Shown piece by piece: positions 1 to 64,000 of a DNA stretch of 64,000 nucleotides. The position numbers were made by a program, and so were the translations under genes. Origin of the DNA: a bacterium (GTDB lineage: Bacteria > Verrucomicrobiota > Kiritimatiellia > CAIKKV01 > CAIYGI01); contig JANYBP010000129.1 of the NCBI GenBank assembly GCA_025360745.1, positions 28,126-92,125 of the forward strand. Reading direction: 5' to 3'. Below the pieces are notes generated by a model. It had not been told where the DNA came from and ran no database searches. It worked only from the letters and a program-made list of their open reading frames with translations. The first letter of the stretch is position 1. The number at the start of each line of letters is the position of its first letter.

Positions 1-337
1 TCTCAAGCGCCGTGCGATGCGGCAGCAGACAGAAGCGCTGGAAGACCATGCCCAGCCGCGCCGCGCGCCAGGCATTGCGTTGCGCCTCGCTCAGATCATC
101 GGTGGCCTGGCCGTCGAACCACAGACGGCCCGCTGTCGGCGTATCGAGCAGCGCCAGCAGGTTCAGCAGCGTCGTCTTGCCCGCGCCGGAGGGACCGGTG
201 AGCAGCGCGAATTCGCCGGGCATCACCTCAAAAGAAGCCTCGCGCAGGGCCGCCACCGCTCCGCCCGGCGCCGGAAATGCGCGCGCGACGTTGGTCAGAC
301 GCAAGAGCGGAGGTCGGAGATCAGAGGGAGCGCGCAT
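1..337 (-). CDS. ABC transporter ATP-binding protein, MacB/LolD-like (N-terminal part; the gene runs off the left edge)
   Basis: Hand translation of the minus strand from ATG at 337 gives MRAPSDLRPPLLRLTNVARAFPAPGGAVAALREASFEVMPGEFALLTGPSGAGKTTLLNLLALLDTPTAGRL, which contains Walker A GPSGAGKT. It is missing from the ORF track because it is truncated. The + ORFs 12..353 and 17..367 are its antisense shadows. Confidence 0.8.
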   Translation of the reverse strand, partial: MRAPSDLRPPLLRLTNVARAFPAPGGAVAALREASFEVMPGEFALLTGPSGAGKTTLLNLLALLDTPTAGRLWFDGQATDDLSEAQRNAWRAARLGMVFQRFCLLPHRTALE

Positions 338-451
338 CTCAGATGGAAGGTGAAGGTTGAAGAATAGCGGGATCGTCCCATATCGCTACGACGCATACCG
401 ATCTGTCTGCATGCGCAAAATCTTCCGCCATTGTGTTTAGAGCTTCTTCGA

Positions 452-754
452 TCAGGCGACGGCACGTTGTCGCACTTCTCTGTCAATTCGGGATCCGATT
501 CTATCGATCTCCGTCTCCAAGTCGTAACTGGCCTGGAGGTTTAGCCAGAACTGTGGCGACAAACCGAAATATCGGGCAAGTCGAAGCGATGTATCGGCGC
601 TGACCGCCCTGTTGCCGTGTACGATTTCGTTTATCCGCCGGGCGGGCACATGAATATCCTTCGCCAAGCGATACTGCGTGATGTTCATGGGTTTAAGGAA
701 TTCATCCATGAGAACTTCGCCCGGGTGAATCGGCGCCATTTTTTTTGTTTTCAT
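452..754 (-). CDS. higA: HigA-family antitoxin (XRE-type HTH)
   Basis: MKTKKMAPIHPGEVLMDEFLKPMNITQYRLAKDIHVPARRINEIVHGNRAVSADTSLRLARYFGLSPQFWLNLQASYDLE matches the HigA/VapI pattern (PGE.L.eefL, HTH, W.nLQ..ydl). I chose the internal ATG at 754, 7 nt after the higB stop, rather than the 790 start that overlaps higB. Confidence 0.85.
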   Translation of the reverse strand: MKTKKMAPIHPGEVLMDEFLKPMNITQYRLAKDIHVPARRINEIVHGNRAVSADTSLRLARYFGLSPQFWLNLQASYDLETEIDRIGSRIDREVRQRAVA

Positions 755-761
755 CTGTCTC

Positions 762-1043
762 TCAGTGGTAGTCCACAATCTCGACTTCATGCGCGTTACC
801 GTCGCGCCATTTGAAACATATCCGCCATTGTTTGTTGATCCGGATGCTGTATTGTCCCTTGCGATCGTCTTTCAACTCCTCTAAATAATTGCCGGGAGGC
901 GCCTGGAGGTCGCGCCAATCGTGAGCGGCGCCCAGCATCACGAGTTTGCGAAGCGCAACTCGTTGAATATCGTGCGGTAGTTTTCGCGATCCTGTCCGGT
1001 TGTAGATTCGTTCTGTTTCTTTGCATCGAAATGACTGAATCAT
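762..1043 (-). CDS. higB: HigB-type toxin (RelE/ParE superfamily, plasmid maintenance system killer)
   Basis: 93 aa, MIQSFRCKETERIYN...QYSIRINKQWRICFKWRDGNAHEVEIVDYH. The C-terminal motif (QWRIcF.w.dg.a..VeivDYH) is typical of HigB. It lies directly upstream of higA. Confidence 0.85.
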   Translation of the reverse strand: MIQSFRCKETERIYNRTGSRKLPHDIQRVALRKLVMLGAAHDWRDLQAPPGNYLEELKDDRKGQYSIRINKQWRICFKWRDGNAHEVEIVDYH

Positions 1044-1124
1044 AAGTCACTAATAACGCGATCCATTAGTATCGTCAAGCGTTATTATCGAGCGACAGCG
1101 GTTCCATCTTGCGGACATTTACGC

Positions 1125-2477
1125 TCATGGCAGCAAAACCCGCTGGCCGGGGGTAAGCCCTTGCAGCGCTTCGAAATCGCGTTCGTTGCCGGGACCGACG
1201 ATGAGCGGAACGATTTTTTGACGGCCCTGGGCATCGAGCGTCCGGCAGAGGGCGCGTTCGTTTTCCCACCAGACGGCGGCGCGCGGCACGAGCGTGGCGC
1301 GGGCGCGGGCGTAGGTGCGGACGCGCACACGGGCGGTCAGGTCGGCCCGCAGACGCGCATCGCCGGCGTCGAGGCGGATGGTCAGCGGATAAAGCCGCGT
1401 CGAGGAACCTGGCGCGGGCTGGGCGGTGGCGCCGACGGATTCGACGCGGCCGGTCAGGACGAGATCCGGCCAGGCGCACAGTTCCATAACCGCGACGGCC
1501 CCTGGCGGCACACGGTGCAAATCGGACTCGGGGACGGCGCAGACGGCCAGCGGTTCGCGCAGGTCGGGAATCGTCAGAAAGGGTTGGTTCCGGTAGAGCG
1601 TGTCGCCGACGCGGGCGGGGCGCACATCGGTTCCCAGCGGCAAGGGCAGCAGGGCCACGATGCCATCCGCCGGGGCGTATACGACGCAGTTGGAAACCTG
1701 GGCGGCGGCGGTGGCGAGTTCCTGCTCCGCGGCGTCGAGGGTGGCGCGGGCGCGGGCCAGAGCGGCGGGATGCAAGTGTGTGCGGGTGCGTTCAAGTTGG
1801 GCCTCGGCCGCCGCCGCCGCCGCCGCCGCCGCCTCGCTGCGGCGGGCTTGCGCGGCAAGATCCTGAGGCGCCAGCAGTCCGTCGCGTTGCAGCGCGCGGT
1901 CGTCTTCCTGTGCGGCCTGCTCCTCCACCGCCTTGCGGCGCGCCTCGGCGACACGGGCTTCGAGTTCGGCGATTTCCAGCGGCAGCCGGCCGTTCTCCAG
2001 CGCCCGCAGGTCTTCGCGCGCCAGGGTGGCGTCGCGCGCAAAGCGCACGACCTCGCGTTCCCAGGGGGCGGCGTCGAAGCGGGCGACGATCCCGTCCACA
2101 CGCACATGCGCGCCGTCGGGGGCGAGTTCGACCAGTGTGGCGGGACCGGCGAGACGGGAGGCCACGGGATGCCGCGCGCGGGCTTCGATGCGGCCATCGT
2201 AGATGTTCCAGACCTCGAACGGCGCCTGGCGCACGAAGGCCATGTCGGCGGGCGCCTCGCGGCGGCCGCAACCGCAAGTGAAAACGGCGGACAACAGCGC
2301 GGCGGCGAGGACGTTACGCACGAAAAAGCGAATTAAAGACGGCGCTCTCGGCGAGAGCGCCCTAACGGGCGGCGGTAGGGCGGCCTCGCCGAGGCCGCCG
2401 CGTGGGCGTAAGGTGCAGTGAATGTCGTCGAAAAGACGTAACGACGTCAGGCGAGAATTTTTGGGAGGGCGCATCAT
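1125..2477 (-). CDS. HlyD/MacA-family periplasmic adaptor (membrane fusion protein)
   Basis: N-terminal hydrophobic anchor (VLAAALLSAVFTCGC), a long Ala/Glu/Arg coiled-coil hairpin, and beta-barrel-like C-terminal segments (VGDTLYRNQPFLTIPD, GRVESVG). It sits between the TolC-like and ABC ATPase genes. I chose the start ATGATG at 2477/2474, which overlaps the upstream stop; the 2609 start in the track looks over-extended. Confidence 0.75.
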   Translation of the reverse strand: MMRPPKNSRLTSLRLFDDIHCTLRPRGGLGEAALPPPVRALSPRAPSLIRFFVRNVLAAALLSAVFTCGCGRREAPADMAFVRQAPFEVWNIYDGRIEARARHPVASRLAGPATLVELAPDGAHVRVDGIVARFDAAPWEREVVRFARDATLAREDLRALENGRLPLEIAELEARVAEARRKAVEEQAAQEDDRALQRDGLLAPQDLAAQARRSEAAAAAAAAAEAQLERTRTHLHPAALARARATLDAAEQELATAAAQVSNCVVYAPADGIVALLPLPLGTDVRPARVGDTLYRNQPFLTIPDLREPLAVCAVPESDLHRVPPGAVAVMELCAWPDLVLTGRVESVGATAQPAPGSSTRLYPLTIRLDAGDARLRADLTARVRVRTYARARATLVPRAAVWWENERALCRTLDAQGRQKIVPLIVGPGNERDFEALQGLTPGQRVLLP

Positions 2478-3928
2478 GGGGCGGGCTCCGATCCGGATTT
2501 CAGGCAGTTGGGGACATCGGTCAGTGTGCCCAGGGTCCAGAGCAGGCGGTAGGCCGCAACGGTGACGGCCGAACTGGCGGCCAGCCAGCGTTCGTCGGCT
2601 TCGCGCCATTGCGTTTCGGCATCCGCGACATCGAAGGTGGTGGCGCGGGCGCTGCTGTAAAGACGGCGCATCAGTTCAAGCCTCTGCCGGGCGGCGGCGA
2701 GGGTGGTCCCGGCCAGCGGTAATTCATCATCGCTGCGATGCAAGACATCGAGGGCTTGCAGGACCTGCAGGCGGATGGCGGATTGCACGGTGTCGGAGCG
2801 CAGGCGGGCGACGCGCTCGGTGATTTCGGCCTGCGAGAGGGCGCGTCTTTCGGCGCGCGGGGGAAAGTCCGAGAGCAGGCGCACGCCGACCATCCAGGCG
2901 TTGTGATCCAGCGACATGGCGGCGGAGGCGGTATCGCCCTGTCCCTGGCGTTCGTAGCGCGAGACAAGTTCGATATCCGGCAGGAGCGTCTGCCGGGCGA
3001 TGCGCACGCCGCGGCGGGCATCGTCGATATCCTGGAGAATCTGGGCGTAGTCCAGGCGGTTGCTGAGCGCAATGGCGGCGGCCTCGTCGGCGGCGGGTGC
3101 GCTGACGACGAAGCGCGGTCCCGGCAGCGCATCGAACGGAACGCTGGGCGGCAGGCCCAGCAGATCGGCGAGTTCGGCGCGGCGAGCGGTAAGGCGTGCC
3201 GCGGTATCGGCCCGCTGCTGGTGAATGGTGCCGCCGGCAATTTCGGCGCGCAGCGTATCGCCGCGGGCGGCGCGGCCCTGGCGATCGCGGGCGCGGGTCA
3301 GGCGCAGGAAGGCATCCATGCGGGAGACGGCGGCGGTATCGTTCGTGAAACGGCGCTGCAGGCGGAAGAGTTCCTCGTGCAGTTCCACCACGCGCAACAC
3401 GATGTCGGCGCGCTGGAGTTCGAGCTCGCGGCGGGCGGTCTGCACCTCGCGCGAGGCGCGCACGAGCGGCTCGGCATTCACCAGTCTGCCGCCGCGGCGC
3501 AGCAACGGCTGGCGGACCTCGATGGCCACACGCCCCTCATTCACGTCGGGGGCATTGTCGAGCGTGGTCTGCTGGAAACGCGGTCCGGCGCTGAGCACCG
3601 TGCCGGCCTCGGTGGCGCGCACGGCCGACAAGCCGGCGTCGATGTACCGTCCGTCGTCGCGCGCCTCGGCGCCGCCCAGCGGGCGCAAGGTCCAGCGGTA
3701 GGAATCGGCGGCGGCCCCGGCGCCGACCTGCCGGGATTCGAGTCCCAGGCGGCGGGCCTCGATGGCGCGGTTATGGGCCAGGGCGTAGTCTATGGCGGCG
3801 GGCAGGGTCCAGGCGCAGGGCGCGTCATTCGTCGCTTCGGAAGCCGCGGCCGCGCGCGCGGCGCCGCCGGCCATTGTGGCGAGCAGCCCCACGCCGGGCA
3901 GCCAGCGCCTGAACGCGCGAAAGGTCAT
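2474..3928 (-). CDS. TolC-family outer membrane efflux protein
   Basis: Signal-like N-terminus MTFRAFRRWLPGVGLLATMAGGAARA, followed by two TolC-type repeats (IDYALAHNRAIEARRL..., LSNRLDYAQILQDIDDARRGVRIARQ...). The start ATG at 3928 forms an ATGA overlap with the stop of the upstream GT2 gene. The 633-aa version in the track is over-extended. Confidence 0.8.
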   Translation of the reverse strand: MTFRAFRRWLPGVGLLATMAGGAARAAAASEATNDAPCAWTLPAAIDYALAHNRAIEARRLGLESRQVGAGAAADSYRWTLRPLGGAEARDDGRYIDAGLSAVRATEAGTVLSAGPRFQQTTLDNAPDVNEGRVAIEVRQPLLRRGGRLVNAEPLVRASREVQTARRELELQRADIVLRVVELHEELFRLQRRFTNDTAAVSRMDAFLRLTRARDRQGRAARGDTLRAEIAGGTIHQQRADTAARLTARRAELADLLGLPPSVPFDALPGPRFVVSAPAADEAAAIALSNRLDYAQILQDIDDARRGVRIARQTLLPDIELVSRYERQGQGDTASAAMSLDHNAWMVGVRLLSDFPPRAERRALSQAEITERVARLRSDTVQSAIRLQVLQALDVLHRSDDELPLAGTTLAAARQRLELMRRLYSSARATTFDVADAETQWREADERWLAASSAVTVAAYRLLWTLGTLTDVPNCLKSGSEPAP

Positions 3929-4794
3929 GGCGTGCGGTCCGGAGTCCTGGTCTTGGGCCGCGGAAAGACGGCCGGCAGGATGTCGAAGCGTCCGCGGCTC
4001 TTGTGGTTCATTTCCCAGAGCTTGGCGTACTTGATGAAGACGCCGTAGGAATTGAGCATCGCGATGATCAGCCCGTGCATTCCGTCCAGAAACCCCAGCC
4101 GGACAAAGTAGCCTTTCAGAAAGCGGATCGGCGGCCGCAGCAGCAGGTCGGCCCAGCGGAAGGGGCTTTCCTGGACAAACTTCTGCTGGGCGGTGATGGT
4201 AGAGAAACGGTTCAAGGTGTCCAGATGGTCGCGAATGTCGTCGTAGGTGTAATGGTAGAGCGGATTGCGCAGCCGTTTGACGGGACCGTTCACGATCACA
4301 TGATCGTGCGGTTCCTCGCCCTCGGTGCGTCCGTTGTTTTTTTTGAAGAGGCGCAGTTTGACATCGGGATACCACTCCCCGTGGCGGATCCAGCGGCCGA
4401 GGTAATAGACTTGCCGTGGAAACTCGAAGCCCACGTAGTTATGGGACTTGCCGGCCCGCAACTCGGCTTTAATTTCCTGGACCAACCCGGTCGAGACCTC
4501 TTCGTCGGCGTCGAGAAAGAGAATCCAGGGATGCACGGTCATTTCGCGCACCAGATTGCGCTGGCCGACGTAACCCAGCCAGGCGTGCTGGTAAACCCGA
4601 TCCGTGTAACGCCGGCAGATTTCCAGCGTGCCGTCGGTGCTGAAGCTGTCCATGATGACCAGTTCGTCGCACCAGGTCAGACTGCGCAGGCAGCGCTCGA
4701 TCTTGCTTTCTTCGTTGAAGGTGAGCACGCAGGCCGAAATGCGTTCGCCGATCGCCGGAGTTTTTTCTTCGTCAGGCATGGCAAGTCGGCTCAT
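3925..4794 (-). CDS. Family 2 glycosyltransferase (LPS-core KdtX/WaaE-like)
   Basis: ISACVLTFNEESKIERCLRSLTWCDELVIMDSFSTDGT...FLDADEEV is a GT-A fold with a DxD-like DAD motif. An ATGA overlap with the upstream FHA gene stop lies at 4791-4794. Confidence 0.85.
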   Translation of the reverse strand: MSRLAMPDEEKTPAIGERISACVLTFNEESKIERCLRSLTWCDELVIMDSFSTDGTLEICRRYTDRVYQHAWLGYVGQRNLVREMTVHPWILFLDADEEVSTGLVQEIKAELRAGKSHNYVGFEFPRQVYYLGRWIRHGEWYPDVKLRLFKKNNGRTEGEEPHDHVIVNGPVKRLRNPLYHYTYDDIRDHLDTLNRFSTITAQQKFVQESPFRWADLLLRPPIRFLKGYFVRLGFLDGMHGLIIAMLNSYGVFIKYAKLWEMNHKSRGRFDILPAVFPRPKTRTPDRTP

Positions 4795-6074
4795 GGCGCG
4801 GATTTCGGGGCGGCGTTCGATTCGTCGAGCAAATTATGCGGCTGGGCATCCGCGGCCAGCAGGCGCGCGCCGTCATAGACTCGCACCACGAAACCGTGGT
4901 AAATCGCGGCGCGCGGCGCGGACCCGTCGGCGCGGCGCGGCGCCACGTAGGTCGCGCCCACCGAATACCGCCCGGACCCCGCTGCGCCGGAGGGCTGCAC
5001 GGTCCTGGGGGTGACGATCGCCTGGGAAGGCACGATGGCGCCGTCGCGTTCAAGGCGATCGAAGAACCTGACCTCGACCCGCAAGGCCTTGACAGGGGCG
5101 TTGGCCGGCGTGGCCTGCAGGCTGGCGCTGACGATACGCATCTCTTCAAACTCATCAGTGGCCGGAAATTTATTCTGCCGCAGTTCTGCCAGGACAAAGG
5201 CGCCGGAAACGGTCGGCGCTTTCGGACGGGGCACCATGGCGCCGGCCGGCGGCGGCGGTTCCGGTTGCACAGACGGGGCGATTTGAACCGGCGCATTGGT
5301 GACCACCGGCGCCGCGGCGACGACGGGCCGATTGTTCGAAAGGCCCTGCATGGTCACGCGCATCAGGGCCAGTTCCTGTTCGATGCGATCCAGCTTTTCG
5401 GTGGCGACGGCCGCCGGCGCGAAGGCGACGCCAGTGAAGACATTCATGACCGGCGGCGGGGCGGAAGTCACCGCCGCAATCGTCACGACGCCGGACATCG
5501 TTTCATCCGTTTTGACGGCGGGGGGGGGCGCCGTCGCGTCGGTCGCCGCCGCCGCGGTCGAAACTCCGGTCGTCGCCGCGAGATAAGTGTCCAGCGCCAG
5601 CGGATTGGGCACCGGCTGCGGAGTGTGGGGCGCGCGGGCGCTGCGATGCCAGGTCATGACGGCCACGACAAGGGCCGCGACCAGCAATCCGTTCATGACC
5701 AGCCCGACGGGAAAGCGGTGGCGCGGCAGCAGGTCATCATCGCCCGGCGCGGGGCTGGGCGGCGCATCCACTTCCGCCTGCACCATGGCCTGCACAAGCA
5801 GTTTGGTGCGGCCGAGTTCGATGGTGTCGCCGTGCTTGAGCTGGGCTTCGGAAACAGCGCGGCCGTTGACCAGCACGCGGTTCATCGAGCCCAGGTCATG
5901 GATCGCCAGTTTCCCGTCCCCGCTGTGCGTAATGCTGGCGTGGCGGCGGGCAACTTCCTCGTCCGGGAGGCAAATCGCCGCGTCCGGATCGTGACCGATA
6001 ACCATCGGCGTCCGTTCCACGGTGATTTGACGGCCCTTCTGGTCGCCGCTCAAAACTATCAGTCGAAATATCAT
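4791..6074 (-). CDS. FHA-domain membrane protein
   Basis: The N-terminus MIFRLIVLSGDQKGRQITVERTPMVIGHDPDAAICLPDEEVARRHASITHSGDGKLAIHDLGSMNRVLVNGRAV is a canonical FHA fold signature (G.....I.l....vSr.Ha.i...g......DlgS.NG..vNG). One TM helix (VGLVMNGLLVAALVVAVMTW) is followed by an Ala/Pro/Val-rich extracytoplasmic region. I chose the start at 6074. Confidence 0.75.
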   Translation of the reverse strand: MIFRLIVLSGDQKGRQITVERTPMVIGHDPDAAICLPDEEVARRHASITHSGDGKLAIHDLGSMNRVLVNGRAVSEAQLKHGDTIELGRTKLLVQAMVQAEVDAPPSPAPGDDDLLPRHRFPVGLVMNGLLVAALVVAVMTWHRSARAPHTPQPVPNPLALDTYLAATTGVSTAAAATDATAPPPAVKTDETMSGVVTIAAVTSAPPPVMNVFTGVAFAPAAVATEKLDRIEQELALMRVTMQGLSNNRPVVAAAPVVTNAPVQIAPSVQPEPPPPAGAMVPRPKAPTVSGAFVLAELRQNKFPATDEFEEMRIVSASLQATPANAPVKALRVEVRFFDRLERDGAIVPSQAIVTPRTVQPSGAAGSGRYSVGATYVAPRRADGSAPRAAIYHGFVVRVYDGARLLAADAQPHNLLDESNAAPKSAP

Positions 6075-6217
6075 AGCCCGCACGCTAGCTCCGCCGGGCG
6101 CGGCCCGGCGCACCCACTGTCCGCCACCGCCCGCCCCGGAGTCAAGGGCTGGCTGAGCGACCGTCTCGTTTCGCCATGATTGTTATCATAGTACTTTGAG
6201 GATTTACAGGCCAGTAA

Positions 6218-7435
6218 TCAGACTTCCACGATCTCCGTCAACGCCTCGGCCAGGCGGTCGATGTCGGCTTCGTTGTTGAAAACGTGCGTTGAGGCGCGCA
6301 CCGTGCCTTCCAAGTTGAGACGCTGGTGAAGCATGTGAGCGCAGTGGTAGCCACCGCTGACCAGTATCTGATGGCGATCGCAGAGCAGGCGGGCGATGTT
6401 TTCCTGCCCGAGGCCCGGCGCCTTAACGACAAAGGTCGCCAGGCCGATGCGCTGACCGTCCGGGACGGAATCCGCCAGAATCTCGACGCCCCCGATGGCG
6501 CGCAAGCGCGTAACCAGTCGGCGGCCGAGTTCGACGGAGTGGCGCTGGACGGTCTCCATGCCCAGGTTGCGCAGGTAGGTCACGGCCGCGCCCAGTCCGA
6601 TCGCGCCTTCGATGTTCGGCGTGCCGGCCTCGAAACGCCACGGCACGTCCTGTAGCACAAACTGTTCCTCTTCGTGCAACTTCACCATGCCTCCGCCGAC
6701 CTGATAGGGCGCCAGGGCTTCGAGCCGTTCCCGCTTTCCGTAAAGCACACCGATTCCCGACGGTCCCAGCAGTTTGTGGCCGGACATGACCAGGAAGTCG
6801 CAGTCCATGGCCCGCACGTCGATCGGCAGATGACTGGCGCTCTGCGAGGCGTCAACCAGCGCGGGAATTCCATGTGCGTGGGCGGCGGCGATCCAGTCGG
6901 CGACTGGCGCAATCGCGCCGAGGGTGTTCGAAACCTGCGCCAGCGCCACCAGCCGCGTCTTCGACGAGAGGCGCCCGCCAAGCTCCTCATAACGCGGCAC
7001 GCCGTCGGGAAGCAGCCCGACCGGCACGGCGCGCGCGTGGAGGCGCCACGGCATGTAGTTGGAATGGTGCTCCAGCGCCGTCACAATCACTTCGTCATCC
7101 TCCCGCAGGCCAAGACCGCTGGCGACCAGGTTGATGCCTTCGGTGGAATTGCGGGTGAAGACGATTTCGGAGGGGGCGGCATTGATGAAGGAGGCCACTT
7201 CCTGGCGCGCCCGCTCGAACAGTTCCGTGGACTCCTCGGAGAGCACATGCACGCCGCGATGCACGTTGGCAGTGCATTCAAGATAATAGCCGGTCACGGC
7301 TTCGATCACGCAGCGCGGCTTGGGCGCGGTCGCGGCGCTGTCCAGGTGCGTGATGGGCTGTCCGTCGATGCATCTTTGCAGCAGCGGAAAATCCGCGCGT
7401 GTGTGCGCCAGTGGATCTGCATCGGCTTGCTTCAC
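6218..7435 (-). CDS. sufS: Cysteine desulfurase, SufS/CsdA-type class V aminotransferase
   Basis: HLDSAATAPKP, HRGVH, ALEHHSNYMPW, SGHKLLGPSGIGVLYG (PLP lysine) and GGYHCAHMLHQ...RASTHVFNNEADID (active-site Cys loop) together match group II cysteine desulfurases. Confidence 0.85.
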   Translation of the reverse strand: MKQADADPLAHTRADFPLLQRCIDGQPITHLDSAATAPKPRCVIEAVTGYYLECTANVHRGVHVLSEESTELFERARQEVASFINAAPSEIVFTRNSTEGINLVASGLGLREDDEVIVTALEHHSNYMPWRLHARAVPVGLLPDGVPRYEELGGRLSSKTRLVALAQVSNTLGAIAPVADWIAAAHAHGIPALVDASQSASHLPIDVRAMDCDFLVMSGHKLLGPSGIGVLYGKRERLEALAPYQVGGGMVKLHEEEQFVLQDVPWRFEAGTPNIEGAIGLGAAVTYLRNLGMETVQRHSVELGRRLVTRLRAIGGVEILADSVPDGQRIGLATFVVKAPGLGQENIARLLCDRHQILVSGGYHCAHMLHQRLNLEGTVRASTHVFNNEADIDRLAEALTEIVEV

Positions 7436-8760
7436 GGCCGGTTTCTCTCCTGTTCGAAAAGCGTCTCAGGGTCCCAGGCGAAAAGCGTGCGCGCCAGCCG
7501 GAACTTGCCGGACTGTTCGGCTACGATGGCGCTTTCCTTTTGCGTCGTCAACCGTGCCGAGGGTCCGTAGAGGGCGGACAGCCTGGCGCCGGCGGCGCTC
7601 GCGACGGTTTCCTCGGCGCCGGGTTCGGCGACAAACAGGAAGCGGTAGCGCTCCCGGTCGTGCTGCTCGATCCGGTAGGTCAGCAGTCCCTCGATGTCGC
7701 CCAGGCTCCGGTCCACGGCGCCGAGCGTGACGGCGTCTCCGTCCGGGGTGAAGGTGAGATCGCGGGTCCGGCCTTCGATCGACTCCAGCGTCAGGCCGCC
7801 GCGGCCGCAGGGACAAGGCGCGGCGGCCAGTCCGCCGAGGTCGCCGACATCGAAGCGCAGCAGGGAGACCCATGGATTCTGGAGGGTCGTGACCAGCATA
7901 CGCCCGATGGACGGAGCGCCATGCCGGGCGCGGAGCGGCTGCAGATCCACCCGGCAGTAATCCGCGTTGAGGTGGAAATGGCCGCGCTCGCATTCGGTGA
8001 AGACATGCCCCGTTTCGGTCGAGCCGTAGGAACTCAAGATGGGCGTCCGCGGGAACAAGCGGCGGATTTGACGGTAGTGCAGGCGGGAGGGAAACTCGAA
8101 GGTCAGCGATATGAAGCGCGGCGCTTGAACCGCGATGCCCTTGTTCGCCGCATGGCGCGCCAGAATCGCGAGATAGGCCGGGTCGGCTTCCAGCAACTCC
8201 GGCGCAAAACGGTTCAACTCGTCCAGAATACGTTCCATGTCGCCGCTCGTCCAATAAGTCGGATCGGGCTTTTGGTTCAGGAAGAGCAGCCGTCCCATGG
8301 TGCGCTCGGCCATGGAGAGGTCGCCGATATGGCAGACATTTCCCGCGCAGAGCGGCGTGGTCAGAACGGCCTCGCGCTGCGAGCCATCGATCACCCGGTC
8401 GAGTCCGGCGTGCAGCCGGGCCGCCGCATGCTCGGAAGCGTCCCACCAGGGCTGGTGCCAGACGATCGTCGCGCGGTCGTCGGAGGTGCCGCTGGTCGTG
8501 ACCAGTTCGATGGCGCCGGATTCTATGCCGGCCCTGAAATCGCGTTCGCGCGGGATGAAGCCTTTCGGCATCTGAACCCGCATGTCGCGCTTGGTCAGAA
8601 TCGGCAGGGCCGCGTAGCGCCGGGCGATGGGACTCCGCGGCCCCGGATCGCGGTCGCGCCAATTCTGGTAGAAGGGGACGTCGGCAAGGGCCGATTCCAG
8701 CGCGGCCAGACCGAGCGCATGGCCGGCGCCGGAGGCCGGCGTGATTGAGGATGCTGTCAT
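7432..8760 (-). CDS. Phenylacetate-CoA ligase family adenylate-forming enzyme (PaaK/CapK/F390-synthetase-like)
   Basis: VTTSGTSDDRATIV (the AMP-binding TSGT/S motif), SSYGSTETGHVF, and a C-terminal KFRLARTLF-type tail. The stop overlaps the sufS start (ATGA at 7432-7435). Confidence 0.7.
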   Translation of the reverse strand: MTASSITPASGAGHALGLAALESALADVPFYQNWRDRDPGPRSPIARRYAALPILTKRDMRVQMPKGFIPRERDFRAGIESGAIELVTTSGTSDDRATIVWHQPWWDASEHAAARLHAGLDRVIDGSQREAVLTTPLCAGNVCHIGDLSMAERTMGRLLFLNQKPDPTYWTSGDMERILDELNRFAPELLEADPAYLAILARHAANKGIAVQAPRFISLTFEFPSRLHYRQIRRLFPRTPILSSYGSTETGHVFTECERGHFHLNADYCRVDLQPLRARHGAPSIGRMLVTTLQNPWVSLLRFDVGDLGGLAAAPCPCGRGGLTLESIEGRTRDLTFTPDGDAVTLGAVDRSLGDIEGLLTYRIEQHDRERYRFLFVAEPGAEETVASAAGARLSALYGPSARLTTQKESAIVAEQSGKFRLARTLFAWDPETLFEQERNRP

Positions 8761-8765
8761 CTGGC

Positions 8766-9617
8766 TTACGGAGCGGGAGCCGGCGCTCTCCTGGGGGACG
8801 AAGGCCCACCGCCGAACATGCCCCTACCCCTGATGCTTGGAAGAATGGTGCGGATGGAGGTGTTCGATGTGATTTGATTGATGTAGGTCACCATGGCGGC
8901 GGCGTCCTGCGCGTTATGCCCCATCGCCACGGCCGCGTCGTAATACTCCCTGTTGCGTTCGCTTTCGAGCAATGGCGCCAACGCCACGACATTGCTGCGC
9001 AAGGTGGAGGATACCTGCTGGCGCAGATCGGACGGCAATCCGTCCTGCATTTGCTGGCTCAAAGCCGCCGTCTGACTCAGCAGCGAGAGCATCGTGTTGT
9101 ACTCTTCCTGATCCGCCTGGCTCATCTTCGATGTGTCCCGATTCAAGAAGTAACTGTTCACCTGACCCCAGGCGTTCTGCATGTTCTGCTGGCTCTCCTG
9201 GCGCCGTTGCTGGAATTCCGCATAGCGCTGCGGATCGTTGGTCTTCATAATCTCCATCCAGTCCGAAGCGCGCCGACGGTTGCGCCCGGAATCGGCCGAG
9301 CGCGGCACAGCCGGGACCTCCGCAGGCGGCGCGGCTTGCTCATTCAGGAAGTCCTGCGTTTCCTGTTCCCGCCTGGGCGCCTCGCGGTTGACGGCATTGC
9401 GCGCCGCCTCCGGCGCTTTTCGCGCGCTCTCCATACGCGGGGCGGAGAGTTTTGGCTCAAGCGACGCGGCGGACACCATTTGCTTGATCCGGAGCGCGGC
9501 CGCGCCATATTCCTGCTGAAAGAAAACCGCCTGGCTCCTGTAATAGAGAGCCATCGACGAAGTAGTCAACAAAACGACGACACCCACTCCCGTCAACACG
9601 GCAGATTTTGTGCGCAT
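8766..9617 (-). CDS. Hypothetical membrane-anchored protein
   Basis: 283-aa ORF with one N-terminal TM helix (AVLTGVGVVVLLTTSSMALYY) and a Gln/Arg/Glu-rich region. Coding-like codon usage. It ends 5 nt before the PaaK-like gene. I recognise no family. Confidence 0.5.
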   Translation of the reverse strand: MRTKSAVLTGVGVVVLLTTSSMALYYRSQAVFFQQEYGAAALRIKQMVSAASLEPKLSAPRMESARKAPEAARNAVNREAPRREQETQDFLNEQAAPPAEVPAVPRSADSGRNRRRASDWMEIMKTNDPQRYAEFQQRRQESQQNMQNAWGQVNSYFLNRDTSKMSQADQEEYNTMLSLLSQTAALSQQMQDGLPSDLRQQVSSTLRSNVVALAPLLESERNREYYDAAVAMGHNAQDAAAMVTYINQITSNTSIRTILPSIRGRGMFGGGPSSPRRAPAPAP

Positions 9618-9867
9618 ACCCGGATCTCCTGATTATTAAGCGACATTATCCTTAGTATGCGACGTCCCGCGGGCGCGCTTTATTGTGCTTGGCATGCTGT
9701 AGATCGCCGTTTTTCCGCGAAAATACCCCGAATTAGTTCCGCCGGTATGATGCAACTTCCATTACCCGTCGTCAACCTCGGAACCCTGAAAGAGCTGGAC
9801 AAAGCTCAGTCTTAGGGCGTATACGACGCAGAAGAACGGTTGCTTTGTTGACGGGGGAATTTACCCA

Positions 9868-11841
9868 ATGCGTACTAGACTGATCTGCGGTTGCGCGCTG
9901 CTGCTGACGCTGCTGGCCGGCGCGCAAGCGCGCGCCTCGGCGGGTTTCGAAGAACTGGTCGCCCAGGCGCGATCCGGCACAAACGATGCCGCCCTCGCGG
10001 CCTACATCGCCGCCTCGCCGGTGGCCTACGATTTGACGGTTGATGAAATCCTTTTCCTGAGCGACCTCGGCGTATCGTCCGAGACGATCGAAGCCGCGGT
10101 CGAGCACGGCAAAAAACTGTCCGCGGCGGCGCCCTCCGTTCCACCGCCCGCCGAGACACCGATTCCGGCTCCATCCGTCCCGCCGCCCGAGGAAACGCCG
10201 GTTCCACCGCCACCCTCCGAGGAAACACCCTTCGTCGAACTCTCCGGCGGGCAGGCCACGGCGCCACCGGCCACGGCGGTGGTGCAGGAGCCGGTTTATG
10301 CCGCGCCGGCGGTCGCCATGCCGCCGCCCGAGGCGACCGATGTCTCGTACTTCTACCAGAGCATGGCGCCCTACGGGAGTTGGCTGAACATCGAGGATGG
10401 CTGGTGCTGGCAACCGACGGTCATGGTCGTCAACCGGCAATGGCGCCCCTACTGCGAACGCGGCCGCTGGGTCTACACGGACTGCGGCTGGCTCTGGCAG
10501 TCGGATTATTCCTGGGGCTGGGCGCCCTTCCACTACGGACGCTGGCGGCATCACGCGCGCTACGGATGGGTCTGGATGCCGGATACGGTCTGGGGTCCGG
10601 CCTGGGTGGTCTGGCGCGGCGGCGAAAGGGCGGTCGGCTGGGCGCCCTTGCCGCCGGGCGCCGTGTTCGAACCCGGCGGCGGGTTCTCCTTCCACGGCCG
10701 ACACGCCCAGTCCGGATTCGCCTTCGAACTGGACGAGGGGGCCTTCACCTTCGTCGAGTCCGCCCATTTCTGCGAGCCAACCCTGTCCCGGCGCCGCCTG
10801 CATCGCGAAGAGGCGCTGCGCGTATACAACAACACCACGATCATCCCGGACGGTTACAGTTTCAACGACCGCCGCATTTTCAACCATGGCCCGCCTGTCG
10901 GCGGGATCGCCGACGCAACGCGGCGCGAAATCCGTCCGCTGCGCCTTCTCGATCAGTCGGCCCCGCCCGGACGTCTGTCGCGGACAGACGTCGCCGCCGG
11001 GGAGAGCATCAGCGTCTTTCGCCCGCATGTGTCGCCCACGACGCGCGAAACGCCGGACGTCATTGCGGCCCGCATGCGCGCACAGTCCGCCGCGCGTCAC
11101 GTTGGCGGCGCCGGCCGCGATAGCCGTCCCGTGGCGGCCACGCCGCAACCGGCGCTGCTGGACTACGGCAATGGATCGCACACGCGCTCCTTCAGCGAAC
11201 GCGGTCTTTCCAGCCGCGCCGCGGCGGACGCAACCGTCGTCCGTACGCCCGTGCCGTCGGCCATGCGCTCCCAGGCCGCCGCCGAACGCAATCATGCCGA
11301 CCTGGAACAACAGGCGCAGGCCGTCGCGGCCGCCGCGCGACAACGTCAGGCGGAGGAAGCCGCGGCGCGACAGCAGCAACAACAGGAGTTGCAGCGCCGC
11401 ATGCAGGACGCCGCGCGGCAGCAGGAATTACAGCGTCGCGTCCAGGACACTCAGCGCCAGCAGGAGGCACAACGGGCGGCGCAGGAGGCGATGCGACAGC
11501 AGCAACAACAGGAACTGCAGCGGCGCAGGCAGGACACCGAGCGGCAGCAGGAGCTACAGCGTCGCGTCCCGGAATCCCAACGGCAGCAGGAGGCGCAACG
11601 GCAGGCGCTCCAGTCGCAACGCCAGGCGGAGGAGGCGGTCGCGCGGCGGGAGGAAGCCGTGATGCGCCAGCAGGAGCCGTCGCGCCGCGCCCCGGACCCG
11701 GTGATCCGCGAGCGGGCACAGCGTCCGGCGCAATCGCCGCCCGCAAATGTCATTCAAGACTACGGCAACGGACAACTGACGGGCGCCGCCAGCGCGCGCG
11801 GCGCGTCAAGCCGCGACGGAGCGAGCCGCGGCGGCAGATAA
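9868..11841 (+). CDS. Secreted YXWGXW-repeat (DUF6600-like) protein with Pro-rich linker and Gln/Arg-rich repeat tail
   Basis: Signal peptide MRTRLICGCALLLTLLAGAQARA. Trp/Gly-rich core YGSWLNIEDGWCWQP...YSWGWAPFHYGRWRHHARYGWVWMPDTVWGPAWVVW. The C-terminal region carries QQELQRR repeats. Confidence 0.7.
   Translation: MRTRLICGCALLLTLLAGAQARASAGFEELVAQARSGTNDAALAAYIAASPVAYDLTVDEILFLSDLGVSSETIEAAVEHGKKLSAAAPSVPPPAETPIPAPSVPPPEETPVPPPPSEETPFVELSGGQATAPPATAVVQEPVYAAPAVAMPPPEATDVSYFYQSMAPYGSWLNIEDGWCWQPTVMVVNRQWRPYCERGRWVYTDCGWLWQSDYSWGWAPFHYGRWRHHARYGWVWMPDTVWGPAWVVWRGGERAVGWAPLPPGAVFEPGGGFSFHGRHAQSGFAFELDEGAFTFVESAHFCEPTLSRRRLHREEALRVYNNTTIIPDGYSFNDRRIFNHGPPVGGIADATRREIRPLRLLDQSAPPGRLSRTDVAAGESISVFRPHVSPTTRETPDVIAARMRAQSAARHVGGAGRDSRPVAATPQPALLDYGNGSHTRSFSERGLSSRAAADATVVRTPVPSAMRSQAAAERNHADLEQQAQAVAAAARQRQAEEAAARQQQQQELQRRMQDAARQQELQRRVQDTQRQQEAQRAAQEAMRQQQQQELQRRRQDTERQQELQRRVPESQRQQEAQRQALQSQRQAEEAVARREEAVMRQQEPSRRAPDPVIRERAQRPAQSPPANVIQDYGNGQLTGAASARGASSRDGASRGGR
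11371..11622. repeat. Tandem duplication, 2 x 126 bp (42 codons), inside the 9868..11841 CDS
   Basis: Copy 1 starts at 11371 (cagcagcaacaacaggagttgcagcgccgc...). Copy 2 starts at 11497 (cagcagcaacaacaggaactgcagcggcgc...). Protein level: QQQQELQRRMQDAARQQELQRRVQDTQRQQEAQRAAQEAMR versus QQQQELQRRRQDTERQQELQRRVPESQRQQEAQRQALQSQR. Confidence 0.8.
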
Positions 11842-11861
11842 GCAGTGGAAGGGGGAAGATC

Positions 11862-12827
11862 ATGCAAACAGGAATGAAGATCGTCCGCTGGGGGCGGAAT
11901 ATTGCGATGGTGGGCTTCGCGCTGGCGCTGGCGAGCCGGGCATGGGCGGTAGCCGACGCGACCAATTCGCAGAGCTTGTTCGAGTCGCCCGACCAGGCCG
12001 TGACGGCCCTGCGCGAGGCGGCGAGCCGTCATGACACCAACGCGCTGGAACTGATTTTCGGACCGGGCGCGAGCGAGACCGCCAATCCCGACACCGTACA
12101 GCGGACGCGCGGACTGGAAATTTTCGCCCGCCATCTGGCCGAGTTCTCGGAAGTCGCCGCCCAGTCGAACGGCACGGCGATCCTGCGCCTTGGCAAAGAA
12201 CACTGGCCCTTCCCGATCCCGCTGGTCAAGCAAGGCGACCGCTGGTTTTTCGACACTCCGGCGGGCAAGGACGAGATACTCAACCGGCGCATCGGAAAAA
12301 ACGAATTGAGCGCGATCGAAATCTGCACCGCCTACGTCCAGGCTCAGCGCGAGTACTCCCTCAAAGACCGCGCCGGACTCGGGACCATGGAATATGCCCA
12401 GCACATCCGCAGCCGGGTGGGCAAGAAAGACGGACTCTACTGGGACGCCCGGCCCGGCGAAGAGCAAAGCCCCTTCGGCCCGCTGGTGACCCGCGCGCTG
12501 GAAGACGGTTACGTCTTCAAGGAAAAAGTTCCGGACGCTCCCAAAGTGCGCGAGCCGTTTCACGGCTATTTCTTCCGCATCCTGAAAATGCAGGGACCGC
12601 AGGCGCCGGGCGGCGCCTGCGATTACGTCATCAACGGCCGCATGCTGGCCGGCTTCGCGCTCGTCGCATATCCGGCCCAGTGGGGCAACACCGGCATCAT
12701 GACCTTCATCGTCAACCAGCGCGGCAAGGTCTATCAGAAAAACCTCGGCGCCGACACCGAAGCCCTGGCCCGCGCCATGACCGCCTACGACCCCGATCCC
12801 TCCTGGACCGCCGCAAACGGCGAATGA
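11862..12827 (+). CDS. DUF2950-family secreted protein
   Basis: Signal-like N-terminus plus EPFHGYFFRILKMQGPQAPGGACDYVINGRMLAGFALVAYPAQWGNTGIMTFIVNQRGKVYQKNLG, which matches my memory of the DUF2950 core (HGY.FRiL..QG..ApGGa..Y...g.M..GFAlvAyPa.yg.sGvmtFivn). Confidence 0.75.
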   Translation: MQTGMKIVRWGRNIAMVGFALALASRAWAVADATNSQSLFESPDQAVTALREAASRHDTNALELIFGPGASETANPDTVQRTRGLEIFARHLAEFSEVAAQSNGTAILRLGKEHWPFPIPLVKQGDRWFFDTPAGKDEILNRRIGKNELSAIEICTAYVQAQREYSLKDRAGLGTMEYAQHIRSRVGKKDGLYWDARPGEEQSPFGPLVTRALEDGYVFKEKVPDAPKVREPFHGYFFRILKMQGPQAPGGACDYVINGRMLAGFALVAYPAQWGNTGIMTFIVNQRGKVYQKNLGADTEALARAMTAYDPDPSWTAANGE

Positions 12828-13092
12828 CATGGAGCGCCAGCGATGGCAGGGCAAACGCATCATCATAATGAGGCGCATATCTATACAACCGCATGCAGCC
12901 GAGTAATGGGGCGAATTCGTTGACGCAGAGACACAAAGACGCAAAGAATGCTTTCTTGAGTTAAAACCAACAACCGCTTTTCTTTGCGCCTCCGCGACTC
13001 TGAGTCAAATTCTTCCGCTTTTTACGTAATCCGTGGGTAGCCTGATTACATGAAAATTCATTATTCATTATGCGTTCGCCCTGTCGCGGCAG

Positions 13093-13120
13093 TTGCGTCG
13101 GCCGAAAATTGGCGTAAGAT
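13093..13120 (+). promoter_or_regulatory. Candidate sigma70-like promoter for the 13152 gene
   Basis: TTGCGT (13093-13098), a 16-nt spacer, then TAAGAT (13115-13120), about 30 nt upstream of the ATG. A G-rich SD (gggggga) sits just before the start. This is a motif match only. Confidence 0.25.
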
Positions 13121-13151
13121 GATGGGGTAACTTCTCTGGGGGGAACCGCCA

Positions 13152-13433
13152 ATGGCTGACCTGCTGTTCAAGTGCCCGCATTGCGCGCGACACCTTGTCG
13201 TGGAAGATTCCGCTGTCGGCGAGACGCTGGAATGCCTCGCCTGCGGCCAGCCTGTGCTGGTGCCGAAATCGGCAAACGCCTTCAAGTGCCCGTCCTGCGC
13301 CTACGACCTGTCGGCCTCGACGAAAGTTGCGGGTAAGTTCTTCCATTGCCCAAGTTGCGGCAGGTCGTTGATCGTACCCGCAACCCCCACGATGAGGCTG
13401 CCGGTCAACTCGTTCGGCGAATGGCTGCGTTAA
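13152..13433 (+). CDS. Small double zinc-ribbon protein
   Basis: 93 aa with four CxxC pairs (CPHC, CLAC, CPSC, CPSC) arranged as two ribbons. There is an SD-like G-run upstream. Confidence 0.55.
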   Translation: MADLLFKCPHCARHLVVEDSAVGETLECLACGQPVLVPKSANAFKCPSCAYDLSASTKVAGKFFHCPSCGRSLIVPATPTMRLPVNSFGEWLR

Positions 13434-13542
13434 CCTGGCAAGGACGATGATCGTCGTATGGTGGCTGCACCGGATTTCCAAGACGTTCGTCGGCTGATCG
13501 GTGTCTTTGACCGACCCGAACAAGACCTCGCCGGGAAATGAA

Positions 13543-13618
<76 letters not shown>

Positions 13619-13645
13619 ATAAGGGGGCGCACACGCAAGGAAGGC

Positions 13646-13674
13646 AGTCTACCGAAGCCGCGGATGCGGGTCAA
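13646..13674 (-). promoter_or_regulatory. Candidate sigma70-like promoter for tRNA-Phe
   Basis: On the minus strand: TTGACC (13674-13669), a 17-nt spacer, then TAGACT (13651-13646), about 28 nt upstream of the tRNA 5' end. The two boxes lie within an 8-bp inverted repeat GGCAGTCT/AGACTGCC. This is a motif match only. Confidence 0.3.
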
Positions 13675-13754
13675 GACTGCCGTGGCGCGAAGATCGGAAT
13701 ATCCAACAGCCAACACTCAACGCCCAATTTCCAAGGGAATACGGGTATTCTCAC

Positions 13755-13792
13755 TTGGATATTGGACATTCCTTGTTGGATATTGGTCATTC
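13755..13792. repeat. Two 17-nt direct repeats, TTGGATATTGG(A/T)CATTC, 21 nt apart
   Basis: Copies lie at 13755-13771 and 13776-13792 and differ at one position. An inverted partial copy (GGAATATCCAA) lies at 13696-13706. Confidence 0.7.
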
Positions 13793-15497
13793 AGTTCGAC
13801 GGTTTCCGCGTGGCCGGCAGGAGGCGATAGAGGTCCAGGCGGGTATGGGCCTGGCCGAAGTACTCGATTTGGCCGGCGGGGGCGTAGCGGCATTCCACCA
13901 GCGCCCGCAACTGCGCCCGCTCGGCCGGCGGCAGTTCCGTCACGCCGGGCGAGGCAATGCTCAGCCCGTAGCCGCTGAAGGCCGCCATAGGCGCTGGCAC
14001 GGTCGCGAGCAGTTCTTCGAACATCGGACGGTTCAGCACCCGGCAGGCTTGCGCCCGTTCGGTGGTCCAATCCGGGTAATAGCAGAAGGGGCCAAGTTCC
14101 ATCCCCGGCGGCACCGGCCGGTCGGCCTCCACCGCCAGATAAGTGTCCTGCGTCAGCAGCAAACTTCCCGGCGGCGTCGCCAGGCGCACCTGGCGCGCCG
14201 CGTCGCGCAAGACCGCCAGCGCCGGACGCTCCTTGAGCCGCCACCAGATGCGGTCGCGCCCGCGGCTGAACCAATCCTGATTGACCGGCGAAGCGCCCGA
14301 CGCCACCACGCAAGCCGCCAGCACCACCGCCGCGCCGGCGTAGACCGGACGGCCGGCGGGCAGCAAACGCACCGCCGCGCCCGCCAGCGCCGCCGCGCCC
14401 AGCGGATAAACCATCACCTGGTAATCGTCGTATGGAAACGGCGCGGCGAGATGCACCAGCGTCATCGCCGCAAAAGCCGCCGCCGCCACACCCAGCAGCC
14501 ACGGCGGCGTTTCGGACGGCGCCGCGGTGTTCTTTGCGTCCGCACCCGCGCTCCGGACCCGGCGCACCCACCAGACACCCGCCGCGGCCAGCGCCACCCC
14601 GACTGCGGGCAGATAGGCCTGCGCCATGCGCGAAAGAAAACCCGCCTTGTAAACGCAGGCCGCCAGCAGCGAGCCCGCCCGGCGCCCGGCGTGATAATCG
14701 AGCAAACCGAAACGCAGTCCCTCGGGGGCCAGCAGCAGGAAGGGCAGAAATTCGATGGCCAGCATCAGCCCCGCCGCCGCGCCGAACCAGAACCAGCCGC
14801 CGGGCTGGCGGCGCCGGTCTAAGAGGAGCGCCAGTCCGGCCACCGGCAGCACGATCCCGGCCGACAGCCGTGTGCCCGCCGCCAGCGCCAGCGCCACACC
14901 CGCCGCCACCCAGAAGAGCCGACGGCGCGGTCCATGCGCGGCGGCCAGCAGCAAAAATCCCGCCATCAACCAGACGGCGCCAAGCGCGTAGGTCTTGACC
15001 ACGGCGAAAAAATAGCTCTGGTAGGCGTTCACGGCCACTAGCGCAAAGGCCGCCACGCCTGCGGCGCCGCCGCGTCCGCGCGAAGCCAGCCGCGCCGCCA
15101 GCGCCGCCGCCAGCGCCGCCGCCAGCAAGCCCAGCAGGGCGGTCGCCACACGCCCCGCCGCCACGCCGCCAAGTTTGACGAAGGGGGCGACCAATGCGCC
15201 GTAGACCAGCGGCAGCACCGGCCCCTGGGTGAAGGCGAAATCGTGGTAAGGCAGCGCGCCTTCCGAAACGCAGCGCGCCGCGTAAAGATACCAGCCTTCG
15301 TCCTGATTCAAATCGCCGAACCAGACATTGGCCAGCGCCAGCAACAGCGCAAAGGCCAGCGCCGCCAGGGCCAGCCCGCGCACGGGCATGGGCGGCGCCA
15401 CGCGAAAGGCCGATGCGAAGGTCGCGCGCGCGGGAATGCCCATCAAGACGCGCCGTCCCCGCGCCGCCGCGCCGCCGCTCTGGGATTGCTCGTCCAT
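13791..15497 (-). CDS. ArnT/PMT-like (GT39/GT83-type) integral membrane glycosyltransferase
   Basis: At least 10 predicted TM helices and an N-terminal DLNQDEGWYLYAARCVSEGALPYHDFAFTQGP loop, which is the DE-containing first periplasmic loop typical of GT-C enzymes. The C-terminal domain looks soluble. Confidence 0.65.
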   Translation of the reverse strand: MDEQSQSGGAAARGRRVLMGIPARATFASAFRVAPPMPVRGLALAALAFALLLALANVWFGDLNQDEGWYLYAARCVSEGALPYHDFAFTQGPVLPLVYGALVAPFVKLGGVAAGRVATALLGLLAAALAAALAARLASRGRGGAAGVAAFALVAVNAYQSYFFAVVKTYALGAVWLMAGFLLLAAAHGPRRRLFWVAAGVALALAAGTRLSAGIVLPVAGLALLLDRRRQPGGWFWFGAAAGLMLAIEFLPFLLLAPEGLRFGLLDYHAGRRAGSLLAACVYKAGFLSRMAQAYLPAVGVALAAAGVWWVRRVRSAGADAKNTAAPSETPPWLLGVAAAAFAAMTLVHLAAPFPYDDYQVMVYPLGAAALAGAAVRLLPAGRPVYAGAAVVLAACVVASGASPVNQDWFSRGRDRIWWRLKERPALAVLRDAARQVRLATPPGSLLLTQDTYLAVEADRPVPPGMELGPFCYYPDWTTERAQACRVLNRPMFEELLATVPAPMAAFSGYGLSIASPGVTELPPAERAQLRALVECRYAPAGQIEYFGQAHTRLDLYRLLPATRKPSN

Positions 15498-15516
15498 GGC
15501 GGATTGCGGGTCCGGC

Positions 15517-16098
15517 TCAGGAACCGGGATGATGCAAAGGCACGCCGCGTTCGCAGAGCGGGCAGCGCACGGGTTCGTAGGTCACCGGCTCCATTTCCAG
15601 CAAACTGAAGGAGGTGGAGTCGAAACGCGCCTTGCCGCCGCTGCGGTCCACCAGCACGCTCACGCAGACCACCTTGCCGCCGCGCGCGGTGACGATGTCG
15701 ATCGTCTCCTGCACCCGCCCGCCGCGCGTAATCACGTCCTCGGCCACGATGAAACGCTGGCCGGGGTTGATCTGGAAGCCGCGGCGCAACACCAGGCAGC
15801 CGTCCTGCTTCTCGGCGAAAAGCGACTGCACCCCGAACTGCCGCGCGATTTCGTGGCCGACGATGATGCCGCCCATGGCCGGCGCGATCACGCCGTCCAC
15901 ATGCTCCAGTTCCGCGCCCAGCCCGGCGCGCATGCGTTCGACCAACGCCGCGCAAAGCCGCTCCGCGATGCGCGGATAACGCAACACCAGCGCGCATTGG
16001 AAATACTGGTCGCTATGCAGTCCCGACCGCAGTTCGAAATGGCCCATCAAAAGGGCGCTGGTTTCGCGAAAAATCTGAATCGCTTCTTCAGGCTTCAC
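15517..16098 (-). CDS. pyrE: Orotate phosphoribosyltransferase
   Basis: GHFELRSGLHSDQYFQCALVL plus the PRPP-binding loop RFIVAEDVITRGGRV. I chose a GTG start at 16098, preceded by GGAGG (16106-16110 on the minus strand). Confidence 0.9.
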   Translation of the reverse strand: MKPEEAIQIFRETSALLMGHFELRSGLHSDQYFQCALVLRYPRIAERLCAALVERMRAGLGAELEHVDGVIAPAMGGIIVGHEIARQFGVQSLFAEKQDGCLVLRRGFQINPGQRFIVAEDVITRGGRVQETIDIVTARGGKVVCVSVLVDRSGGKARFDSTSFSLLEMEPVTYEPVRCPLCERGVPLHHPGS

Positions 16099-16288
16099 TC
16101 GGACACCTCCACTCCGCCAACTTGCGCTGGGTTCATGGTTTATCACAAATCCGCGCTCCTTGTCACCGTCGCATCAGCAACCTGCTTGCCGGTAACGCAG
16201 TCGCGAATCGCCGCGCCAGTTCCCCCGCCATTCTCGCCACAGCGTCACCGCGGCGGACCTTCCCCTCTTCCATCTAACACCGCCGCCC

Positions 16289-16603
16289 TTACACACAACG
16301 CACCCACTCTATTATATCGCCGGGGCGTGGTGTATCGGGGGGCAGCGAGCCGGCCGCCAGTTCGTAGACCGCGTTGCTGCGGCGCGTGCCCCAGGCGATG
16401 CGCCAGGGACGAACGCCGCGGCGCACGGCGTCCACCGTGCCGTCGGCGCGCACAAAGACCAGATCCAGCGCGAAGCGCATGCCGAAGGTGTGGACGCAGC
16501 CGCAGCGCGGAAAAAAAAGGGCCCGCTGCGGCGGCAGACTGCGCCGGCCCAGCAATCCCACGGCCCGCGCCCAGAAGCCCTCGACCAGTTCATATTCGAT
16601 CAT
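16289..16603 (-). CDS. DUF192-domain protein
   Basis: FWARAVGLLGRRSLPPQRALFFPRCGCVHTFGMRFALDLVFVRADGTV matches the DUF192 pattern (G.mfr......gmlf......vhtf.M.fpiDvvfld..g.V). I chose the start at MIEYELV (16603). Confidence 0.7.
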   Translation of the reverse strand: MIEYELVEGFWARAVGLLGRRSLPPQRALFFPRCGCVHTFGMRFALDLVFVRADGTVDAVRRGVRPWRIAWGTRRSNAVYELAAGSLPPDTPRPGDIIEWVRCV

Positions 16604-16668
16604 GTGGGAAGGCCCAGGTTGTTTAGACTGAAGGTCACTACCTCCTCCACCTTCCACCTTCCACCCCG

Positions 16669-17235
16669 TTACTTAGCCGGCACCAGCAGTTTTTGCCCGA
16701 CGCGGACATTCTCGGATTTCAGGTTGCTGGCCTTGAGAATGGCGCCGGCTGTCGTGCCGTAGGCCTTGGCGATAGCCGAAAGGGTCTCGCCCGATTTCAC
16801 GACATGCTCGTAGAAATTTTCCGTCTTGGTCGCGGGCGGGCTGGCACGGCCGGTTGTGGCCCTGGCGCCGGTCGCGCGCGACGTGCCGGCGCCGTTCACG
16901 ATCGCGCTCACGCGGCGGGCGACATCCTCCACAATTTCCTTGCGGTCCGTTTCCCGCGCGGCGGCCAGGGTCTGGATGCGGCGATCCTGTTCGTCGAGCC
17001 GGGCGCGCAGTCCGGCGTCGTTCGACCCGGCGCGGGTGGTTTCGATATCGCGGTGCAGCGCCTGGAGTTCCATGTCCACGGCCTGCTGCCGTTCGCGCAC
17101 TTTTTGCAGATCCTCGCGCAGCGTGGTCATTTCGGACTGTTGCTGGGCGTAATCCTCCCGCGTCATCGTCACGCAGCCGCCGGCCGCCAGCAAAAGCAGC
17201 GCGCCGAACGCAATCGAGCATCGGTTAAATTTCAT
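16669..17235 (-). CDS. LysM-domain lipoprotein with coiled-coil
   Basis: Lipobox signal MKFNRCSIAFGALLLLAAGGC, a coiled-coil middle region, and a C-terminal LysM (YEHVVKSGETLSAIAKAYGTTAGAILKASNLKSENVRVGQKLLVP). Confidence 0.8.
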   Translation of the reverse strand: MKFNRCSIAFGALLLLAAGGCVTMTREDYAQQQSEMTTLREDLQKVRERQQAVDMELQALHRDIETTRAGSNDAGLRARLDEQDRRIQTLAAARETDRKEIVEDVARRVSAIVNGAGTSRATGARATTGRASPPATKTENFYEHVVKSGETLSAIAKAYGTTAGAILKASNLKSENVRVGQKLLVPAK

Positions 17236-17463
17236 GGTCATCCCCTTGTGTGAAACCGGTTTCCAGCTTATCACGCGCCCCGCGCTGTGCGCAATGCGTT
17301 CAGCAATCCCAGGCCGGTCCGTAAATGGCTTGCACGATATTGACGCCGGGGCTACCTTAACCAGCATGAATCGCATGAGTCATCCGTGCCGCCACTTTGG
17401 CAAGTTCCTGCGAGCCGCCACCGATCAATGCACGTCTGACTTCACTGCGTTGCGTGACGCAGA

Positions 17464-18378
17464 ATGAGAATAATATCGATGGACAGGATAATCGAGAAAC
17501 GAATCAGCGCGCGGGCGGTCGATCTGGGGAAAAGCGGCGATGCCCTTGCATTGCCTGAACTGCTCGCCATGCTATCGAGCCCCTCGCCGCTGGTCCGTCG
17601 TTTGGCGGCGTCAGCCATCGGCAAACTGGCCGGACTGTCGGGCTCATCCTCGGCCGTTGCAGGTCTGCAACCTATCCTTCGGGATACTCATCCGCAAGTT
17701 CGGCAATATGCGGTGAAAGCGCTCAGCGCATATGGAGTCGCAGCCGCATGTGCCGTCTCCGATCTGCGCGACATGACGGCGAACGTCCGGGAGAAAGATT
17801 ATAATCGCCGCGATGCGGCCCTCGCTATCGCGGTCATTCAGGAGGCGCAACGCATCGTCGATGCGCAAGCCGAACACCACTGCCAGCGCTGCCACATTTC
17901 AGTGGACGCCACCGAGTATGCCCGCAGCCAGCGCGCCTTCCAGCGTGTGTTTTGCGACAAGTGCTTCGACGAGGTGTATCTGGACCGACGGAATTTCGAC
18001 ACCAGGGTGGAACTGAACAAGACCATCGAGGCCAAACCCGGAACGCTCGTGCAGTCGGACGGCGAAAGACTGATTGTCGAATGGTTGGCCGCAAACACCG
18101 TGGCATACCGTTACGATGAGCGCATTCGGATCGTCGAAGGATACACTATTCGCCCGGATTTTTACCTGCCCGAGTTCGACGTATACATCGAATATTGGGG
18201 CATGGACACGGCTGACTACAAGATCGGTATGCTCAAGAAACAGAAACTCTACCAGCAGGAAGGCAAACGCCTGATCTCGCTTTATCCGGCGGACAAGCCG
18301 CGTCTGGCGAATATATTGCGCGAAAAACTCAGCCGCTACATCCGTCTGACGGATGATGCCACAGTGAAACGTAGTTAG
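17464..18378 (+). CDS. HEAT-repeat + CxxC zinc-ribbon + PD-(D/E)XK-like nuclease-domain protein (paralog 1)
   Basis: HEAT-like repeats (ALPELLAMLSSPSPLVRRLAASAIGKL; LRDTHPQVRQYAVKALSAYG). Zinc ribbon CQRC...CDKC. The C-terminal SDGERLIVEWLAANTVAYRYDE...IRPDFYLPEFDVYIEYWG...KKQKLYQQEGKRLISLY resembles the restriction-endonuclease-like module seen at the N-terminus of helicase IV/UvrD-type proteins. Confidence 0.65.
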   Translation: MRIISMDRIIEKRISARAVDLGKSGDALALPELLAMLSSPSPLVRRLAASAIGKLAGLSGSSSAVAGLQPILRDTHPQVRQYAVKALSAYGVAAACAVSDLRDMTANVREKDYNRRDAALAIAVIQEAQRIVDAQAEHHCQRCHISVDATEYARSQRAFQRVFCDKCFDEVYLDRRNFDTRVELNKTIEAKPGTLVQSDGERLIVEWLAANTVAYRYDERIRIVEGYTIRPDFYLPEFDVYIEYWGMDTADYKIGMLKKQKLYQQEGKRLISLYPADKPRLANILREKLSRYIRLTDDATVKRS

Positions 18379-18503
18379 TTTCCAATGTCCGACGTCCGCG
18401 CAGCAAAGCGGAGCCAGTCGCCCGCCCAAATGTCGGGGCTGGAATAGCGACGCCTGAAAAGGTTATGATGCGGCGCAAACCCGCTGTGCGCCGCACGGCA
18501 TGT

Positions 18504-18592
18504 GGAAGGGTGGCTGAGTGGTCTAAAGCGACGGTCTTGAAAACCGTTGTGGCCTTGCGCCACCGGGGGTTCGAATCCCTCCCCTTCCGCCA
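18504..18592 (+). tRNA. tRNA-Ser (UGA), long variable arm, CCA encoded
   Basis: GGAAGGGTGGCTGAGTGGTCTAAAGCGACGGTCTTGAAAACCGTTGTGGCCTTGCGCCACCGGGGGTTCGAATCCCTCCCCTTCCGCCA. Anticodon loop CTTGAAA. Confidence 0.9.
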
Positions 18593-18646
18593 CTTTTGGA
18601 CAATTTTTGGACAATTGCCGGTAATTCTGCTACTATTACGGATGGC

Positions 18647-21600
18647 ATGAAGACAAATGTCCGAGACGCTCAGCCGCCAGGCGGTTGGCGAAGGGCTGTG
18701 GGTCCGGCGGCCTTTTTCCTGCTGTTTGCGGGGTTGCTTCGCCCGGAGGCGGTCGGCGCGCCGCCGCTGACGGCCGAGGGCCTGCGGCAAATCTCGGCGC
18801 TACAGGACGAGAAAGCCGGGCGCACACCCGCGCAGCATAAGATGGATTCGCAGTTGATCTATGCCGCGAAGCAACTCCGGGGCGTGCCGATTGCCGCCGG
18901 CGTTACCAACCTACAGATACACGTTCGCTACGAGACCGACGGACGCATGCTTATCGATGTGAACGGCGCGGTGACAAAGGACGTAGTGGCCGTGATCGAG
19001 GCGGCAGGCGGAACCGTGGTGAGTCGCTTCCCTAAATTCCGCACATTGCGCGCGCTTCTGCCCATCGGACAGATCGAAACGGTGGCGGCACTGGGCGACG
19101 TCCGTTCCATCCGCCGACCCGCGATGGCCGAGACGCGGACCGGCAGCGTCACCTCCGAGGGCGATCTGGCCCACAATGCCGCCACAGCCCGGAGCACGCT
19201 GGGTGCCGACGGCACGGGTGTGAAAATCGGCGTGCTGTCGGACAGTTGCGACTACTATACGACATCACAGGCGTCGGGCGATCTCGGAACCCTGACGATC
19301 CTGCCGGGTCAGAGCGGCATCGGTTCAGGAAACACCGGCGAAGGGACGGCCATGCTGGAGATCGTCCACGACCTCGCACCCGGCGCATCGCTCTATTTCG
19401 CCACCGCCTTCATTAGCGAGCCCCAGTTCGCCCAGAACATCCTCGACCTGCGCAGCGCCGGCTGCGACATCATCGTGGACGATGTCGGGTACTTCGACGA
19501 GCCGGTCTTCCATGATGGGATCGTGGCGCAGGCCGTCGACACAGTGACGGCAGACGGCGCGCTTTACTTCTCCTCCGCGGCTAACTCCGGCAACCTGACG
19601 GACGGCACGTCGGGCACATGGGAGGGCGATTTCGTGGATGGTGGTCCGGCCGGGACGCCGGTGAACGGCAAGGGCGGACGGCTTCACAGTTTTGGCGGGG
19701 GATCGAACTACAACGTGTCGGTTGCCGGAGGCAGCGATTATCGCGTGGACTTGTTCTGGGCCGACCCTTGGGGCGCTTCGACGAACGACTACGATGTGTA
19801 CGTGCTGAACTCGGGCGGAACGACCGTGTTGGGAAGTTCGACGACCACGCAGAATGGCAGCCAGGATCCATACGAAAGCATCGACATCCTGAGCGCCGGG
19901 AATCGCATTGCGATCGTTAAAGCCTCCGGCGGCGCCCGTTTCCTGCACTTGGAAACGGGACGCGGCGTGCTGGCCATCCAGACGATGGGGAACACGCATG
20001 GACACTCCGCGGCGTCCAATGCGTTCAGTGTGGCGGCGGTCTCCGCCGCCGGCCGTTCAAGCGCGTTTACCGGAGGCGGGGCGAACCCGGTTGAGAGTTT
20101 CAGTTCCGATGGTTTGCGCCGCGTCTTTTTCTATCCCGACGGCACGCCGGTGACACCCGGCAACTTTTCTTCCAGCGGCGGTCTCGTGCGCCAGAAACCC
20201 GATATCTCAGCGGCGGACGGCGTACTGACGGCGGTGCCCGGTTTCAGCCGTTTCTTCGGAACTTCGGCGGCCGCGCCGCACGCGGGCGCGATCGCCGCGC
20301 TGCTCAAGTCCTACGCTCCCGCTCTGACCCCGGCCCAGATTCGCACCGCCCTAACCTCAACGGCGCTCGACATCATGGCGGCTGGACCAGACCGCGATTC
20401 CGGCGCGGGCATCGTGATGCCGCTGGCGGCCATGCAATCGCTTCCCATCCCTTTCCCGATTCTGGCGGGCGCTCAGTTTAGCGATACCACCGGGGGTAAC
20501 GGCAACGGCTATTTGGACCCCGGCGAGACGATCATGGAAACAGTGACCTGGACCAACATCGGCGGGGCTACGGTCAGCAACATCACGGCGGCGCTGACAA
20601 CTGGAGCGGCCGGGGTCACAATGGTGCAGACCTCGTCGGCCTATGCCGCCATCGTGCCCTCTTCGTCGGGAACCAACACATCACCCTACTCGTACCGCCT
20701 GGCCAAGAGCGTGGCCGGCGGAACGGCCTTGGTTTTCACAAACAGATTGACCGCCGGCGGCCAGGTTTTCACCGGCGTCTTCACGCGCATCGTGGGGCGC
20801 CCGGGCTTCGTCACAAATCAGTACGTATCCACCGATGTGCCAAAGGCCATACCGGACGTGGCCACCGCGTATTCGACAAACCTGGTTTCGGCCGGCCTGC
20901 AGGCGATCGACGACGTGAATGTCGCCCTGCGGATCAACCATACCTTCGACGGCGACCTGATCATCGCCGTTCAGCATCCCGACGCAACGGAGGTTCTTCT
21001 GGCCCTGAACCGGGGTGTCAGCGGCCATAATTTCGGGACCGGAACGCCGCCCGGTCCGACCACAAACACGCTATTCGACGATCAGGCCGCCACGGCCATA
21101 GCTTCCGGCAGCGCCCCCTTTATCAATGCCGGGGGTTACAAACCGGATGGGGTGCTGAGTCAGTTCAACGGGAAGGCGGTCAGCGGCGCCTGGCGCCTGC
21201 GCACAAGCGATACGGCCGCCCAGGATGCCGGCACAAACCTGGGCTGGAACCTGACCATCGTTTCGCATTCGAACATTTACGCCGTTGCGCTCTTCAACAA
21301 CCCGCCGACGGCCAGCAACCAGAATCTGACGGCTTATTCCGGCCTGGCGACCAACCTGGTCTTGAGCGGCGGCGACGTGGATGGCGACGCGCTGAGCTTC
21401 CAGACCAACGGCGCACCGGCGCACGGCATCTTGTCGGCCTTCAACACCAACAGCGGCGCGATCGTCTACACCGCGACGCCGGGCTATGCCGGGCCCGACA
21501 GTTTCAGCTTTTCCGCATGGGACGGCACGGCCAACAGCGCCTCCGCCACGGTCAGCGTGACCGTGATTTCCTCCGGCGTCTACACAGTCAGCGTGGCGGC

Positions 21601-22174
21601 GGCGGCGAATGGCGCGATTTCTCCGTCGGGCAACGTCGCGGTGGCCGCCGGCGGCGACGCGACCTTCACGATGACGCCAGCGCCCTATTATCACCTCACG
21701 AATGTCGTGGTGGATGGCGTCGGCCGCGGCGCGATCAATCCCTGCGTGCTGACCAACGTCCTCGCCAACCACAGTTTCGCCGCGTTTTTCGCGGCCGATC
21801 TCGCGCCGCTGGGAACGCCGGTGTGGTGGCTGGCGCAGTACGGACTGACGAACGGCGGTGTCGCCGCCGCGGAGCTGGCCGATCCGGATTACGACGGACT
21901 ATACACCTGGCAGGAATACGTGACCGGAACGGACCCCACCAATCCCGCCTCGGTGCTGCGCATGCGGGGCGTGAGTTCGGACGGTTTGACCGACACCGTA
22001 AAGTGGCTGAGTTCGGCGCTGGCGCCTGGTTACAACCTCCTCTACAACACGAACCTGACATCGCTGAGCTGGACGATCTACAGCAGCGGTATCCCGCCCA
22101 CCCCGCCAACCAATTCCAGTTCCCTGCCCTTCCACGGATACCCCTCGTTCTACAAGGTGACCGTGACGAACTGA
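18647..22174 (+). CDS. Secreted clan-SB (subtilase S8/S53-like) peptidase with proprotein-convertase P-domain, cadherin/Ig-like repeats and a C-terminal sorting-type region
   Basis: Signal-like AAFFLLFAGLL. Asp motif GVKIGVLSDS and Ser motif FFGTSAAAPHAGAIAALL. P-domain: NVALRINHTFDGDLIIAVQHPDATEVLL...AVSGAWRLRTSDTAAQDAGTNLGWNLTI. Ig-like: GGDVDGDALSFQTNGAPAHGIL. I chose the start at MKTNV (18647) because the 18596 start abuts the tRNA. Confidence 0.8.
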   Translation: MKTNVRDAQPPGGWRRAVGPAAFFLLFAGLLRPEAVGAPPLTAEGLRQISALQDEKAGRTPAQHKMDSQLIYAAKQLRGVPIAAGVTNLQIHVRYETDGRMLIDVNGAVTKDVVAVIEAAGGTVVSRFPKFRTLRALLPIGQIETVAALGDVRSIRRPAMAETRTGSVTSEGDLAHNAATARSTLGADGTGVKIGVLSDSCDYYTTSQASGDLGTLTILPGQSGIGSGNTGEGTAMLEIVHDLAPGASLYFATAFISEPQFAQNILDLRSAGCDIIVDDVGYFDEPVFHDGIVAQAVDTVTADGALYFSSAANSGNLTDGTSGTWEGDFVDGGPAGTPVNGKGGRLHSFGGGSNYNVSVAGGSDYRVDLFWADPWGASTNDYDVYVLNSGGTTVLGSSTTTQNGSQDPYESIDILSAGNRIAIVKASGGARFLHLETGRGVLAIQTMGNTHGHSAASNAFSVAAVSAAGRSSAFTGGGANPVESFSSDGLRRVFFYPDGTPVTPGNFSSSGGLVRQKPDISAADGVLTAVPGFSRFFGTSAAAPHAGAIAALLKSYAPALTPAQIRTALTSTALDIMAAGPDRDSGAGIVMPLAAMQSLPIPFPILAGAQFSDTTGGNGNGYLDPGETIMETVTWTNIGGATVSNITAALTTGAAGVTMVQTSSAYAAIVPSSSGTNTSPYSYRLAKSVAGGTALVFTNRLTAGGQVFTGVFTRIVGRPGFVTNQYVSTDVPKAIPDVATAYSTNLVSAGLQAIDDVNVALRINHTFDGDLIIAVQHPDATEVLLALNRGVSGHNFGTGTPPGPTTNTLFDDQAATAIASGSAPFINAGGYKPDGVLSQFNGKAVSGAWRLRTSDTAAQDAGTNLGWNLTIVSHSNIYAVALFNNPPTASNQNLTAYSGLATNLVLSGGDVDGDALSFQTNGAPAHGILSAFNTNSGAIVYTATPGYAGPDSFSFSAWDGTANSASATVSVTVISSGVYTVSVAAAANGAISPSGNVAVAAGGDATFTMTPAPYYHLTNVVVDGVGRGAINPCVLTNVLANHSFAAFFAADLAPLGTPVWWLAQYGLTNGGVAAAELADPDYDGLYTWQEYVTGTDPTNPASVLRMRGVSSDGLTDTVKWLSSALAPGYNLLYNTNLTSLSWTIYSSGIPPTPPTNSSSLPFHGYPSFYKVTVTN

Positions 22175-22262
22175 GGAGTGGGGAGAACCGGTCGCCTTTC
22201 CAATCGTCGCAAACAAGCCGCATTCCCGCCAGACATTGCGCACAACCCGATTGCGCCCGTCT

Positions 22263-22321
22263 TGATCGGTTTCCGGTGACTTCTGTGGACAGACTGTGCT
22301 ACGGTTTAGCCGATTCTCGAC
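22263..22321. repeat. Intergenic repeat element, copy 1
   Basis: tgatcggtttccggtgacttctgtggacagactgtgctacggtttagccgattctcgac. By hand alignment it differs from the copy at 25731-25787 by one 1-nt indel and 4 substitutions. Confidence 0.85.
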
Positions 22322-22443
22322 ACGTGTGCCGAGAACGCTGGACAGGAACGCGGGCGGGGCGGCGAGAAATGAAGGCCTTTTCGAGAATTCGTTGACTCGC
22401 TACGCTCGCCAATGGACCAGCGGCATGAGTTGCCTATTCGGCA

Positions 22444-23418
22444 TTGGCATTGGCAAGCGAAGCGAGTCAATGCGCAATGGAGGTGCTACGCGCCATGAAA
22501 AGCCCGATGTTGCCGGCAGACCATCAGTCCGCCATGCGCCGTGTGCTGGAACTTGGACGTTCGGGCGACCCGACATCGTTGCCTGAACTGGTGGCGATAT
22601 CGGGCTTGCCCTCAAACGAGGTGCAACGGCTGGCAGCCTCGGCCATTGGCAAATTGGCTGACTTCGGGGCCGATGCCGAAGCGGCCGTGGCCGCATTGGC
22701 GCCGCTGGCCTTGAAAGGCCGCCATCCGCAAACCCAGCAATATGCCATTCGGGCACTGAAGAAATATGGCGTTGCGGCGCGGGCGTATGTGTCCGACCTG
22801 CGCGATCTGGCGCGCAATTCGTCCCACCGCGATTACGTTCGCGCCGCCGCGGCCACGGTTGCCGACGCCATCGAACAGGCCGGCCAAGACGCGCTTGCCG
22901 GTCTGAAGCACCGTTGCCAGCGTTGTGGTCATCCGGCATCCGCCGGCGAATTCGCGCGCTCCACGCGCGCCTTTCAGCGCATCTACTGCGACCGATGCTT
23001 CGATGAGGTGTTTCTGGAGCGGCGTAACTTCGAGACGCGGGTGGAATTGAACAAGACAATCGAGGCGCGTGACGGCACGCTCGTGCAGTCGGAGGGCGAG
23101 CGGCGCATCGCCGAATGGCTCACGGCGCACGGCATGGCGTATCGCTACGACGCCAAGTTCCGCATCATCGGCGAGTTCCAGATTCGGCCCGACTTCTACC
23201 TGCCGGAATTGGACGTATACATCGAATACTGGGGTCTCGACACACCGCAATATAAGATGAGCATGTACAAAAAACAGACCCTCTATCAACAGGAGGGCAA
23301 ACGGCTTGTCTCCGTTTATCCGGCTGATTTGCCACGTCTGAGCGTTATCCTGACGGCAAAACTGCGACTTTTCGGGTGTGCCGTTGACGTTGACCAGGGA
23401 AGTGCGGCGGCGAAATGA
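22444..23418 (+). CDS. HEAT-repeat + CxxC zinc-ribbon + PD-(D/E)XK-like nuclease-domain protein (paralog 2)
   Basis: Collinear with the 17464..18378 product: SLPELVAISGLPSNEVQRLAASAIGKL, HPQTQQYAIRALKKYG, CQRC...CDRC, and SEGERRIAEWLTAHGMAYRYDA...IRPDFYLPELDVYIEYWG...KKQTLYQQEGKRLVSVY. Confidence 0.65.
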   Translation: MALASEASQCAMEVLRAMKSPMLPADHQSAMRRVLELGRSGDPTSLPELVAISGLPSNEVQRLAASAIGKLADFGADAEAAVAALAPLALKGRHPQTQQYAIRALKKYGVAARAYVSDLRDLARNSSHRDYVRAAAATVADAIEQAGQDALAGLKHRCQRCGHPASAGEFARSTRAFQRIYCDRCFDEVFLERRNFETRVELNKTIEARDGTLVQSEGERRIAEWLTAHGMAYRYDAKFRIIGEFQIRPDFYLPELDVYIEYWGLDTPQYKMSMYKKQTLYQQEGKRLVSVYPADLPRLSVILTAKLRLFGCAVDVDQGSAAAK

Positions 23419-23486
23419 ATACCCCAACCTGTTACGTGATTGCCGGCCCGAATGGCGCCGGCAAGCCCACGTTCTCCATGTGTTGA
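23415..23486 (+). pseudogene. Remnant of a P-loop NTPase gene (zeta-toxin/AAA-like N-terminus, 23 codons)
   Basis: ATG at 23415 forms an ATGA overlap with the stop of the preceding gene. It reads MNTPTCYVIAGPNGAGKPTFSMC then a stop, so a Walker A-like GPNGAGKP is followed by premature termination. Confidence 0.35.
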
Positions 23487-23652
23487 ACGATCTGGGGTGG
23501 ACACTAGTGCTCGCGGGCTCCTATGACGAGGCGCGGACGGTTCTCGAACGCGCCGCAGCCCTGGCCCCGGCGGACTACGAACTGCCACGCAACAATCTGA
23601 AGGAACTGGAAAAACGCATGCGGTCCGCGTGCCGCATAGACAGGAGTCAAAC

Positions 23653-25668
23653 ATGACTTTCGCCGACCTTACATGGGAAGACCTGAAGAAATGGGCCGGA
23701 GCAAGGGTGGTCGGGCGCGGGAAGTCCTATCGGAGCGCCGTGGAGGACTTGCGGCTGACCTCCGATGGCCGGCTATTGGCCTGGGTGGAAGGCGGCGACC
23801 GTTACGCCACGGTTGTGACCATCGGCAAGGGCGGAAAGCTCTCGTCGGTCTGCACATGCCCCTACGCGGTCGCCTGCAAACACGCGGTGGCTGTGGTGCT
23901 GACCTATCTCGACACGATCCAGGCCCAAACGCCCGTTCCCGCCGTGGAGAAGAATGACGAACGCCTGAAGCGTCTCACCGGGGCGGAGGACGATGATGAC
24001 CTGGACGGCGACGGCTGGAATGAGGATGACGACGCGGATTCGGAAGACGTTTCCCGGAAACGCCCGGGTAAAAGCGGCCGGTCCGCCGATCCCGATTCGG
24101 CCATGCGTCGCTTTCTGGAGGGTCTCACCCCGACAGCCCTGCTGGATCTCGTCCGGGAACTGGCGAACGATTTCCCCGATGTGCGCCAGTGGATTGACGA
24201 TCGCGTGGAACTTCAATCGGGCGATGTGGCGAAACTTCTCGCCAACACGCGCCGCGAGATTGCGAACGTGTCGGCCGATCCGGGTTGGACCAGGCATTGG
24301 TCGAACGAAAGACACATTCCCAATTACTCGCGTGTGCAGGAACGGCTGGAATCTCTTCTGGCATCCGGCCATGCGGATGAGGTGGTGGCGCTGGGCGATG
24401 AAATTCTGCGGCGGGGCATCCAACAGGTCGAAATGTCCGACGACGAGGGGGAAACGGGACAGGAGATCGCCGGTTGTATGGAAATCGTCTTGCGCGCGCT
24501 GAAGACATCGTCCAAGAGCGTTCCGGAGCGCCTGCTGTGGGAAATCGACGCCCGCATACTGGACGATTACGGCATTCTGGACGGGATCGAGGGATCGTTT
24601 GCGGAACGTTCGTCCGGAACGCCGGCGGACTGGGCCGCTGTGGCCGATGAACTCGCCCGGCGTTTGCAGGCGATGCCCGTGACCGCCGCCAAGCGCGATG
24701 CGGACGGCAGTCACCGCGACTACCGCCGTCAGGGCGTCATGCGGTGGCTCCTCGACGCATTGAAGCGGGCGGGGCGGGAACGGGAGATCGCCGCCATCCT
24801 GATACGGGAGGCGGACATCACGAACTGCTATGTCGAACTTGTGGATCACCTCTTAGCCGCGAAGCAGAAGGACGCCGCCGAGGAATGGGCTCGCAAGGGG
24901 TTCGAACGAACGATCGAGAAACTGCCCGGGATTGCCTGGTCCCTGGAGGAGCGCCTGCGAAATCTTGCGGCGCGCAAAAGGGCGTGGCCGCTGGTGGCCG
25001 CTTTTCGGGCCATGGAGTTCTTCGACCGGCCCGACGCGGATCGTTTCGCGGAGGTACAGAAGGCGACGGCCGCGTGTAACCTTTGGAATACGGTTCGCCC
25101 GATGCTTCTGCGGTGGCTGGAGACAGGCGCGCGGCCCGATCGAGCGTCGCCGACGCCGCCTCCACGACGGGGGAAGACCGTGGGAGCGTCGGCGGCGACA
25201 ACCAGTGGAACAGCATGGCCACTGCCGGCCACCGGCCTTCCTGATCCGGGGGAGAATGATCGTTACCAGTCTTTCCCCGACACGTCCACTCTGATTGAAG
25301 TTGCGATTCGGGAGAAGCGCAATACCGACGTCCTTCGGTGGTATGGCGACGCGGGAATAGGCGGCGAACATTGGCAAGACCACCAGGGCGAAGCGGTGGC
25401 TGACGCCGTTCAGGAAACGCACCCCGACACGGCCCTGGCGATTTGGTTGCGCATGGCAAAGGCCCAGATCGCGATGACGAAACCGGCGACCTACGAGATA
25501 GCCGGGACGAGTCTGGAGAAAATGAAAGCCGTCTATCGGCGTACCGGGCGCCTGACGGAGTGGGAACGCCTCATCGCATCGTTGCGCACGGAAAACGCCC
25601 GTAAACCGCGCATGCTCGAAGTCCTCGACGGTTTGGAGGGCAAGCGGTCACGGATACTCCAACCATGA
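23653..25668 (+). CDS. SWIM zinc-finger domain protein
   Basis: The N-terminus GRGKSYRSAVEDLRLTSDGRLLAWVEGGDRYATVVTI...SSVCTCPYAVACKHAVAVVL carries the SWIM CxC...CxH signature. An acidic linker and a long helical C-terminal region follow. I chose the start at MTFADL. Confidence 0.8.
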   Translation: MTFADLTWEDLKKWAGARVVGRGKSYRSAVEDLRLTSDGRLLAWVEGGDRYATVVTIGKGGKLSSVCTCPYAVACKHAVAVVLTYLDTIQAQTPVPAVEKNDERLKRLTGAEDDDDLDGDGWNEDDDADSEDVSRKRPGKSGRSADPDSAMRRFLEGLTPTALLDLVRELANDFPDVRQWIDDRVELQSGDVAKLLANTRREIANVSADPGWTRHWSNERHIPNYSRVQERLESLLASGHADEVVALGDEILRRGIQQVEMSDDEGETGQEIAGCMEIVLRALKTSSKSVPERLLWEIDARILDDYGILDGIEGSFAERSSGTPADWAAVADELARRLQAMPVTAAKRDADGSHRDYRRQGVMRWLLDALKRAGREREIAAILIREADITNCYVELVDHLLAAKQKDAAEEWARKGFERTIEKLPGIAWSLEERLRNLAARKRAWPLVAAFRAMEFFDRPDADRFAEVQKATAACNLWNTVRPMLLRWLETGARPDRASPTPPPRRGKTVGASAATTSGTAWPLPATGLPDPGENDRYQSFPDTSTLIEVAIREKRNTDVLRWYGDAGIGGEHWQDHQGEAVADAVQETHPDTALAIWLRMAKAQIAMTKPATYEIAGTSLEKMKAVYRRTGRLTEWERLIASLRTENARKPRMLEVLDGLEGKRSRILQP

Positions 25669-25730
25669 TCGTTTCGGCCCCTCAAATCGCATAGAACGCC
25701 GAGGCGCTTCTCCTGCTTGATCGCAGGTCC

Positions 25731-25787
25731 TGATCGGTTTCCGGTGACTTCTGTGGAGACTGTGCTACGGATTGACCGATTCTCAAC
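25731..25787. repeat. Intergenic repeat element, copy 2
   Basis: tgatcggtttccggtgacttctgtggagactgtgctacggattgaccgattctcaac. It lies about 110 nt upstream of the 25896 start. Confidence 0.85.
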
Positions 25788-25895
25788 CTCGTCGGCTGCC
25801 GCTTCGCAATTTCTGGAATCGGCCTTGTAATCCCGGAAACCGCATGATAAAACCTGTTTGATTCCATTGCAGGAACTCTCACGAAGGAGGAAATT

Positions 25896-27023
25896 ATGAG
25901 TGACGAAATGACTGCCGATGACATTGCAGGGGAAAACGGATACTTGGACCATACAGCCGATAATGGTGGCACAGGGGACGACCAAGTGTTGGGCGCCTCG
26001 ATGGTTCCCGACGTCAATCACCCCGGAACGGGATGGAACGTCTACGAGGGAGGGAACCTGCTCTTCAACATCCTGCAGAGCAATATCACGCCAGGCGGTT
26101 TCGATATCCACCGCCTCGGTTCAGGCGGAGCAGAATCCACGGACATGGGAAACGTACTCGATTCCTTCGGGTTCAACGTCGATGATGTAAGACTGCCTTG
26201 GAGTCCGAGACCGGACCACGGGACAGCCGGAGTGGTCGGCACGCCCGACGTCGACCAAGGGTACTGGGAGCAACAGACGACCGACTTCACGTGCGCCGTT
26301 GAAGCTCAACGGGGGATCATAGAGGAGTTCACGGGACAACATGTTTCAGAGGCTCAACTCACCTACGAGGCAACCGTGAACGGGTGGCTTTCGGATCATG
26401 GCATGTCGCCAGCGGATGCCGGCAGCCTGTTGGAACTTTACGGGATTGACTGTCATTCCAGCACCGGCGCTACAGTAGAGGACCTTATGGCCGAACTTGC
26501 GCAAGGTCACAAAGTCATTGTGGGGGTGGATTCCGGCGAGATTTGGCGCAACGATTTCCCCCTGGAGGATTTCTTCCACCAGTCAGCCGATCATGCAATC
26601 TGGGTCACTGGCGTCGATATGACAGACGCCGCGCATCCGAAGGTCATCGTCAACGATTCCGGCGACCCGAACGGTGCAGGCAAGGCTTACGATCTCCAGA
26701 CCTTCGCAAACGCCTGGCAGGATTCCGGTTTCTTCTACGTCGCGACGAACGACGCTCCACCGGACATGAGTTTTGCCGCCGGACGGGGATTCGACACGAC
26801 TGTTGGTGTATTCCCCGAACTCGCATCCTACTTCGGGAATCTCTACAACGACTTCCGAGACCATTTACAGAACAGACTAGACGACCAAACACAGGTGACG
26901 CCGGCTGAGACGCCAACCCTTTTCACTGATGCGGCGGTCCGGTCGTTCATCGAGAATCTGCCCAAGAGTCCACTGACTTCGTTAAACGACTCAACCACGG
27001 ACACCCTGTTTCGCATTATTTGA
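25896..27023 (+). CDS. Papain-fold (C39-like) cysteine peptidase-domain protein, cytoplasmic
   Basis: No signal peptide and an acidic, Gly-rich N-terminus. The core runs YWEQQTTDFTCAVEAQRGIIEEF (candidate nucleophile Cys) ... GHKVIVGVDSGE ... SADHAIWVTGVDMTDAAHPKVIVNDSGDP (candidate His and Asp). The spacing matches C39-like peptidases. A strong SD AAGGAGG sits 5 nt before the ATG. Confidence 0.6.
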   Translation: MSDEMTADDIAGENGYLDHTADNGGTGDDQVLGASMVPDVNHPGTGWNVYEGGNLLFNILQSNITPGGFDIHRLGSGGAESTDMGNVLDSFGFNVDDVRLPWSPRPDHGTAGVVGTPDVDQGYWEQQTTDFTCAVEAQRGIIEEFTGQHVSEAQLTYEATVNGWLSDHGMSPADAGSLLELYGIDCHSSTGATVEDLMAELAQGHKVIVGVDSGEIWRNDFPLEDFFHQSADHAIWVTGVDMTDAAHPKVIVNDSGDPNGAGKAYDLQTFANAWQDSGFFYVATNDAPPDMSFAAGRGFDTTVGVFPELASYFGNLYNDFRDHLQNRLDDQTQVTPAETPTLFTDAAVRSFIENLPKSPLTSLNDSTTDTLFRII

Positions 27024-27034
27024 AGGAGGCGCCA

Positions 27035-28933
27035 ATGGCAAATCTCATAACGAAAGACAAAGTGCTCGATGTCGCCGCGAAGTTTATCGAACTCGCCGGC
27101 GACGTAAAGGACGCCAGCGCGATTGAACACGTTCAGACTCAAATTGCCCAATACAGACTGGGCCTCTTCCGTATCGTCGTTGTCGGCGAGGTCAAGAAGG
27201 GCAAGTCCTCCTTCATCAATGCACTGCTCGGCGAACCGGGCCTTTTGCCGACGGCAAGTGATGTCGCCACGTCAACCGTGTACAAACTGATGTACGGTAC
27301 GCCGAAGAAGATAAAGGTCTTCCCTCTTGCCGCCGAAACAGAAGCCACGGCGACCGCGCCGGCGCCGATCGAGATTGCCGAAGATCAACTTGGCGAATAT
27401 GGCACGGAGGCTGGCAACCCGAACAATCGGCGACGCGTTGATTTTATCGGCATACAGGTGCCACACCCACTACTCAAAGACGGCGTTGCCATCATTGACA
27501 CCCCTGGGCTTGGCGGACTTTTCCAAAAACACCGTGACATCACATGGCGATACATCCCCAACGCCGACGCGGTGTTCTTTCTCTTTGACTCCGTCGAGGC
27601 GGTGGCAAGCAAGACGGAAATGGAATACCTCTCCCGACTGCGTGAACTTTCCCCGCTCATCTTCTTCGTACAGACCAAGATTGACCTTGTCGAGGAGTCG
27701 CAATGGAAGAAGTGGCGGGAACGAAACCTTCAGATCATTTCGGAGCAACTGCAAGTGCCGGCGGAAAAACTGATCTACTTCCCCGTCAGCGCGAAACTCA
27801 AATTCGCTGCCGACGCCAACCACTCGCCAAAACACTTGGATCGCAGCGGATATTCCGCGCTTCTGTATTTCCTGTACAACAAACTCCTGGCGAAGAAAGA
27901 GGATCAACTAGGGCGGCGGCTTCTGTCTGCCCTTTCGGTCGAGGCCGCCGGCATACACCGGAAACTCAGCGATGGAATCCAGATCGCCGCAACCGAGACC
28001 AAAGAAGGGTTGGACAATCTCGAAAGAACGTTCATCGAGACAAAGACCAAGTATGAACAGTGGAAGGCCAGTGATTTCCAACACGCCGTGACGACGTTCC
28101 AAGACCGGGCAACCGAACTCAAGCGCAAAACGCGAGAGATGTTGCAGGAGCAAATGGACCCGTCCCCTTACAGTTCACTCGTTTCGGATATTATAGGGCA
28201 ACTTCGGGGAGGTAGTTTCGATCCCCGCCAGATGAACCAGCAGGCTGACGAAGTCTTGGGGGCGTGTGTTGATAGGTGTTCGCAGATCGTCCTCGACGTG
28301 CAAGGCGCTTATAACGATCAAATGCATGTCGTCGTGGACGAGTTTTCATCCGCCATAGGCAAGAGCCTTCCTGTGCAGATTCAAACGCCAATATCAGGGA
28401 TTGCGCGCACGCATGTCGATAGCCTGAACATGCAGTTCAGCGGCTTCGAAGTGGCGACGAACACCATGTACAAGGGCATGGCTGGAGCTGGACTCGCGAT
28501 GATTGCTGTCAATCTGGTCGGACTTCTCTTTCCACCGGTTCTGGTGGCGGGCAACATTGCGGCCATTGTCGGTACAGTGGCAGGTGGAATAAAAGGCAGC
28601 GCCGACCTCAAGGCCAAGCGCAGGGAAGAGGCGATTGCCAAACTGCAGAACGTACTATCTGATACAGTCCGCCGCGCGCAGTCCCAAGCGATTCGCCAAT
28701 TCGAGAACATCGCAGGCGAGTACGAGAAGGGCGTGCGCGATGCACTCCGTAAGGCCACCGCGGAAGTGGAACAGGAAATTGCGGACAAAATGCAGTCCAT
28801 TTCCGAGCAACGGCAACGGTCCCGCGAGGAGGCCAAACTCAAGACGGACGCACTTCGGCAGATGATGGAGAAGACAGACGGCGTTCTTCGGGATCTCGCC
28901 AGACTCAACGCGTCAACTGCCGAAAAACCGTAG
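27035..28933 (+). CDS. Bacterial dynamin-like GTPase 1 (with hydrophobic paddle)
   Basis: G1 VVVGEVKKGKSSFINALLG, G3 IIDTPGLGG, G4 VQTKID. A long helical stalk. A two-helix hydrophobic segment GMAGAGLAMIAVNLVGLLFPPVLVAGNIAAIVGTVAGGI. ATG at 27035 is preceded by AAGGAGG, which overlaps the upstream stop. The TTG at 27020 in the track is less likely. Confidence 0.8.
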   Translation: MANLITKDKVLDVAAKFIELAGDVKDASAIEHVQTQIAQYRLGLFRIVVVGEVKKGKSSFINALLGEPGLLPTASDVATSTVYKLMYGTPKKIKVFPLAAETEATATAPAPIEIAEDQLGEYGTEAGNPNNRRRVDFIGIQVPHPLLKDGVAIIDTPGLGGLFQKHRDITWRYIPNADAVFFLFDSVEAVASKTEMEYLSRLRELSPLIFFVQTKIDLVEESQWKKWRERNLQIISEQLQVPAEKLIYFPVSAKLKFAADANHSPKHLDRSGYSALLYFLYNKLLAKKEDQLGRRLLSALSVEAAGIHRKLSDGIQIAATETKEGLDNLERTFIETKTKYEQWKASDFQHAVTTFQDRATELKRKTREMLQEQMDPSPYSSLVSDIIGQLRGGSFDPRQMNQQADEVLGACVDRCSQIVLDVQGAYNDQMHVVVDEFSSAIGKSLPVQIQTPISGIARTHVDSLNMQFSGFEVATNTMYKGMAGAGLAMIAVNLVGLLFPPVLVAGNIAAIVGTVAGGIKGSADLKAKRREEAIAKLQNVLSDTVRRAQSQAIRQFENIAGEYEKGVRDALRKATAEVEQEIADKMQSISEQRQRSREEAKLKTDALRQMMEKTDGVLRDLARLNASTAEKP

Positions 28934-28944
28934 AGGGTGACGCT

Positions 28945-30645
28945 ATGGTGGCAACCCATGAAATAGCCTTCTCTTATGAACAGTTCGAGGACGTTGTAAA
29001 ACGGTTCGCGACCTCCATGCCGGAATTCTTGCTCCGGCACAAGTCAACTGCCCATCTTGCCTTTGCGCTTCAACGGCTCCGTCTTCTTGAATCGCTAGAC
29101 ATGCGTTTCACGGTTGCCATTGTGGGGCAGATGCGTGTCGGAAAATCGACACTGTTGAATGCCCTTATAGGCGAGAATCTTGCCCCCACCGGCGTTACCG
29201 AGACTACCGCGACGATTAACTGGTTTCGGCATGGTCAGGGGAACCAATGCCGCAAGTTCAGAGTTCATTGGACGGACGGCAGCACTGCCGACCTGCCCCT
29301 TCAAAAGGCGTCCGAATGGATCGGCACGGAAGAGAACGCTTCCAAGACCCGTTGTCTTGACTTCTTCGCCGACACAGATTTCTTACGCGTCGCCAACGTC
29401 GTGGATACCCCCGGCACAAGGAGCGTGATCGAGGCGCACGAGAAGGCAACGCAAGGGTTTCTTGGGGAGAAGTTGGAGGAAGCCACGCTTCGTTATGGCG
29501 GCAGTGCGGACGCAGTCGTTTACGCCATTAACCCGGTAGGCCGCGAGAGTGACCGCGACATGCTGCAACTGTTCGGTGAGCGTACCAGACTGCCCGGTGC
29601 ATCCGCGTACAACAGCATTGCCGTCGTGCAGAAATGGGAACACCTTCAGCCGGACCCCATTGCCGAGGTCCAGAGGAAGTGCCAAGTCCTCAAGGATCAA
29701 CTCGAAGGCAAGGTCGCGGCCGTAGTTCCAACAAGTGGACTATTGGCACGGCATGTTGCGGAAGTGCCTGTCCAAATCTGGCAGCAAGTAACGGACCTTT
29801 GTTCACGTAGTACCGATGCGGGTTTGGCCGCACTTCTGCTCTCAGAACAGGATTTCACGGACGATTGCCCCGGCGCGGGGCTGGACGCGGCAACCCGCCG
29901 CGGACTCTTGGCGGCAATAAGTTGGAAGATTGTTCCCCTCTGTATCTCTCTGGCCCGCCAGCAAGGGATCGCGGATGGCGAGGCACTTCGCTCCAGCCTC
30001 CTTGCGGCCAGCGGCATCCCCGCACTCCGTGACCTTCTACAGAAGAACTTCTTCTCTCGCGCTCGTTTGATCAAGGCCAGCACGATACTTCGCAAGGCAT
30101 GGGAACCATGCGAGATAGCGTTGCAGACCCTCCGCAGGGAATCAGAAACGCAAACCGCCATGGTCAAGCAGGGGCGCGAGGCGGCGAACGCGGTCGCCGC
30201 GCGTTGTGCCACCGATGCGGGATTGAACTCCGCAAAGAACTACATCGAGGATTCGCTCCGTATTGTCGTGCGGGATATATCGGCCGTGACGGAAATCCAG
30301 CGTGAAGTGGACGCCCTGAAATATCGTGTAACGCGGAACTTCGACCTTTTTGATGCGGACATCGAGTCTCTGAAATTACTGGAGACCCAACGAACAACAT
30401 TTTCTCCAACAGAGGCGCAGGAACTGGAACGTCTCTTCGGGCAGGAAGGCCCCGACCTTTGGTCACGCCTCGGTCTTGCCACAGTTCCGCCCGATATTGC
30501 GACCGCCGTGACCATGAGCAGGGAACGTTTTACTTTCTGGTCACTTCAGAAGCAACGCAACTACGGTGACAAGGCGGAAATCTGCGCTCACGCTGGCGAT
30601 GTTCTGGACCTTATCCTTAATGACCTGGAGACCGGCACCCAATGA
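28945..30645 (+). CDS. Bacterial dynamin-like GTPase 2
   Basis: G1 AIVGQMRVGKSTLLNALIG, G2-like GVTETT, G3 VVDTPGTRS. The G4 position reads VVQKWE, not N/TKxD. Helical C-terminal stalk and no hydrophobic paddle. The start is 11 nt after the upstream stop, with a GAGGGTGA SD. Confidence 0.75.
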   Translation: MVATHEIAFSYEQFEDVVKRFATSMPEFLLRHKSTAHLAFALQRLRLLESLDMRFTVAIVGQMRVGKSTLLNALIGENLAPTGVTETTATINWFRHGQGNQCRKFRVHWTDGSTADLPLQKASEWIGTEENASKTRCLDFFADTDFLRVANVVDTPGTRSVIEAHEKATQGFLGEKLEEATLRYGGSADAVVYAINPVGRESDRDMLQLFGERTRLPGASAYNSIAVVQKWEHLQPDPIAEVQRKCQVLKDQLEGKVAAVVPTSGLLARHVAEVPVQIWQQVTDLCSRSTDAGLAALLLSEQDFTDDCPGAGLDAATRRGLLAAISWKIVPLCISLARQQGIADGEALRSSLLAASGIPALRDLLQKNFFSRARLIKASTILRKAWEPCEIALQTLRRESETQTAMVKQGREAANAVAARCATDAGLNSAKNYIEDSLRIVVRDISAVTEIQREVDALKYRVTRNFDLFDADIESLKLLETQRTTFSPTEAQELERLFGQEGPDLWSRLGLATVPPDIATAVTMSRERFTFWSLQKQRNYGDKAEICAHAGDVLDLILNDLETGTQ

Positions 30646-32246
30646 ATGACGCAATCGCCATAGATTTCGGGACTATGCGCACGAAACTGTCCTATATTGA
30701 CCCCCAACGCAACACCGCCGAACTCATGCGCCTGGGCCAGGACGAACGCCCATTTGTTCCGTCAGTATTTTTCCTTGGCGAAGACGGCCGACGGTTGTTC
30801 GGTGACGATGCAACCGAGTACCTGGATTCAGACCCGCTGGCGTTCTTGCCTCGCCCGTTAAAAAGGGAATTGAGAGAGCAATGGGTTCGCGCGGGAAACC
30901 GCGTGAAAGCAACGCCAACCGAGCTTCTTTCCCTCTTGTTTGCCGGCCTTCGGAACCGCACCAAAGAACTTCCTCATTTCAGAGCGGCACTGCCGGTCGG
31001 TCTGTCTCTCACGATTCCGGCGCAGTATGGGCCGCCAGACAGGGAAATTCTGGCGAAGTCAGCCCACAACGCGGGCTTTGCCGAGGAACGCATTGACTTC
31101 GTGGATGAACCGATAGCCGCAGCCCAAGCATGGCTGTCTGAGTTAGGCGGGCAAGATGAACACGTTATCGTTCTGGACTGTGGCGGCGGCACTCTGGACT
31201 GGGCATGCCTACATCGTAAAGACGGCGACACATTCGAAATGATTCCCGAACTTCCGCCTGGCGGCGATAACCGAGTGGGCGGGTTTGACATTGATGAGGC
31301 TATCTTTGCGTTTGTTGACGACGAAATAGTCGACGACGACACGCGGAAGGAACTCCAGATAAGACGTTGCCTTGTCCGTGATCAGATTCGTGCCATCAAG
31401 GAAAAGTATTCAAGGACTGGCGCAGGAGGCAAACTCCGCGTCGGTAACACGCGCATCGAGATTCCGCATGAGGTTCTGGATGACATAATACGCCGTCGCT
31501 TCGTATTTCAAGCATGCCAGAACCTTAACTCCTACCTCGAAAAGGTGCGCTCCAAGGCGAAACTTGACAAACCAACCGTCCTTCTGGTTGGCGGGAGCGC
31601 ACGCTTACGCGGATTCCAACAGGCGATTACAGAGCAATGCAAATGCAATGCTGTGTGGTGGGAACGCTCCGAATACGCAACCGTATTGGGAGCTCTTATT
31701 CCAACCATTTCGCACTGCCAGTCCAGCACGACTGAACCGGGCAAAAACCTAGCACACAGCCCAAATTTACCGTTACGCCAAGCGGGCTGCACATTGCCAG
31801 CGACCTTCGATAATAGCGCCAGTCAACCATCGGAAAGTACACATGAGTATCCCGTTTTCGAGCAGAAACCTGTAACTTACCTTGACAGGCAGGGGGTCCA
31901 GATTACAAGCACAAGTGTTGTGATCAACGAATACAAGAGTGAACTAAATGCCATTTGGTCTTTAAGGATGGGCTTTGATTACTTGAAAGCAACTGGAGGA
32001 GGACTTCTTGGCGGAGCAGCAGTGTTAATGGCTCCGGTCTTAAAGGCTGGTTCTGCCGCTGCGATAAAAGGTATTATGAGTTGGTCGTACTATGTACTAT
32101 ATGTGAACGAGAAAAGAATTATCTCGGATTCTAAAGATCACATTAAGGAGTTATTCGATGCAATCGTCGCAGCGTTGAGGAAATCAGGCAAGATCAGAGT
32201 TGAAGTTGCGGCAGATTACAATTCAGCGTCAGTAATTCGAGGCTGA
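30642..32246 (+). CDS. Hsp70-family (actin-fold) ATPase lacking a canonical substrate-binding domain, with a novel C-terminal extension
   Basis: Phosphate-1 AIDFGTMRTK, phosphate-2 VIVLDCGGGTLDWA, adenosine motif VLLVGGSARLRGFQQAI, plus IDFVDEPIAAAQAW. The last ~180 aa are unrelated to the DnaK SBD and contain a Gly/Ala hydrophobic stretch (GGGLLGGAAVLMAPVLKAGSAAAIKGI). ATGA overlap with the upstream stop. Confidence 0.8.
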   Translation: MNDAIAIDFGTMRTKLSYIDPQRNTAELMRLGQDERPFVPSVFFLGEDGRRLFGDDATEYLDSDPLAFLPRPLKRELREQWVRAGNRVKATPTELLSLLFAGLRNRTKELPHFRAALPVGLSLTIPAQYGPPDREILAKSAHNAGFAEERIDFVDEPIAAAQAWLSELGGQDEHVIVLDCGGGTLDWACLHRKDGDTFEMIPELPPGGDNRVGGFDIDEAIFAFVDDEIVDDDTRKELQIRRCLVRDQIRAIKEKYSRTGAGGKLRVGNTRIEIPHEVLDDIIRRRFVFQACQNLNSYLEKVRSKAKLDKPTVLLVGGSARLRGFQQAITEQCKCNAVWWERSEYATVLGALIPTISHCQSSTTEPGKNLAHSPNLPLRQAGCTLPATFDNSASQPSESTHEYPVFEQKPVTYLDRQGVQITSTSVVINEYKSELNAIWSLRMGFDYLKATGGGLLGGAAVLMAPVLKAGSAAAIKGIMSWSYYVLYVNEKRIISDSKDHIKELFDAIVAALRKSGKIRVEVAADYNSASVIRG

Positions 32247-32302
32247 TCAGAATTCGCGTCACGCCTTGGTAAAACGGCAAATGGCATTGGTTGTGGCCAT
32301 GA

Positions 32303-32725
32303 GGTCCCGGCGAGCGTACCCGAGCCCTGCTGGTTGCCCAGAATCATCAAATTGGCGAGACAATGAAAGTTGAATTTATAAGGGATGGCCAGCCGCAGTC
32401 CTGTCTAATGAAACTGATGACCCCGATGGAAAAGGGCCAAATGGTGCCAGATCCCCGCTACGATGTGCTTCCGACCTACTACATTTTCGGGGGAATCGTG
32501 TTCAGCCCACTAACCAGTGACCTGATTAAAGCGTGGGGCGATACCTGGAGCAAAGATGCTCCGGCGGATTTCCTGACCCTAATGAACCACCAGATGGCCA
32601 GGATGTGCGCGCAGGGGCTCGTCTGGTCAAAAGATCCAGCCGCCGCCGAACGGTGGCGCAAGAAGGCCGAAAAGGCACGCGTGAGCAAATTGTCTCTGGC
32701 GCGCCAGCGGCATCCCGACAAATAG
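32303..32725 (+). pseudogene. Fragment of a Deg/HtrA-like serine protease gene (PDZ-region remnant)
   Basis: The frame opens right after a TGA at 32300. It reads ...IGETMKVEFIRDGQPQSCLMKL...YDVLPTYYIFGGIVFSPLTSDLIKAWGDTW, which resembles the PDZ part of Deg-type proteases. No protease domain lies upstream. Confidence 0.4.
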
Positions 32726-32735
32726 GCATAGCACC

Positions 32736-33542
32736 GTGAAGTACGTTCTCGACGCCAATATGCTCCGTGCGCTACCAGTCCAAGGCCGGATTTCGGACGC
32801 CCTCCTGCGTCCAGGCGACCATATTGTTCTTATCGACTCCTTGCTCTACGAAATCTGTAGTTCAAAAGGAGTAGCGGACTGGGCGGCTCAATTGCGGAAG
32901 CTTCGCTATTGTTGTGAGCGGGTCGAATACTGGCAACACGTTGGCGCCGCGCTCCGCAAGGAGAGTGAGGAGAAGAAACCCTGTCCCCTGTACCATGAGA
33001 AACAGACGCGGCGCATCAAGGCGTTTCTGACATCGGACGAGCCGACATGCGATGTGACTTCTGCCGTGGCCGTGACGAAGAAGCAAAGAGAAGATGATTC
33101 TGCGCGGGCGATCTTTTCCAGTTCGGGCATCTTCCGACAACTGCTCCCGCAAGTATCCAATCGTCTGCAGGGCAAGTCCTATGAAGACATTTCGGAATTT
33201 GCCACGTGTTTCGTGAACGACCGGGACAACATACTTTTCGTTCTCAGAAAGGGTGCCGAGAATCCCGTTTTCGATGCCGACCTGGTTGATCCTACGTGGG
33301 TCGCATGGCACAACGCCAAGGCGTTTCTTGCTTTCCTCTGCGAGTTTATACGATCCAACCCCAAGGAGGATATCAATACCCTGTCGGCCAATGCGCAACA
33401 TCGTTGGATCAACAGCAAGATTGACCTGGACTACGCGATATCAACCGCCTTTGCAGACGGCATATTGACACAGGAACTCAAGGCTTTGAGGCATTTCTGT
33501 CGCTGGATGTTCGGAGATAGCCGGCGGATTCTTCCGGCGTAA
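32736..33542 (+). CDS. Hypothetical protein, possible PIN-like nuclease fold
   Basis: GTG start. The N-terminus KYVLDANML and the C-terminal DLDYAISTAFADGILTQE resemble the first and last acidic motifs of PIN domains, with a large insert between them. The assignment is tentative. Confidence 0.45.
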   Translation: MKYVLDANMLRALPVQGRISDALLRPGDHIVLIDSLLYEICSSKGVADWAAQLRKLRYCCERVEYWQHVGAALRKESEEKKPCPLYHEKQTRRIKAFLTSDEPTCDVTSAVAVTKKQREDDSARAIFSSSGIFRQLLPQVSNRLQGKSYEDISEFATCFVNDRDNILFVLRKGAENPVFDADLVDPTWVAWHNAKAFLAFLCEFIRSNPKEDINTLSANAQHRWINSKIDLDYAISTAFADGILTQELKALRHFCRWMFGDSRRILPA

Positions 33543-33673
33543 GCGTCATTGCCGCCGATGCGCCGGAGTTCGGAGCAGCGTCCGTCTTGGCTCTTCGAGA
33601 TTGGCCGAGCCGCCGGAAGGCGGCGAGGCACAGGAGCGCCATGCTTAGCTCTCGCTACGCTGCGAGCGAAGTA

Positions 33674-33750
<77 letters not shown>

Positions 33751-33870
33751 ACTGGCCGGGGAACCTAACACCCGGCATCGGTCAGCGTCAAGCTATTGCC
33801 GTATATTTTCGCTTGCGCGAATTGGATTGGTTTGAAATGCTCTGCCCACGTAATGGTGGGGGGACAGGTC

Positions 33871-35040
33871 ATGGCTTCGGAGCTGGCATTCGCGCTGATT
33901 AATCCGTATACGATCGCCAAATCCCGCACGGGCGGGGTGATTGGCCGGCTGATGAGCCGGACGGGGCTGGAATTGGTGGCGGCCCGCCTCTACGCCCCGG
34001 GCAGGAAATTGTCCGAGAGCTACGCCGAATCGCTGCGCAGCGAACATCCCGACCCGGAAATCGGGCGCATGCTGGCGGACTACGTTTCGCGCGCCTACAC
34101 GCCCGAGGCGGAAACGGGCCATGCGCGGCGGGTGATGCTGCTGCTCTTCGAAGGCGAAAACGCGATCCAGAAAGTTCGCGAGGCCACGGGGCACATTCGC
34201 GCCAACTGGAACGGCGGCGAAACGATTCGCGACACCTACGGCGACTACATCATGGACCCCGACGGCCGCGTGCGTTACTTCGAACCGGCGGTGCTGGTGG
34301 GGCCGACGATCGAACGCGCGGCCAAGGTGCTGCGCCTTTGGGCGGCCCATGCGGAGAGCGATGGCGGACTGATCGCCGACGCCGCCGACGTGCCCGCGGG
34401 CGAAGAGGGCGTGCAAAGCACGCTGGTGCTGCTCAAGCCGGACAACTTCCGTTTTCCCAGCGTGCGGCCGGGACATATCATCGACCTGCTGTCGCGCTCG
34501 GGACTGCGCATCGTCGGCGTCCGCAAAATCCGCATGACGGTGGCGCAGGCCGAGGATTTTTACGGACCGGTGCGCGCCGTGCTGCGCGACAAGTTCCGGC
34601 AGATCGTGGCCCGCCAGGCGGGCGAAACCCTGAACCGGGATTTGAACCTGGAAATTTCCGAGGATCTGAAGGCGCTGATCGGCGAGCACCTCGGCCCGCT
34701 GGCGGGCGATCATCAGTTCGAGGAAATCGTGCGTTTCATGACGGGCCACCGGCCTTCCGAGGTGGCCGAAGCCGACAAGGCGCAGGTGGGTTCGGAAGAT
34801 TGCCTGGCGCTCGTGTACAAAGGCATCAGCGCCGTGGAGAAAATCCGTTCCCTGCTCGGAGCGACCGATCCGGCCAAAGCCCAACCCGGCTCGGTCCGCC
34901 GCGAATACGGCCACGATATCATGGTCAACGCCGCGCATGCGTCGGATTCGCCGGAGAATGCGGCCCGCGAGATGCAGATCATCAATGTAGCGAAAGACAA
35001 CATCAGGGAATGGGTGGATAAATATTATGGTTCTAAATGA
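33871..35040 (+). CDS. Tandem nucleoside-diphosphate-kinase-like domain protein
   Basis: Two NDK-like halves: FALINPYTIAKSRTGGVIGRLMSRTGLELVAARL, and STLVLLKPDNFRFPSVRPGHIIDLLSRSGLRIVGVRKIRMTVAQAEDFY ... GSVRREYGHDIMVNAAHASDSPENAAREM (the NxxHxSDS catalytic His motif). I chose ATG at 33871, after a G-rich SD. Confidence 0.7.
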   Translation: MASELAFALINPYTIAKSRTGGVIGRLMSRTGLELVAARLYAPGRKLSESYAESLRSEHPDPEIGRMLADYVSRAYTPEAETGHARRVMLLLFEGENAIQKVREATGHIRANWNGGETIRDTYGDYIMDPDGRVRYFEPAVLVGPTIERAAKVLRLWAAHAESDGGLIADAADVPAGEEGVQSTLVLLKPDNFRFPSVRPGHIIDLLSRSGLRIVGVRKIRMTVAQAEDFYGPVRAVLRDKFRQIVARQAGETLNRDLNLEISEDLKALIGEHLGPLAGDHQFEEIVRFMTGHRPSEVAEADKAQVGSEDCLALVYKGISAVEKIRSLLGATDPAKAQPGSVRREYGHDIMVNAAHASDSPENAAREMQIINVAKDNIREWVDKYYGSK

Positions 35041-36190
35041 GCGTATTACAGCGATAGCGCCGTCCGCCTCGCTGGAAGTCGAGGCGCGCGCCAAGGCCAT
35101 GGCGGCGGCGGGCGAGCAAATCTGCGGGTTTGGAGCCGGCGAGCCGGACTTCGACACCCCCGAACACATCAAGGCGGCGGCGGCCAAGGCGCTGGCGAAC
35201 GGGCAGACCAAGTACAGTCCGACGCTGGGCATCCCTGTGTTACGCAAGGCCATCGTGACCAAGCTCCAGCGGGAAAACGGCCTCGAATACGCCCCCGGCC
35301 AGGTGCTCGTCAGCAACGGCGCCAAGCACTCGCTCTTCAACCTGTTCCTGGCGCTGTGCAAGGAGGGCGACGAGGTGCTGATCCCGAGTCCCTACTGGCT
35401 GAGCTATCCGGAAATGGCGCGCATCGCCGGCGCGAAGCCGGTGGACGTGACCGGCAAGGCCGAGCACGGTTATAAAATCACGCCCGCCGACCTGCGCCGC
35501 GCGGCCAGCAAGCGCACGCGGGTGCTGGTGCTGAACAGTCCCTGCAATCCCTCCGGCATCGTCTACACGCCGGAGGAGCTGGCGGCGCTGGCGGAGGTGG
35601 CGGTCGAGCGAAACTGGACGATCATCTCCGACGAGGTCTACGAGAAGATCGTCTACGACGGAGTGAAGTCCGTGAGCGTGGCGGGGCTCTCCCCGGAGAT
35701 CTTTTCGCGCACGATCACGGTCAACGGCTTCAGCAAATCGTATGCCATGACCGGCTGGCGCCTCGGCTACGCGGCCGGACCGCAAGCGGTGATCAACGCC
35801 GCGCTGACGCTGCAGAGTCACAGCGCTTCGGGAGCGAACACCTTCGCGCAGTACGGCGCCGTGGCGGCTCTGGAAGGCCCCCAGGAGTTCATCGCGCGCA
35901 TGCTCGCGGCCTTTACCGAACGCCGCGCCTGTCTCTACGAGCGTCTGACGGCGATCCCCGGCATCCGTTGTGTGCGGCCGATGGGCGCCTTCTACATGCT
36001 GCCCGATGTCTCCAGTTTCGGCGTGCCGTCGCATATCTTTGCCCAGCGGCTGCTGGAACGGGAAAAGGTCGCCGTGGTGCCGGGCGAATCGTTCGGCGCG
36101 CCAAATTGCGTGCGTTTTTCCTACGCCTGCAGCTTGAAGACGATCGAAGAAGGCATGACCCGCTTCGCGCGCTTTGTCCGGTCGCTGTAA
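35027..36190 (+). CDS. Class I PLP-dependent aminotransferase (aspartate aminotransferase type)
   Basis: GAGEPDFDTPEHIK, KYSPTLGIPVLRKAI, SNGAKHSLFN, PSPYWLSYPEM, NSPCNPSG and FSKSYAMTGWRLGY (PLP lysine). Confidence 0.9.
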   Translation: MVLNERITAIAPSASLEVEARAKAMAAAGEQICGFGAGEPDFDTPEHIKAAAAKALANGQTKYSPTLGIPVLRKAIVTKLQRENGLEYAPGQVLVSNGAKHSLFNLFLALCKEGDEVLIPSPYWLSYPEMARIAGAKPVDVTGKAEHGYKITPADLRRAASKRTRVLVLNSPCNPSGIVYTPEELAALAEVAVERNWTIISDEVYEKIVYDGVKSVSVAGLSPEIFSRTITVNGFSKSYAMTGWRLGYAAGPQAVINAALTLQSHSASGANTFAQYGAVAALEGPQEFIARMLAAFTERRACLYERLTAIPGIRCVRPMGAFYMLPDVSSFGVPSHIFAQRLLEREKVAVVPGESFGAPNCVRFSYACSLKTIEEGMTRFARFVRSL

Positions 36191-36192
36191 AG

Positions 36193-36273
36193 TGGGCGAG
36201 GGGGGACTTGAACCCCCACGCCTTGCGGCACAAGATCCTAAGTCTTGCGTGTCTGCCGTTCCACCACTCGCCC
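36193..36273 (-). tRNA. tRNA-Leu (UAG), CCA not encoded
   Basis: The reverse complement reads GGGCGAGTGGTGGAACGGCAGACACGCAAGACTTAGGATCTTGTGCCGCAAGGCGTGGGGGTTCAAGTCCCCCCTCGCCCA. Anticodon loop CTTAGGA, with a variable arm present. Confidence 0.85.
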
Positions 36274-36357
36274 GTGGATCGCGACCGCCAAGGTAGCAGT
36301 CCCGCCCGCGCGGGGCAAGAGCCGGGAGTGGCAGCCTGACGGAATGAGGAGCACGAG

Positions 36358-37818
36358 ATGTTGTTCCCGACGGTAAGTTTCGCGCTGTTTTTCCTGCTGG
36401 TACTGGGTTTGAACTGGGCGCTGATCCGGCGTCCGGCGCTCTGGGCCTGGTTTCTGCTGGCGTCGAGCTGGTTCTTCTACGGCTGGTGGGACTGGCGCTT
36501 CCTCGGTCTGCTGGCGGTCAGCACGATCGTCAACCACTGGGGCGGCGTATGGCTTTACCGCGCCCGCGGGGCGCGGGCGCGGAAGGTCTGGATCACCGGA
36601 TTGATCGTGTTCAATCTGGGCTTGCTGGGCTTCTTCAAATATTACGGCTTCTTTGTCCTGACCGCCTACCAACTGGCCGCCACTCTGGGTATCCCCTGTT
36701 CGCTGCCGCTGCTCAGCGTGACTTTGCCGATCGGCCTTTCGTTTTTCACCTTTCATGCGCTGAGTTATGTGATCGACATTTATCGCGGCGAAATGACGCC
36801 GGCCAAACGCATCGCGGGATTCGGCGCCTATTTGGCCTATTTTCCGCATCTGGTGGCCGGTCCGATCGTGCGCGCGGGCGACATCGTGCCGCAGATCGAG
36901 CACCCCCCCACGCGCCTGGAGCCGATCGATATCGGCCGGGCGGCCTGTCTGATCCTGGTGGGTATTTTCAAGAAGGTGGTGATCGCCAACGGCCTCTCCG
37001 CGCGCATGGCCGATCCCATCTTCGCCGGCGGCGCCATGCACAACGCACCCGACACGATTCTCGGCGTGTACGCCTATGCGGTGCAGATCTACTGCGACTT
37101 CTCGGCCTACTCGGATATCGCGATCGGGCTGGCGCTCCTGATGGGCCTGCGTTTCCCGATCAATTTCGACGCGCCCTATTTCTCGCTCTCGCTCCAGGAA
37201 TTCTGGCGTCGCTGGCACATTTCGCTCTCCTCCTGGCTGCGCGACTATCTATACGTGCCGCTGGGCGGCTCGCGCTGCGCCCACTGGAAGATCTATCGCA
37301 ATCTGATCGTCACCTTCCTGCTGGGCGGCCTGTGGCACGGCGCGGCCTGGACATTTGTGCTGTGGGGCGCGCTGCACGGCGTTTACCTGGCGTTGGAACG
37401 CATCCTGCAACCGGTCGTACGGAAGGCGGCGGCGTTTTTCGGCGTGGGGTCCGGACCGGGCGCGGGACGACGCTGGCCCACCTGGATCGCGCACGGGCTG
37501 GCGCGCTTGTGGCTGTTTCAAGTGGTATGTCTGGCGTGGATCTTTTTCCGCGCCCAGACCTGGGACGATGCCACCAAACTGCTGGGCGCGCTGACCGACT
37601 GGAAAGGGTCGGCGACGCTCTGGACGGGGATCAACCTCTCCGTGCTCGCGATCGGCTTCCTCTCCCAATTCCTGGACGGCCGGCGTATCGCCCGCGTCTG
37701 GGATGGGCTGGCGCGCCTGCCGCCGGTGCTCATCGGCTTGATCGCGGCGGTCGTGCTGACCGTGATCCTGGCCTTCGGACCCGAGGGCGTGGCGCCCTTC
37801 ATCTACTTCCAGTTCTGA
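36358..37818 (+). CDS. MBOAT-family membrane O-acyltransferase (AlgI/DltB-like)
   Basis: FFKYYGFF, SFFTFHALSYVIDIYRG, YLAYFPHLVAGPIVR, SLQEFWRRWHISLSSWLRDYLYVPLGG and GLWHGAAW (MBOAT catalytic His context). Confidence 0.9.
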   Translation: MLFPTVSFALFFLLVLGLNWALIRRPALWAWFLLASSWFFYGWWDWRFLGLLAVSTIVNHWGGVWLYRARGARARKVWITGLIVFNLGLLGFFKYYGFFVLTAYQLAATLGIPCSLPLLSVTLPIGLSFFTFHALSYVIDIYRGEMTPAKRIAGFGAYLAYFPHLVAGPIVRAGDIVPQIEHPPTRLEPIDIGRAACLILVGIFKKVVIANGLSARMADPIFAGGAMHNAPDTILGVYAYAVQIYCDFSAYSDIAIGLALLMGLRFPINFDAPYFSLSLQEFWRRWHISLSSWLRDYLYVPLGGSRCAHWKIYRNLIVTFLLGGLWHGAAWTFVLWGALHGVYLALERILQPVVRKAAAFFGVGSGPGAGRRWPTWIAHGLARLWLFQVVCLAWIFFRAQTWDDATKLLGALTDWKGSATLWTGINLSVLAIGFLSQFLDGRRIARVWDGLARLPPVLIGLIAAVVLTVILAFGPEGVAPFIYFQF

Positions 37819-37868
37819 GCCAATTACAAAGTTTGACAGACACGCGGGGGCCTTTACAATAGCGGTTC

Positions 37869-38168
37869 ATGGCGCATCCCAGTCAGCACGGCATGCAGAT
37901 CGGCGACGATCGCGCGGCGGCCCGCAAAGGCCTGCCGTTACGCTCGGCGCTGCTGGCGCTGGGCGTGTTTTATGTCGCCACGGGGCTGTTGAACGGTGTG
38001 CGGATTTACGAGGAGACGTCGCGGCTGCCGTACGGACGCTGGCGCACCGTCTGGCTGGCGGTGGCGTGGCCGCTCGACCGGCTGAGTGCAATGACCCGCC
38101 TGGACCGTCCACGCGCCTGGATGGAACGGAACCTGGCGCAAAAAGAGTCTGATCAGCATGCAAAATAA
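37869..38168 (+). CDS. Hypothetical small membrane protein
   Basis: 99-aa ORF with one hydrophobic helix (ALLALGVFYVATGLLNGV). It overlaps the next gene's start by 11 nt. No family recognised; it may be spurious. Confidence 0.3.
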   Translation: MAHPSQHGMQIGDDRAAARKGLPLRSALLALGVFYVATGLLNGVRIYEETSRLPYGRWRTVWLAVAWPLDRLSAMTRLDRPRAWMERNLAQKESDQHAK

Positions 38169-41100
38169 GCGGGCCGGACGGACAGTTTTCATTTTGGTCA
38201 TGACGCTATCCGTCATGACGGCCCTGGCGCAGACCAACGGCGGCACGGCGAACTCCTTTGCGCTTTCCACAAACGCGCTCCCGCCGCGACGGACCTCGAT
38301 GCTGGACGCCGCGATCATGACCAATCTGCTGGCCGCGGCCGCGCCCGCGGTTACGAACAAAGCCGACGAACAGGATACGCTGGAGACCAGTCTCGCCAAA
38401 AAGCGGATGTATTCCGGCATGATCCACGTCCAGGACAAGGAATACGCCAAAGCCGTGCCGGAACTGGAGCAGGCGATCAAGGAGGACCCGACGCTGGTCG
38501 GCGCGTGGGGCGCTCTGGGCTGGGCCTACTGGGGACTCGGGCGCAAGGACGAAGCGCAGCGCCTCTGGGAACGGTTGCAGCGCCTCGATCCGCGCGAACC
38601 GCTGGCCTTCAATCTGCTGGCGCAACTCGCCAACGCGCAGGGCGAGCTCGAAAAGGCCGGCGCGATGCTCAAGGCCAGCCTGGATTTGAACCCCGACCAG
38701 TACGAAGTGCGCTTCTGGTACGCCCAGAACATGCTCTGGCGCGGCCGTTCCGACCAGGCCATGCCGTTGCTGAAGCAACTGCTGGCCGAAAACTCCGACC
38801 GCATGGATGTGCGGATCGAACTGGCGCGCGCGCTGGGCGAACTGACGGAGTACGAGGAGGCCCTGAATAATTGGGCCAAGATCAACGACGCGATTCCCGA
38901 CAATCCCGACTACCTGATTCCCGAGGCGCAGTGCCTCTTCCGCATCGGCGAATTCCGCCAGGCCGAGACCGCCGCCGTGCATGTGCTCGATCTGGCGCCC
39001 GAGAATCTCAAGGCGCTCAACCTGCTGGGGGATATCGCCGAGTACAGCAATAATCCGGAGCGCGCCATCAAGGCCTTGAACAAACTGGTGGAGCGCACCG
39101 ACAACAAGGTTTTCCGCAACCGCCTTTACCTGCGGATGTCCAACCTGCAAAAGGCCCTGTCGGCCCAGGATCCGGTCAAGTATCCCATCGCGGACGCCGT
39201 TACGAGCGCCCAAAAGGCGCTGGACGACGACCCGCGCTACATTAGCGGACGGCTTTACCTGGGCGAGCTTTACATCGTCGCCCGCCGTTACGGCGACGCC
39301 GAGGAAGTTTTCAAATCGGTCTTGAAGGACTTCAACCCCAACAGCCAGCGGGCCAAAATCGGACTGATCGAATATTATCTGGCGACCGGCCGCTTCGAAG
39401 ATTGCGAGCGCATGATTCTCGACAACTATCGTAACTTCGATCCTTCCGATCCCTACCGGCATGTGTACATGGCCCGCCTGGATTTCGCCCGTGGCCAGTT
39501 TTTCGAAGCCATGCGGGAGTTGGACCTGCTTGAGGCGGAAGGCCTGCGGGGCGCGATCTTCACGACGCTCTATCACGGCTTGTCCACCAGCGAGTGGGAT
39601 CCCGTGCTTTCGACGCGGCGTTTCCGGGAACATATTCTTGCGCTCAAGCGGGCGGGTTACAAATTCGTCTCCGCCGACCGGATTCCCGCCTATTTCAAGT
39701 CGCACAAGGCCCCCGAATTGCCAGTCGGCAAGCCCTGGCTGTACCGCATGTTCCGGTCGCTGGAATACGATTTCACCGGCAAGGAGACGCCGACGCTGCC
39801 GGATCTGAGCATGTACAGCCCGGACAAGGTCGCCTGCATCACCTTCGACGATGCCCTGCGCGCCTCGATCCGTCTGGGCACGCCGGTGGCCGAAGAATTT
39901 CAGATATCGCTGACGATGCATATTCCGACGCACGACATCGACATGGGCCAGATCGGCATGGCCTCGTGGGAGGAATTGCTCCTGGCGTCGCAGTCGGGAT
40001 CGTGGGTCTTCGGTAGCCATCTGGTGGACCACGACCCGATTCCCGTGGATAAGAGCGGCTACCTCGGCTCCGAGATTTGCAACCGGGGTTGGGATGCCGG
40101 GCACAACCGCCTGGAGACGATGCGAAGCTGGTTCCTGCGCGTGCGCAAGGAATTCGCCGAAAGCCGGCGCACGATCGTCAAGCGTTTGGAACTGGACCAG
40201 GACGGTTGTAAATTCGTGGCCTATCCTTACGGCGATCTCGGACAGGAAACCGATTCCAATGTCGGCGAAACACGCACTGTGCGCGAGACGATCCTGAACC
40301 AGGCCTGCCTGAATTACAGCCACGGTTTCCTACAGAGCGCTTTCGGTCACGCCTGCGCGACCGACAATCCTCTGCTCTACCAGCGCTACGAGCCGGGGCG
40401 CCGGGAATCGGGGCCGCAAGTGGTCAAGCAGGCGCTGGAAAACCACCCCGTCATGCTGGCCCGCCGCCTGCGCGCCGAGATGGCGGCCCTGCAGGGCAAG
40501 CCCTACCTGGCCAATAAAATGCTCGAAATTCTGGAACGCGACGGTTATCCCGACGAATCGTTGCGCGAACTGGAAAAATATGTGCGCGAGCGTCTCTCCA
40601 ACCAGATCTCCGCGACGGAAAACCCGGCCACCGACAGGACCACCAAGGACAAGACGGGGCTGGAATTGAGCCAGCCCTACCTGGGCGCGGAAATCCAGCA
40701 AACGCGCGCCAACAATCAGATTTCGCAATGGGAACTGAGTTTCAATGGCGGACTGAACCTGACCCCACACCTGCTCGTGGATGCCCGCTATGGATTTGGC
40801 AACATTAAACAAACCTTCACCTCGAACGTCTGGTCCGAGGTCACGCGCACCAAGGTGACCAACGAACGACAAGTGACTTCGACCACCGAAAACGGCTCGA
40901 ACACCGTATCCGACGCGACCACCACCACCTATTCCGACGAAACCGTCACCACCAACCGCAAGTACAAGTCCACCTACCAGGCGGATACGACATTTTACGG
41001 ACTGCGCGCCGACTATCGTTTCCAGGATGGAACGGTCTTCACGGCGAACCTCGGCCAGCGCACGCTCAGCGGCGCCGACGATCAAAGCGCCGACGGCAGC

Positions 41101-41766
41101 GAGTACGTCTTCGGCGGCGCCCTGCAATGGAAGCCCTTCCTGGCGCTCGACGCCATGCTCCAGTATCAACATGAAGTTGTGCCGTCGGCCCGCAAACTGA
41201 TCAGCTATGACCTGGGTGGACTGTCCGTGGCCTACCGCGCCGAGGACTGGTGGGATCTGACCGGATCGGCCCAGTACTCCTTCTACGAGGACGATAATTC
41301 CGTGCTGCAGTTGAACGGGCGTACGATGTGGCTGGTGGCCGAGCGGCAGAACATCTACCTGGGCGCCGAAGCCGCTTTCATCACGGTAAATCAGGCCAGC
41401 GACTATTACTGGTCCCCGTATTGGGAAGAGCGCTATTACCTGGTCGCGCGCATCGTGACCGCGCGTCCGAATTTTTCCGCCTCCGCCGAGGCCAAGCTCG
41501 GCGAGGTGCATGACAAGGCGCGACCGGCGGACGTGGATGCCTATAACGCGCTCAAGGCGCAGGCCACGCCCCCGGCGCAGTCCCAGAATCAGGCCTGGTA
41601 TCCCGGCCCGAATCCGCAGCAAGGCTGGTCGCCTTCGGTGGGTCTGAGCGGCACGCTGCGCCGCCGCTGGGGGCAACATTGGGAAATCTTCGGCGATGCC
41701 GGCATTACCTTCCTGAACGATTACTCGGAACACAATCTGGACGCCGGCGCGATCTATCATTTCTAA
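38158..41766 (+). CDS. TPR + CE4 polysaccharide deacetylase + C-terminal outer-membrane beta-barrel fusion protein (PgaA/PgaB-like), paralog 1
   Basis: Signal peptide. About 400 aa of TPR. NodB motifs CITFDDALRAS, GSHLVDHDP and VAYPYGDLGQ. The Ser/Thr/Tyr/Gly-rich alternating C-terminal ~400 aa ends in AGAIYHF, with the terminal aromatic residue typical of OMPs. Confidence 0.75.
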   Translation: MQNKRAGRTVFILVMTLSVMTALAQTNGGTANSFALSTNALPPRRTSMLDAAIMTNLLAAAAPAVTNKADEQDTLETSLAKKRMYSGMIHVQDKEYAKAVPELEQAIKEDPTLVGAWGALGWAYWGLGRKDEAQRLWERLQRLDPREPLAFNLLAQLANAQGELEKAGAMLKASLDLNPDQYEVRFWYAQNMLWRGRSDQAMPLLKQLLAENSDRMDVRIELARALGELTEYEEALNNWAKINDAIPDNPDYLIPEAQCLFRIGEFRQAETAAVHVLDLAPENLKALNLLGDIAEYSNNPERAIKALNKLVERTDNKVFRNRLYLRMSNLQKALSAQDPVKYPIADAVTSAQKALDDDPRYISGRLYLGELYIVARRYGDAEEVFKSVLKDFNPNSQRAKIGLIEYYLATGRFEDCERMILDNYRNFDPSDPYRHVYMARLDFARGQFFEAMRELDLLEAEGLRGAIFTTLYHGLSTSEWDPVLSTRRFREHILALKRAGYKFVSADRIPAYFKSHKAPELPVGKPWLYRMFRSLEYDFTGKETPTLPDLSMYSPDKVACITFDDALRASIRLGTPVAEEFQISLTMHIPTHDIDMGQIGMASWEELLLASQSGSWVFGSHLVDHDPIPVDKSGYLGSEICNRGWDAGHNRLETMRSWFLRVRKEFAESRRTIVKRLELDQDGCKFVAYPYGDLGQETDSNVGETRTVRETILNQACLNYSHGFLQSAFGHACATDNPLLYQRYEPGRRESGPQVVKQALENHPVMLARRLRAEMAALQGKPYLANKMLEILERDGYPDESLRELEKYVRERLSNQISATENPATDRTTKDKTGLELSQPYLGAEIQQTRANNQISQWELSFNGGLNLTPHLLVDARYGFGNIKQTFTSNVWSEVTRTKVTNERQVTSTTENGSNTVSDATTTTYSDETVTTNRKYKSTYQADTTFYGLRADYRFQDGTVFTANLGQRTLSGADDQSADGSEYVFGGALQWKPFLALDAMLQYQHEVVPSARKLISYDLGGLSVAYRAEDWWDLTGSAQYSFYEDDNSVLQLNGRTMWLVAERQNIYLGAEAAFITVNQASDYYWSPYWEERYYLVARIVTARPNFSASAEAKLGEVHDKARPADVDAYNALKAQATPPAQSQNQAWYPGPNPQQGWSPSVGLSGTLRRRWGQHWEIFGDAGITFLNDYSEHNLDAGAIYHF

Positions 41767-41775
41767 AGGAGCATC

Positions 41776-42513
41776 ATGCAAAAAAGCGGGCTTGTCAGGA
41801 CAGTGCTGGTATTGGTCGCGGCGGGAATGAGTGTAACGGCGACGGCGGCCGCGCCCGCCACAAACGCGGCCGCGCCGCGGCGGGTTTTGATTCTGGGCGA
41901 CTCGATGATGCAACTGTTGTCGCATTCCCTGGAGCGCGAACTGGCCAGGCGTCCGGGAGTGACAGCCACCACCTTCACATCGCTGGCCTCCGGACTGGCG
42001 CGGTTGGATGCCTTCGACTGGCTCGGCAAGATGCGGAGCGCGATGGGCGAAGCCAAGCCCGACACCGTGATCGTCGGTCTGGGCACCAACGACAAGCAGG
42101 CGCTGCAGGCGGAAGGCAGCGCCGTTGTGCAACCGGGCGATCCGGCCTGGAACAAAGAGTACGCGCGGCGGGTGGGCGAGGCCATGGACATCCTGGTGAA
42201 CGGTGGCGCCCGGCAGGTGATTTGGATGGAACTGCCCGACATGCGGGACGAGCGGCATCAGGCCGACGCGCTGGAAATCAACGCCATTCTCCGCCAGGAG
42301 GCCAAACTGCGTCCGGCGATCCGTATTTTCGACACCAAGGCTCTGCTTAGCCGCAAGCCCGGGACGTTCAGTCCCTACCTGATCGGCCGCAACGGCATGC
42401 CTTTGGCCGTGCGGGAGGGCGACGGTATTCATCTCAGCCGCGCGGGGGCCGATTTAACGGCCGCCAAACTGGTCTCCGAACTGGGCCTTGCCGACTTGGC
42501 GGTGAAACCATGA
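41776..42513 (+). CDS. SGNH/GDSL-type hydrolase (DUF459-like), secreted
   Basis: Signal peptide. Block I VLILGDSMM, block III GLGTNDK, block V GDGIHLS. ATGA-type overlap with the next gene (42510-42513). Confidence 0.75.
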   Translation: MQKSGLVRTVLVLVAAGMSVTATAAAPATNAAAPRRVLILGDSMMQLLSHSLERELARRPGVTATTFTSLASGLARLDAFDWLGKMRSAMGEAKPDTVIVGLGTNDKQALQAEGSAVVQPGDPAWNKEYARRVGEAMDILVNGGARQVIWMELPDMRDERHQADALEINAILRQEAKLRPAIRIFDTKALLSRKPGTFSPYLIGRNGMPLAVREGDGIHLSRAGADLTAAKLVSELGLADLAVKP

Positions 42514-45500
42514 AGATTGGGGCGCGGCAAACCTGGTCGCGGTTTGCGATGGCGATTGCCGTGAGCGGCGGCGGCCTGCTGGCCGGGACGACCCGCGCGG
42601 CGCTTCCGCCGCCGCGGGAGGCGACCACGGCGCGGACGGCGCCCGCCGTCGCGACCTTTGTGACCACCATGACCAACCTGCTGGCCTCGTCCGCGGCCAC
42701 CCTCACAAACAGCGTCAACGAGCACGATGTGCTGGAGACAACTCCCGCCAGGAAGCAGATGTACGCGGGCATGCTGCTCGTCCAGGACAAGGAATACGCC
42801 AAGGCCCTGCCGAAACTGGAGTTCGCGATCAAGGAAGACCCGGCACTGCTGGGCGCCTGGGAAGCCTTGGGCTGGGCCTACTGGAACCTGGGGCGCAAGG
42901 ATGAATCGCAACGCCTTTGGGAACGCCTACAACGTCTCGATCCGCGCGAACCGCTGGCCTACAATCTGCTCGCGCAACTGGCGAACTCGCGGGGCGATAT
43001 CGAAAAATCCGGCGCGTTGCTCAAGACCAGTCTGGATTTAAGGCCCGAGCAGTACGAAGCCCGCTACTGGTACGCCCAGAATCTGCTCTGGCGCGGCCAT
43101 TCCGACCAGGCGGCGCCGATGCTGCGGCAATTGCTCGTCGAAGATTCCGAACGCATCGATGTGCGGATCGAACTAGCGCGCGCGTTGACAGAACTGTTGG
43201 AGTACGAGGATGCGTTGGATCATTGGGCCAAGGTCAACGACGCGATTCCCGACAATCCCGATTATCTGATCCCCGAGGCGCAGTGCCTGCTCCGCATCGG
43301 CGAAATCCGCCAGGCCGAAACCAACGCCATGCGTGTGCTCGATATGGCGCCCGAGAATCTCAAGGCGCTGAACCTGCTGGTAGACATCGCCGAATACAGC
43401 AACGACCCGGAGGAGGCCGTCAAGGCCCTGGGCAAACTGGCGGAGCGGACCGACAACAAAATGTACCGCTGCCGGCTCCGTCTGCGGCTTTCCAACCTGC
43501 AAAAGACCATGTCCGTCAAGGAACCGCTCAAATTCCCAGTTTCCGAGGCCATTTCGAACGCTCGTAAGGGCTTGGACGACGACCCGCGCTACGTGAGCGG
43601 CCGGCTTTATCTGGGCGAACTTTACATCGCCGCCCGGCGTTATGGCGACGCCGAAGATACCTTTAAAACGGTATTGAAAGATTATAATGCCAACAGCCTG
43701 CGCGCCAAAATCGGGCTGATCGAATGTTATCTTGCGACCGCCCGTTTCGAGGATTGCGAGCGCATGATTCTCGACACCTACCGCAACTTCGATCCGATCA
43801 ATCCCTACCGGCACATGTACATGGCCCGGCTGGAGTTCGCCCGCGGCCAGTTTTTCGAGGCCCTGCGCGAGCTGGACCTGCTCGAGGCGGAAGGCCTGCG
43901 GGGCGCGGTGTTCACGACGCTCTATCACGGCTTGTCCACCAGCGAGTGGGAGCCCGTGATCTCGACGCGCCGTTTCCAGGAGCACATTCTGTCGCTTAAG
44001 CAGGCGGGGTATAAATTCATTTCCGCCGATCGGATTCCCGCCTATTTCGCGGCGCACAAGTCCCCCGAATTGCCCATCGGCAAGCCCTGGCTGTACCGCA
44101 TGATCCGGTCGCTGGAGTACGATTTCACCGGCAAGGAGGCGCCCGCGTTGCCGGATATGAGCCTGTACAGCCCGGACAAGGTCGCCTGCATCACCTTCGA
44201 CGACGCCTTGCGCGCCTCGATCCGGCTGGGCACGCCGGTGGCCGAAGAATTTCAGATACCGCTGTCGATGCATATTCCGACGCACGATATCGACGAGGGA
44301 CAGATCGGCATGGCCTCGTGGGACGAGTTGCGCCAGGCGGAACAGTCGGGATCGTGGGTTTTCGGCAGCCATCTGGTGGATCACGACCCGATTCCGGTGG
44401 ATAAGGGCAAATACGTCGGCACCGCGCTGGTCAACCGGGGCTGGGACGCCGAGCATAACCGGCTGGAGACGATGCGAAGCTGGTTCCTGCGCGTGCGGCG
44501 GGAGTTCGCCGAAAGCCGGCGCACGATCGTCAAGAAGCTGGATTTGGACGAAGACGGCTGCAAATTCGTGGCCTATCCCTACGGCGATATCGGGCAGGAA
44601 ACCGATTCCAATATCGAAGAAATACAAACCGTCCACGAGACGGTTCTGGACGAAGCCTACGTGCACTACACGCACGGCTTCGTGCAGAGCGTATTCGGCC
44701 ATGCCTGCGCGACCGACAACCCCCTGCTCTACCAACGCTACGAACCCGAGCACCAGCAATCGGGACCGGACCTGCTCAAGCAGGCGCTCGAAAACAACCC
44801 GGTCATGCTGGCGCGCCGCATGCGCGCCGAGATGGCCGCCCTGCAGGGCAAGCCCTACCTGGCCAACAAGATGCTGTCCATCCTGGAGCGCGACGGTTAT
44901 CCCGACGATTCGCTGCGCGAGTTATCGCAGTACATCCGCGAGCGCCTCTCCAACCAACTGGCCGCGACGCCCGAGGCCGCCACCGACAAGTCCACCAAGG
45001 ACAAGACGGGCCTGGAGTTGAGTCAGCCCTATCTGGGCGCCGAGATTCAGCAGATGCGCGCCAACGATCAGATTTCGGAATGGGAATTGACCTTGCGCGG
45101 CGGACTGAACCTGACCCCGCACCTGCTCGTCGACGCCCACTACGGAACCGGCAACATCAAGCAAACCTTCACCTCCAATGTCTGGTCCCAGGTCACGCGC
45201 ACCAAGGTGACGAACGAGCGGCAGGTGACGACGACCACCGAGAACGGCGTGACCACCTCGTCCGACTCGACCACGACCACCTTTGCCGACGAAACCACCA
45301 CCACCAACCGCAAGTACAAAACCAGCTATCAGGCGGACACGACGGTTTACGGTCTGCGCAGCGACTATCGTTTCCAGGACGGAACGCTCTTTTCGGCCAA
45401 CCTGGGCCAGCGCACGCTCAGCGGCGCCGATGAACAGAGCACCGACGGCAGCGAGCTTGTGTTCGGCATAGCCCTGCAATGGAAGCCCTTTCTGGCGGTG

Positions 45501-46118
45501 GATTCCATGCTCCAGTATCAGCACGACCTGGCGCCGTCGGCCCGCAAACCGATCGGCTACGATGCCGCCGGGTTGTCCGTGGCCTACCGCGCCGAGGACT
45601 GGTGGGATCTGAGCGGATCGGGCCAGTACTCTTTCTACGAGGACGACAATTCCGTGCTGCAGTTGAACGGGCGTTCGATGTGGCTGGTGTCCGAGCGGCG
45701 CAACCTCTATCTCGGCGTTGAAGCCTCGCTGATCACGGTGGCCCAGGCCAGCGACTACTACTGGTCCCCCTATTGGGAACAGCGTTATTACATCGTGGCG
45801 CGCATCGTGCGCACGCGCCCGAAATTCTTCGCCTCCGCCGAGGCCAAACTGGGCGAGGTGCATGACAGGGCGCGGCAGGCGGATGTGGATGCCTACAACA
45901 CGCTCAAGGCGCAGGCCACTCCGCCGGCGCTCTCCCAAAACCAGGCCTGGTATCCCGGTCCGAATCCGCAGCAGGGCTGGTCGCCTTCGATCGGGCTGAA
46001 CGGCACGCTGCGCCGCCGCTGGGGCCAACATTGGGAACTCTACGGCAACGCCGGCATCACCTTCCTGAACGACTACTCGGAACACAACCTCGACGCCGGC
46101 GCGATCTATTACTTCTGA
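42510..46118 (+). CDS. TPR + CE4 polysaccharide deacetylase + C-terminal beta-barrel fusion protein, paralog 2
   Basis: Same length (1202 aa) as paralog 1 and collinear with it. Roughly three quarters of residues are identical by eye in sampled stretches. Motifs CITFDDALRAS, GSHLVDHDP, VAYPYGDIGQ; ends AGAIYYF. Confidence 0.75.
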   Translation: MKIGARQTWSRFAMAIAVSGGGLLAGTTRAALPPPREATTARTAPAVATFVTTMTNLLASSAATLTNSVNEHDVLETTPARKQMYAGMLLVQDKEYAKALPKLEFAIKEDPALLGAWEALGWAYWNLGRKDESQRLWERLQRLDPREPLAYNLLAQLANSRGDIEKSGALLKTSLDLRPEQYEARYWYAQNLLWRGHSDQAAPMLRQLLVEDSERIDVRIELARALTELLEYEDALDHWAKVNDAIPDNPDYLIPEAQCLLRIGEIRQAETNAMRVLDMAPENLKALNLLVDIAEYSNDPEEAVKALGKLAERTDNKMYRCRLRLRLSNLQKTMSVKEPLKFPVSEAISNARKGLDDDPRYVSGRLYLGELYIAARRYGDAEDTFKTVLKDYNANSLRAKIGLIECYLATARFEDCERMILDTYRNFDPINPYRHMYMARLEFARGQFFEALRELDLLEAEGLRGAVFTTLYHGLSTSEWEPVISTRRFQEHILSLKQAGYKFISADRIPAYFAAHKSPELPIGKPWLYRMIRSLEYDFTGKEAPALPDMSLYSPDKVACITFDDALRASIRLGTPVAEEFQIPLSMHIPTHDIDEGQIGMASWDELRQAEQSGSWVFGSHLVDHDPIPVDKGKYVGTALVNRGWDAEHNRLETMRSWFLRVRREFAESRRTIVKKLDLDEDGCKFVAYPYGDIGQETDSNIEEIQTVHETVLDEAYVHYTHGFVQSVFGHACATDNPLLYQRYEPEHQQSGPDLLKQALENNPVMLARRMRAEMAALQGKPYLANKMLSILERDGYPDDSLRELSQYIRERLSNQLAATPEAATDKSTKDKTGLELSQPYLGAEIQQMRANDQISEWELTLRGGLNLTPHLLVDAHYGTGNIKQTFTSNVWSQVTRTKVTNERQVTTTTENGVTTSSDSTTTTFADETTTTNRKYKTSYQADTTVYGLRSDYRFQDGTLFSANLGQRTLSGADEQSTDGSELVFGIALQWKPFLAVDSMLQYQHDLAPSARKPIGYDAAGLSVAYRAEDWWDLSGSGQYSFYEDDNSVLQLNGRSMWLVSERRNLYLGVEASLITVAQASDYYWSPYWEQRYYIVARIVRTRPKFFASAEAKLGEVHDRARQADVDAYNTLKAQATPPALSQNQAWYPGPNPQQGWSPSIGLNGTLRRRWGQHWELYGNAGITFLNDYSEHNLDAGAIYYF

Positions 46119-49100
46119 GTTTCCGCGGCGGCGGTTACGGTTTCGTTGGTCGCCGCACCCGGCGCGGCGGCGGCGTCAACGGACCAGACGATCGGGCCAT
46201 CCTGGGTTTCCTCGTCGCGCGTCTTGATGCGCAGTCCCTCGTTCCCGGAAACCGTCCGGATGCGCGTGGTCCAGGTTTTTTCGCGGGCCGGCATGATGCC
46301 GTAGCCCAGGGAAATCTCGCGCAGCGATGTCACGCCGGTGTTTTCGTCCGTGCTCATCGCGATCACTTCCAGCGGCGAGACTTCCAGCTCCTTGCGCATG
46401 CGGTCCAGCCACTCGTTGTCGGGCATGTGGCTCATGGAGAGGATAAAGCCGTCGAGGCGGTTTTCGCGGGCCACCCGTATCAGCCATTCGGCGGGAATGT
46501 CGCTGTTCATGAAGAGCTGGATCACGGGCAGCAGGCGAAGCCGGTAGTACTGGGTGAACATGCGGACCAGCGCGGGATCGCCCACGATGCGGGTGGGCAG
46601 CGTGCCGTCCGAATTCTGAACAAACCAGACCGGCGCCAGCACCGACAGGTTCAGCGCGTCGTTTTTCACCGCGTCGATGGCGCCGTCGCCGGATATGGCG
46701 GCGGGCGTTCCGGTCATCAGCACCATGCGCACGGGCAAGGGTCCGGCCTCCATGCGCCGGATGATGACGTTGGCCATGCCGAGTTGCGGCGCGTAGGGGG
46801 CCGCGCCCCACCAGCCCTGGCCGAGATCGGCGGGGATTTTCAGCGGCGTGACAAACGCGGCTTTGCCGTTGATGTAACCGATCGCGCCGTCGCCGCGCAA
46901 TTCCAGGCGCAGGCGCACCGCGCCCGGGGGCCGCAGCCAGGGCTTGCTGTCATACTGCACGGCGCTGCCGTTGCGCCAGACCTGCAGGTGCAGATAACCG
47001 GACTGGTCGAATCCGAAACGCACCATCGAACTTGGTCCGCGCCGGGCATAGAGCCAGAAATGCCCGCGGGCTTCGTCGAGCGTAACCTCGATGAAGCCGT
47101 TGCGCATCGCGTCCGAGCCCTGTAGACGCAGGAAGGCCTCCTGCTGCGCGCGGGTCGTGCGCAGGCGATAGCGGCCTTCGCGGCTGGGCAGGTTATCGCC
47201 GGAGGAAATCCAGTTGGTCGAAATCCGTCCGTCGGCGAAGTCCTCGACGATGATGTCGCGGCGCGGCAGCAGGCGCTGGTAGATCTGGCGCACCTGGAGA
47301 TCGGGCGAAGTTTCGGCCGTCTTGCCGATGAATGGCATCAACACGCTGGCCTCGGGAAAGGACAGCAGCTCCTGATTTAAAATAACTTCGCCGAAAGCGT
47401 ACTGCATCACCGGTTCGGAGCCGATGGCCAGCAACTGCCGCATGTTGTCGTAGCGCGCGACGGGGGCATCGAGCAGGTTCTGGAGCATGACGCGGGCCTT
47501 GAGATTTTCGGGGTCGGACTTGAGCACGCGCTCCGCCAGCGCGCGCGCCTCCGGGCGCTGCCCGCGCAGGTTCATCCAGTCGGCCTGCGCCAGCGCCAGC
47601 TCGCTGTTGTCCGGAAAGACGCGCGCGTAGAGATTCAACGATTCCTGAGCTTCGTCCTTGCGTCCCATGGATTCCAGCAGTTGGGCGCGGCGCACGGCCA
47701 GGCCGATCTGGCCCGGGTTGACCGCCAGGCTTTCCGTGTAATAGCGCAGCGCCTTCTCGGATTCGTCGTTGCGGCGGCAGACATCGCCCATCAGCATCAG
47801 CGCCTCGTCGCTGTTGGGGTCGAGCTGGTGCCATTGGCTCCAGAGTTCGAGGGCCTTGGCATAGTCGCCGCCGGCGAAGGCCGCGTGACCATCCTGGCGT
47901 AGAAGTTCGGTCTGAAGTTCGAAGGAAGGCTTGGCGTTGGTCATGGCCGTGCCGGTGATCTGATAGTAGAGCGACAGACTGAGATCGCCGGGCGGCGCCG
48001 GAACGTTCTCGACCGTGACCATGCGGTTGGATTCGTTGCCCTGCGTCGGCGTCGGCAGCGCCGTCCCGCCGACCACGGCATGGGCGGCGGGGATGACCGC
48101 CATGACCGAGGACAGCGTCGCGGGCTGTTCCATCGCCGCTGGGAAGCGCACGAAGAGCGACAGCCCTTTGGCGGCAAACGCCGCGGTGACGGTCTTGAGC
48201 CAGGGAATCGCGCGGGTGCTGGCGGCGGGGTCGAGTTCCGCCAGATTGACGTACATGCCCGAGGCCCGGAGTTCCTGGACCTGGTCGGCGACCTTGTCGG
48301 GCTGCAGCAGGTCGAGTCCGCGTTCGTCATGCACGTACACGCGCGGAGTCACCTGCATATCGTAAACCTGGGCCAGGCGGTGCACGACCTCGCCGTCCCA
48401 GGCCAGCACGGGAACGACACCGTGCGAGGTCACATCCATCCAGGGCGGGCCCAGTTGGGTGACGCGGTAGGCGTTCAGGTTGATCCACTTGGCCAGCCAG
48501 GGTTCCCCGTTAAGCGACGAGTTCCACTCCGCCAGATTGTCGATCCGGTTGCGCAGATGGAAATCCATCACCCGCGCCCGCGCCATGCCCGGCCGGGGAT
48601 CCCACAAATTCAGCCCCAGCATGCCCGGCTTGGGCGGGCCGCGCAACTCGGCGCCCTCCGTGAAAATACTGACGCCGTTGAGCCGCACAAAACACTGGCG
48701 GCCGCGCAGGAACACGTCGAGCGTGTTGGCTTCGTTGGGGCGCACGGACGCGCGGGCCGATGCCAGCGTAAACGGTTCCAGACCGGGAAACTTCTGACGC
48801 AGCCAGGCGTTGCCGGCTTCCAGGCCGATATACAGATAGGATTCCTCGTCGGGCGTGGCGCGCAGAAAGACGCCGAACTGGCCCTCGATCGGCATGAAGC
48901 GCAGGCGCGTCTGGAAATCCCGGCACAGATTGCTGCCGGCCAGCCACATCTTGGCGCCGGTGGTCGCGGGCGTGGAGCGCAACAGAATGCCGTTGGTGCC
49001 GAAGGCGCTGCGCCCCCAGTCGGTGATCCAGGCGGTTTCGTTGCCCAGCACGGCGACGTTCTCGAAACCGGTGACGATCGGCCAGGTGTGTTCGAGCTTG

Positions 49101-50077
49101 GCGACCAGTTCGGCGCCGCTCCAGCCGGGCTGGACCAGCAGACGGTTCAAGCGGCGGGGGTCGCCGAAACGGGTGTTCAGCGCCATGTTGCCGGAGACGA
49201 AGCCGAGCGCGTAACGTTGTCCCACCAGATCGAGGTTGAGCCTGCGCGTCAGCACGGCGCGGCTGTCGTACTGGCCGAAATCGCCGTAGGGGAAGGCGTA
49301 GGCGATCGGCTTGCGCCCGATTTCCCTGACGATCAGATCGAAGTTCACCTTCAGATCGGCGCTCAGCCGCCTTTCGTACTCCGCCGCCGTCTCGTAGCGC
49401 TGCCCTTCGGCGATCCACATGGGGGTGGTCATGAAGTTGCCCTTGTGGCCCTTGGCATCCGACGGCACCTGCACGAAACCGTTGTCGCTTTCGGCGCCTA
49501 TCTCCCAGTTGGCGGAGTAGGCCATGTCCTTGACATAGGGCCAGCGCAGGCTGGAAGGCTCCTCATCCGAGATAGGCTTGGTCCAAAGGAACATCACCGC
49601 TTTCCAGCGGCGGCGGCGCAGGATGTCGCGGGTTTCGAAATACGAACTCTTGCGGGCCTGCTCGAAGGTCACCAGCACCGCGCGGCGCGGCAGCGGCTTG
49701 CCCTGATAAAGCAGCCCCTGCACGTCGGCCAGCCCGATCGGCGCATAGCCGCGGTCGTGCAGCGCCTTGAGATGTTCGTCGAACTGCGCGGGGCTGACCT
49801 CGTTGGTGCGGTCGGAGATGCCGGTATAGGTCAGGGCCACGAAGGACTCGGCGTCGCGCTGGACTTGCGAAACGACCGGCGTGTACCGGTAACGCTGGTA
49901 CAAAACCCTGATCGGAAACCACCAGGCCACGACAATGCTGACGATCAGCAGGAAATAGAGCCAGGCCTGCACGTACTGGTCCTTCAGCGCCTGGATCGGG
50001 CGGCTCATCCAGTGGTCTTTTTTCCCCGGACGGACCGGCGGTCGTGGTGTGGGCGGTACGGCGGTGAATATGTTCAT
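46109..50077 (-). CDS. Large membrane-anchored multidomain protein: deacetylase-like (degenerate NodB motif) + LamG/DUF1080-like x2 + TPR
   Basis: I chose the start MNIFTAV at 50077 (ATGA overlap with the synthase stop). TM helix AWLYFLLIVSIVVAWWF. CE4-like region with VLVTFEQARKS where TFDD is expected, and AYAFPYGDFGQ. Concanavalin-like segments (FGVFLRATPDEESYLYIGLE...; GHFWLYARRGPSSMVRFGF...). TPRs (GDYAKALELWSQWHQLDPNSDEAL...). Confidence 0.7.
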   Translation of the reverse strand: MNIFTAVPPTPRPPVRPGKKDHWMSRPIQALKDQYVQAWLYFLLIVSIVVAWWFPIRVLYQRYRYTPVVSQVQRDAESFVALTYTGISDRTNEVSPAQFDEHLKALHDRGYAPIGLADVQGLLYQGKPLPRRAVLVTFEQARKSSYFETRDILRRRRWKAVMFLWTKPISDEEPSSLRWPYVKDMAYSANWEIGAESDNGFVQVPSDAKGHKGNFMTTPMWIAEGQRYETAAEYERRLSADLKVNFDLIVREIGRKPIAYAFPYGDFGQYDSRAVLTRRLNLDLVGQRYALGFVSGNMALNTRFGDPRRLNRLLVQPGWSGAELVAKLEHTWPIVTGFENVAVLGNETAWITDWGRSAFGTNGILLRSTPATTGAKMWLAGSNLCRDFQTRLRFMPIEGQFGVFLRATPDEESYLYIGLEAGNAWLRQKFPGLEPFTLASARASVRPNEANTLDVFLRGRQCFVRLNGVSIFTEGAELRGPPKPGMLGLNLWDPRPGMARARVMDFHLRNRIDNLAEWNSSLNGEPWLAKWINLNAYRVTQLGPPWMDVTSHGVVPVLAWDGEVVHRLAQVYDMQVTPRVYVHDERGLDLLQPDKVADQVQELRASGMYVNLAELDPAASTRAIPWLKTVTAAFAAKGLSLFVRFPAAMEQPATLSSVMAVIPAAHAVVGGTALPTPTQGNESNRMVTVENVPAPPGDLSLSLYYQITGTAMTNAKPSFELQTELLRQDGHAAFAGGDYAKALELWSQWHQLDPNSDEALMLMGDVCRRNDESEKALRYYTESLAVNPGQIGLAVRRAQLLESMGRKDEAQESLNLYARVFPDNSELALAQADWMNLRGQRPEARALAERVLKSDPENLKARVMLQNLLDAPVARYDNMRQLLAIGSEPVMQYAFGEVILNQELLSFPEASVLMPFIGKTAETSPDLQVRQIYQRLLPRRDIIVEDFADGRISTNWISSGDNLPSREGRYRLRTTRAQQEAFLRLQGSDAMRNGFIEVTLDEARGHFWLYARRGPSSMVRFGFDQSGYLHLQVWRNGSAVQYDSKPWLRPPGAVRLRLELRGDGAIGYINGKAAFVTPLKIPADLGQGWWGAAPYAPQLGMANVIIRRMEAGPLPVRMVLMTGTPAAISGDGAIDAVKNDALNLSVLAPVWFVQNSDGTLPTRIVGDPALVRMFTQYYRLRLLPVIQLFMNSDIPAEWLIRVARENRLDGFILSMSHMPDNEWLDRMRKELEVSPLEVIAMSTDENTGVTSLREISLGYGIMPAREKTWTTRIRTVSGNEGLRIKTRDEETQDGPIVWSVDAAAAPGAATNETVTAAAETQK

Positions 50078-51606
50078 CGGGTGCCCCATTTCGTGCGACG
50101 CATTGTCAGCAGGGCGTAATAAGCCTGCCAACTGAAAAACAGCGTGTAAGTAATGGTGAAAATGAAGCCGGTCCACCAATGCTTGCGGCCGGTGTGCTGA
50201 AGAAAATGCAGCGACCACACCAGCGTGATCGCCATCACGCCGATGACGTAGGACGGCGTCATGGCCCCGGATTGGATCGGGGCGACGATCATGGCCGACA
50301 CGATCACCACCGGTTCGACGATCGGCATGACCATCATCGCATACCATGAAAGCGCCGGCACCGGATGCTTGCGCCACATGAATTTTCCGGCCACGAAAAC
50401 CTCGCGCACATAGGAGCGGTTCCAGCGCGCCTGCTGGCGGATGTACTGTTTCCAGTTTTCAGGGGCCAGCGTGGTGGCCAGGGCTTCGTCGTCGTAAAGG
50501 ATGCGGTAGTCCTTGAAAATGAAATTGGTCATGCTGCGGTCGTCGCCGAAGTCGCCATAGACGCCCATGAACTTGGTGTTCAGCCAGCGGTCCAGCACAT
50601 GCATCACGCAGGTGCGGCGGTAGGCCGAGAAGCAGCCCGGCAGGCAGCTTACGGCGCCGAAAACGCTCTCGGCGGCCTTCATGATCTTGTAGGAGAAGAA
50701 ATAGCGGACGTCCTGCATCTTGGTGAGCAGATTCTTGGTGGCGTTCTCGACATCGGTATGACCCGCGATGCCGCCCACCATGGGGTCCACAAACCCCTGC
50801 ACCACCTTGCGCACGGCGCCCGGAAACAGGAAGGTGTCCGAGTCCACAAAGACCAGGAACTCTCCGCGCGCCATCAGCGTGGCCACCGCCATGCCGTGGC
50901 AGAGCCCGCGATTGGTCTCGAAGTCCACGATCACCAGCGTCGGATGGCGCGCCTGCGCCTTGAGCATCTCGGCCAGCGTCTGGTCGGTGGAACCGTCGTT
51001 CACAACCACGACCTCCTTCTTGCGCAGCGGATAGCCCTCCGAATAGATGTGGTCGATCGTGCGTCCGATGGCGTCCTGCTCGTTGCGGCAGGGCACGATC
51101 ACCGTGACCGTCGGTTCGAAGCCGGTGTCCGCGGGAGCGTGGTAGAAGGCCGCCAGCAAAAAGCGCGAGACAATGAAGATGCCGGCGATCAAACTGTAAA
51201 GATTGACCAGCGGGGCATACCAGTAGCTCTCGAAATTACTGACCTGGAAATAGACGGCCGTCGCCAGCAGTCCCGTGCCCAGCAGAAAAAGCGCGATCAT
51301 CATGCCGTGCCGTGGGCGGGCGTAAAGCCGCCGCAGCTTGGCCGCCACGTCGTCGCCCGCCACCTCCTGCGCCACCGCGGTGGCGGGGGGCAGAACATAG
51401 GACGTGACCGTCATCTTGGCCTGACAATAGGGGCAGACGCTGGGTTTCGGCGAGTCGGCCACATGCATGGCGATGCGGCAGGCCGAGCACCGGCAGCGGT
51501 TGCCGTGGATCTCGGCCGGCGCGGGCAAGGCATCCGCTCCGCCGCCGGCGGACAAGGCTTCAGGGTTCGTCGATGCGCTCTTCGGCTCCGCCATGATGTT
51601 GTCCAT
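50074..51606 (-). CDS. Processive family 2 glycosyltransferase (HasA/NodC/chitin-synthase-like polysaccharide synthase) with N-terminal zinc ribbon
   Basis: CRCSAC...CPYC ribbon. TM helices flank a GT-A core: VIVPCRNEQ, VVVVNDGSTD, FVDSDT, GDDRSMTN and QQARWNRS (the QxxRW processivity motif). Confidence 0.85.
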   Translation of the reverse strand: MDNIMAEPKSASTNPEALSAGGGADALPAPAEIHGNRCRCSACRIAMHVADSPKPSVCPYCQAKMTVTSYVLPPATAVAQEVAGDDVAAKLRRLYARPRHGMMIALFLLGTGLLATAVYFQVSNFESYWYAPLVNLYSLIAGIFIVSRFLLAAFYHAPADTGFEPTVTVIVPCRNEQDAIGRTIDHIYSEGYPLRKKEVVVVNDGSTDQTLAEMLKAQARHPTLVIVDFETNRGLCHGMAVATLMARGEFLVFVDSDTFLFPGAVRKVVQGFVDPMVGGIAGHTDVENATKNLLTKMQDVRYFFSYKIMKAAESVFGAVSCLPGCFSAYRRTCVMHVLDRWLNTKFMGVYGDFGDDRSMTNFIFKDYRILYDDEALATTLAPENWKQYIRQQARWNRSYVREVFVAGKFMWRKHPVPALSWYAMMVMPIVEPVVIVSAMIVAPIQSGAMTPSYVIGVMAITLVWSLHFLQHTGRKHWWTGFIFTITYTLFFSWQAYYALLTMRRTKWGTR

Positions 51607-51626
51607 TTGGTGCTGTTAAGTGACGC

Positions 51627-51655
51627 TTGACACTCAACTCCGCCGCATCTAGCAT
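51627..51655 (+). promoter_or_regulatory. Candidate sigma70-like promoter in the synthase/response-regulator divergent region
   Basis: TTGACA (51627-51632), a 17-nt spacer, then TAGCAT (51650-51655). A second TTGACA lies at 51686-51691. These are motif matches only. Confidence 0.3.
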
Positions 51656-51731
51656 CGGGGGCAGTATAGACCCGCGCATTGCGCGTTGACAACTGCCAAT
51701 GTGACTGGTATTTCATACGAATCGAAAGTTT

Positions 51732-52112
51732 GTGAAAGGCGAACTTATGCCGCGAAATATTCTGGTTATCGATGATGACGAAGGCGTCAGGAAATATTTC
51801 AAGCGCCTGCTGGAAGGCATGGGATACACCGTCGAACTGGCCGAAAACGGCGACACCGGCCGCGTCATGGCGGCGAATGCCGCGGTTGACCTTGTAATCA
51901 CGGACCTGATGATCCCCGGCAATCCGAGCGGCATGGATCTTGTCAAGGCGTTGCGCGCCCAGCGCCCGGATTGCCCGATCGTGGTCGTTTCCGGACATCC
52001 CACCGGCGACCGTCTCAAACTGGCGGATGAGCTCGGCGTGGAGTTTTTGACCAAGCCGTTCGAGCTTTCGTTCATTCGCAAGGTTCTGGAGCGGCTGTTC
52101 AACAAGGAATAA
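51732..52112 (+). CDS. Single-domain response regulator (CheY-like receiver)
   Basis: ILVIDDDEGVRKYF...DLVITDLMIPG...PIVVVSGH...FLTKPF carries the DD, phospho-acceptor D, T/S and K positions. The start may be the ATG at 51747. Confidence 0.85.
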   Translation: MKGELMPRNILVIDDDEGVRKYFKRLLEGMGYTVELAENGDTGRVMAANAAVDLVITDLMIPGNPSGMDLVKALRAQRPDCPIVVVSGHPTGDRLKLADELGVEFLTKPFELSFIRKVLERLFNKE

Positions 52113-52136
52113 CGATCCGGCGCGCGGCGATCTGTC

Positions 52137-53030
52137 ATGATAGATAAAACACGAACCGGGGTGGCGTTTTTCGACAGCCGGTACGGCGGTGTCTACCGCG
52201 GTCGGCCCTTTTTGGTCAGCGGCCGTTCCGGCGCCGGCAAAACCGTGCTGGGCCTGCAGTTCGCGCTTCAGGGCATCCAGCAGGACGAGAGAACGTTGAT
52301 GCTCTCCGTCTGGCGCGCCAAGGATCTCATGATCATGTCCGATTCGCTGGGCCTGCCGATGGGCGCCGCCGTATCGAACGGCATGCTGGCATTGCTCGAA
52401 TACAGCGATTTTGTGCCCGGCCGCGACCGGGAGGCGCAGTGGATGCTGCCGCCGGACGGATTTTTGCAACTCCAGAATTTCATCGACCAGCACGCGATCC
52501 GGCGCGTGGTGCTGGACACCGTCCTACCCTGGATCGCCTTGCGCACCAATCCCGAGAAACTGTCGGAACATCTCTTTTCGTTCGTGAGGGCCTTCGAGCG
52601 CATGGGAGTGACCGCGCTTTTCACCATGCCGCGCCCGGTCTCGCCGGCGGCCTTCCGCTTGAAGAACAAACTGGAAGAGTTAATGCCGGTCGCCATCACG
52701 CTGCAACGACCGGAGGAAACGACCGGCAATTGGACGTGCATCGTGACCAAGTATCTCGGCGAAGCGTGCGTGGATGAAGGCATCCCCTATCAAATCGTGC
52801 GCGGCGTCGGCATGACGGAACGCAGCGGGACGCCCCCAGCGCCGATCGCCGCCGCTCCGCAACACGCCGTGGCCACACCGTCGGCGCCATTGCCGAAACC
52901 GTTGCCGACGCCCGCGGCGCCAGTCCCCGTGCCGGCCGCGGCGGGCGCGGCGCGGCGGATCCTCTTTTCCTCGGTCATCAACGGGATGGAAAACAACACG
53001 CCCGCGGGCAACGAGCGCGGCGGGCGCTGA
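52137..53030 (+). CDS. KaiC/RecA-superfamily ATPase-domain protein with Pro/Ala-rich tail
   Basis: FFDSRYGGVYRGRPFLVSGRSGAGKTVLGLQFALQG (Walker A) and RRVVLDTV (Walker B-like). Single KaiC-like domain. Confidence 0.65.
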   Translation: MIDKTRTGVAFFDSRYGGVYRGRPFLVSGRSGAGKTVLGLQFALQGIQQDERTLMLSVWRAKDLMIMSDSLGLPMGAAVSNGMLALLEYSDFVPGRDREAQWMLPPDGFLQLQNFIDQHAIRRVVLDTVLPWIALRTNPEKLSEHLFSFVRAFERMGVTALFTMPRPVSPAAFRLKNKLEELMPVAITLQRPEETTGNWTCIVTKYLGEACVDEGIPYQIVRGVGMTERSGTPPAPIAAAPQHAVATPSAPLPKPLPTPAAPVPVPAAAGAARRILFSSVINGMENNTPAGNERGGR

Positions 53031-53057
53031 AGTTTCCTCTCAACGTCAAGGAAAAGC

Positions 53058-53921
53058 ATGTACGTTTCTTACTGGAATCTGCGCGAGGAGCCCTTCCGCA
53101 ACGTGGCGGACATGCGTTTTGCCTACCTTTCCGAACAGCACCGCGAGGGGCTGGCGCGGTTGCTTTTTATCGTGCGCGGCGCCCGGCTGGGCGGCGTGCT
53201 GGTGGGTCCTTACGGCGTCGGCAAATCCATGGTGCTGGAAATGCTCTCGCAGCAGTTGCAAAAGGAGCACAACATCGCCTTCATGCGCTGCGAGGCCATG
53301 CCGGGCGGCGCGCTGGTGCTCTCGCGCCAGGTCTTGACGCACATCGGCGAACCCGCCAAACCCACCACGCTGGCCGACGCCGTGCTGGCGCTTCAGGAAT
53401 ATGTCCAGAGCCACCGGCGCACCTTCAAGCCGACCGTGATCACGATCGACGAGGCGCATTTGCTGCGCCAGCAGGACGCCTTCGACCTGATTCATCTGTT
53501 GACCAACCTGCGCGTGCAGGCCGATGGCGGCGTCGAACGCTCCGCTTTCACCATCATTCTCGCCGGCCATTCGCAGCTCGCCACCGAATTGCAGCAGCAA
53601 CCCGCGCTGGGGCAGCGCCTGCAACTGGTCTGGCGCCTGGCGCCGCTCTCCGACGCGCAAACCATGGAGTACATCCAGCATCGCATGCGCGTGGCCGGGG
53701 GCGATATCTGGACCTTCGAGGAGGCGGCGCTGCGGGAGGTTCACCGGATCAGCGCCGGTCTGCCGCGCGTCATCAACAATATTTGCGACATGGCGCTGAT
53801 GCTGGGATTCGCCGCCCGCATTCCCAAGGTCACCCGCGACCTGATCGAGCATGCGGCTCACGACATGGGCAGCCTTCCCGAACCCGACAACGCGCCGAAG
53901 GCCGCGGAGGAAAAGCCATAA
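53058..53921 (+). CDS. ExeA/GspA-like AAA ATPase
   Basis: YWNLREEPFRNVADMRFAYLSEQHREGLARL..., Walker A GPYGVGKS, Walker B ITIDEAHLL, and the C-terminal GLPRVINNICDMAL typical of the ExeA family. Confidence 0.8.
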   Translation: MYVSYWNLREEPFRNVADMRFAYLSEQHREGLARLLFIVRGARLGGVLVGPYGVGKSMVLEMLSQQLQKEHNIAFMRCEAMPGGALVLSRQVLTHIGEPAKPTTLADAVLALQEYVQSHRRTFKPTVITIDEAHLLRQQDAFDLIHLLTNLRVQADGGVERSAFTIILAGHSQLATELQQQPALGQRLQLVWRLAPLSDAQTMEYIQHRMRVAGGDIWTFEEAALREVHRISAGLPRVINNICDMALMLGFAARIPKVTRDLIEHAAHDMGSLPEPDNAPKAAEEKP

Positions 53922-54304
53922 TGGAAGACAATGCGCCCCTCACCATCACCGGGTTGATCGCCACCATTCTGAGCGTGATCTTCGCGGTCGCGGCCCTGCT
54001 CAATTCGCGCCACCGCCGCCTGGCCGCCCGCAACGCCGCGCGGGCGAAAAAGGACGAGGCCGAAGAGGTCGATGACCGTCCCTACAAAATCGCCGACCCC
54101 TTCACCGCGGCCCCCTTCACGCCGGCCACGCTCGCCGCCGAAGCCCCCGCTCCGGTCGTCGCTCCGCCCGCCGCCCCCAGCGCCCCCGCCACGCCGCCCG
54201 CCGCCGCGCGGCCCGCCATTACAGCCTTCCGTCAGCTCGACGCGCACGGCATAGAAGTGGCCCCCTCCTCCGCCCCCTCGGACGACACCTACGTCTGGGA
54301 GTAA
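53921..54304 (+). CDS. Small bitopic membrane protein with Pro/Ala-rich tail (GspB-like position)
   Basis: The ATG overlaps the ExeA-like stop (TAATG at 53919-53923). One TM helix (LTITGLIATILSVIFAVAALL), then a low-complexity Pro/Ala region. Confidence 0.5.
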   Translation: MEDNAPLTITGLIATILSVIFAVAALLNSRHRRLAARNAARAKKDEAEEVDDRPYKIADPFTAAPFTPATLAAEAPAPVVAPPAAPSAPATPPAAARPAITAFRQLDAHGIEVAPSSAPSDDTYVWE

Positions 54305-54336
54305 TACTTTCCGCAGACCAGGGACCGGCGCCCTGA

Positions 54337-54526
54337 ATCACGCCAGGCGGCCATCCGGACGCCGGGGATCGTAGCGCGATCATCTACACACTGCTGGAGA
54401 ACTGTAACCGGTTCGCCGCCCACCGCAATACCGCCGCCGCCTGACCCGCCCAGACTCGCCGCCACCCCTTCACGCCGTACATCAACGCCGCTTGATCGTC
54501 AATGGGGCGCCGTACCGGACGCTTAC
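54337..54526 (+). mobile_element. IS66-family right-end scar (3' transposase fragment plus terminal inverted repeat)
   Basis: A short frame reads GGHPDAGDRSAIIYTLLENCNRF, resembling the conserved C-terminal (g.eraAiiYsLieTck.ng) block of IS66 transposases. The segment ends in ...ggggcgccgtaccggacgcttac, whose complement begins GTAAGCG as IS66-family IRs do. GC content drops sharply right after 54526. Confidence 0.4.
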
Positions 54527-54541
54527 CTTTATAATTCCACA

Positions 54542-54967
54542 TTACTTAATAAACCCCATAAGACCACCGCCGAATTTACGGCACAAGATTTCCGCGAAAG
54601 CGTAGAATAAAACAATACCGGAAACCAGCAATACGATTTTCGAAGTTCTCCTAATTCTAGACATCCAAGCAAATAACCCGAAAAAAACGACCGCATGAAT
54701 GAACAACACGGTTTCATTGTAATTGGCCGCCAGGACAACCATGATTCCAATTGGATCATGACTCAATTTAGAAAGAAGAAACAAAGGGCTCGTGATGTTG
54801 TCATAATCCTTGCCACGGAGAAGTTCTATGTGAGATCGAGCGGCAGGAATAATTTCGCAAAACAAGACACATAGGTAATGGTTTATTGCTAGCAACAGCA
54901 GTAGAGACAGAACCAGAACCCCTACTTTTCTCGATCGTTCCCCTAATGTGGTTTGTGTTGGTTCCAT
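54542..54967 (-). CDS. Multi-pass membrane protein, probable cognate immunity protein of the RHS toxin
   Basis: 141 aa with about 4 hydrophobic helices, in low-GC DNA. It starts 28 nt downstream of the RHS stop on the same strand. Confidence 0.5.
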   Translation of the reverse strand: MEPTQTTLGERSRKVGVLVLSLLLLLAINHYLCVLFCEIIPAARSHIELLRGKDYDNITSPLFLLSKLSHDPIGIMVVLAANYNETVLFIHAVVFFGLFAWMSRIRRTSKIVLLVSGIVLFYAFAEILCRKFGGGLMGFIK

Positions 54968-54995
54968 AACATCTCCTCGTAGTCTTGTTCCAGGA

Positions 54996-56918
54996 TTACT
55001 TTGGTGGCGGAGGCGGTAGAACTTTAGCGATTTCCTTTAAAAAATCAGAGTATACTTCAAGTCTTTGTTTTGCAACAATTGCCTGTCTAGCCGTAGCCTC
55101 AGATGGTGTATCTTGCGAAAGGACATCACTCCCTAGACCAAGGCTGAAGATCAACATCCCCATACCTTCAGCAGCGCCAAACGCGCCTATCTTAAATTTG
55201 TGTTCAAAGGAACTTCTTAGATACTGTTGGCATGCAGAACCATATCTTTTATCTGCACCGCCTGCAGCATTGGCTACTGCCCCAAGATTATAGTCTTTGA
55301 ATGTTCCTTCCAGATCTGCAACTTTCTGCAAAAGAGCTGCCGTTTGAACTATCTCGGCAATTTCAGTAGCAACGCCTTGAGGTGTTATTTTCGTATCATC
55401 GATCTGTATTGTTTTTCCTCTAAAAGTAACATTGTAAACTTTCAATCCTGTTGGATCAACAAAGTTGACGGGGTTATTTGCGCAAAAAACGTACTGGTTC
55501 AATCCGCCGGAGATACCGATTGGGTCATTGGAGAGCCATCTTCCACTGATGGGGTCATACCATCTGGCTCTAAAGAAATAAAGCCCCGTGCCCCACGAAT
55601 ACTCACGACCATGAAATAATAATCTATTTCCGATGGCGGATTGGACCAATGATTTTCCGCTACCGTCGAACACGCCTTCCAAGCGGCCGAATGCATCAAA
55701 CCGGTACTGCTCGACAAGATTCCCGTTCGTGTCCGCTATCCCGTGAACAGTTCCTTGCCGGTCAGTCAGGAAATAGTAAACCGTCGCCACCGAGTCGCTG
55801 TATGACACCAACGCCAGCGGACAGTCGAGTCCAGCGTAAATGTAGGCGCGCTGCAAACCGCCGGTCGAATCCACGTCTGCCACAAGGTTCTGGCCGTCCC
55901 ATACGTAATAGTTCGTGGTCGTGCCGTCGAACGTCCACGCTCTTCTTCCAAGAGCGTCATACCCGTGCTTTTCGGCCACCGCCCCGTTGGTTGCGAGTTG
56001 GGTCAATTGGTACTTCGAGTTCCACGTCAGATCAATTTTCCTGGAGTATTGCTGGCCCGTATACGTGATATTGGTTATGCATCCGGCGGTGTTGTACAAA
56101 TAGGCTCCATTCGTGACAACACTGATGAAAACCTGATTCGTGAGATAGGTTGTGTTTCCAGCGACGTCTCGAATTGCCGCCACTACCATTTGCGTGCCCA
56201 TACCGACCGAAAGGTTGTCCACCCAGAAGTTGGTGCCATCCACGGTCGGCGTGCGCGTCATCAAGTTGCTGACCCAGAGATAACCAAATCGCGAATTACT
56301 CTCAATGGCTTCGCTGGAAGTGCCATGAACATAGAGAGAGGCCGTGAGGTTCGTCTGGTTCACGCACCAACTTTGCAGGCGATTGTTGCCCGTCCCATAG
56401 GTGTAGGACAGGGAGAAATTGGTGGCCGTTTTGGATGTCCGGTTGCCTACCTCGTCGAGACTGTAACTCTGGTCGGTCATCAATTCCCCAAGTGCCGATG
56501 TGTGTTTTTCCCGAATCAATCTGTCGAGGTCGTCGTAGTCGTATTGAACCTGTTCGCCATTTTGGTATATGAGACTGGTTGCCATGCCCGCATTGTTGAG
56601 TCCGTAAAAGAAACTCCTCAACGTTTGGTTGGAACCGTTAACCCACGACAGGTCAGTCATATTGTCCATGTCGTCGTAGTTGTAGGAGACAATCATGCCG
56701 CTATTGGTACAAGTGATGGCGTTCAGGAATCCGTTGTTCGGGTTGTACGTAAAATTGAATGTCAGCGGCGCCGTCAGGGACTTGAGCGATGCGGTAATGG
56801 TAGAGACCCGGTCAGCTTCGTCAATTCCATAGTCCACACTGCCCGCAACGCTCGTCATATTCGAGACCTGTCCAGATAGGTACCATCCCGCTTGGAGCAA
56901 CACACACAGACGACACAA
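54996..56918 (-). CDS. RHS/YD-repeat protein, C-terminal portion with core-end motif and orphan toxin domain (frameshift-split from 56821..59259)
   Basis: YD repeats (YTYGTGNNRL, YDALGRR, YRFDAFGR). RHS core end YFFRARWYDPISGRWLSNDPIGISGGLNQYVFCANNPVNFVDPTGL. A 148-aa C-terminal domain follows. The track start is a TTG inside the overlap with the upstream ORF. Confidence 0.8.
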   Translation of the reverse strand: MCRLCVLLQAGWYLSGQVSNMTSVAGSVDYGIDEADRVSTITASLKSLTAPLTFNFTYNPNNGFLNAITCTNSGMIVSYNYDDMDNMTDLSWVNGSNQTLRSFFYGLNNAGMATSLIYQNGEQVQYDYDDLDRLIREKHTSALGELMTDQSYSLDEVGNRTSKTATNFSLSYTYGTGNNRLQSWCVNQTNLTASLYVHGTSSEAIESNSRFGYLWVSNLMTRTPTVDGTNFWVDNLSVGMGTQMVVAAIRDVAGNTTYLTNQVFISVVTNGAYLYNTAGCITNITYTGQQYSRKIDLTWNSKYQLTQLATNGAVAEKHGYDALGRRAWTFDGTTTNYYVWDGQNLVADVDSTGGLQRAYIYAGLDCPLALVSYSDSVATVYYFLTDRQGTVHGIADTNGNLVEQYRFDAFGRLEGVFDGSGKSLVQSAIGNRLLFHGREYSWGTGLYFFRARWYDPISGRWLSNDPIGISGGLNQYVFCANNPVNFVDPTGLKVYNVTFRGKTIQIDDTKITPQGVATEIAEIVQTAALLQKVADLEGTFKDYNLGAVANAAGGADKRYGSACQQYLRSSFEHKFKIGAFGAAEGMGMLIFSLGLGSDVLSQDTPSEATARQAIVAKQRLEVYSDFLKEIAKVLPPPPPK

Positions 56919-59259
56919 GGCGATTTGCGTAGTTGAAGGAGTTGGAAATTGTGCCTTGTTCGGTGGCCGCAGTGGTCATCAGGCCGTTCTTCAGGTAACC
57001 GAACGTGTTGGTCGAACCTGGGTATTTTTGTTGATAGAGCAGTCCATCCGCAGTGTAGGTATTTGTAATGAGTGTCCCGTCGAAACGGGTTACGCTTCGA
57101 ACATAGTCGCCGAGGAGGTAACTAATACTCATGGCCTGGCCTTCAAGATTCGTAACGGCAATGGGTCTGTTTTGAATATCAAGCGTGTAACGTTCAACGG
57201 TTCTGCCCTTGGCGTCGGTCAGGGAAAGAGTATTGAATTGCTGGTCGAAAGCAAACGAGGTGGTAAGGTTGGACGTGCCGTATTGCCGACTCACCGAGGC
57301 TAGTTTGCCGCTGGGTTTGTAAGTGTACCGGGTATATCGTCCGGAAGTGTCAATTCGGTTGGTAAGGTTGCCGCCTGCATCCCAACCGAACTGTTCAGTC
57401 ATGCCAACGATTGGATATGTGATTTGCAATGGTCGGCCCCGTTCGTCCCGGCTGATGGATATCACACGCGGAATCATGTTGGCAGGTTCGTTCGTGTCGA
57501 AATTAGAACTCGGCATGATGGTTTGGCTGAGATCACCGAGTTGCGTCCATGCATAGTTCACTGTGGGTCCAAGTTGCGGGATGGTTGATGTTTTATTCCC
57601 GTAGTCATCGAAAAGAAACCGCGTCCAGTGACCGTTGGCGTTGGTTACGCCGGTGAGCAGTCCGTTTGTCGTATAAGACAGAAGTGTGTCATACGAATTG
57701 GAAGCCGAATAAAAAAGTTTCGACCTGGTTGTGACCCCATTCGTGTAATCGAAGGCCATCCGATGCCCTTCAGGGTCGGTAACACTCGTGCAGACCTGCT
57801 GATTGGTGTCCCATGTGCGAGTCCATGCGTTGCTGGGCGTGGCATTCAGGGCTTGCATCATGTTGGTGACGTTGCGACAGGCGTCGAATTTTCTGACGGT
57901 TTTGTTGGATGCGGCGCCATCTGAGATGACGGACGAGACCGGGTTCCCCGACATGTCAAATACGGTCGAATGGTTTATTGTACCCGGACCGGCAATCCCC
58001 GTGACCCGGCCGAAAAATGGATCAAAATTGTAGACGATGGGTTGGTTTGTATTGCCTAGAGTGTATGTGATGGTAGACTGGCAGTAGGGTTGAGTGATGT
58101 AGCTGACAGTATGTTGATAGTAATTAGACGCCAAAACCATCGAAATTCCTTTCGATGTGACGAGTCCTTGGGCATTCGTCGCATACTTATAGGAATAGAC
58201 ATCGCCCACCTCATTCACGATTTGTGTCAGACTATGATTGGCCCAGTTGGTGGCGGAATCGTAAAGATAGGACACCGAAAAATTGGCGGTCGGAATTGTG
58301 CAAGTGACGTTAGTAAGTTCATCCTGTCCGTTGAAGTAGTAGTATACGTTGAAATTTGTGGAGGGTGTCTTCACCTGTGATATGAGGTTGTTGGTGTACA
58401 GAAAGAGCAATTCTTTCCCGTTATTGTGGCGCACGCCCGTAAGAAGTTGGTTGGGATAATTGTTACTGTATGTCAATGTGAGCGAGTTGCCCCAGAGGTC
58501 CGTCATAGTTTGGAGCATGCCATTTGTATTAAAAGCGAACACCGCAGAGTTAGGCATTGTTACCTGATATGTTCCGTCGGTAGACTGTTGGAGTATCCAC
58601 GGCGCTTCGAGGGGGCTCTGGTAAATGGAACCGGTTTTTTTAAACCAGTAACAACTCTTGTCGGGACTGAGAAGTAAGCCGTAGGTGTTGGTATTACCCG
58701 CCTCGACTAGGTTGGTACTTGTAACCCTCCAGTCGTAGGTGTGAGTCCAGCGTTGGCCCACGAGACTCTTGTAGTCAAGGGTACTGTTGTAAGTGCGGGT
58801 GAAATCAAGAGGGATGCCGGGACACGGGATGGATACATCTGTCTTGGAATAGGAAACGTTCCCATTCATGACGTTGATTGGGTCGATGCTATTGGCGTCT
58901 GGATCGTCCAGTGGTGAACCGTGAAGCGGAGCGTTGGTCCCATTGAAGGTGTATGGAACACCGGTGCATCTCCAACTCGTAAACGTCCTGTTCATGCCAG
59001 GAGGACATTCGTACCACCAATTATCCCACACTGGGGCGGCGGCAGTCCACTTATTAGAACATCCGGGAGCCAAAAGGGAAGACTGGCCATCCGTGAAGGG
59101 GCGGGTGTTGTCGTGTCCGCTTATATCCCATAGACCAACGTTAACGGTTTGCAACGAGTTATTGACGAAGTAAGCGGTGTAATCATCACTCCAACTGGAA
59201 CCGCAGAGGAAAAACAGGTTCGTCACCGAGAGTAGACCGACAAAGAATATTCGTTTCAT
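56821..59259 (-). CDS. RHS/YD-repeat protein, N-terminal portion (signal peptide + YD repeats)
   Basis: MKRIFFVGLLSVTNLFFLCGSS signal. DPINVMNGNVSYSKTDVSIPCPGIPLDFTRTYNS RHS entry motif. Many YD repeats. The frame ends at 56821 and overlaps the next RHS ORF by 98 nt. Confidence 0.8.
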   Translation of the reverse strand: MKRIFFVGLLSVTNLFFLCGSSWSDDYTAYFVNNSLQTVNVGLWDISGHDNTRPFTDGQSSLLAPGCSNKWTAAAPVWDNWWYECPPGMNRTFTSWRCTGVPYTFNGTNAPLHGSPLDDPDANSIDPINVMNGNVSYSKTDVSIPCPGIPLDFTRTYNSTLDYKSLVGQRWTHTYDWRVTSTNLVEAGNTNTYGLLLSPDKSCYWFKKTGSIYQSPLEAPWILQQSTDGTYQVTMPNSAVFAFNTNGMLQTMTDLWGNSLTLTYSNNYPNQLLTGVRHNNGKELLFLYTNNLISQVKTPSTNFNVYYYFNGQDELTNVTCTIPTANFSVSYLYDSATNWANHSLTQIVNEVGDVYSYKYATNAQGLVTSKGISMVLASNYYQHTVSYITQPYCQSTITYTLGNTNQPIVYNFDPFFGRVTGIAGPGTINHSTVFDMSGNPVSSVISDGAASNKTVRKFDACRNVTNMMQALNATPSNAWTRTWDTNQQVCTSVTDPEGHRMAFDYTNGVTTRSKLFYSASNSYDTLLSYTTNGLLTGVTNANGHWTRFLFDDYGNKTSTIPQLGPTVNYAWTQLGDLSQTIMPSSNFDTNEPANMIPRVISISRDERGRPLQITYPIVGMTEQFGWDAGGNLTNRIDTSGRYTRYTYKPSGKLASVSRQYGTSNLTTSFAFDQQFNTLSLTDAKGRTVERYTLDIQNRPIAVTNLEGQAMSISYLLGDYVRSVTRFDGTLITNTYTADGLLYQQKYPGSTNTFGYLKNGLMTTAATEQGTISNSFNYANRLVSSVCVAPSGMVPIWTGLEYDERCGQCGLWN

Positions 59260-59279
59260 GGGAGTTCCTATTGAAATGT

Positions 59280-60356
59280 TCACGGCATCCAAATCCAAGT
59301 GTAGTTGTTGGTAGGACAATCCATCGTTACTGTTGGTTTAGTTACGTCTGGGTTATTCGGATCGGTGCGTGAAGTCATGATTTCGTCGTAGTCGTTGAAC
59401 CCGTCTCCATCCGTGTCGCTATTTGTCGGTGAAGTCTTGGTAACATAGAGTTCTGTGGCATCCGATAGCCCGTCGCCGTCACCGTCTATGTCGGCATTGC
59501 CGAGCACGACAAACGTTCGGTCGATGGCGGGCGCATTGGTGTCTACCCAAGAGAAAGACAAGCCGTTTGTCGCGTCATCAAGCGTGGCACGCCAGCGCCA
59601 GAAGAGTGGGACGAGGTCATCGCTCACCAGTACGTCCAGGCGGTTCGTCCAGTCGGCGGGCAGGCCGATGGTCAATTCGACGCCGTTGCTGACCTTTTGC
59701 ACGCCAGCGATGATAAGGTTCGTGTAGGTGGCATCCAGTAGATTTTGCATGTTGTACAGGTTCTGCCTACCATCAAGTCGCGAGAACCCACCGCCCGTTG
59801 TATTCAGTTCGGCCTGCAATTCCGCCGCAGCGGCCGCGGCGGCCAAATCGTCCGCCGTCACGAGGTAGAGCGTTATTCCGACACGGGCAGGATCCTCCCA
59901 TCGCAGGTAGTCGTCATCGCTCCAGGCGGTGCGGTTCCAAGTCGAGTCATCTGTGTACGGTAAGGCGCCGAAAACGCTGCCATCCGCGTTGACGAAAACG
60001 ATGCTGTCGAGTCCGCGGACTTGGATGCAAGTCACGGGGTAGACGGTGCATCCGCTGCGGCCGACGCCGATCAGTCCATTGCGGAACGCCGTCGGAAAGT
60101 CACCCGGTGAAGCCAGCACCGGCGCGTCGACAGGGTGGATGAACTGGCAGAGGTCGTAAGGGTAGATCGGCTCAATCTGGGCGCGTTGGGCAAGAAATTC
60201 TTGCACCACGGCCGAGATGGAAGCAAGTGGGGCGCGGGTGGTATCTACTCCGAAATCGGTGGCGAACAGTTCCGGAGTTATTAGTAACGCGAGCACCAAA
60301 GTGAGACTTGCTGTGCGGGCGCGTTTACTTTTCTCATTACGTCGTCTTGCATGCAT
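59280..60356 (-). CDS. Secreted protein with thrombospondin type-3-like calcium-binding repeats
   Basis: Signal-like LTLVLALLITPELFA. The C-terminus has DIDGDGDGLSDATE and NSDTDGDGFNDYDE repeats. It ends 20 nt before the RHS start. I chose the start at MHARRR (60356); 60371 is also possible. Confidence 0.6.
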   Translation of the reverse strand: MHARRRNEKSKRARTASLTLVLALLITPELFATDFGVDTTRAPLASISAVVQEFLAQRAQIEPIYPYDLCQFIHPVDAPVLASPGDFPTAFRNGLIGVGRSGCTVYPVTCIQVRGLDSIVFVNADGSVFGALPYTDDSTWNRTAWSDDDYLRWEDPARVGITLYLVTADDLAAAAAAAELQAELNTTGGGFSRLDGRQNLYNMQNLLDATYTNLIIAGVQKVSNGVELTIGLPADWTNRLDVLVSDDLVPLFWRWRATLDDATNGLSFSWVDTNAPAIDRTFVVLGNADIDGDGDGLSDATELYVTKTSPTNSDTDGDGFNDYDEIMTSRTDPNNPDVTKPTVTMDCPTNNYTWIWMP

Positions 60357-60779
60357 GTGTGTTTCCTCCATCCCTCTTACAAACTGTATCCAAAAAAACA
60401 AGAGGCGCGGACACCTGCCCACGCTCTTTGGAGGGACTGGCATCCCTTAACTGGAACATGAAACAGGGCCGCGCCAGTCAGGCGCGTTCCCGCATGTTCG
60501 TTCCAGTATTAAACTTGCCAGTTTTCCAAAGAACGAATCTTGCGAATACGCAAAATTTATAGGTTTTGTGGCGTTTTCTAAATCGTTGGTTTCTCCCCGT
60601 TATACGTGACCTGCGCAAAGCGTGGTCACAACATCACGGAGTAAGAACCACATGCGCCGTGATTGCAAGTCTTTTTTAAAAGCAACTTTTTTGGCAAAAT
60701 GCCGGCTTTTTGCGCCCAATAATAATGCGATTCAAACGTAAGGGTTTACCGGAGATTATCAAGAATAGGGCGGCGCCGG

Positions 60780-63700
60780 TCAGAAAGCGTATTTGATCCC
60801 GCCCAAAACCGACAATTGATTGTAGTTGGGCACCCGGTCGTAACTGACCTCGCCGTTGAGTTCCCAGTGCTCGCCCAGTTTGAAGCGCGTCGAGGCGCTC
60901 AAGCCGAGCACCGGTTCCCAGTCCGTGGACGGCGCCCCCTGGGCCAGCAGATCGTCATATTCCTTTTGTAATTGCTGGTAGGTCGGATTGGTCCACTGGT
61001 TGCGCCGCGCATCGCCGATGGCCTTCTGCAAATCGGCCAGCGTTTTTCGATAAGCTTCATCGTCGCCGGGCCGCACCCCTTCTTTGCCGATCCCGAAGCG
61101 TGCCTGCAGATTGTAATAAACCCGCCGGTAATTGCCGCGCAATTGGGCTTCCACGAAAAAGCGGTTCAGCTTGTAAGGCGTCCAGTAGTCGAAGCTTTTC
61201 TCCGCCGCCGAGGAATATTGATAGTTCAATCCGGCATACAGGCCCGGCTGCGGCCAGAGCAGCCACTTGCTGCCCAGTCTGAAATGATCGCAGCGATTGT
61301 CGTCGGAATAGGCGTAATGCTGCACGCCGCCGTTCAGGTCCCACCAATCGAACAAGTTCCAGTTGGCCGACAGCGCGCCCATGTCGTAACTGGTGTCTTT
61401 CAGCACGCTGCGCGCCGATGGCGGCGCGTCATGCTCGAACTGGGCGGCCAGGTCCAGAGGCAGCAGCGGTTTGGTTTCCAACTCCGCGGCATAGCGCATC
61501 AGCGAGGTTTCGGCGTCGCCGGTGAAGGAACGCCGGGCAAGCTGTCCGGCCAGGCGCATGGGAAAAGGAAAGACGACGGAGGGGGCCAGGCCCAGAACCT
61601 GCTCGTTCAGCTTGACGGCGCCGGGCGGGAGGGCCTGGGCGGCGGTCTCCTGCTTGAGCTGGCCGATGCCGCCAAAGGCCTCGGCAATGACATTGGGCGT
61701 AAGATTCATTCCGGCGGCGCCCAGCAGGTGGTAATTCACGTTTTCGTAGACATCGTGAAAATAATCCGCGCGCGCGGCCAGATAGGGCTTGCCCAGATCG
61801 AGCTGGTAGGGTCCCTTGCGGATTTGATCGATGTTGTCGGGCGGACGACTGCGCCCCGCCAGTTGCTCATGCACGCTCTTTTCCAGCTTCTCGTGCAGGA
61901 CCGGCAGGTAGCCCGTTTGTTTCAATTCTTCCGTCAGTTCCCCGGCCTTTTGCCGCTTGCCGGCCTGCGCGGCGTATTGCGTCTGCATCCGCCGCGCCAG
62001 GAACACCGGATGGTATTCCATGACATGACGCAGCAGTTCGTCGGCTGAGATGGAGCGGTCCGGTTCGTACCGCTGATACAACAGCGGGTTGTCGCCGTGC
62101 ACCGCGTAGCCGAACTCGGTCTGGATGAAGCCGACGGCATAATTCGTGGCGGCGGCGGCGAGGTTGACAGCGACGGCATCCGGCACATCGCTGCGCGTCT
62201 CCTGTCCGATATCGCCCATCGGATAGGCCATGAAATTAACCGGCTGGCCAAATTGCCGTTCCATGATCTCCCGGCTGCCCCGGTATTCGTAGGCGATGCG
62301 CGTCCGGTATTCCGTCTCGGTTTCGAGGCGTTTTTCCTTGCCGATCCAGACGCGATTGGCCAGCGGATAAGCCGTGGCGCCCGCGCCATCCACCGGCACG
62401 AGGTCGCTGGCGTTCATCAAATGGCTGCCGTAGACCCAGGCGCCGTCGGCCAGATATCGATTCAGCAGTTCCCAGGAACCGAGGAAGTTGTCGCGCTCGA
62501 TATCGCCGACGGGAACATGCATGGACGCGGTCACTCCCTGTTCGCGCAGCACGGGCGTGCCGTAATAGAAGGTGTCGCGCCGGGCGTCGTCGAAAGTGAT
62601 GACGGCCACGAACTCCGGCGCGTTGGTCGCGCTGCGCCGCCGGTCCGCGAGATATGCCGGCAGTTCGCGGGCCGTGATAAAGCGGAAGCCCGCCTTTTTC
62701 AAAACCAGGAGATGCTCGCGCAGGAGGCGCGCGGGCATGATCTCCGAGAGTTCCGAATTGACGATGCCGTGATAGATGATGACCGCCGCCGCGCCCTGCG
62801 TCCCCGCCGCCTCGAGCAGCCGGGCCTCGCGATTGGCGCACTGCAGATCGCCTTGCGATTCCGCCAGTTGCGCCCGCCAGTAATGCAGGTAGGGATTTTG
62901 CGGATTGAAGCTCTCGATCGCCCGGAGCTGCTCCCGCGCCTTGCCGTAATCGTGTTGCGCGATATAAACCTGAAACAACCCGCCGTGGGCGCGCCGGTTG
63001 CGCGGATTATAATCGCGCAAAACCTTGAGATACTGCCGCTCGGCTTGTTCGAGTTGCAGGTTGCTGACCCAGAGATCGCCCAGCAGCATCATGGCGTCGG
63101 GATTGCCGGGCGTCTCCTTGAGGAAATCCTGCGTGACCACGATGGCCTCGTTCAGCGAGAAGCGCAGCGGCTCCGCCTTGTTCAAACGGATGTAAAGCGC
63201 CGCCAGCCGCATGCGGGTATGCTGCCGCGTCCAGGCATCCTCGCTGCTTTCGACGATGCGTTTCAAATACGGGATGGCGGTTTCGCTCTGTGCGCTGTAT
63301 TCGGAAATACACGCCAGCATTTGCAGCGCCGCCGGATTGTCGCGATCGGACGCCAGGACATTCTGCGCGCAGCGAATCGCGCCGGTGGCGGAACCTGTGT
63401 TCATCAAGATATCCGCCTCGGTCAGCAACATGCTCGCGCCGCTGTTGCGGGCGGCCGCCGGCAGTTCCCGCCACAGTTTCAGCGCTTCGTCGTAGCGGCC
63501 CTGGTCCACCATCACCAGCGCCAGTTGCAGCCGCGCGTCGTGGCGATCGTTGTCGTCCGCGAGAATTTTCCCGAATATCTCCCCGGCTTCCGCGCCGCGG
63601 TGCATGGCCCGCAGCACCAGGCCCAGCGCGAAACTGGTCTGGATATCGCCGGGGTTGAGCGACAAGCTCGCGCGAAACTCCTTTTCGGCGTCTTCGTAGC

Positions 63701-64000
63701 GCGTCTGGGCCAGCGCCAGGGAGCCCAGGAGCATGTGCGCACGCGCCACTTTGGGATCGACCTTCAATAACTGCTCCCACAGCCGGCGCGCTTCATTGGT
63801 GCGCCCGCTTTTCCAGTAGCTGCAGCCCAGCACTTCCCACGCGCCCAGCAGACCGGGATTGCTCTCGATCACCTTTTCCAAAGAACGGATCGCGACATCG
63901 TAATGCCCCTTGAGAAACTCATCCGTCGCCACATAATACTGTTGATCGGCCTTGAAACGGGCGAAAACCCCGTTGGTCGGCAAGCCGGACGGAGCCACCA
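60780..64000 (-). CDS. TPR + deacetylase-like + beta-barrel fusion protein, divergent paralog 3 (5' end beyond the window)
   Basis: Same architecture as 38158..41766: TPRs, VITFDDARRDT, MAYPMGDIGQ, NPLLYQRYEPDRS, and a C-terminal barrel ending GGIKYAF. The ORF is open to the window edge. Confidence 0.75.
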   Translation of the reverse strand, partial: VAPSGLPTNGVFARFKADQQYYVATDEFLKGHYDVAIRSLEKVIESNPGLLGAWEVLGCSYWKSGRTNEARRLWEQLLKVDPKVARAHMLLGSLALAQTRYEDAEKEFRASLSLNPGDIQTSFALGLVLRAMHRGAEAGEIFGKILADDNDRHDARLQLALVMVDQGRYDEALKLWRELPAAARNSGASMLLTEADILMNTGSATGAIRCAQNVLASDRDNPAALQMLACISEYSAQSETAIPYLKRIVESSEDAWTRQHTRMRLAALYIRLNKAEPLRFSLNEAIVVTQDFLKETPGNPDAMMLLGDLWVSNLQLEQAERQYLKVLRDYNPRNRRAHGGLFQVYIAQHDYGKAREQLRAIESFNPQNPYLHYWRAQLAESQGDLQCANREARLLEAAGTQGAAAVIIYHGIVNSELSEIMPARLLREHLLVLKKAGFRFITARELPAYLADRRRSATNAPEFVAVITFDDARRDTFYYGTPVLREQGVTASMHVPVGDIERDNFLGSWELLNRYLADGAWVYGSHLMNASDLVPVDGAGATAYPLANRVWIGKEKRLETETEYRTRIAYEYRGSREIMERQFGQPVNFMAYPMGDIGQETRSDVPDAVAVNLAAAATNYAVGFIQTEFGYAVHGDNPLLYQRYEPDRSISADELLRHVMEYHPVFLARRMQTQYAAQAGKRQKAGELTEELKQTGYLPVLHEKLEKSVHEQLAGRSRPPDNIDQIRKGPYQLDLGKPYLAARADYFHDVYENVNYHLLGAAGMNLTPNVIAEAFGGIGQLKQETAAQALPPGAVKLNEQVLGLAPSVVFPFPMRLAGQLARRSFTGDAETSLMRYAAELETKPLLPLDLAAQFEHDAPPSARSVLKDTSYDMGALSANWNLFDWWDLNGGVQHYAYSDDNRCDHFRLGSKWLLWPQPGLYAGLNYQYSSAAEKSFDYWTPYKLNRFFVEAQLRGNYRRVYYNLQARFGIGKEGVRPGDDEAYRKTLADLQKAIGDARRNQWTNPTYQQLQKEYDDLLAQGAPSTDWEPVLGLSASTRFKLGEHWELNGEVSYDRVPNYNQLSVLGGIKYAF

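Follow-up and report, generated by a model that had tools for sequence, protein, structure and literature searches.

A translationally coupled peptidase, dynamin-pair and Hsp70-type ATPase cassette, co-inherited across bacterial phyla, as a candidate conflict module

Four adjacent genes in a 64,000-nucleotide stretch of a Kiritimatiellia contig (hereafter the window) encode a papain-fold cysteine peptidase (A), two dynamin-like GTPases (B and C) and an Hsp70-type ATPase that lacks the substrate-binding domain (SBD) (D), and form a real unit that is co-inherited across phyla. We tentatively read this self-contained, mobile four-gene module as a biological-conflict system centred on GTPases that acts at the cytoplasmic membrane against phages or mobile elements, a reading that is close to an even call. 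It rests on the coupling, co-occurrence and mobility of the genes, on fusions of the Hsp70 nucleotide-binding domain (NBD) with dynamins, on the variable tail of D, on the folds, and on catalytic sites that are intact in all four proteins. Moreover, it draws on a link to DO-GTPase systems, on the precedent of phage-protective two-gene dynamin operons and on two PADLOC-positive genes upstream. From these we infer a role in defence or abortive infection. A full-text literature search found no published description of an A-B-C-D module, in keeping with the initial annotation, which had called the four-gene version undescribed.

An ORF check placed A, B, C and D on the + strand with exactly the boundaries first assigned to them (Table 1). 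The stop codon of A (TGA, 27021-27023) lies inside GAAGGAGG, which stands 5 nt ahead of the start codon of B at 27035. A gap of 11 nt separates the stop codon of B (TAG, 28931-28933) from the C ATG at 28945, and ATGA at 30642-30645 is common to C and D. The near-zero spacing is thus as originally described, and the four genes are translationally coupled. The motifs quoted for them were likewise all found: TDFTCAVE in A; GEVKKGKS, DTPG and TKID in B; GQMRVGKS, DTPG and QKWE in C; and DFGT, DCGGGTLD and LVGGSAR in D. Upstream of A, no sigma-70-like site above chance was found in 25668..25895, and the promoter itself was not located. GC content is 0.52-0.58 over 26-33 kb compared with 0.60-0.66 in the flanks, and GC3 of A-C is 0.61-0.65 compared with 0.78-0.84 in adjacent host-like genes, so the operon is indeed poorer in GC than its surroundings. 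The region is bracketed by tRNA-Ser (18504-18592) and tRNA-Pro (33674-33750) genes and carries a 120-aa PDZ_3 fragment downstream of the cassette, which agrees with its description as a tRNA-flanked accessory region with a gene scar; the cassette abuts the tRNA-Pro gene. The two PADLOC-positive genes (22444..25668) lie immediately upstream of the cassette and outside it, and homologs of neither were found beside the cassette in any other locus.

Table 1. Features of the cassette and its upstream context in the window
Feature	Position	Strand	Details
HEAT/CxxC/PD-(D/E)xK protein	22444..23418	+	PADLOC HEAT_CxxC_PD-DEXK 5.3e-110; candidate defence gene, context only
SWIM zinc-finger protein	23629..25668	+	PADLOC PDC-S62 3.2e-17; candidate defence gene, context only
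Upstream intergenic region, presumed operon promoter region	25668..25895	+	228 nt; 3' end is the A ribosome-binding site, AAGGAGGAAATT-ATG
Gene A, C39_2-like papain-fold cysteine peptidase, cytoplasmic	25896..27023	+	375 aa; Pfam PF13529
Gene B, bacterial dynamin-like GTPase with helical stalk	27035..28933	+	632 aa from ATG; Dynamin_N 5e-21
B hydrophobic hairpin ('paddle'), aa 487-519, two segments	28493..28591	+	Kyte-Doolittle peaks 2.28 and 1.78
Gene C, paddle-less BDLP/mitofusin-type GTPase	28945..30645	+	566 aa; Dynamin_N 1.7e-15
Gene D, whole ORF	30642..32246	+	534 aa
D aa 1-355, Hsp70-type NBD	30642..31706	+	Pfam HSP70 1.9e-12
D aa 356-410, low-complexity linker, probably disordered	31707..31871	+	No conservation, no Pfam match
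D aa 411-534 + stop, rare C-terminal 'module X'	31872..32246	+	Gly/Ala-rich hydrophobic stretch GGGLLGGAAVLMAPVLKAGSAAAIKG

All four genes were present at 27 of 33 informative genome loci anchored on the peptidase, and at least one partner at 32 of the 33. At metagenome loci anchored on the Hsp70, the cassette was found at 12 of 13 informative loci with NBD identity of at least 31%, usually in the order A-B-C-D, and at none with more distant Hsp70s. Thus the co-occurrence of the four genes extends well beyond the window. The cassette spans at least six bacterial phyla, its hosts being Planctomycetota, Verrucomicrobiota (Akkermansia included), Cloacimonadota, Proteobacteria, Streptomyces and an Anabaena plasmid, and its distribution is patchy: A has only 135 relatives in 185,579 species (one genome each), stand-alone Mycobacterium-type genes included. 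One locus (L006) carries fusions in both orientations, NBD-B and C-NBD, and one MAG has two cassette copies (L019, L020). No genes are common to the flanks of the window cassette and those of other loci; the locus is therefore accessory and not a universal core locus. Within Akkermansia, Planctomycetota and Verrucomicrobiota, flank coverage was 0-0.28; cassette coverage was 0.5-0.98 in most pairs and 0.13-0.37 in the more divergent Planctomycetota pairs. Because the flanks are unrelated between relatives, the cassette moves as a block.

B matched the PADLOC profiles of LeoBC (1.2e-22, aa 37-601) and LeoA (1e-20), both over the full length of the protein, and its PDB sequence matches were IniA (4.8e-22), BDLP1 (8e-16) and Cj-DLP1 (1e-7). 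LeoA was absent from these PDB matches, and the NCBIfam LeoA/HP0731 model scored 28 against a cutoff of 325. LeoA is more distant from B than IniA, BDLP1 and Cj-DLP1 are, and 'Eleos-like' is therefore a loose description only. The protein has its P-loop at G51-S58 (K57), followed by DTPG and TKID; G1, G3 and G4 are kept across 41 orthologous ORFs, and a paddle-equivalent segment is present in 32 of 41. A hydropathy scan found no comparable hydrophobic segment in window A, C or D, and only 5 of 34 C orthologs have such segments. In C, the P-loop lysine is K67. The profile of C orthologs matched Cj-DLP2 at 9.6e-23, and the AF2 model (pLDDT 84.4, pTM 0.75) has a G domain and long helices, with Foldseek matches (1e-11 to 1e-8) to mitofusin-1/-2, BDLP, SynDLP, Cj-DLP1/2 and IniA. 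The G4 variant QKWE, first termed deviant, is present as reported, with one refinement: (H/Q)KW(D/E) is conserved family-wide, and because this variant keeps the Lys and an acidic residue it is not degenerate. Neither window GTPase gave a DO-GTPase Pfam match; both matched Dynamin_N instead. Pfam, PDB profiles and Foldseek thus agree on a dynamin fold, and the pairing of a GTPase bearing a two-segment paddle with a paddle-less second one stands.

A matched Peptidase_C39_2 (PF13529) at E=7e-5, its 23.9 bits lying just under the cutoff of 24. Its catalytic residues are Q127, C133, H233 and N253-D254; an alignment of 40 sequences shows no variation at H233, N253 or D254 and at least 90% conservation at Q127 and C133. 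The N-terminal extension (aa 1-110) is variable, and the C-terminal extreme carries the conserved motif L..D/E...D/NxLFxxI. The AF2 model has pLDDT >90 across aa 110-330, and Foldseek matched it to the C39-like peptidase 3erv, Alr0975, the C39 domains of ComA and PCAT1, and staphopain. A hydropathy scan found neither a hydrophobic segment nor a signal peptide, which is consistent with the proposed cytoplasmic protein with a C39-like core. Against the PADLOC models A had zero matches, D had only a weak one to PDC-M61B (2.6e-5), and C matched LeoA over just 44 residues around the P-loop (aa 49-92); together with the LeoBC and LeoA matches of B, this is the outcome that had been expected.

The HSP70 profile covers D only in its positions 136-349 of 599, and PDB Hsp70 NBDs matched down to 7e-14. 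The NBD motifs (D8 in IDFGT, K74, E156 in EPxAA, D179-GGGT-D186, GG213-214..D218 and LLVGG) are invariant or at least 85% conserved among 29-41 homologs. These results uphold the assignment of D as an SBD-less, actin-fold ATPase with an unrelated tail. In A, B, C and the NBD the closest cassettes show 59-85% identity to that of the window, and their D tails are unrelated to its own; among 120 homologs there are at least eight tail types, including TPR, Sel1, WD40, ankyrin, beta-helix and FGE-sulfatase, and L006, L096 and L023 carry additional D paralogs. These swappable C-terminal domains lend support to the earlier suggestion that sensing falls to the Hsp70-like protein. In the window protein, the linker is a candidate proteolytic site, and Pro/Ser/Thr-rich linkers equivalent to it occur in P0004 and P0241. 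Module X has no Pfam family, its hydropathy is under the TM threshold, and it gave just 3 matches among 1.84 billion representatives. The best of these, P0241, combines an Hsp70 NBD with a Zn-ribbon and an FGE-sulfatase domain and likewise ends in module X; moreover, in L003 module X is fused to an S1 domain and encoded directly 3' of D (E=5e-10).

The module has a precedent, since an SBD-less HSP70 with two GTPases has already been predicted for the DO-GTPase family. Kaur, Burroughs, Iyer & Aravind (eLife 2020, PMC7159879) described paired, paralogous DO-GTPases with peptidases and HSP70-family proteins, including versions 'sans peptide-binding domain', as predicted conflict systems (DO-GTPase/GAP1) with highly variable modules. 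The window GTPases differ in being of the dynamin family, a word absent from that paper, and the module has no GAP1, GrpE, DnaJ or tubulin. Nevertheless, on the Anabaena plasmid pANA01 and in L037 an NBD-only D-family protein with A, B and C lies beside true DO-GTPase genes (in pANA01 the DO-GTPase1/2 profile scores 57 bits, its cutoff being 27); pANA01 also has an adjacent CHAT-domain gene, and in L090 an NBD-only D-family protein adjoins a dynamin. Thus tail-less D proteins beside DO-GTPase genes form hybrids of the two kinds of system and tie the module to predicted GTPase-centric conflict systems. In CoCoNuT/McrB-GTPase systems (Bell et al., eLife 2024, PMC11090510), also predicted to act in defence, a GTPase is likewise joined by an Hsp70-like unit, as a fusion or as a neighbouring gene, but the context is a McrB-type AAA+ GTPase and a McrC nuclease, and the Hsp70 unit, a predicted RNA binder, keeps its SBD and has ATPase motifs that are degenerate, whereas window D has intact ATPase motifs and no SBD. 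The Campylobacter jejuni pair Cj-DLP1/Cj-DLP2 (PDB 5OWV/5OXF; Liu, Noel & Low 2018) resembles B and C, with Cj-DLP2 nearest to C; its dlp operon, regarded as a machine for membrane tethering and repair, lacks an Hsp70-like ATPase and a peptidase. Some D tails contain Sel1 or TPR. Mycobacterial IniA/IniC and Bacillus subtilis DynA are, like B, membrane-active BDLPs, IniA being the best solved relative of B and DynA contributing to phage tolerance, but they are chromosomal, lineage-conserved stress and repair genes that lack both an Hsp70-like and a peptidase partner. STAND/NLR-like sensors join a constant NTPase switch to exchangeable arms of TPR, WD40, ankyrin or FGE-sulfatase type, and D can be likened to them by analogy; there is no homology between the STAND P-loop ATPase and the actin-fold NBD of D.

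Operons of just two dynamin genes give protection from phages that depends on both P-loops (Millman et al. 2022). The window could hold an ordinary Eleos/'Dynamins' system (LeoA + LeoBC) that has an unrelated peptidase and Hsp70-like gene as chance neighbours: Eleos and the cassette share a pair of adjacent genes for dynamin-like GTPases whose P-loops are intact, and an accessory, island-type distribution, B matches both Eleos profiles, and paired dynamins suffice for defence in Bacillus. This is nevertheless very improbable, and the co-occurrence and the fusions effectively refute it, because the module adds a peptidase and an ATPase that are co-conserved across phyla, its junctions are coupled, and in one relative the Hsp70 NBD is fused to the dynamins; moreover, C resembles LeoA just around the P-loop, the NCBIfam LeoA/HP0731 score is far below its cutoff, and LeoA is missing from the PDB matches of B. 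A peptide-maturation or bacteriocin-type locus, in which A trims double-glycine leaders, would suit its match to ComA, PCAT1 and LahT-type C39 domains, but was already unlikely and is scarcely credible with no ABC transporter, no precursor-peptide gene in the window operon, no signal peptide, TM segment or transporter fusion in A, and GTPases and an ATPase as its constant partners.

More weight attaches to a non-immune envelope-stress or membrane-repair/remodelling machine, unlikely yet far from negligible, in which the dynamin pair reshapes or repairs the membrane, the Hsp70-like ATPase builds or dismantles the dynamin polymer (cf. Hsc70 on endocytic coats) and the peptidase serves turnover. 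B is closest to IniA and BDLP1, and IniA and DynA function under stress from drugs or pores; L001/L002 and L090 have PBP transpeptidase genes directly downstream (cf. the HcpA-like gene of the C. jejuni dlp operon); and the cassette is enriched in PVC bacteria, a group with elaborate membranes. Three further points favour this machine and count against a conflict system: the non-immune roles of bacterial dynamins in membrane repair, fission and cytokinesis (IniA, DynA, Streptomyces DynA/B); the rarity of defence genes, with a handful of PADLOC matches (raw count) among 111 immediate neighbour genes at 35 loci (PD-T4-6 kinase-like 3, mad6 3, mad3 2, MkoA 2, WGR 2); and the synteny of the upstream 8 kb across six Streptomyces species, as would follow from vertical inheritance or a larger cluster in that genus. 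Against the conflict reading, moreover, the window D tail is not a classic ligand-binding repeat. A repair machine is in turn hard to square with the patchy distribution, non-syntenic flanks within genera, composition atypical for the host, mobile-element or plasmid contexts in some loci, wholesale D tail replacement between close relatives, multiple D paralogs and the DO-GTPase and CHAT association. It is quite improbable that the cassette is cargo serving its carrier element and not host immunity as such, for example in competing-element exclusion, membrane-vesicle-mediated transfer or as an addiction module. The closest relatives do lie at the edge of mobile-element gene sets (integrase, RadC, DUF932, VapE, ligase, PD-(D/E)xK and sliding clamp), the Anabaena copy is on a plasmid beside an integrase fragment, and the window copy has its adjacent tRNA-Pro gene; however, that copy has no flanking mobile-element genes, a search for an att repeat found none, neighbours at most genome loci are heterogeneous and non-mobile, and there were zero cassette relatives in 2.9 million viral contigs and 50,697 phage records.

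In the conflict system that we favour, D would be the specificity and switch subunit, with a constant Hsp70-type ATPase domain and an exchangeable C-terminal domain (module X in the window) that may recognise an invader- or damage-derived cue or target the complex. Its ATPase cycle would then free or recruit the heterotypic dynamin pair, with C as the Cj-DLP2-like partner and paddle-bearing B inserting into the membrane, and GTP-driven remodelling would seal or deliberately disrupt the membrane and so limit invader spread. A, probably docked through its conserved C-terminal helix, would make activation irreversible by linker cleavage; its most plausible target is the disordered linker that joins the NBD and the tail in D, or else an autoinhibitory segment in one of the dynamins. 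The substrate of A and whether the membrane is repaired or disrupted are guesses. Where D is tail-less, the DO-GTPase module may take over the coupling. Tail replacement, patchiness, non-synteny and the DO-GTPase/CHAT association are hallmarks of an arms race rather than of housekeeping.

The four-gene operon described in the initial annotation was confirmed in the window as four plus-strand ORFs, encoding a papain-like peptidase (A), two dynamin-like GTPases (B and C) and an Hsp70-type ATPase (D), and every motif quoted for their products was found in the translations. The junctions are as tight as had been claimed: the stop codon of A (TGA, 27021–27023) falls inside the SD of B, within GAAGGAGG, 5 nt ahead of the B start codon ATG at 27035, B and C are separated by 11 nt, and C and D share an ATGA overlap at 30642–30645. 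The operon is indeed lower in GC (0.52–0.58) than its flanks (0.60–0.66), with a GC3 of 0.61–0.65 vs 0.78–0.84 for neighbouring genes, and the region is bracketed by tRNA-Ser and tRNA-Pro genes. The 3′ end of tRNA-Pro, sought as an upstream direct repeat that would mark an att site or element boundary, returned only chance 9–11-mers, and promoter and terminator scans over 22–34 kb of the window gave no signal exceeding the shuffled expectation. Positions of these genes, of other features of the window and of related loci are collected in the table. Between the cassette and tRNA-Pro, the 120-aa ORF aligns with no more than positions 1–58 of the 145 of PDZ_3 and is therefore a gene remnant, and the 268-aa ORF after it has no family match; directly after tRNA-Pro comes a 414-aa ORF whose multi-NDK architecture is unusual. 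The giant paralogs (1223–1449 aa; two on the plus and one on the minus strand) combine TPR repeats with a polysaccharide-deacetylase domain, and the RHS locus comprises a TSP3-repeat protein, a DUF6531+RHS protein and an overlapping further RHS ORF that reflects either a frameshift or a split gene, followed by a 141-aa unannotated ORF that could be an immunity gene.

Positions of the cassette genes, other features of the window and related loci
Feature	Sequence	Position	Strand	Description
A	window	25896–27023	+	papain-like peptidase
B	window	27035–28933	+	dynamin-like GTPase
C	window	28945–30645	+	dynamin-like GTPase
D	window	30642–32246	+	Hsp70-type ATPase
HEAT/CxxC/PD-(D/E)xK and SWIM zinc-finger genes	window	22444–25668		candidate defence genes, directly upstream of cassette
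120-aa PDZ_3 ORF and 268-aa ORF	window	32363–33542		between cassette and tRNA-Pro; lowered GC
414-aa ORF	window	33796–35040		three separate nucleoside-diphosphate-kinase-like (NDK) stretches
MBOAT acyltransferase, then three giant paralogs	window	36340–50458		
RHS-type polymorphic-toxin locus	window	54542–60443	-	second low-GC stretch (0.48–0.55)
Hybrid L143	NC_019428.1	60833–72183		Anabaena sp. 90 plasmid pANA01
Hybrid L037	L037	8517–17312		tail-less D-family NBD, DO-GTPase and dynamin genes
Hybrid L090	L090	8238–12215		tail-less D-family NBD with dynamin
Fusion locus L006	L006	2–12123		Hsp70 NBD–dynamin fusions

That the four genes form a real and widespread module is well supported. Searches with A gave 428 homologs, and a scan of one genome per species across 185,579 species gave 80 loci, whose gene partners were scored by phmmer of the window proteins against six-frame ORFs. 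Close A homologs were present in 37 loci, four of them cut by contig ends, and among the 33 informative loci all four genes were found in 27 and at least one partner in 32, mostly in the order A-B-C-D. Anchoring on D instead, and taking loci with 31% or more identity in the nucleotide-binding domain (NBD), we found C in 12 of the 13 informative metagenome loci, plus B and A where the contig extends far enough. More distant Hsp70s had no A, B or C neighbours, and because the distant actinobacterial Hsp70-family protein P0097 stands alone, the association does not extend to all remote relatives. C39_2-like genes of Mycobacterium and other Actinomycetota (L046–L087), ∼30–34% identical to the catalytic core of A, are likewise stand-alone, with no dynamin or Hsp70-like neighbour in any of them, and were set aside as a different subfamily. 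The hosts include Thermoguttaceae, Pirellulaceae, Planctomycetaceae, Ca. Kuenenia, Rhodopirellula, Verrucomicrobiales, Terrimicrobiaceae, five Akkermansia species, Cloacimonadota, Competibacteraceae, other Proteobacteria and Streptomyces, and the cassette is notably enriched in PVC bacteria. In the openly accessible full-text literature, a system of dynamin, Hsp70-like and C39-like proteins was found described nowhere, in agreement with the initial annotation, which knew of no four-gene version; already known are the component proteins and the grammar of paired GTPases, Hsp70-type ATPase, peptidase and variable arm.

The product of gene D has an Hsp70-type NBD joined to a highly variable tail. 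Solved Hsp70 NBDs match it with E down to 7e-14, and its match to Pfam HSP70 is confined to profile positions 136–349 of 599; the tail has no Pfam match even at E=1, leaving D without a substrate-binding domain (SBD). All ATPase motifs are conserved (IDFGT, K74, EPxAA, DxGGGTxD, GGxxxD, LLVGG and GA), and D8, K74, E156, D179 and the GGGT and GG motifs are invariant or nearly so among D homologs. Against the NCBIfam DnaK and HscA equivalogs D scored 53 and 72 bits, the cutoffs being 822 and 708, and no DnaJ or GrpE co-chaperone gene was found in the window operon or its neighbours. After the NBD come a low-complexity linker (aa 356–410) and a ∼120-aa module with a Gly/Ala-rich hydrophobic stretch, here called module X, for which an exhaustive search of 1.84 billion representatives returned only three relatives, the best being another Hsp70-NBD protein with the layout NBD, Zn-ribbon, FGE-sulfatase and then module X. 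The closest cassettes are 59–85% identical to that of the window in A, B, C and the D NBD, and show no detectable similarity in the D tail. Tails of 120 D homologs carry TPR, Sel1, FGE-sulfatase, WD40, beta-helix, ankyrin, DUF1566, zinc-ribbon or long unannotated domains, and some loci contain extra D paralogs. A further copy of module X lies directly downstream of D in the related locus L003, joined to an S1 domain. The gene at this place (9061–9873, also in L004) has its start called at 9439, giving a 145-aa S1-domain protein, which as called has no similarity to the D tail; the likeness sits in the ORF upstream of the called start (27% identity, E=5e-10), and the true product is probably module X plus S1.

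Protein A matches Peptidase_C39_2 (PF13529) at E=7e-5, with 23.9 bits against a Pfam cutoff of 24 that many of its orthologs exceed, and has no match to the C39 family PF03412. Among 40 aligned sequences H233, N253 and D254 never vary, while the conservation of Q127 and C133 is at least 90%; this is the Gln-Cys-His-Asp/Asn arrangement of clan CA peptidases. Its AF2 model (pLDDT >90 over aa 110–330) retrieved with Foldseek the B. anthracis C39-like peptidase 3erv, primitive phytochelatin synthase, the CdiA papain-like toxin, PeiR, the C39 domains of ComA, PCAT1 and LahT, and staphopain. Alignment, model and Foldseek thus agree on a papain fold with Gln, Cys, His and Asp. No signal peptide, transmembrane or hydrophobic segment was found and A is therefore cytoplasmic. 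Nearly all A homologs end in the motif L..D/E...D/NxLFxxI, a candidate docking helix. The C39 leader peptidases of ABC exporters share the papain fold with A but not its genetic setting, since no ABC exporter or GG-leader precursor gene occurs in the window operon and none is fused to A.

Both B and C match Pfam Dynamin_N (5e-21 and 1.7e-15, respectively). The solved structures nearest to B are IniA (4.8e-22), BDLP1 (8e-16) and Cj-DLP1; it aligns with IniA up to aa 305 and with the LeoBC profile over its full length, its G1, G3 and G4 motifs (GExKxGKSS, DTPG, TK(x)D) are conserved across orthologs, and its hydrophobic hairpin, the paddle (aa 487–519), has a counterpart at the equivalent place in 32 of 41 orthologous ORFs. 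The C orthologs keep GxxxxGKS, a conserved Thr, DTPG and (H/Q)KW(D/E), so that the QKWE of the window, noted initially as a deviant G4, is an instance of a family-wide variant. Their profile matches Cj-DLP2 best (9.6e-23), then BDLP1, Cj-DLP1, IniA and mitofusins, and the AF2 model of C (pLDDT 84.4, pTM 0.75), in which a helical neck/trunk follows the G domain, aligns over ∼490–660 columns with mitofusin-1 and -2, BDLP, SynDLP, Cj-DLP1/2 and IniA; on this model, C has a predicted BDLP/mitofusin fold. It normally lacks a paddle, borderline hydrophobic segments being present in 5 of 34 orthologs. Hence, by their relatives, the C model and the distribution of paddles, B and C look like a heterotypic DLP1/DLP2-type pair.

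Variants of the cassette bear on how its parts work together. Locus L006, an elaborated variant, carries two fusion genes, one placing the Hsp70 NBD ahead of a B-type dynamin and the other placing it after a C-type dynamin, then a free C-type dynamin and two D-TPR paralogs, with no peptidase gene within the contig; these fusions are Rosetta-stone evidence that the NBD works directly with both dynamins. A Gulosibacter genome has a Dyn-Hsp70-Dyn arrangement without peptidase, and in L092 very divergent A, B and C, detected by HMMs, lie upstream of an Hsp70-ankyrin protein. Six Streptomyces loci (L026, L031, L034, L035, L039 and L043) have the order C-A-x-B-D and a seventh (L044) B-A-x-C, with D not detected; gene x, homologous to a 187-aa gene of plasmid pANA01, lies between A and B in all seven, the G4 of C reads SRSD in the six and TKVE in L044, and the B paddle is mostly absent. 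One Pirellulaceae MAG carries two cassettes on different contigs with unrelated flanks (L019 and L020), and in L019 C and D are separated by a short remnant ORF. Small ORFs of 73, 85 and 122 aa, one with weak zinc-ribbon matches, separate B from C in the closest relatives (L001 7799–8274, L003 4908–5276) and are absent from the window.

The cassette is clearly accessory and mobile because its flanks are not shared, its neighbours include mobile-element genes and one copy is on a plasmid. No gene is common to the flanks of the window and those of other cassette loci, and within Akkermansia, Planctomycetota and Verrucomicrobiota the cassette aligns but its flanks show no synteny; Streptomyces alone departs from this, with 8 kb of upstream sequence syntenic among six species. 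The closest relatives adjoin integrase, RadC, DUF932, DNA-ligase, VapE, and PD-(D/E)xK plus sliding-clamp genes, the last module not being found in the window, and plasmid pANA01 of Anabaena sp. 90 carries a cassette variant. A viral origin was ruled against, as no A relatives were found on IMG/VR viral contigs or in GenBank phages. Association with known defence genes is weak. The genes directly upstream in the window match PADLOC HEAT_CxxC_PD-DEXK (5e-110) and, for the 679-aa SWIM zinc-finger protein, PDC-S62 (3e-17), and neither lies beside the cassette in any other locus; the 111 flanking genes of 35 loci fall into 72 Pfam families, mostly singletons, with heterogeneous neighbours and sparse PADLOC matches only. 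In L088 a 49-aa ORF is called between the two upstream candidates. PBP transpeptidase genes immediately follow the cassette on unrelated contigs (L001 12707–14452, L002 11404–13149, L090 14336–15445) and recall the HcpA-like gene of the C. jejuni dlp1/dlp2 operon.

Known kinds of system resemble the cassette in part. Eleos (Dynamins, LeoA-LeoBC) has two adjacent dynamin-like GTPase genes, as do B and C with their 11-nt gap, and Millman et al. validated a two-gene dynamin system against phages, the protection depending on both P-loops; together with work on DynA this shows that bacterial dynamins can counter phages. The initial forecast of at most partial Eleos matches to B and C, and none to A and D, held in PADLOC: A had none, C matched only around its P-loop (LeoA, aa 49–92), B matched LeoBC (1.2e-22 over aa 37–601) and LeoA at full length, and D gave one weak match, to PDC-M61B; A, D and full-length C are not covered by any model of PADLOC-DB v2. 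NCBIfam scores of the cassette proteins are far under every equivalog cutoff (28.1 bits against 325 for LeoA/HP0731), therefore none is an ordinary DnaK, HscA, DynA or LeoA. Moreover, Eleos is a two-gene (or split three-gene) system, whereas here A and D are co-conserved (27/33 and 12/13 informative loci). Reading the cassette as 'Eleos plus passengers' is effectively excluded by these co-occurrence data and by the fusions, and bacteriocin processing is effectively excluded because there is no transporter and the partners co-occur and fuse. The GTPase-centric conflict systems predicted by Kaur et al. (PMC7159879) comprise two paralogous DO-GTPases, GAP1, in some cases HSP70, including copies without the peptide-binding domain, and peptidases; dynamins are never mentioned there. 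The optional roles of SBD-less HSP70 and peptidase are filled here by D and A, but the GTPases differ, B and C matching Dynamin_N and not DO-GTPase1/2, and no window gene scanned has a Pfam match to GAP1 (GAP1-N/M/C). A further precedent, also a prediction, links McrB GTPases to Hsp70-like units (PMC11090510).

Among the relatives, true DO-GTPases are confined to the hybrids L143 and L037, with a weak match in L090. In the pANA01 locus (L143) an NBD-only protein of the D family (HMM 2e-78) is accompanied by one bona fide DO-GTPase (57 bits, the cutoff being 27), by a second, weaker DO-GTPase-like gene and by two unknown proteins of 412 and 479 aa that are paralogs; A, the 187-aa gene, B and C come next, and a CHAT-domain gene adjoins the locus. 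In L037, A-B-C-D with an NBD-only D is continued by two homologs of DO-GTPases and one of the pANA01 unknowns. L090, inside a mobile element, combines a single dynamin with a bare NBD and a gene that weakly matches DO-GTPase, and has a faint Peptidase_C39 match ∼5 kb upstream on the opposite strand. That D is tail-less in all three suggests that the DO-GTPase module and the D tail serve as alternative coupling devices.

The module is thus observed to be coupled, co-inherited and mobile, with intact active sites and with fusions among its parts. That it is, as a whole, a conflict system we regard as close to an even proposition, and the individual steps of a mechanism carry less confidence than this reading. 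D would act as the switch and confer specificity, in that its C-terminal domain, which is exchangeable, would recognise a cue or target the complex, and its ATPase cycle would gate the B-C pair; the B paddle would insert into the membrane, and GTP hydrolysis by the heterotypic pair would remodel it, by protective sealing or by suicidal disruption. A, docked via its C-terminal helix, would make an irreversible proteolytic step, the most plausible target being the disordered NBD-tail linker of D. A further-reaching reading, which we hold to be less likely than not, is a hitherto unrecognised class of prokaryotic immune system, in which an SBD-less Hsp70-type ATPase with exchangeable recognition domains would sense the pathogen and directly drive the dynamin pair, itself heterotypic and acting at the membrane, and a dedicated papain-like protease would commit the response. 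The main rival, a non-immune machine for envelope stress or repair, seems rather unlikely, and is favoured by the IniA/DynA-like character of B, the sparse defence neighbours, the PBP genes adjoining the cassette in L001 and L090 and the synteny in Streptomyces. That the cassette works for the mobile element carrying it we consider improbable.

The purpose and switching-on of bacterial dynamins is a long-standing open question, and the module ties these GTPases to an Hsp70-type ATPase and a cysteine peptidase as their constant partners and includes natural fusion proteins, which together yield direct, testable predictions on dynamin regulation. If true, the proposed mechanism would represent the first direct functional partnership between Hsp70 and dynamin in bacteria, paralleling and possibly foreshadowing the eukaryotic cooperation of Hsc70 with dynamin and of Hsp70 with DRPs. 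If defensive, the module would bring a mechanistically new type of sensor to bacterial immunity, an actin-fold ATPase with swappable arms, and would join three hitherto separate sets, namely the validated Eleos dynamins, the predicted DO-GTPase systems and the Hsp70-linked GTPase systems. Hosts of practical interest include Akkermansia spp., Ca. Kuenenia, Streptomyces and, through its plasmid, the cultured Anabaena sp. 90, and the function is therefore experimentally approachable.
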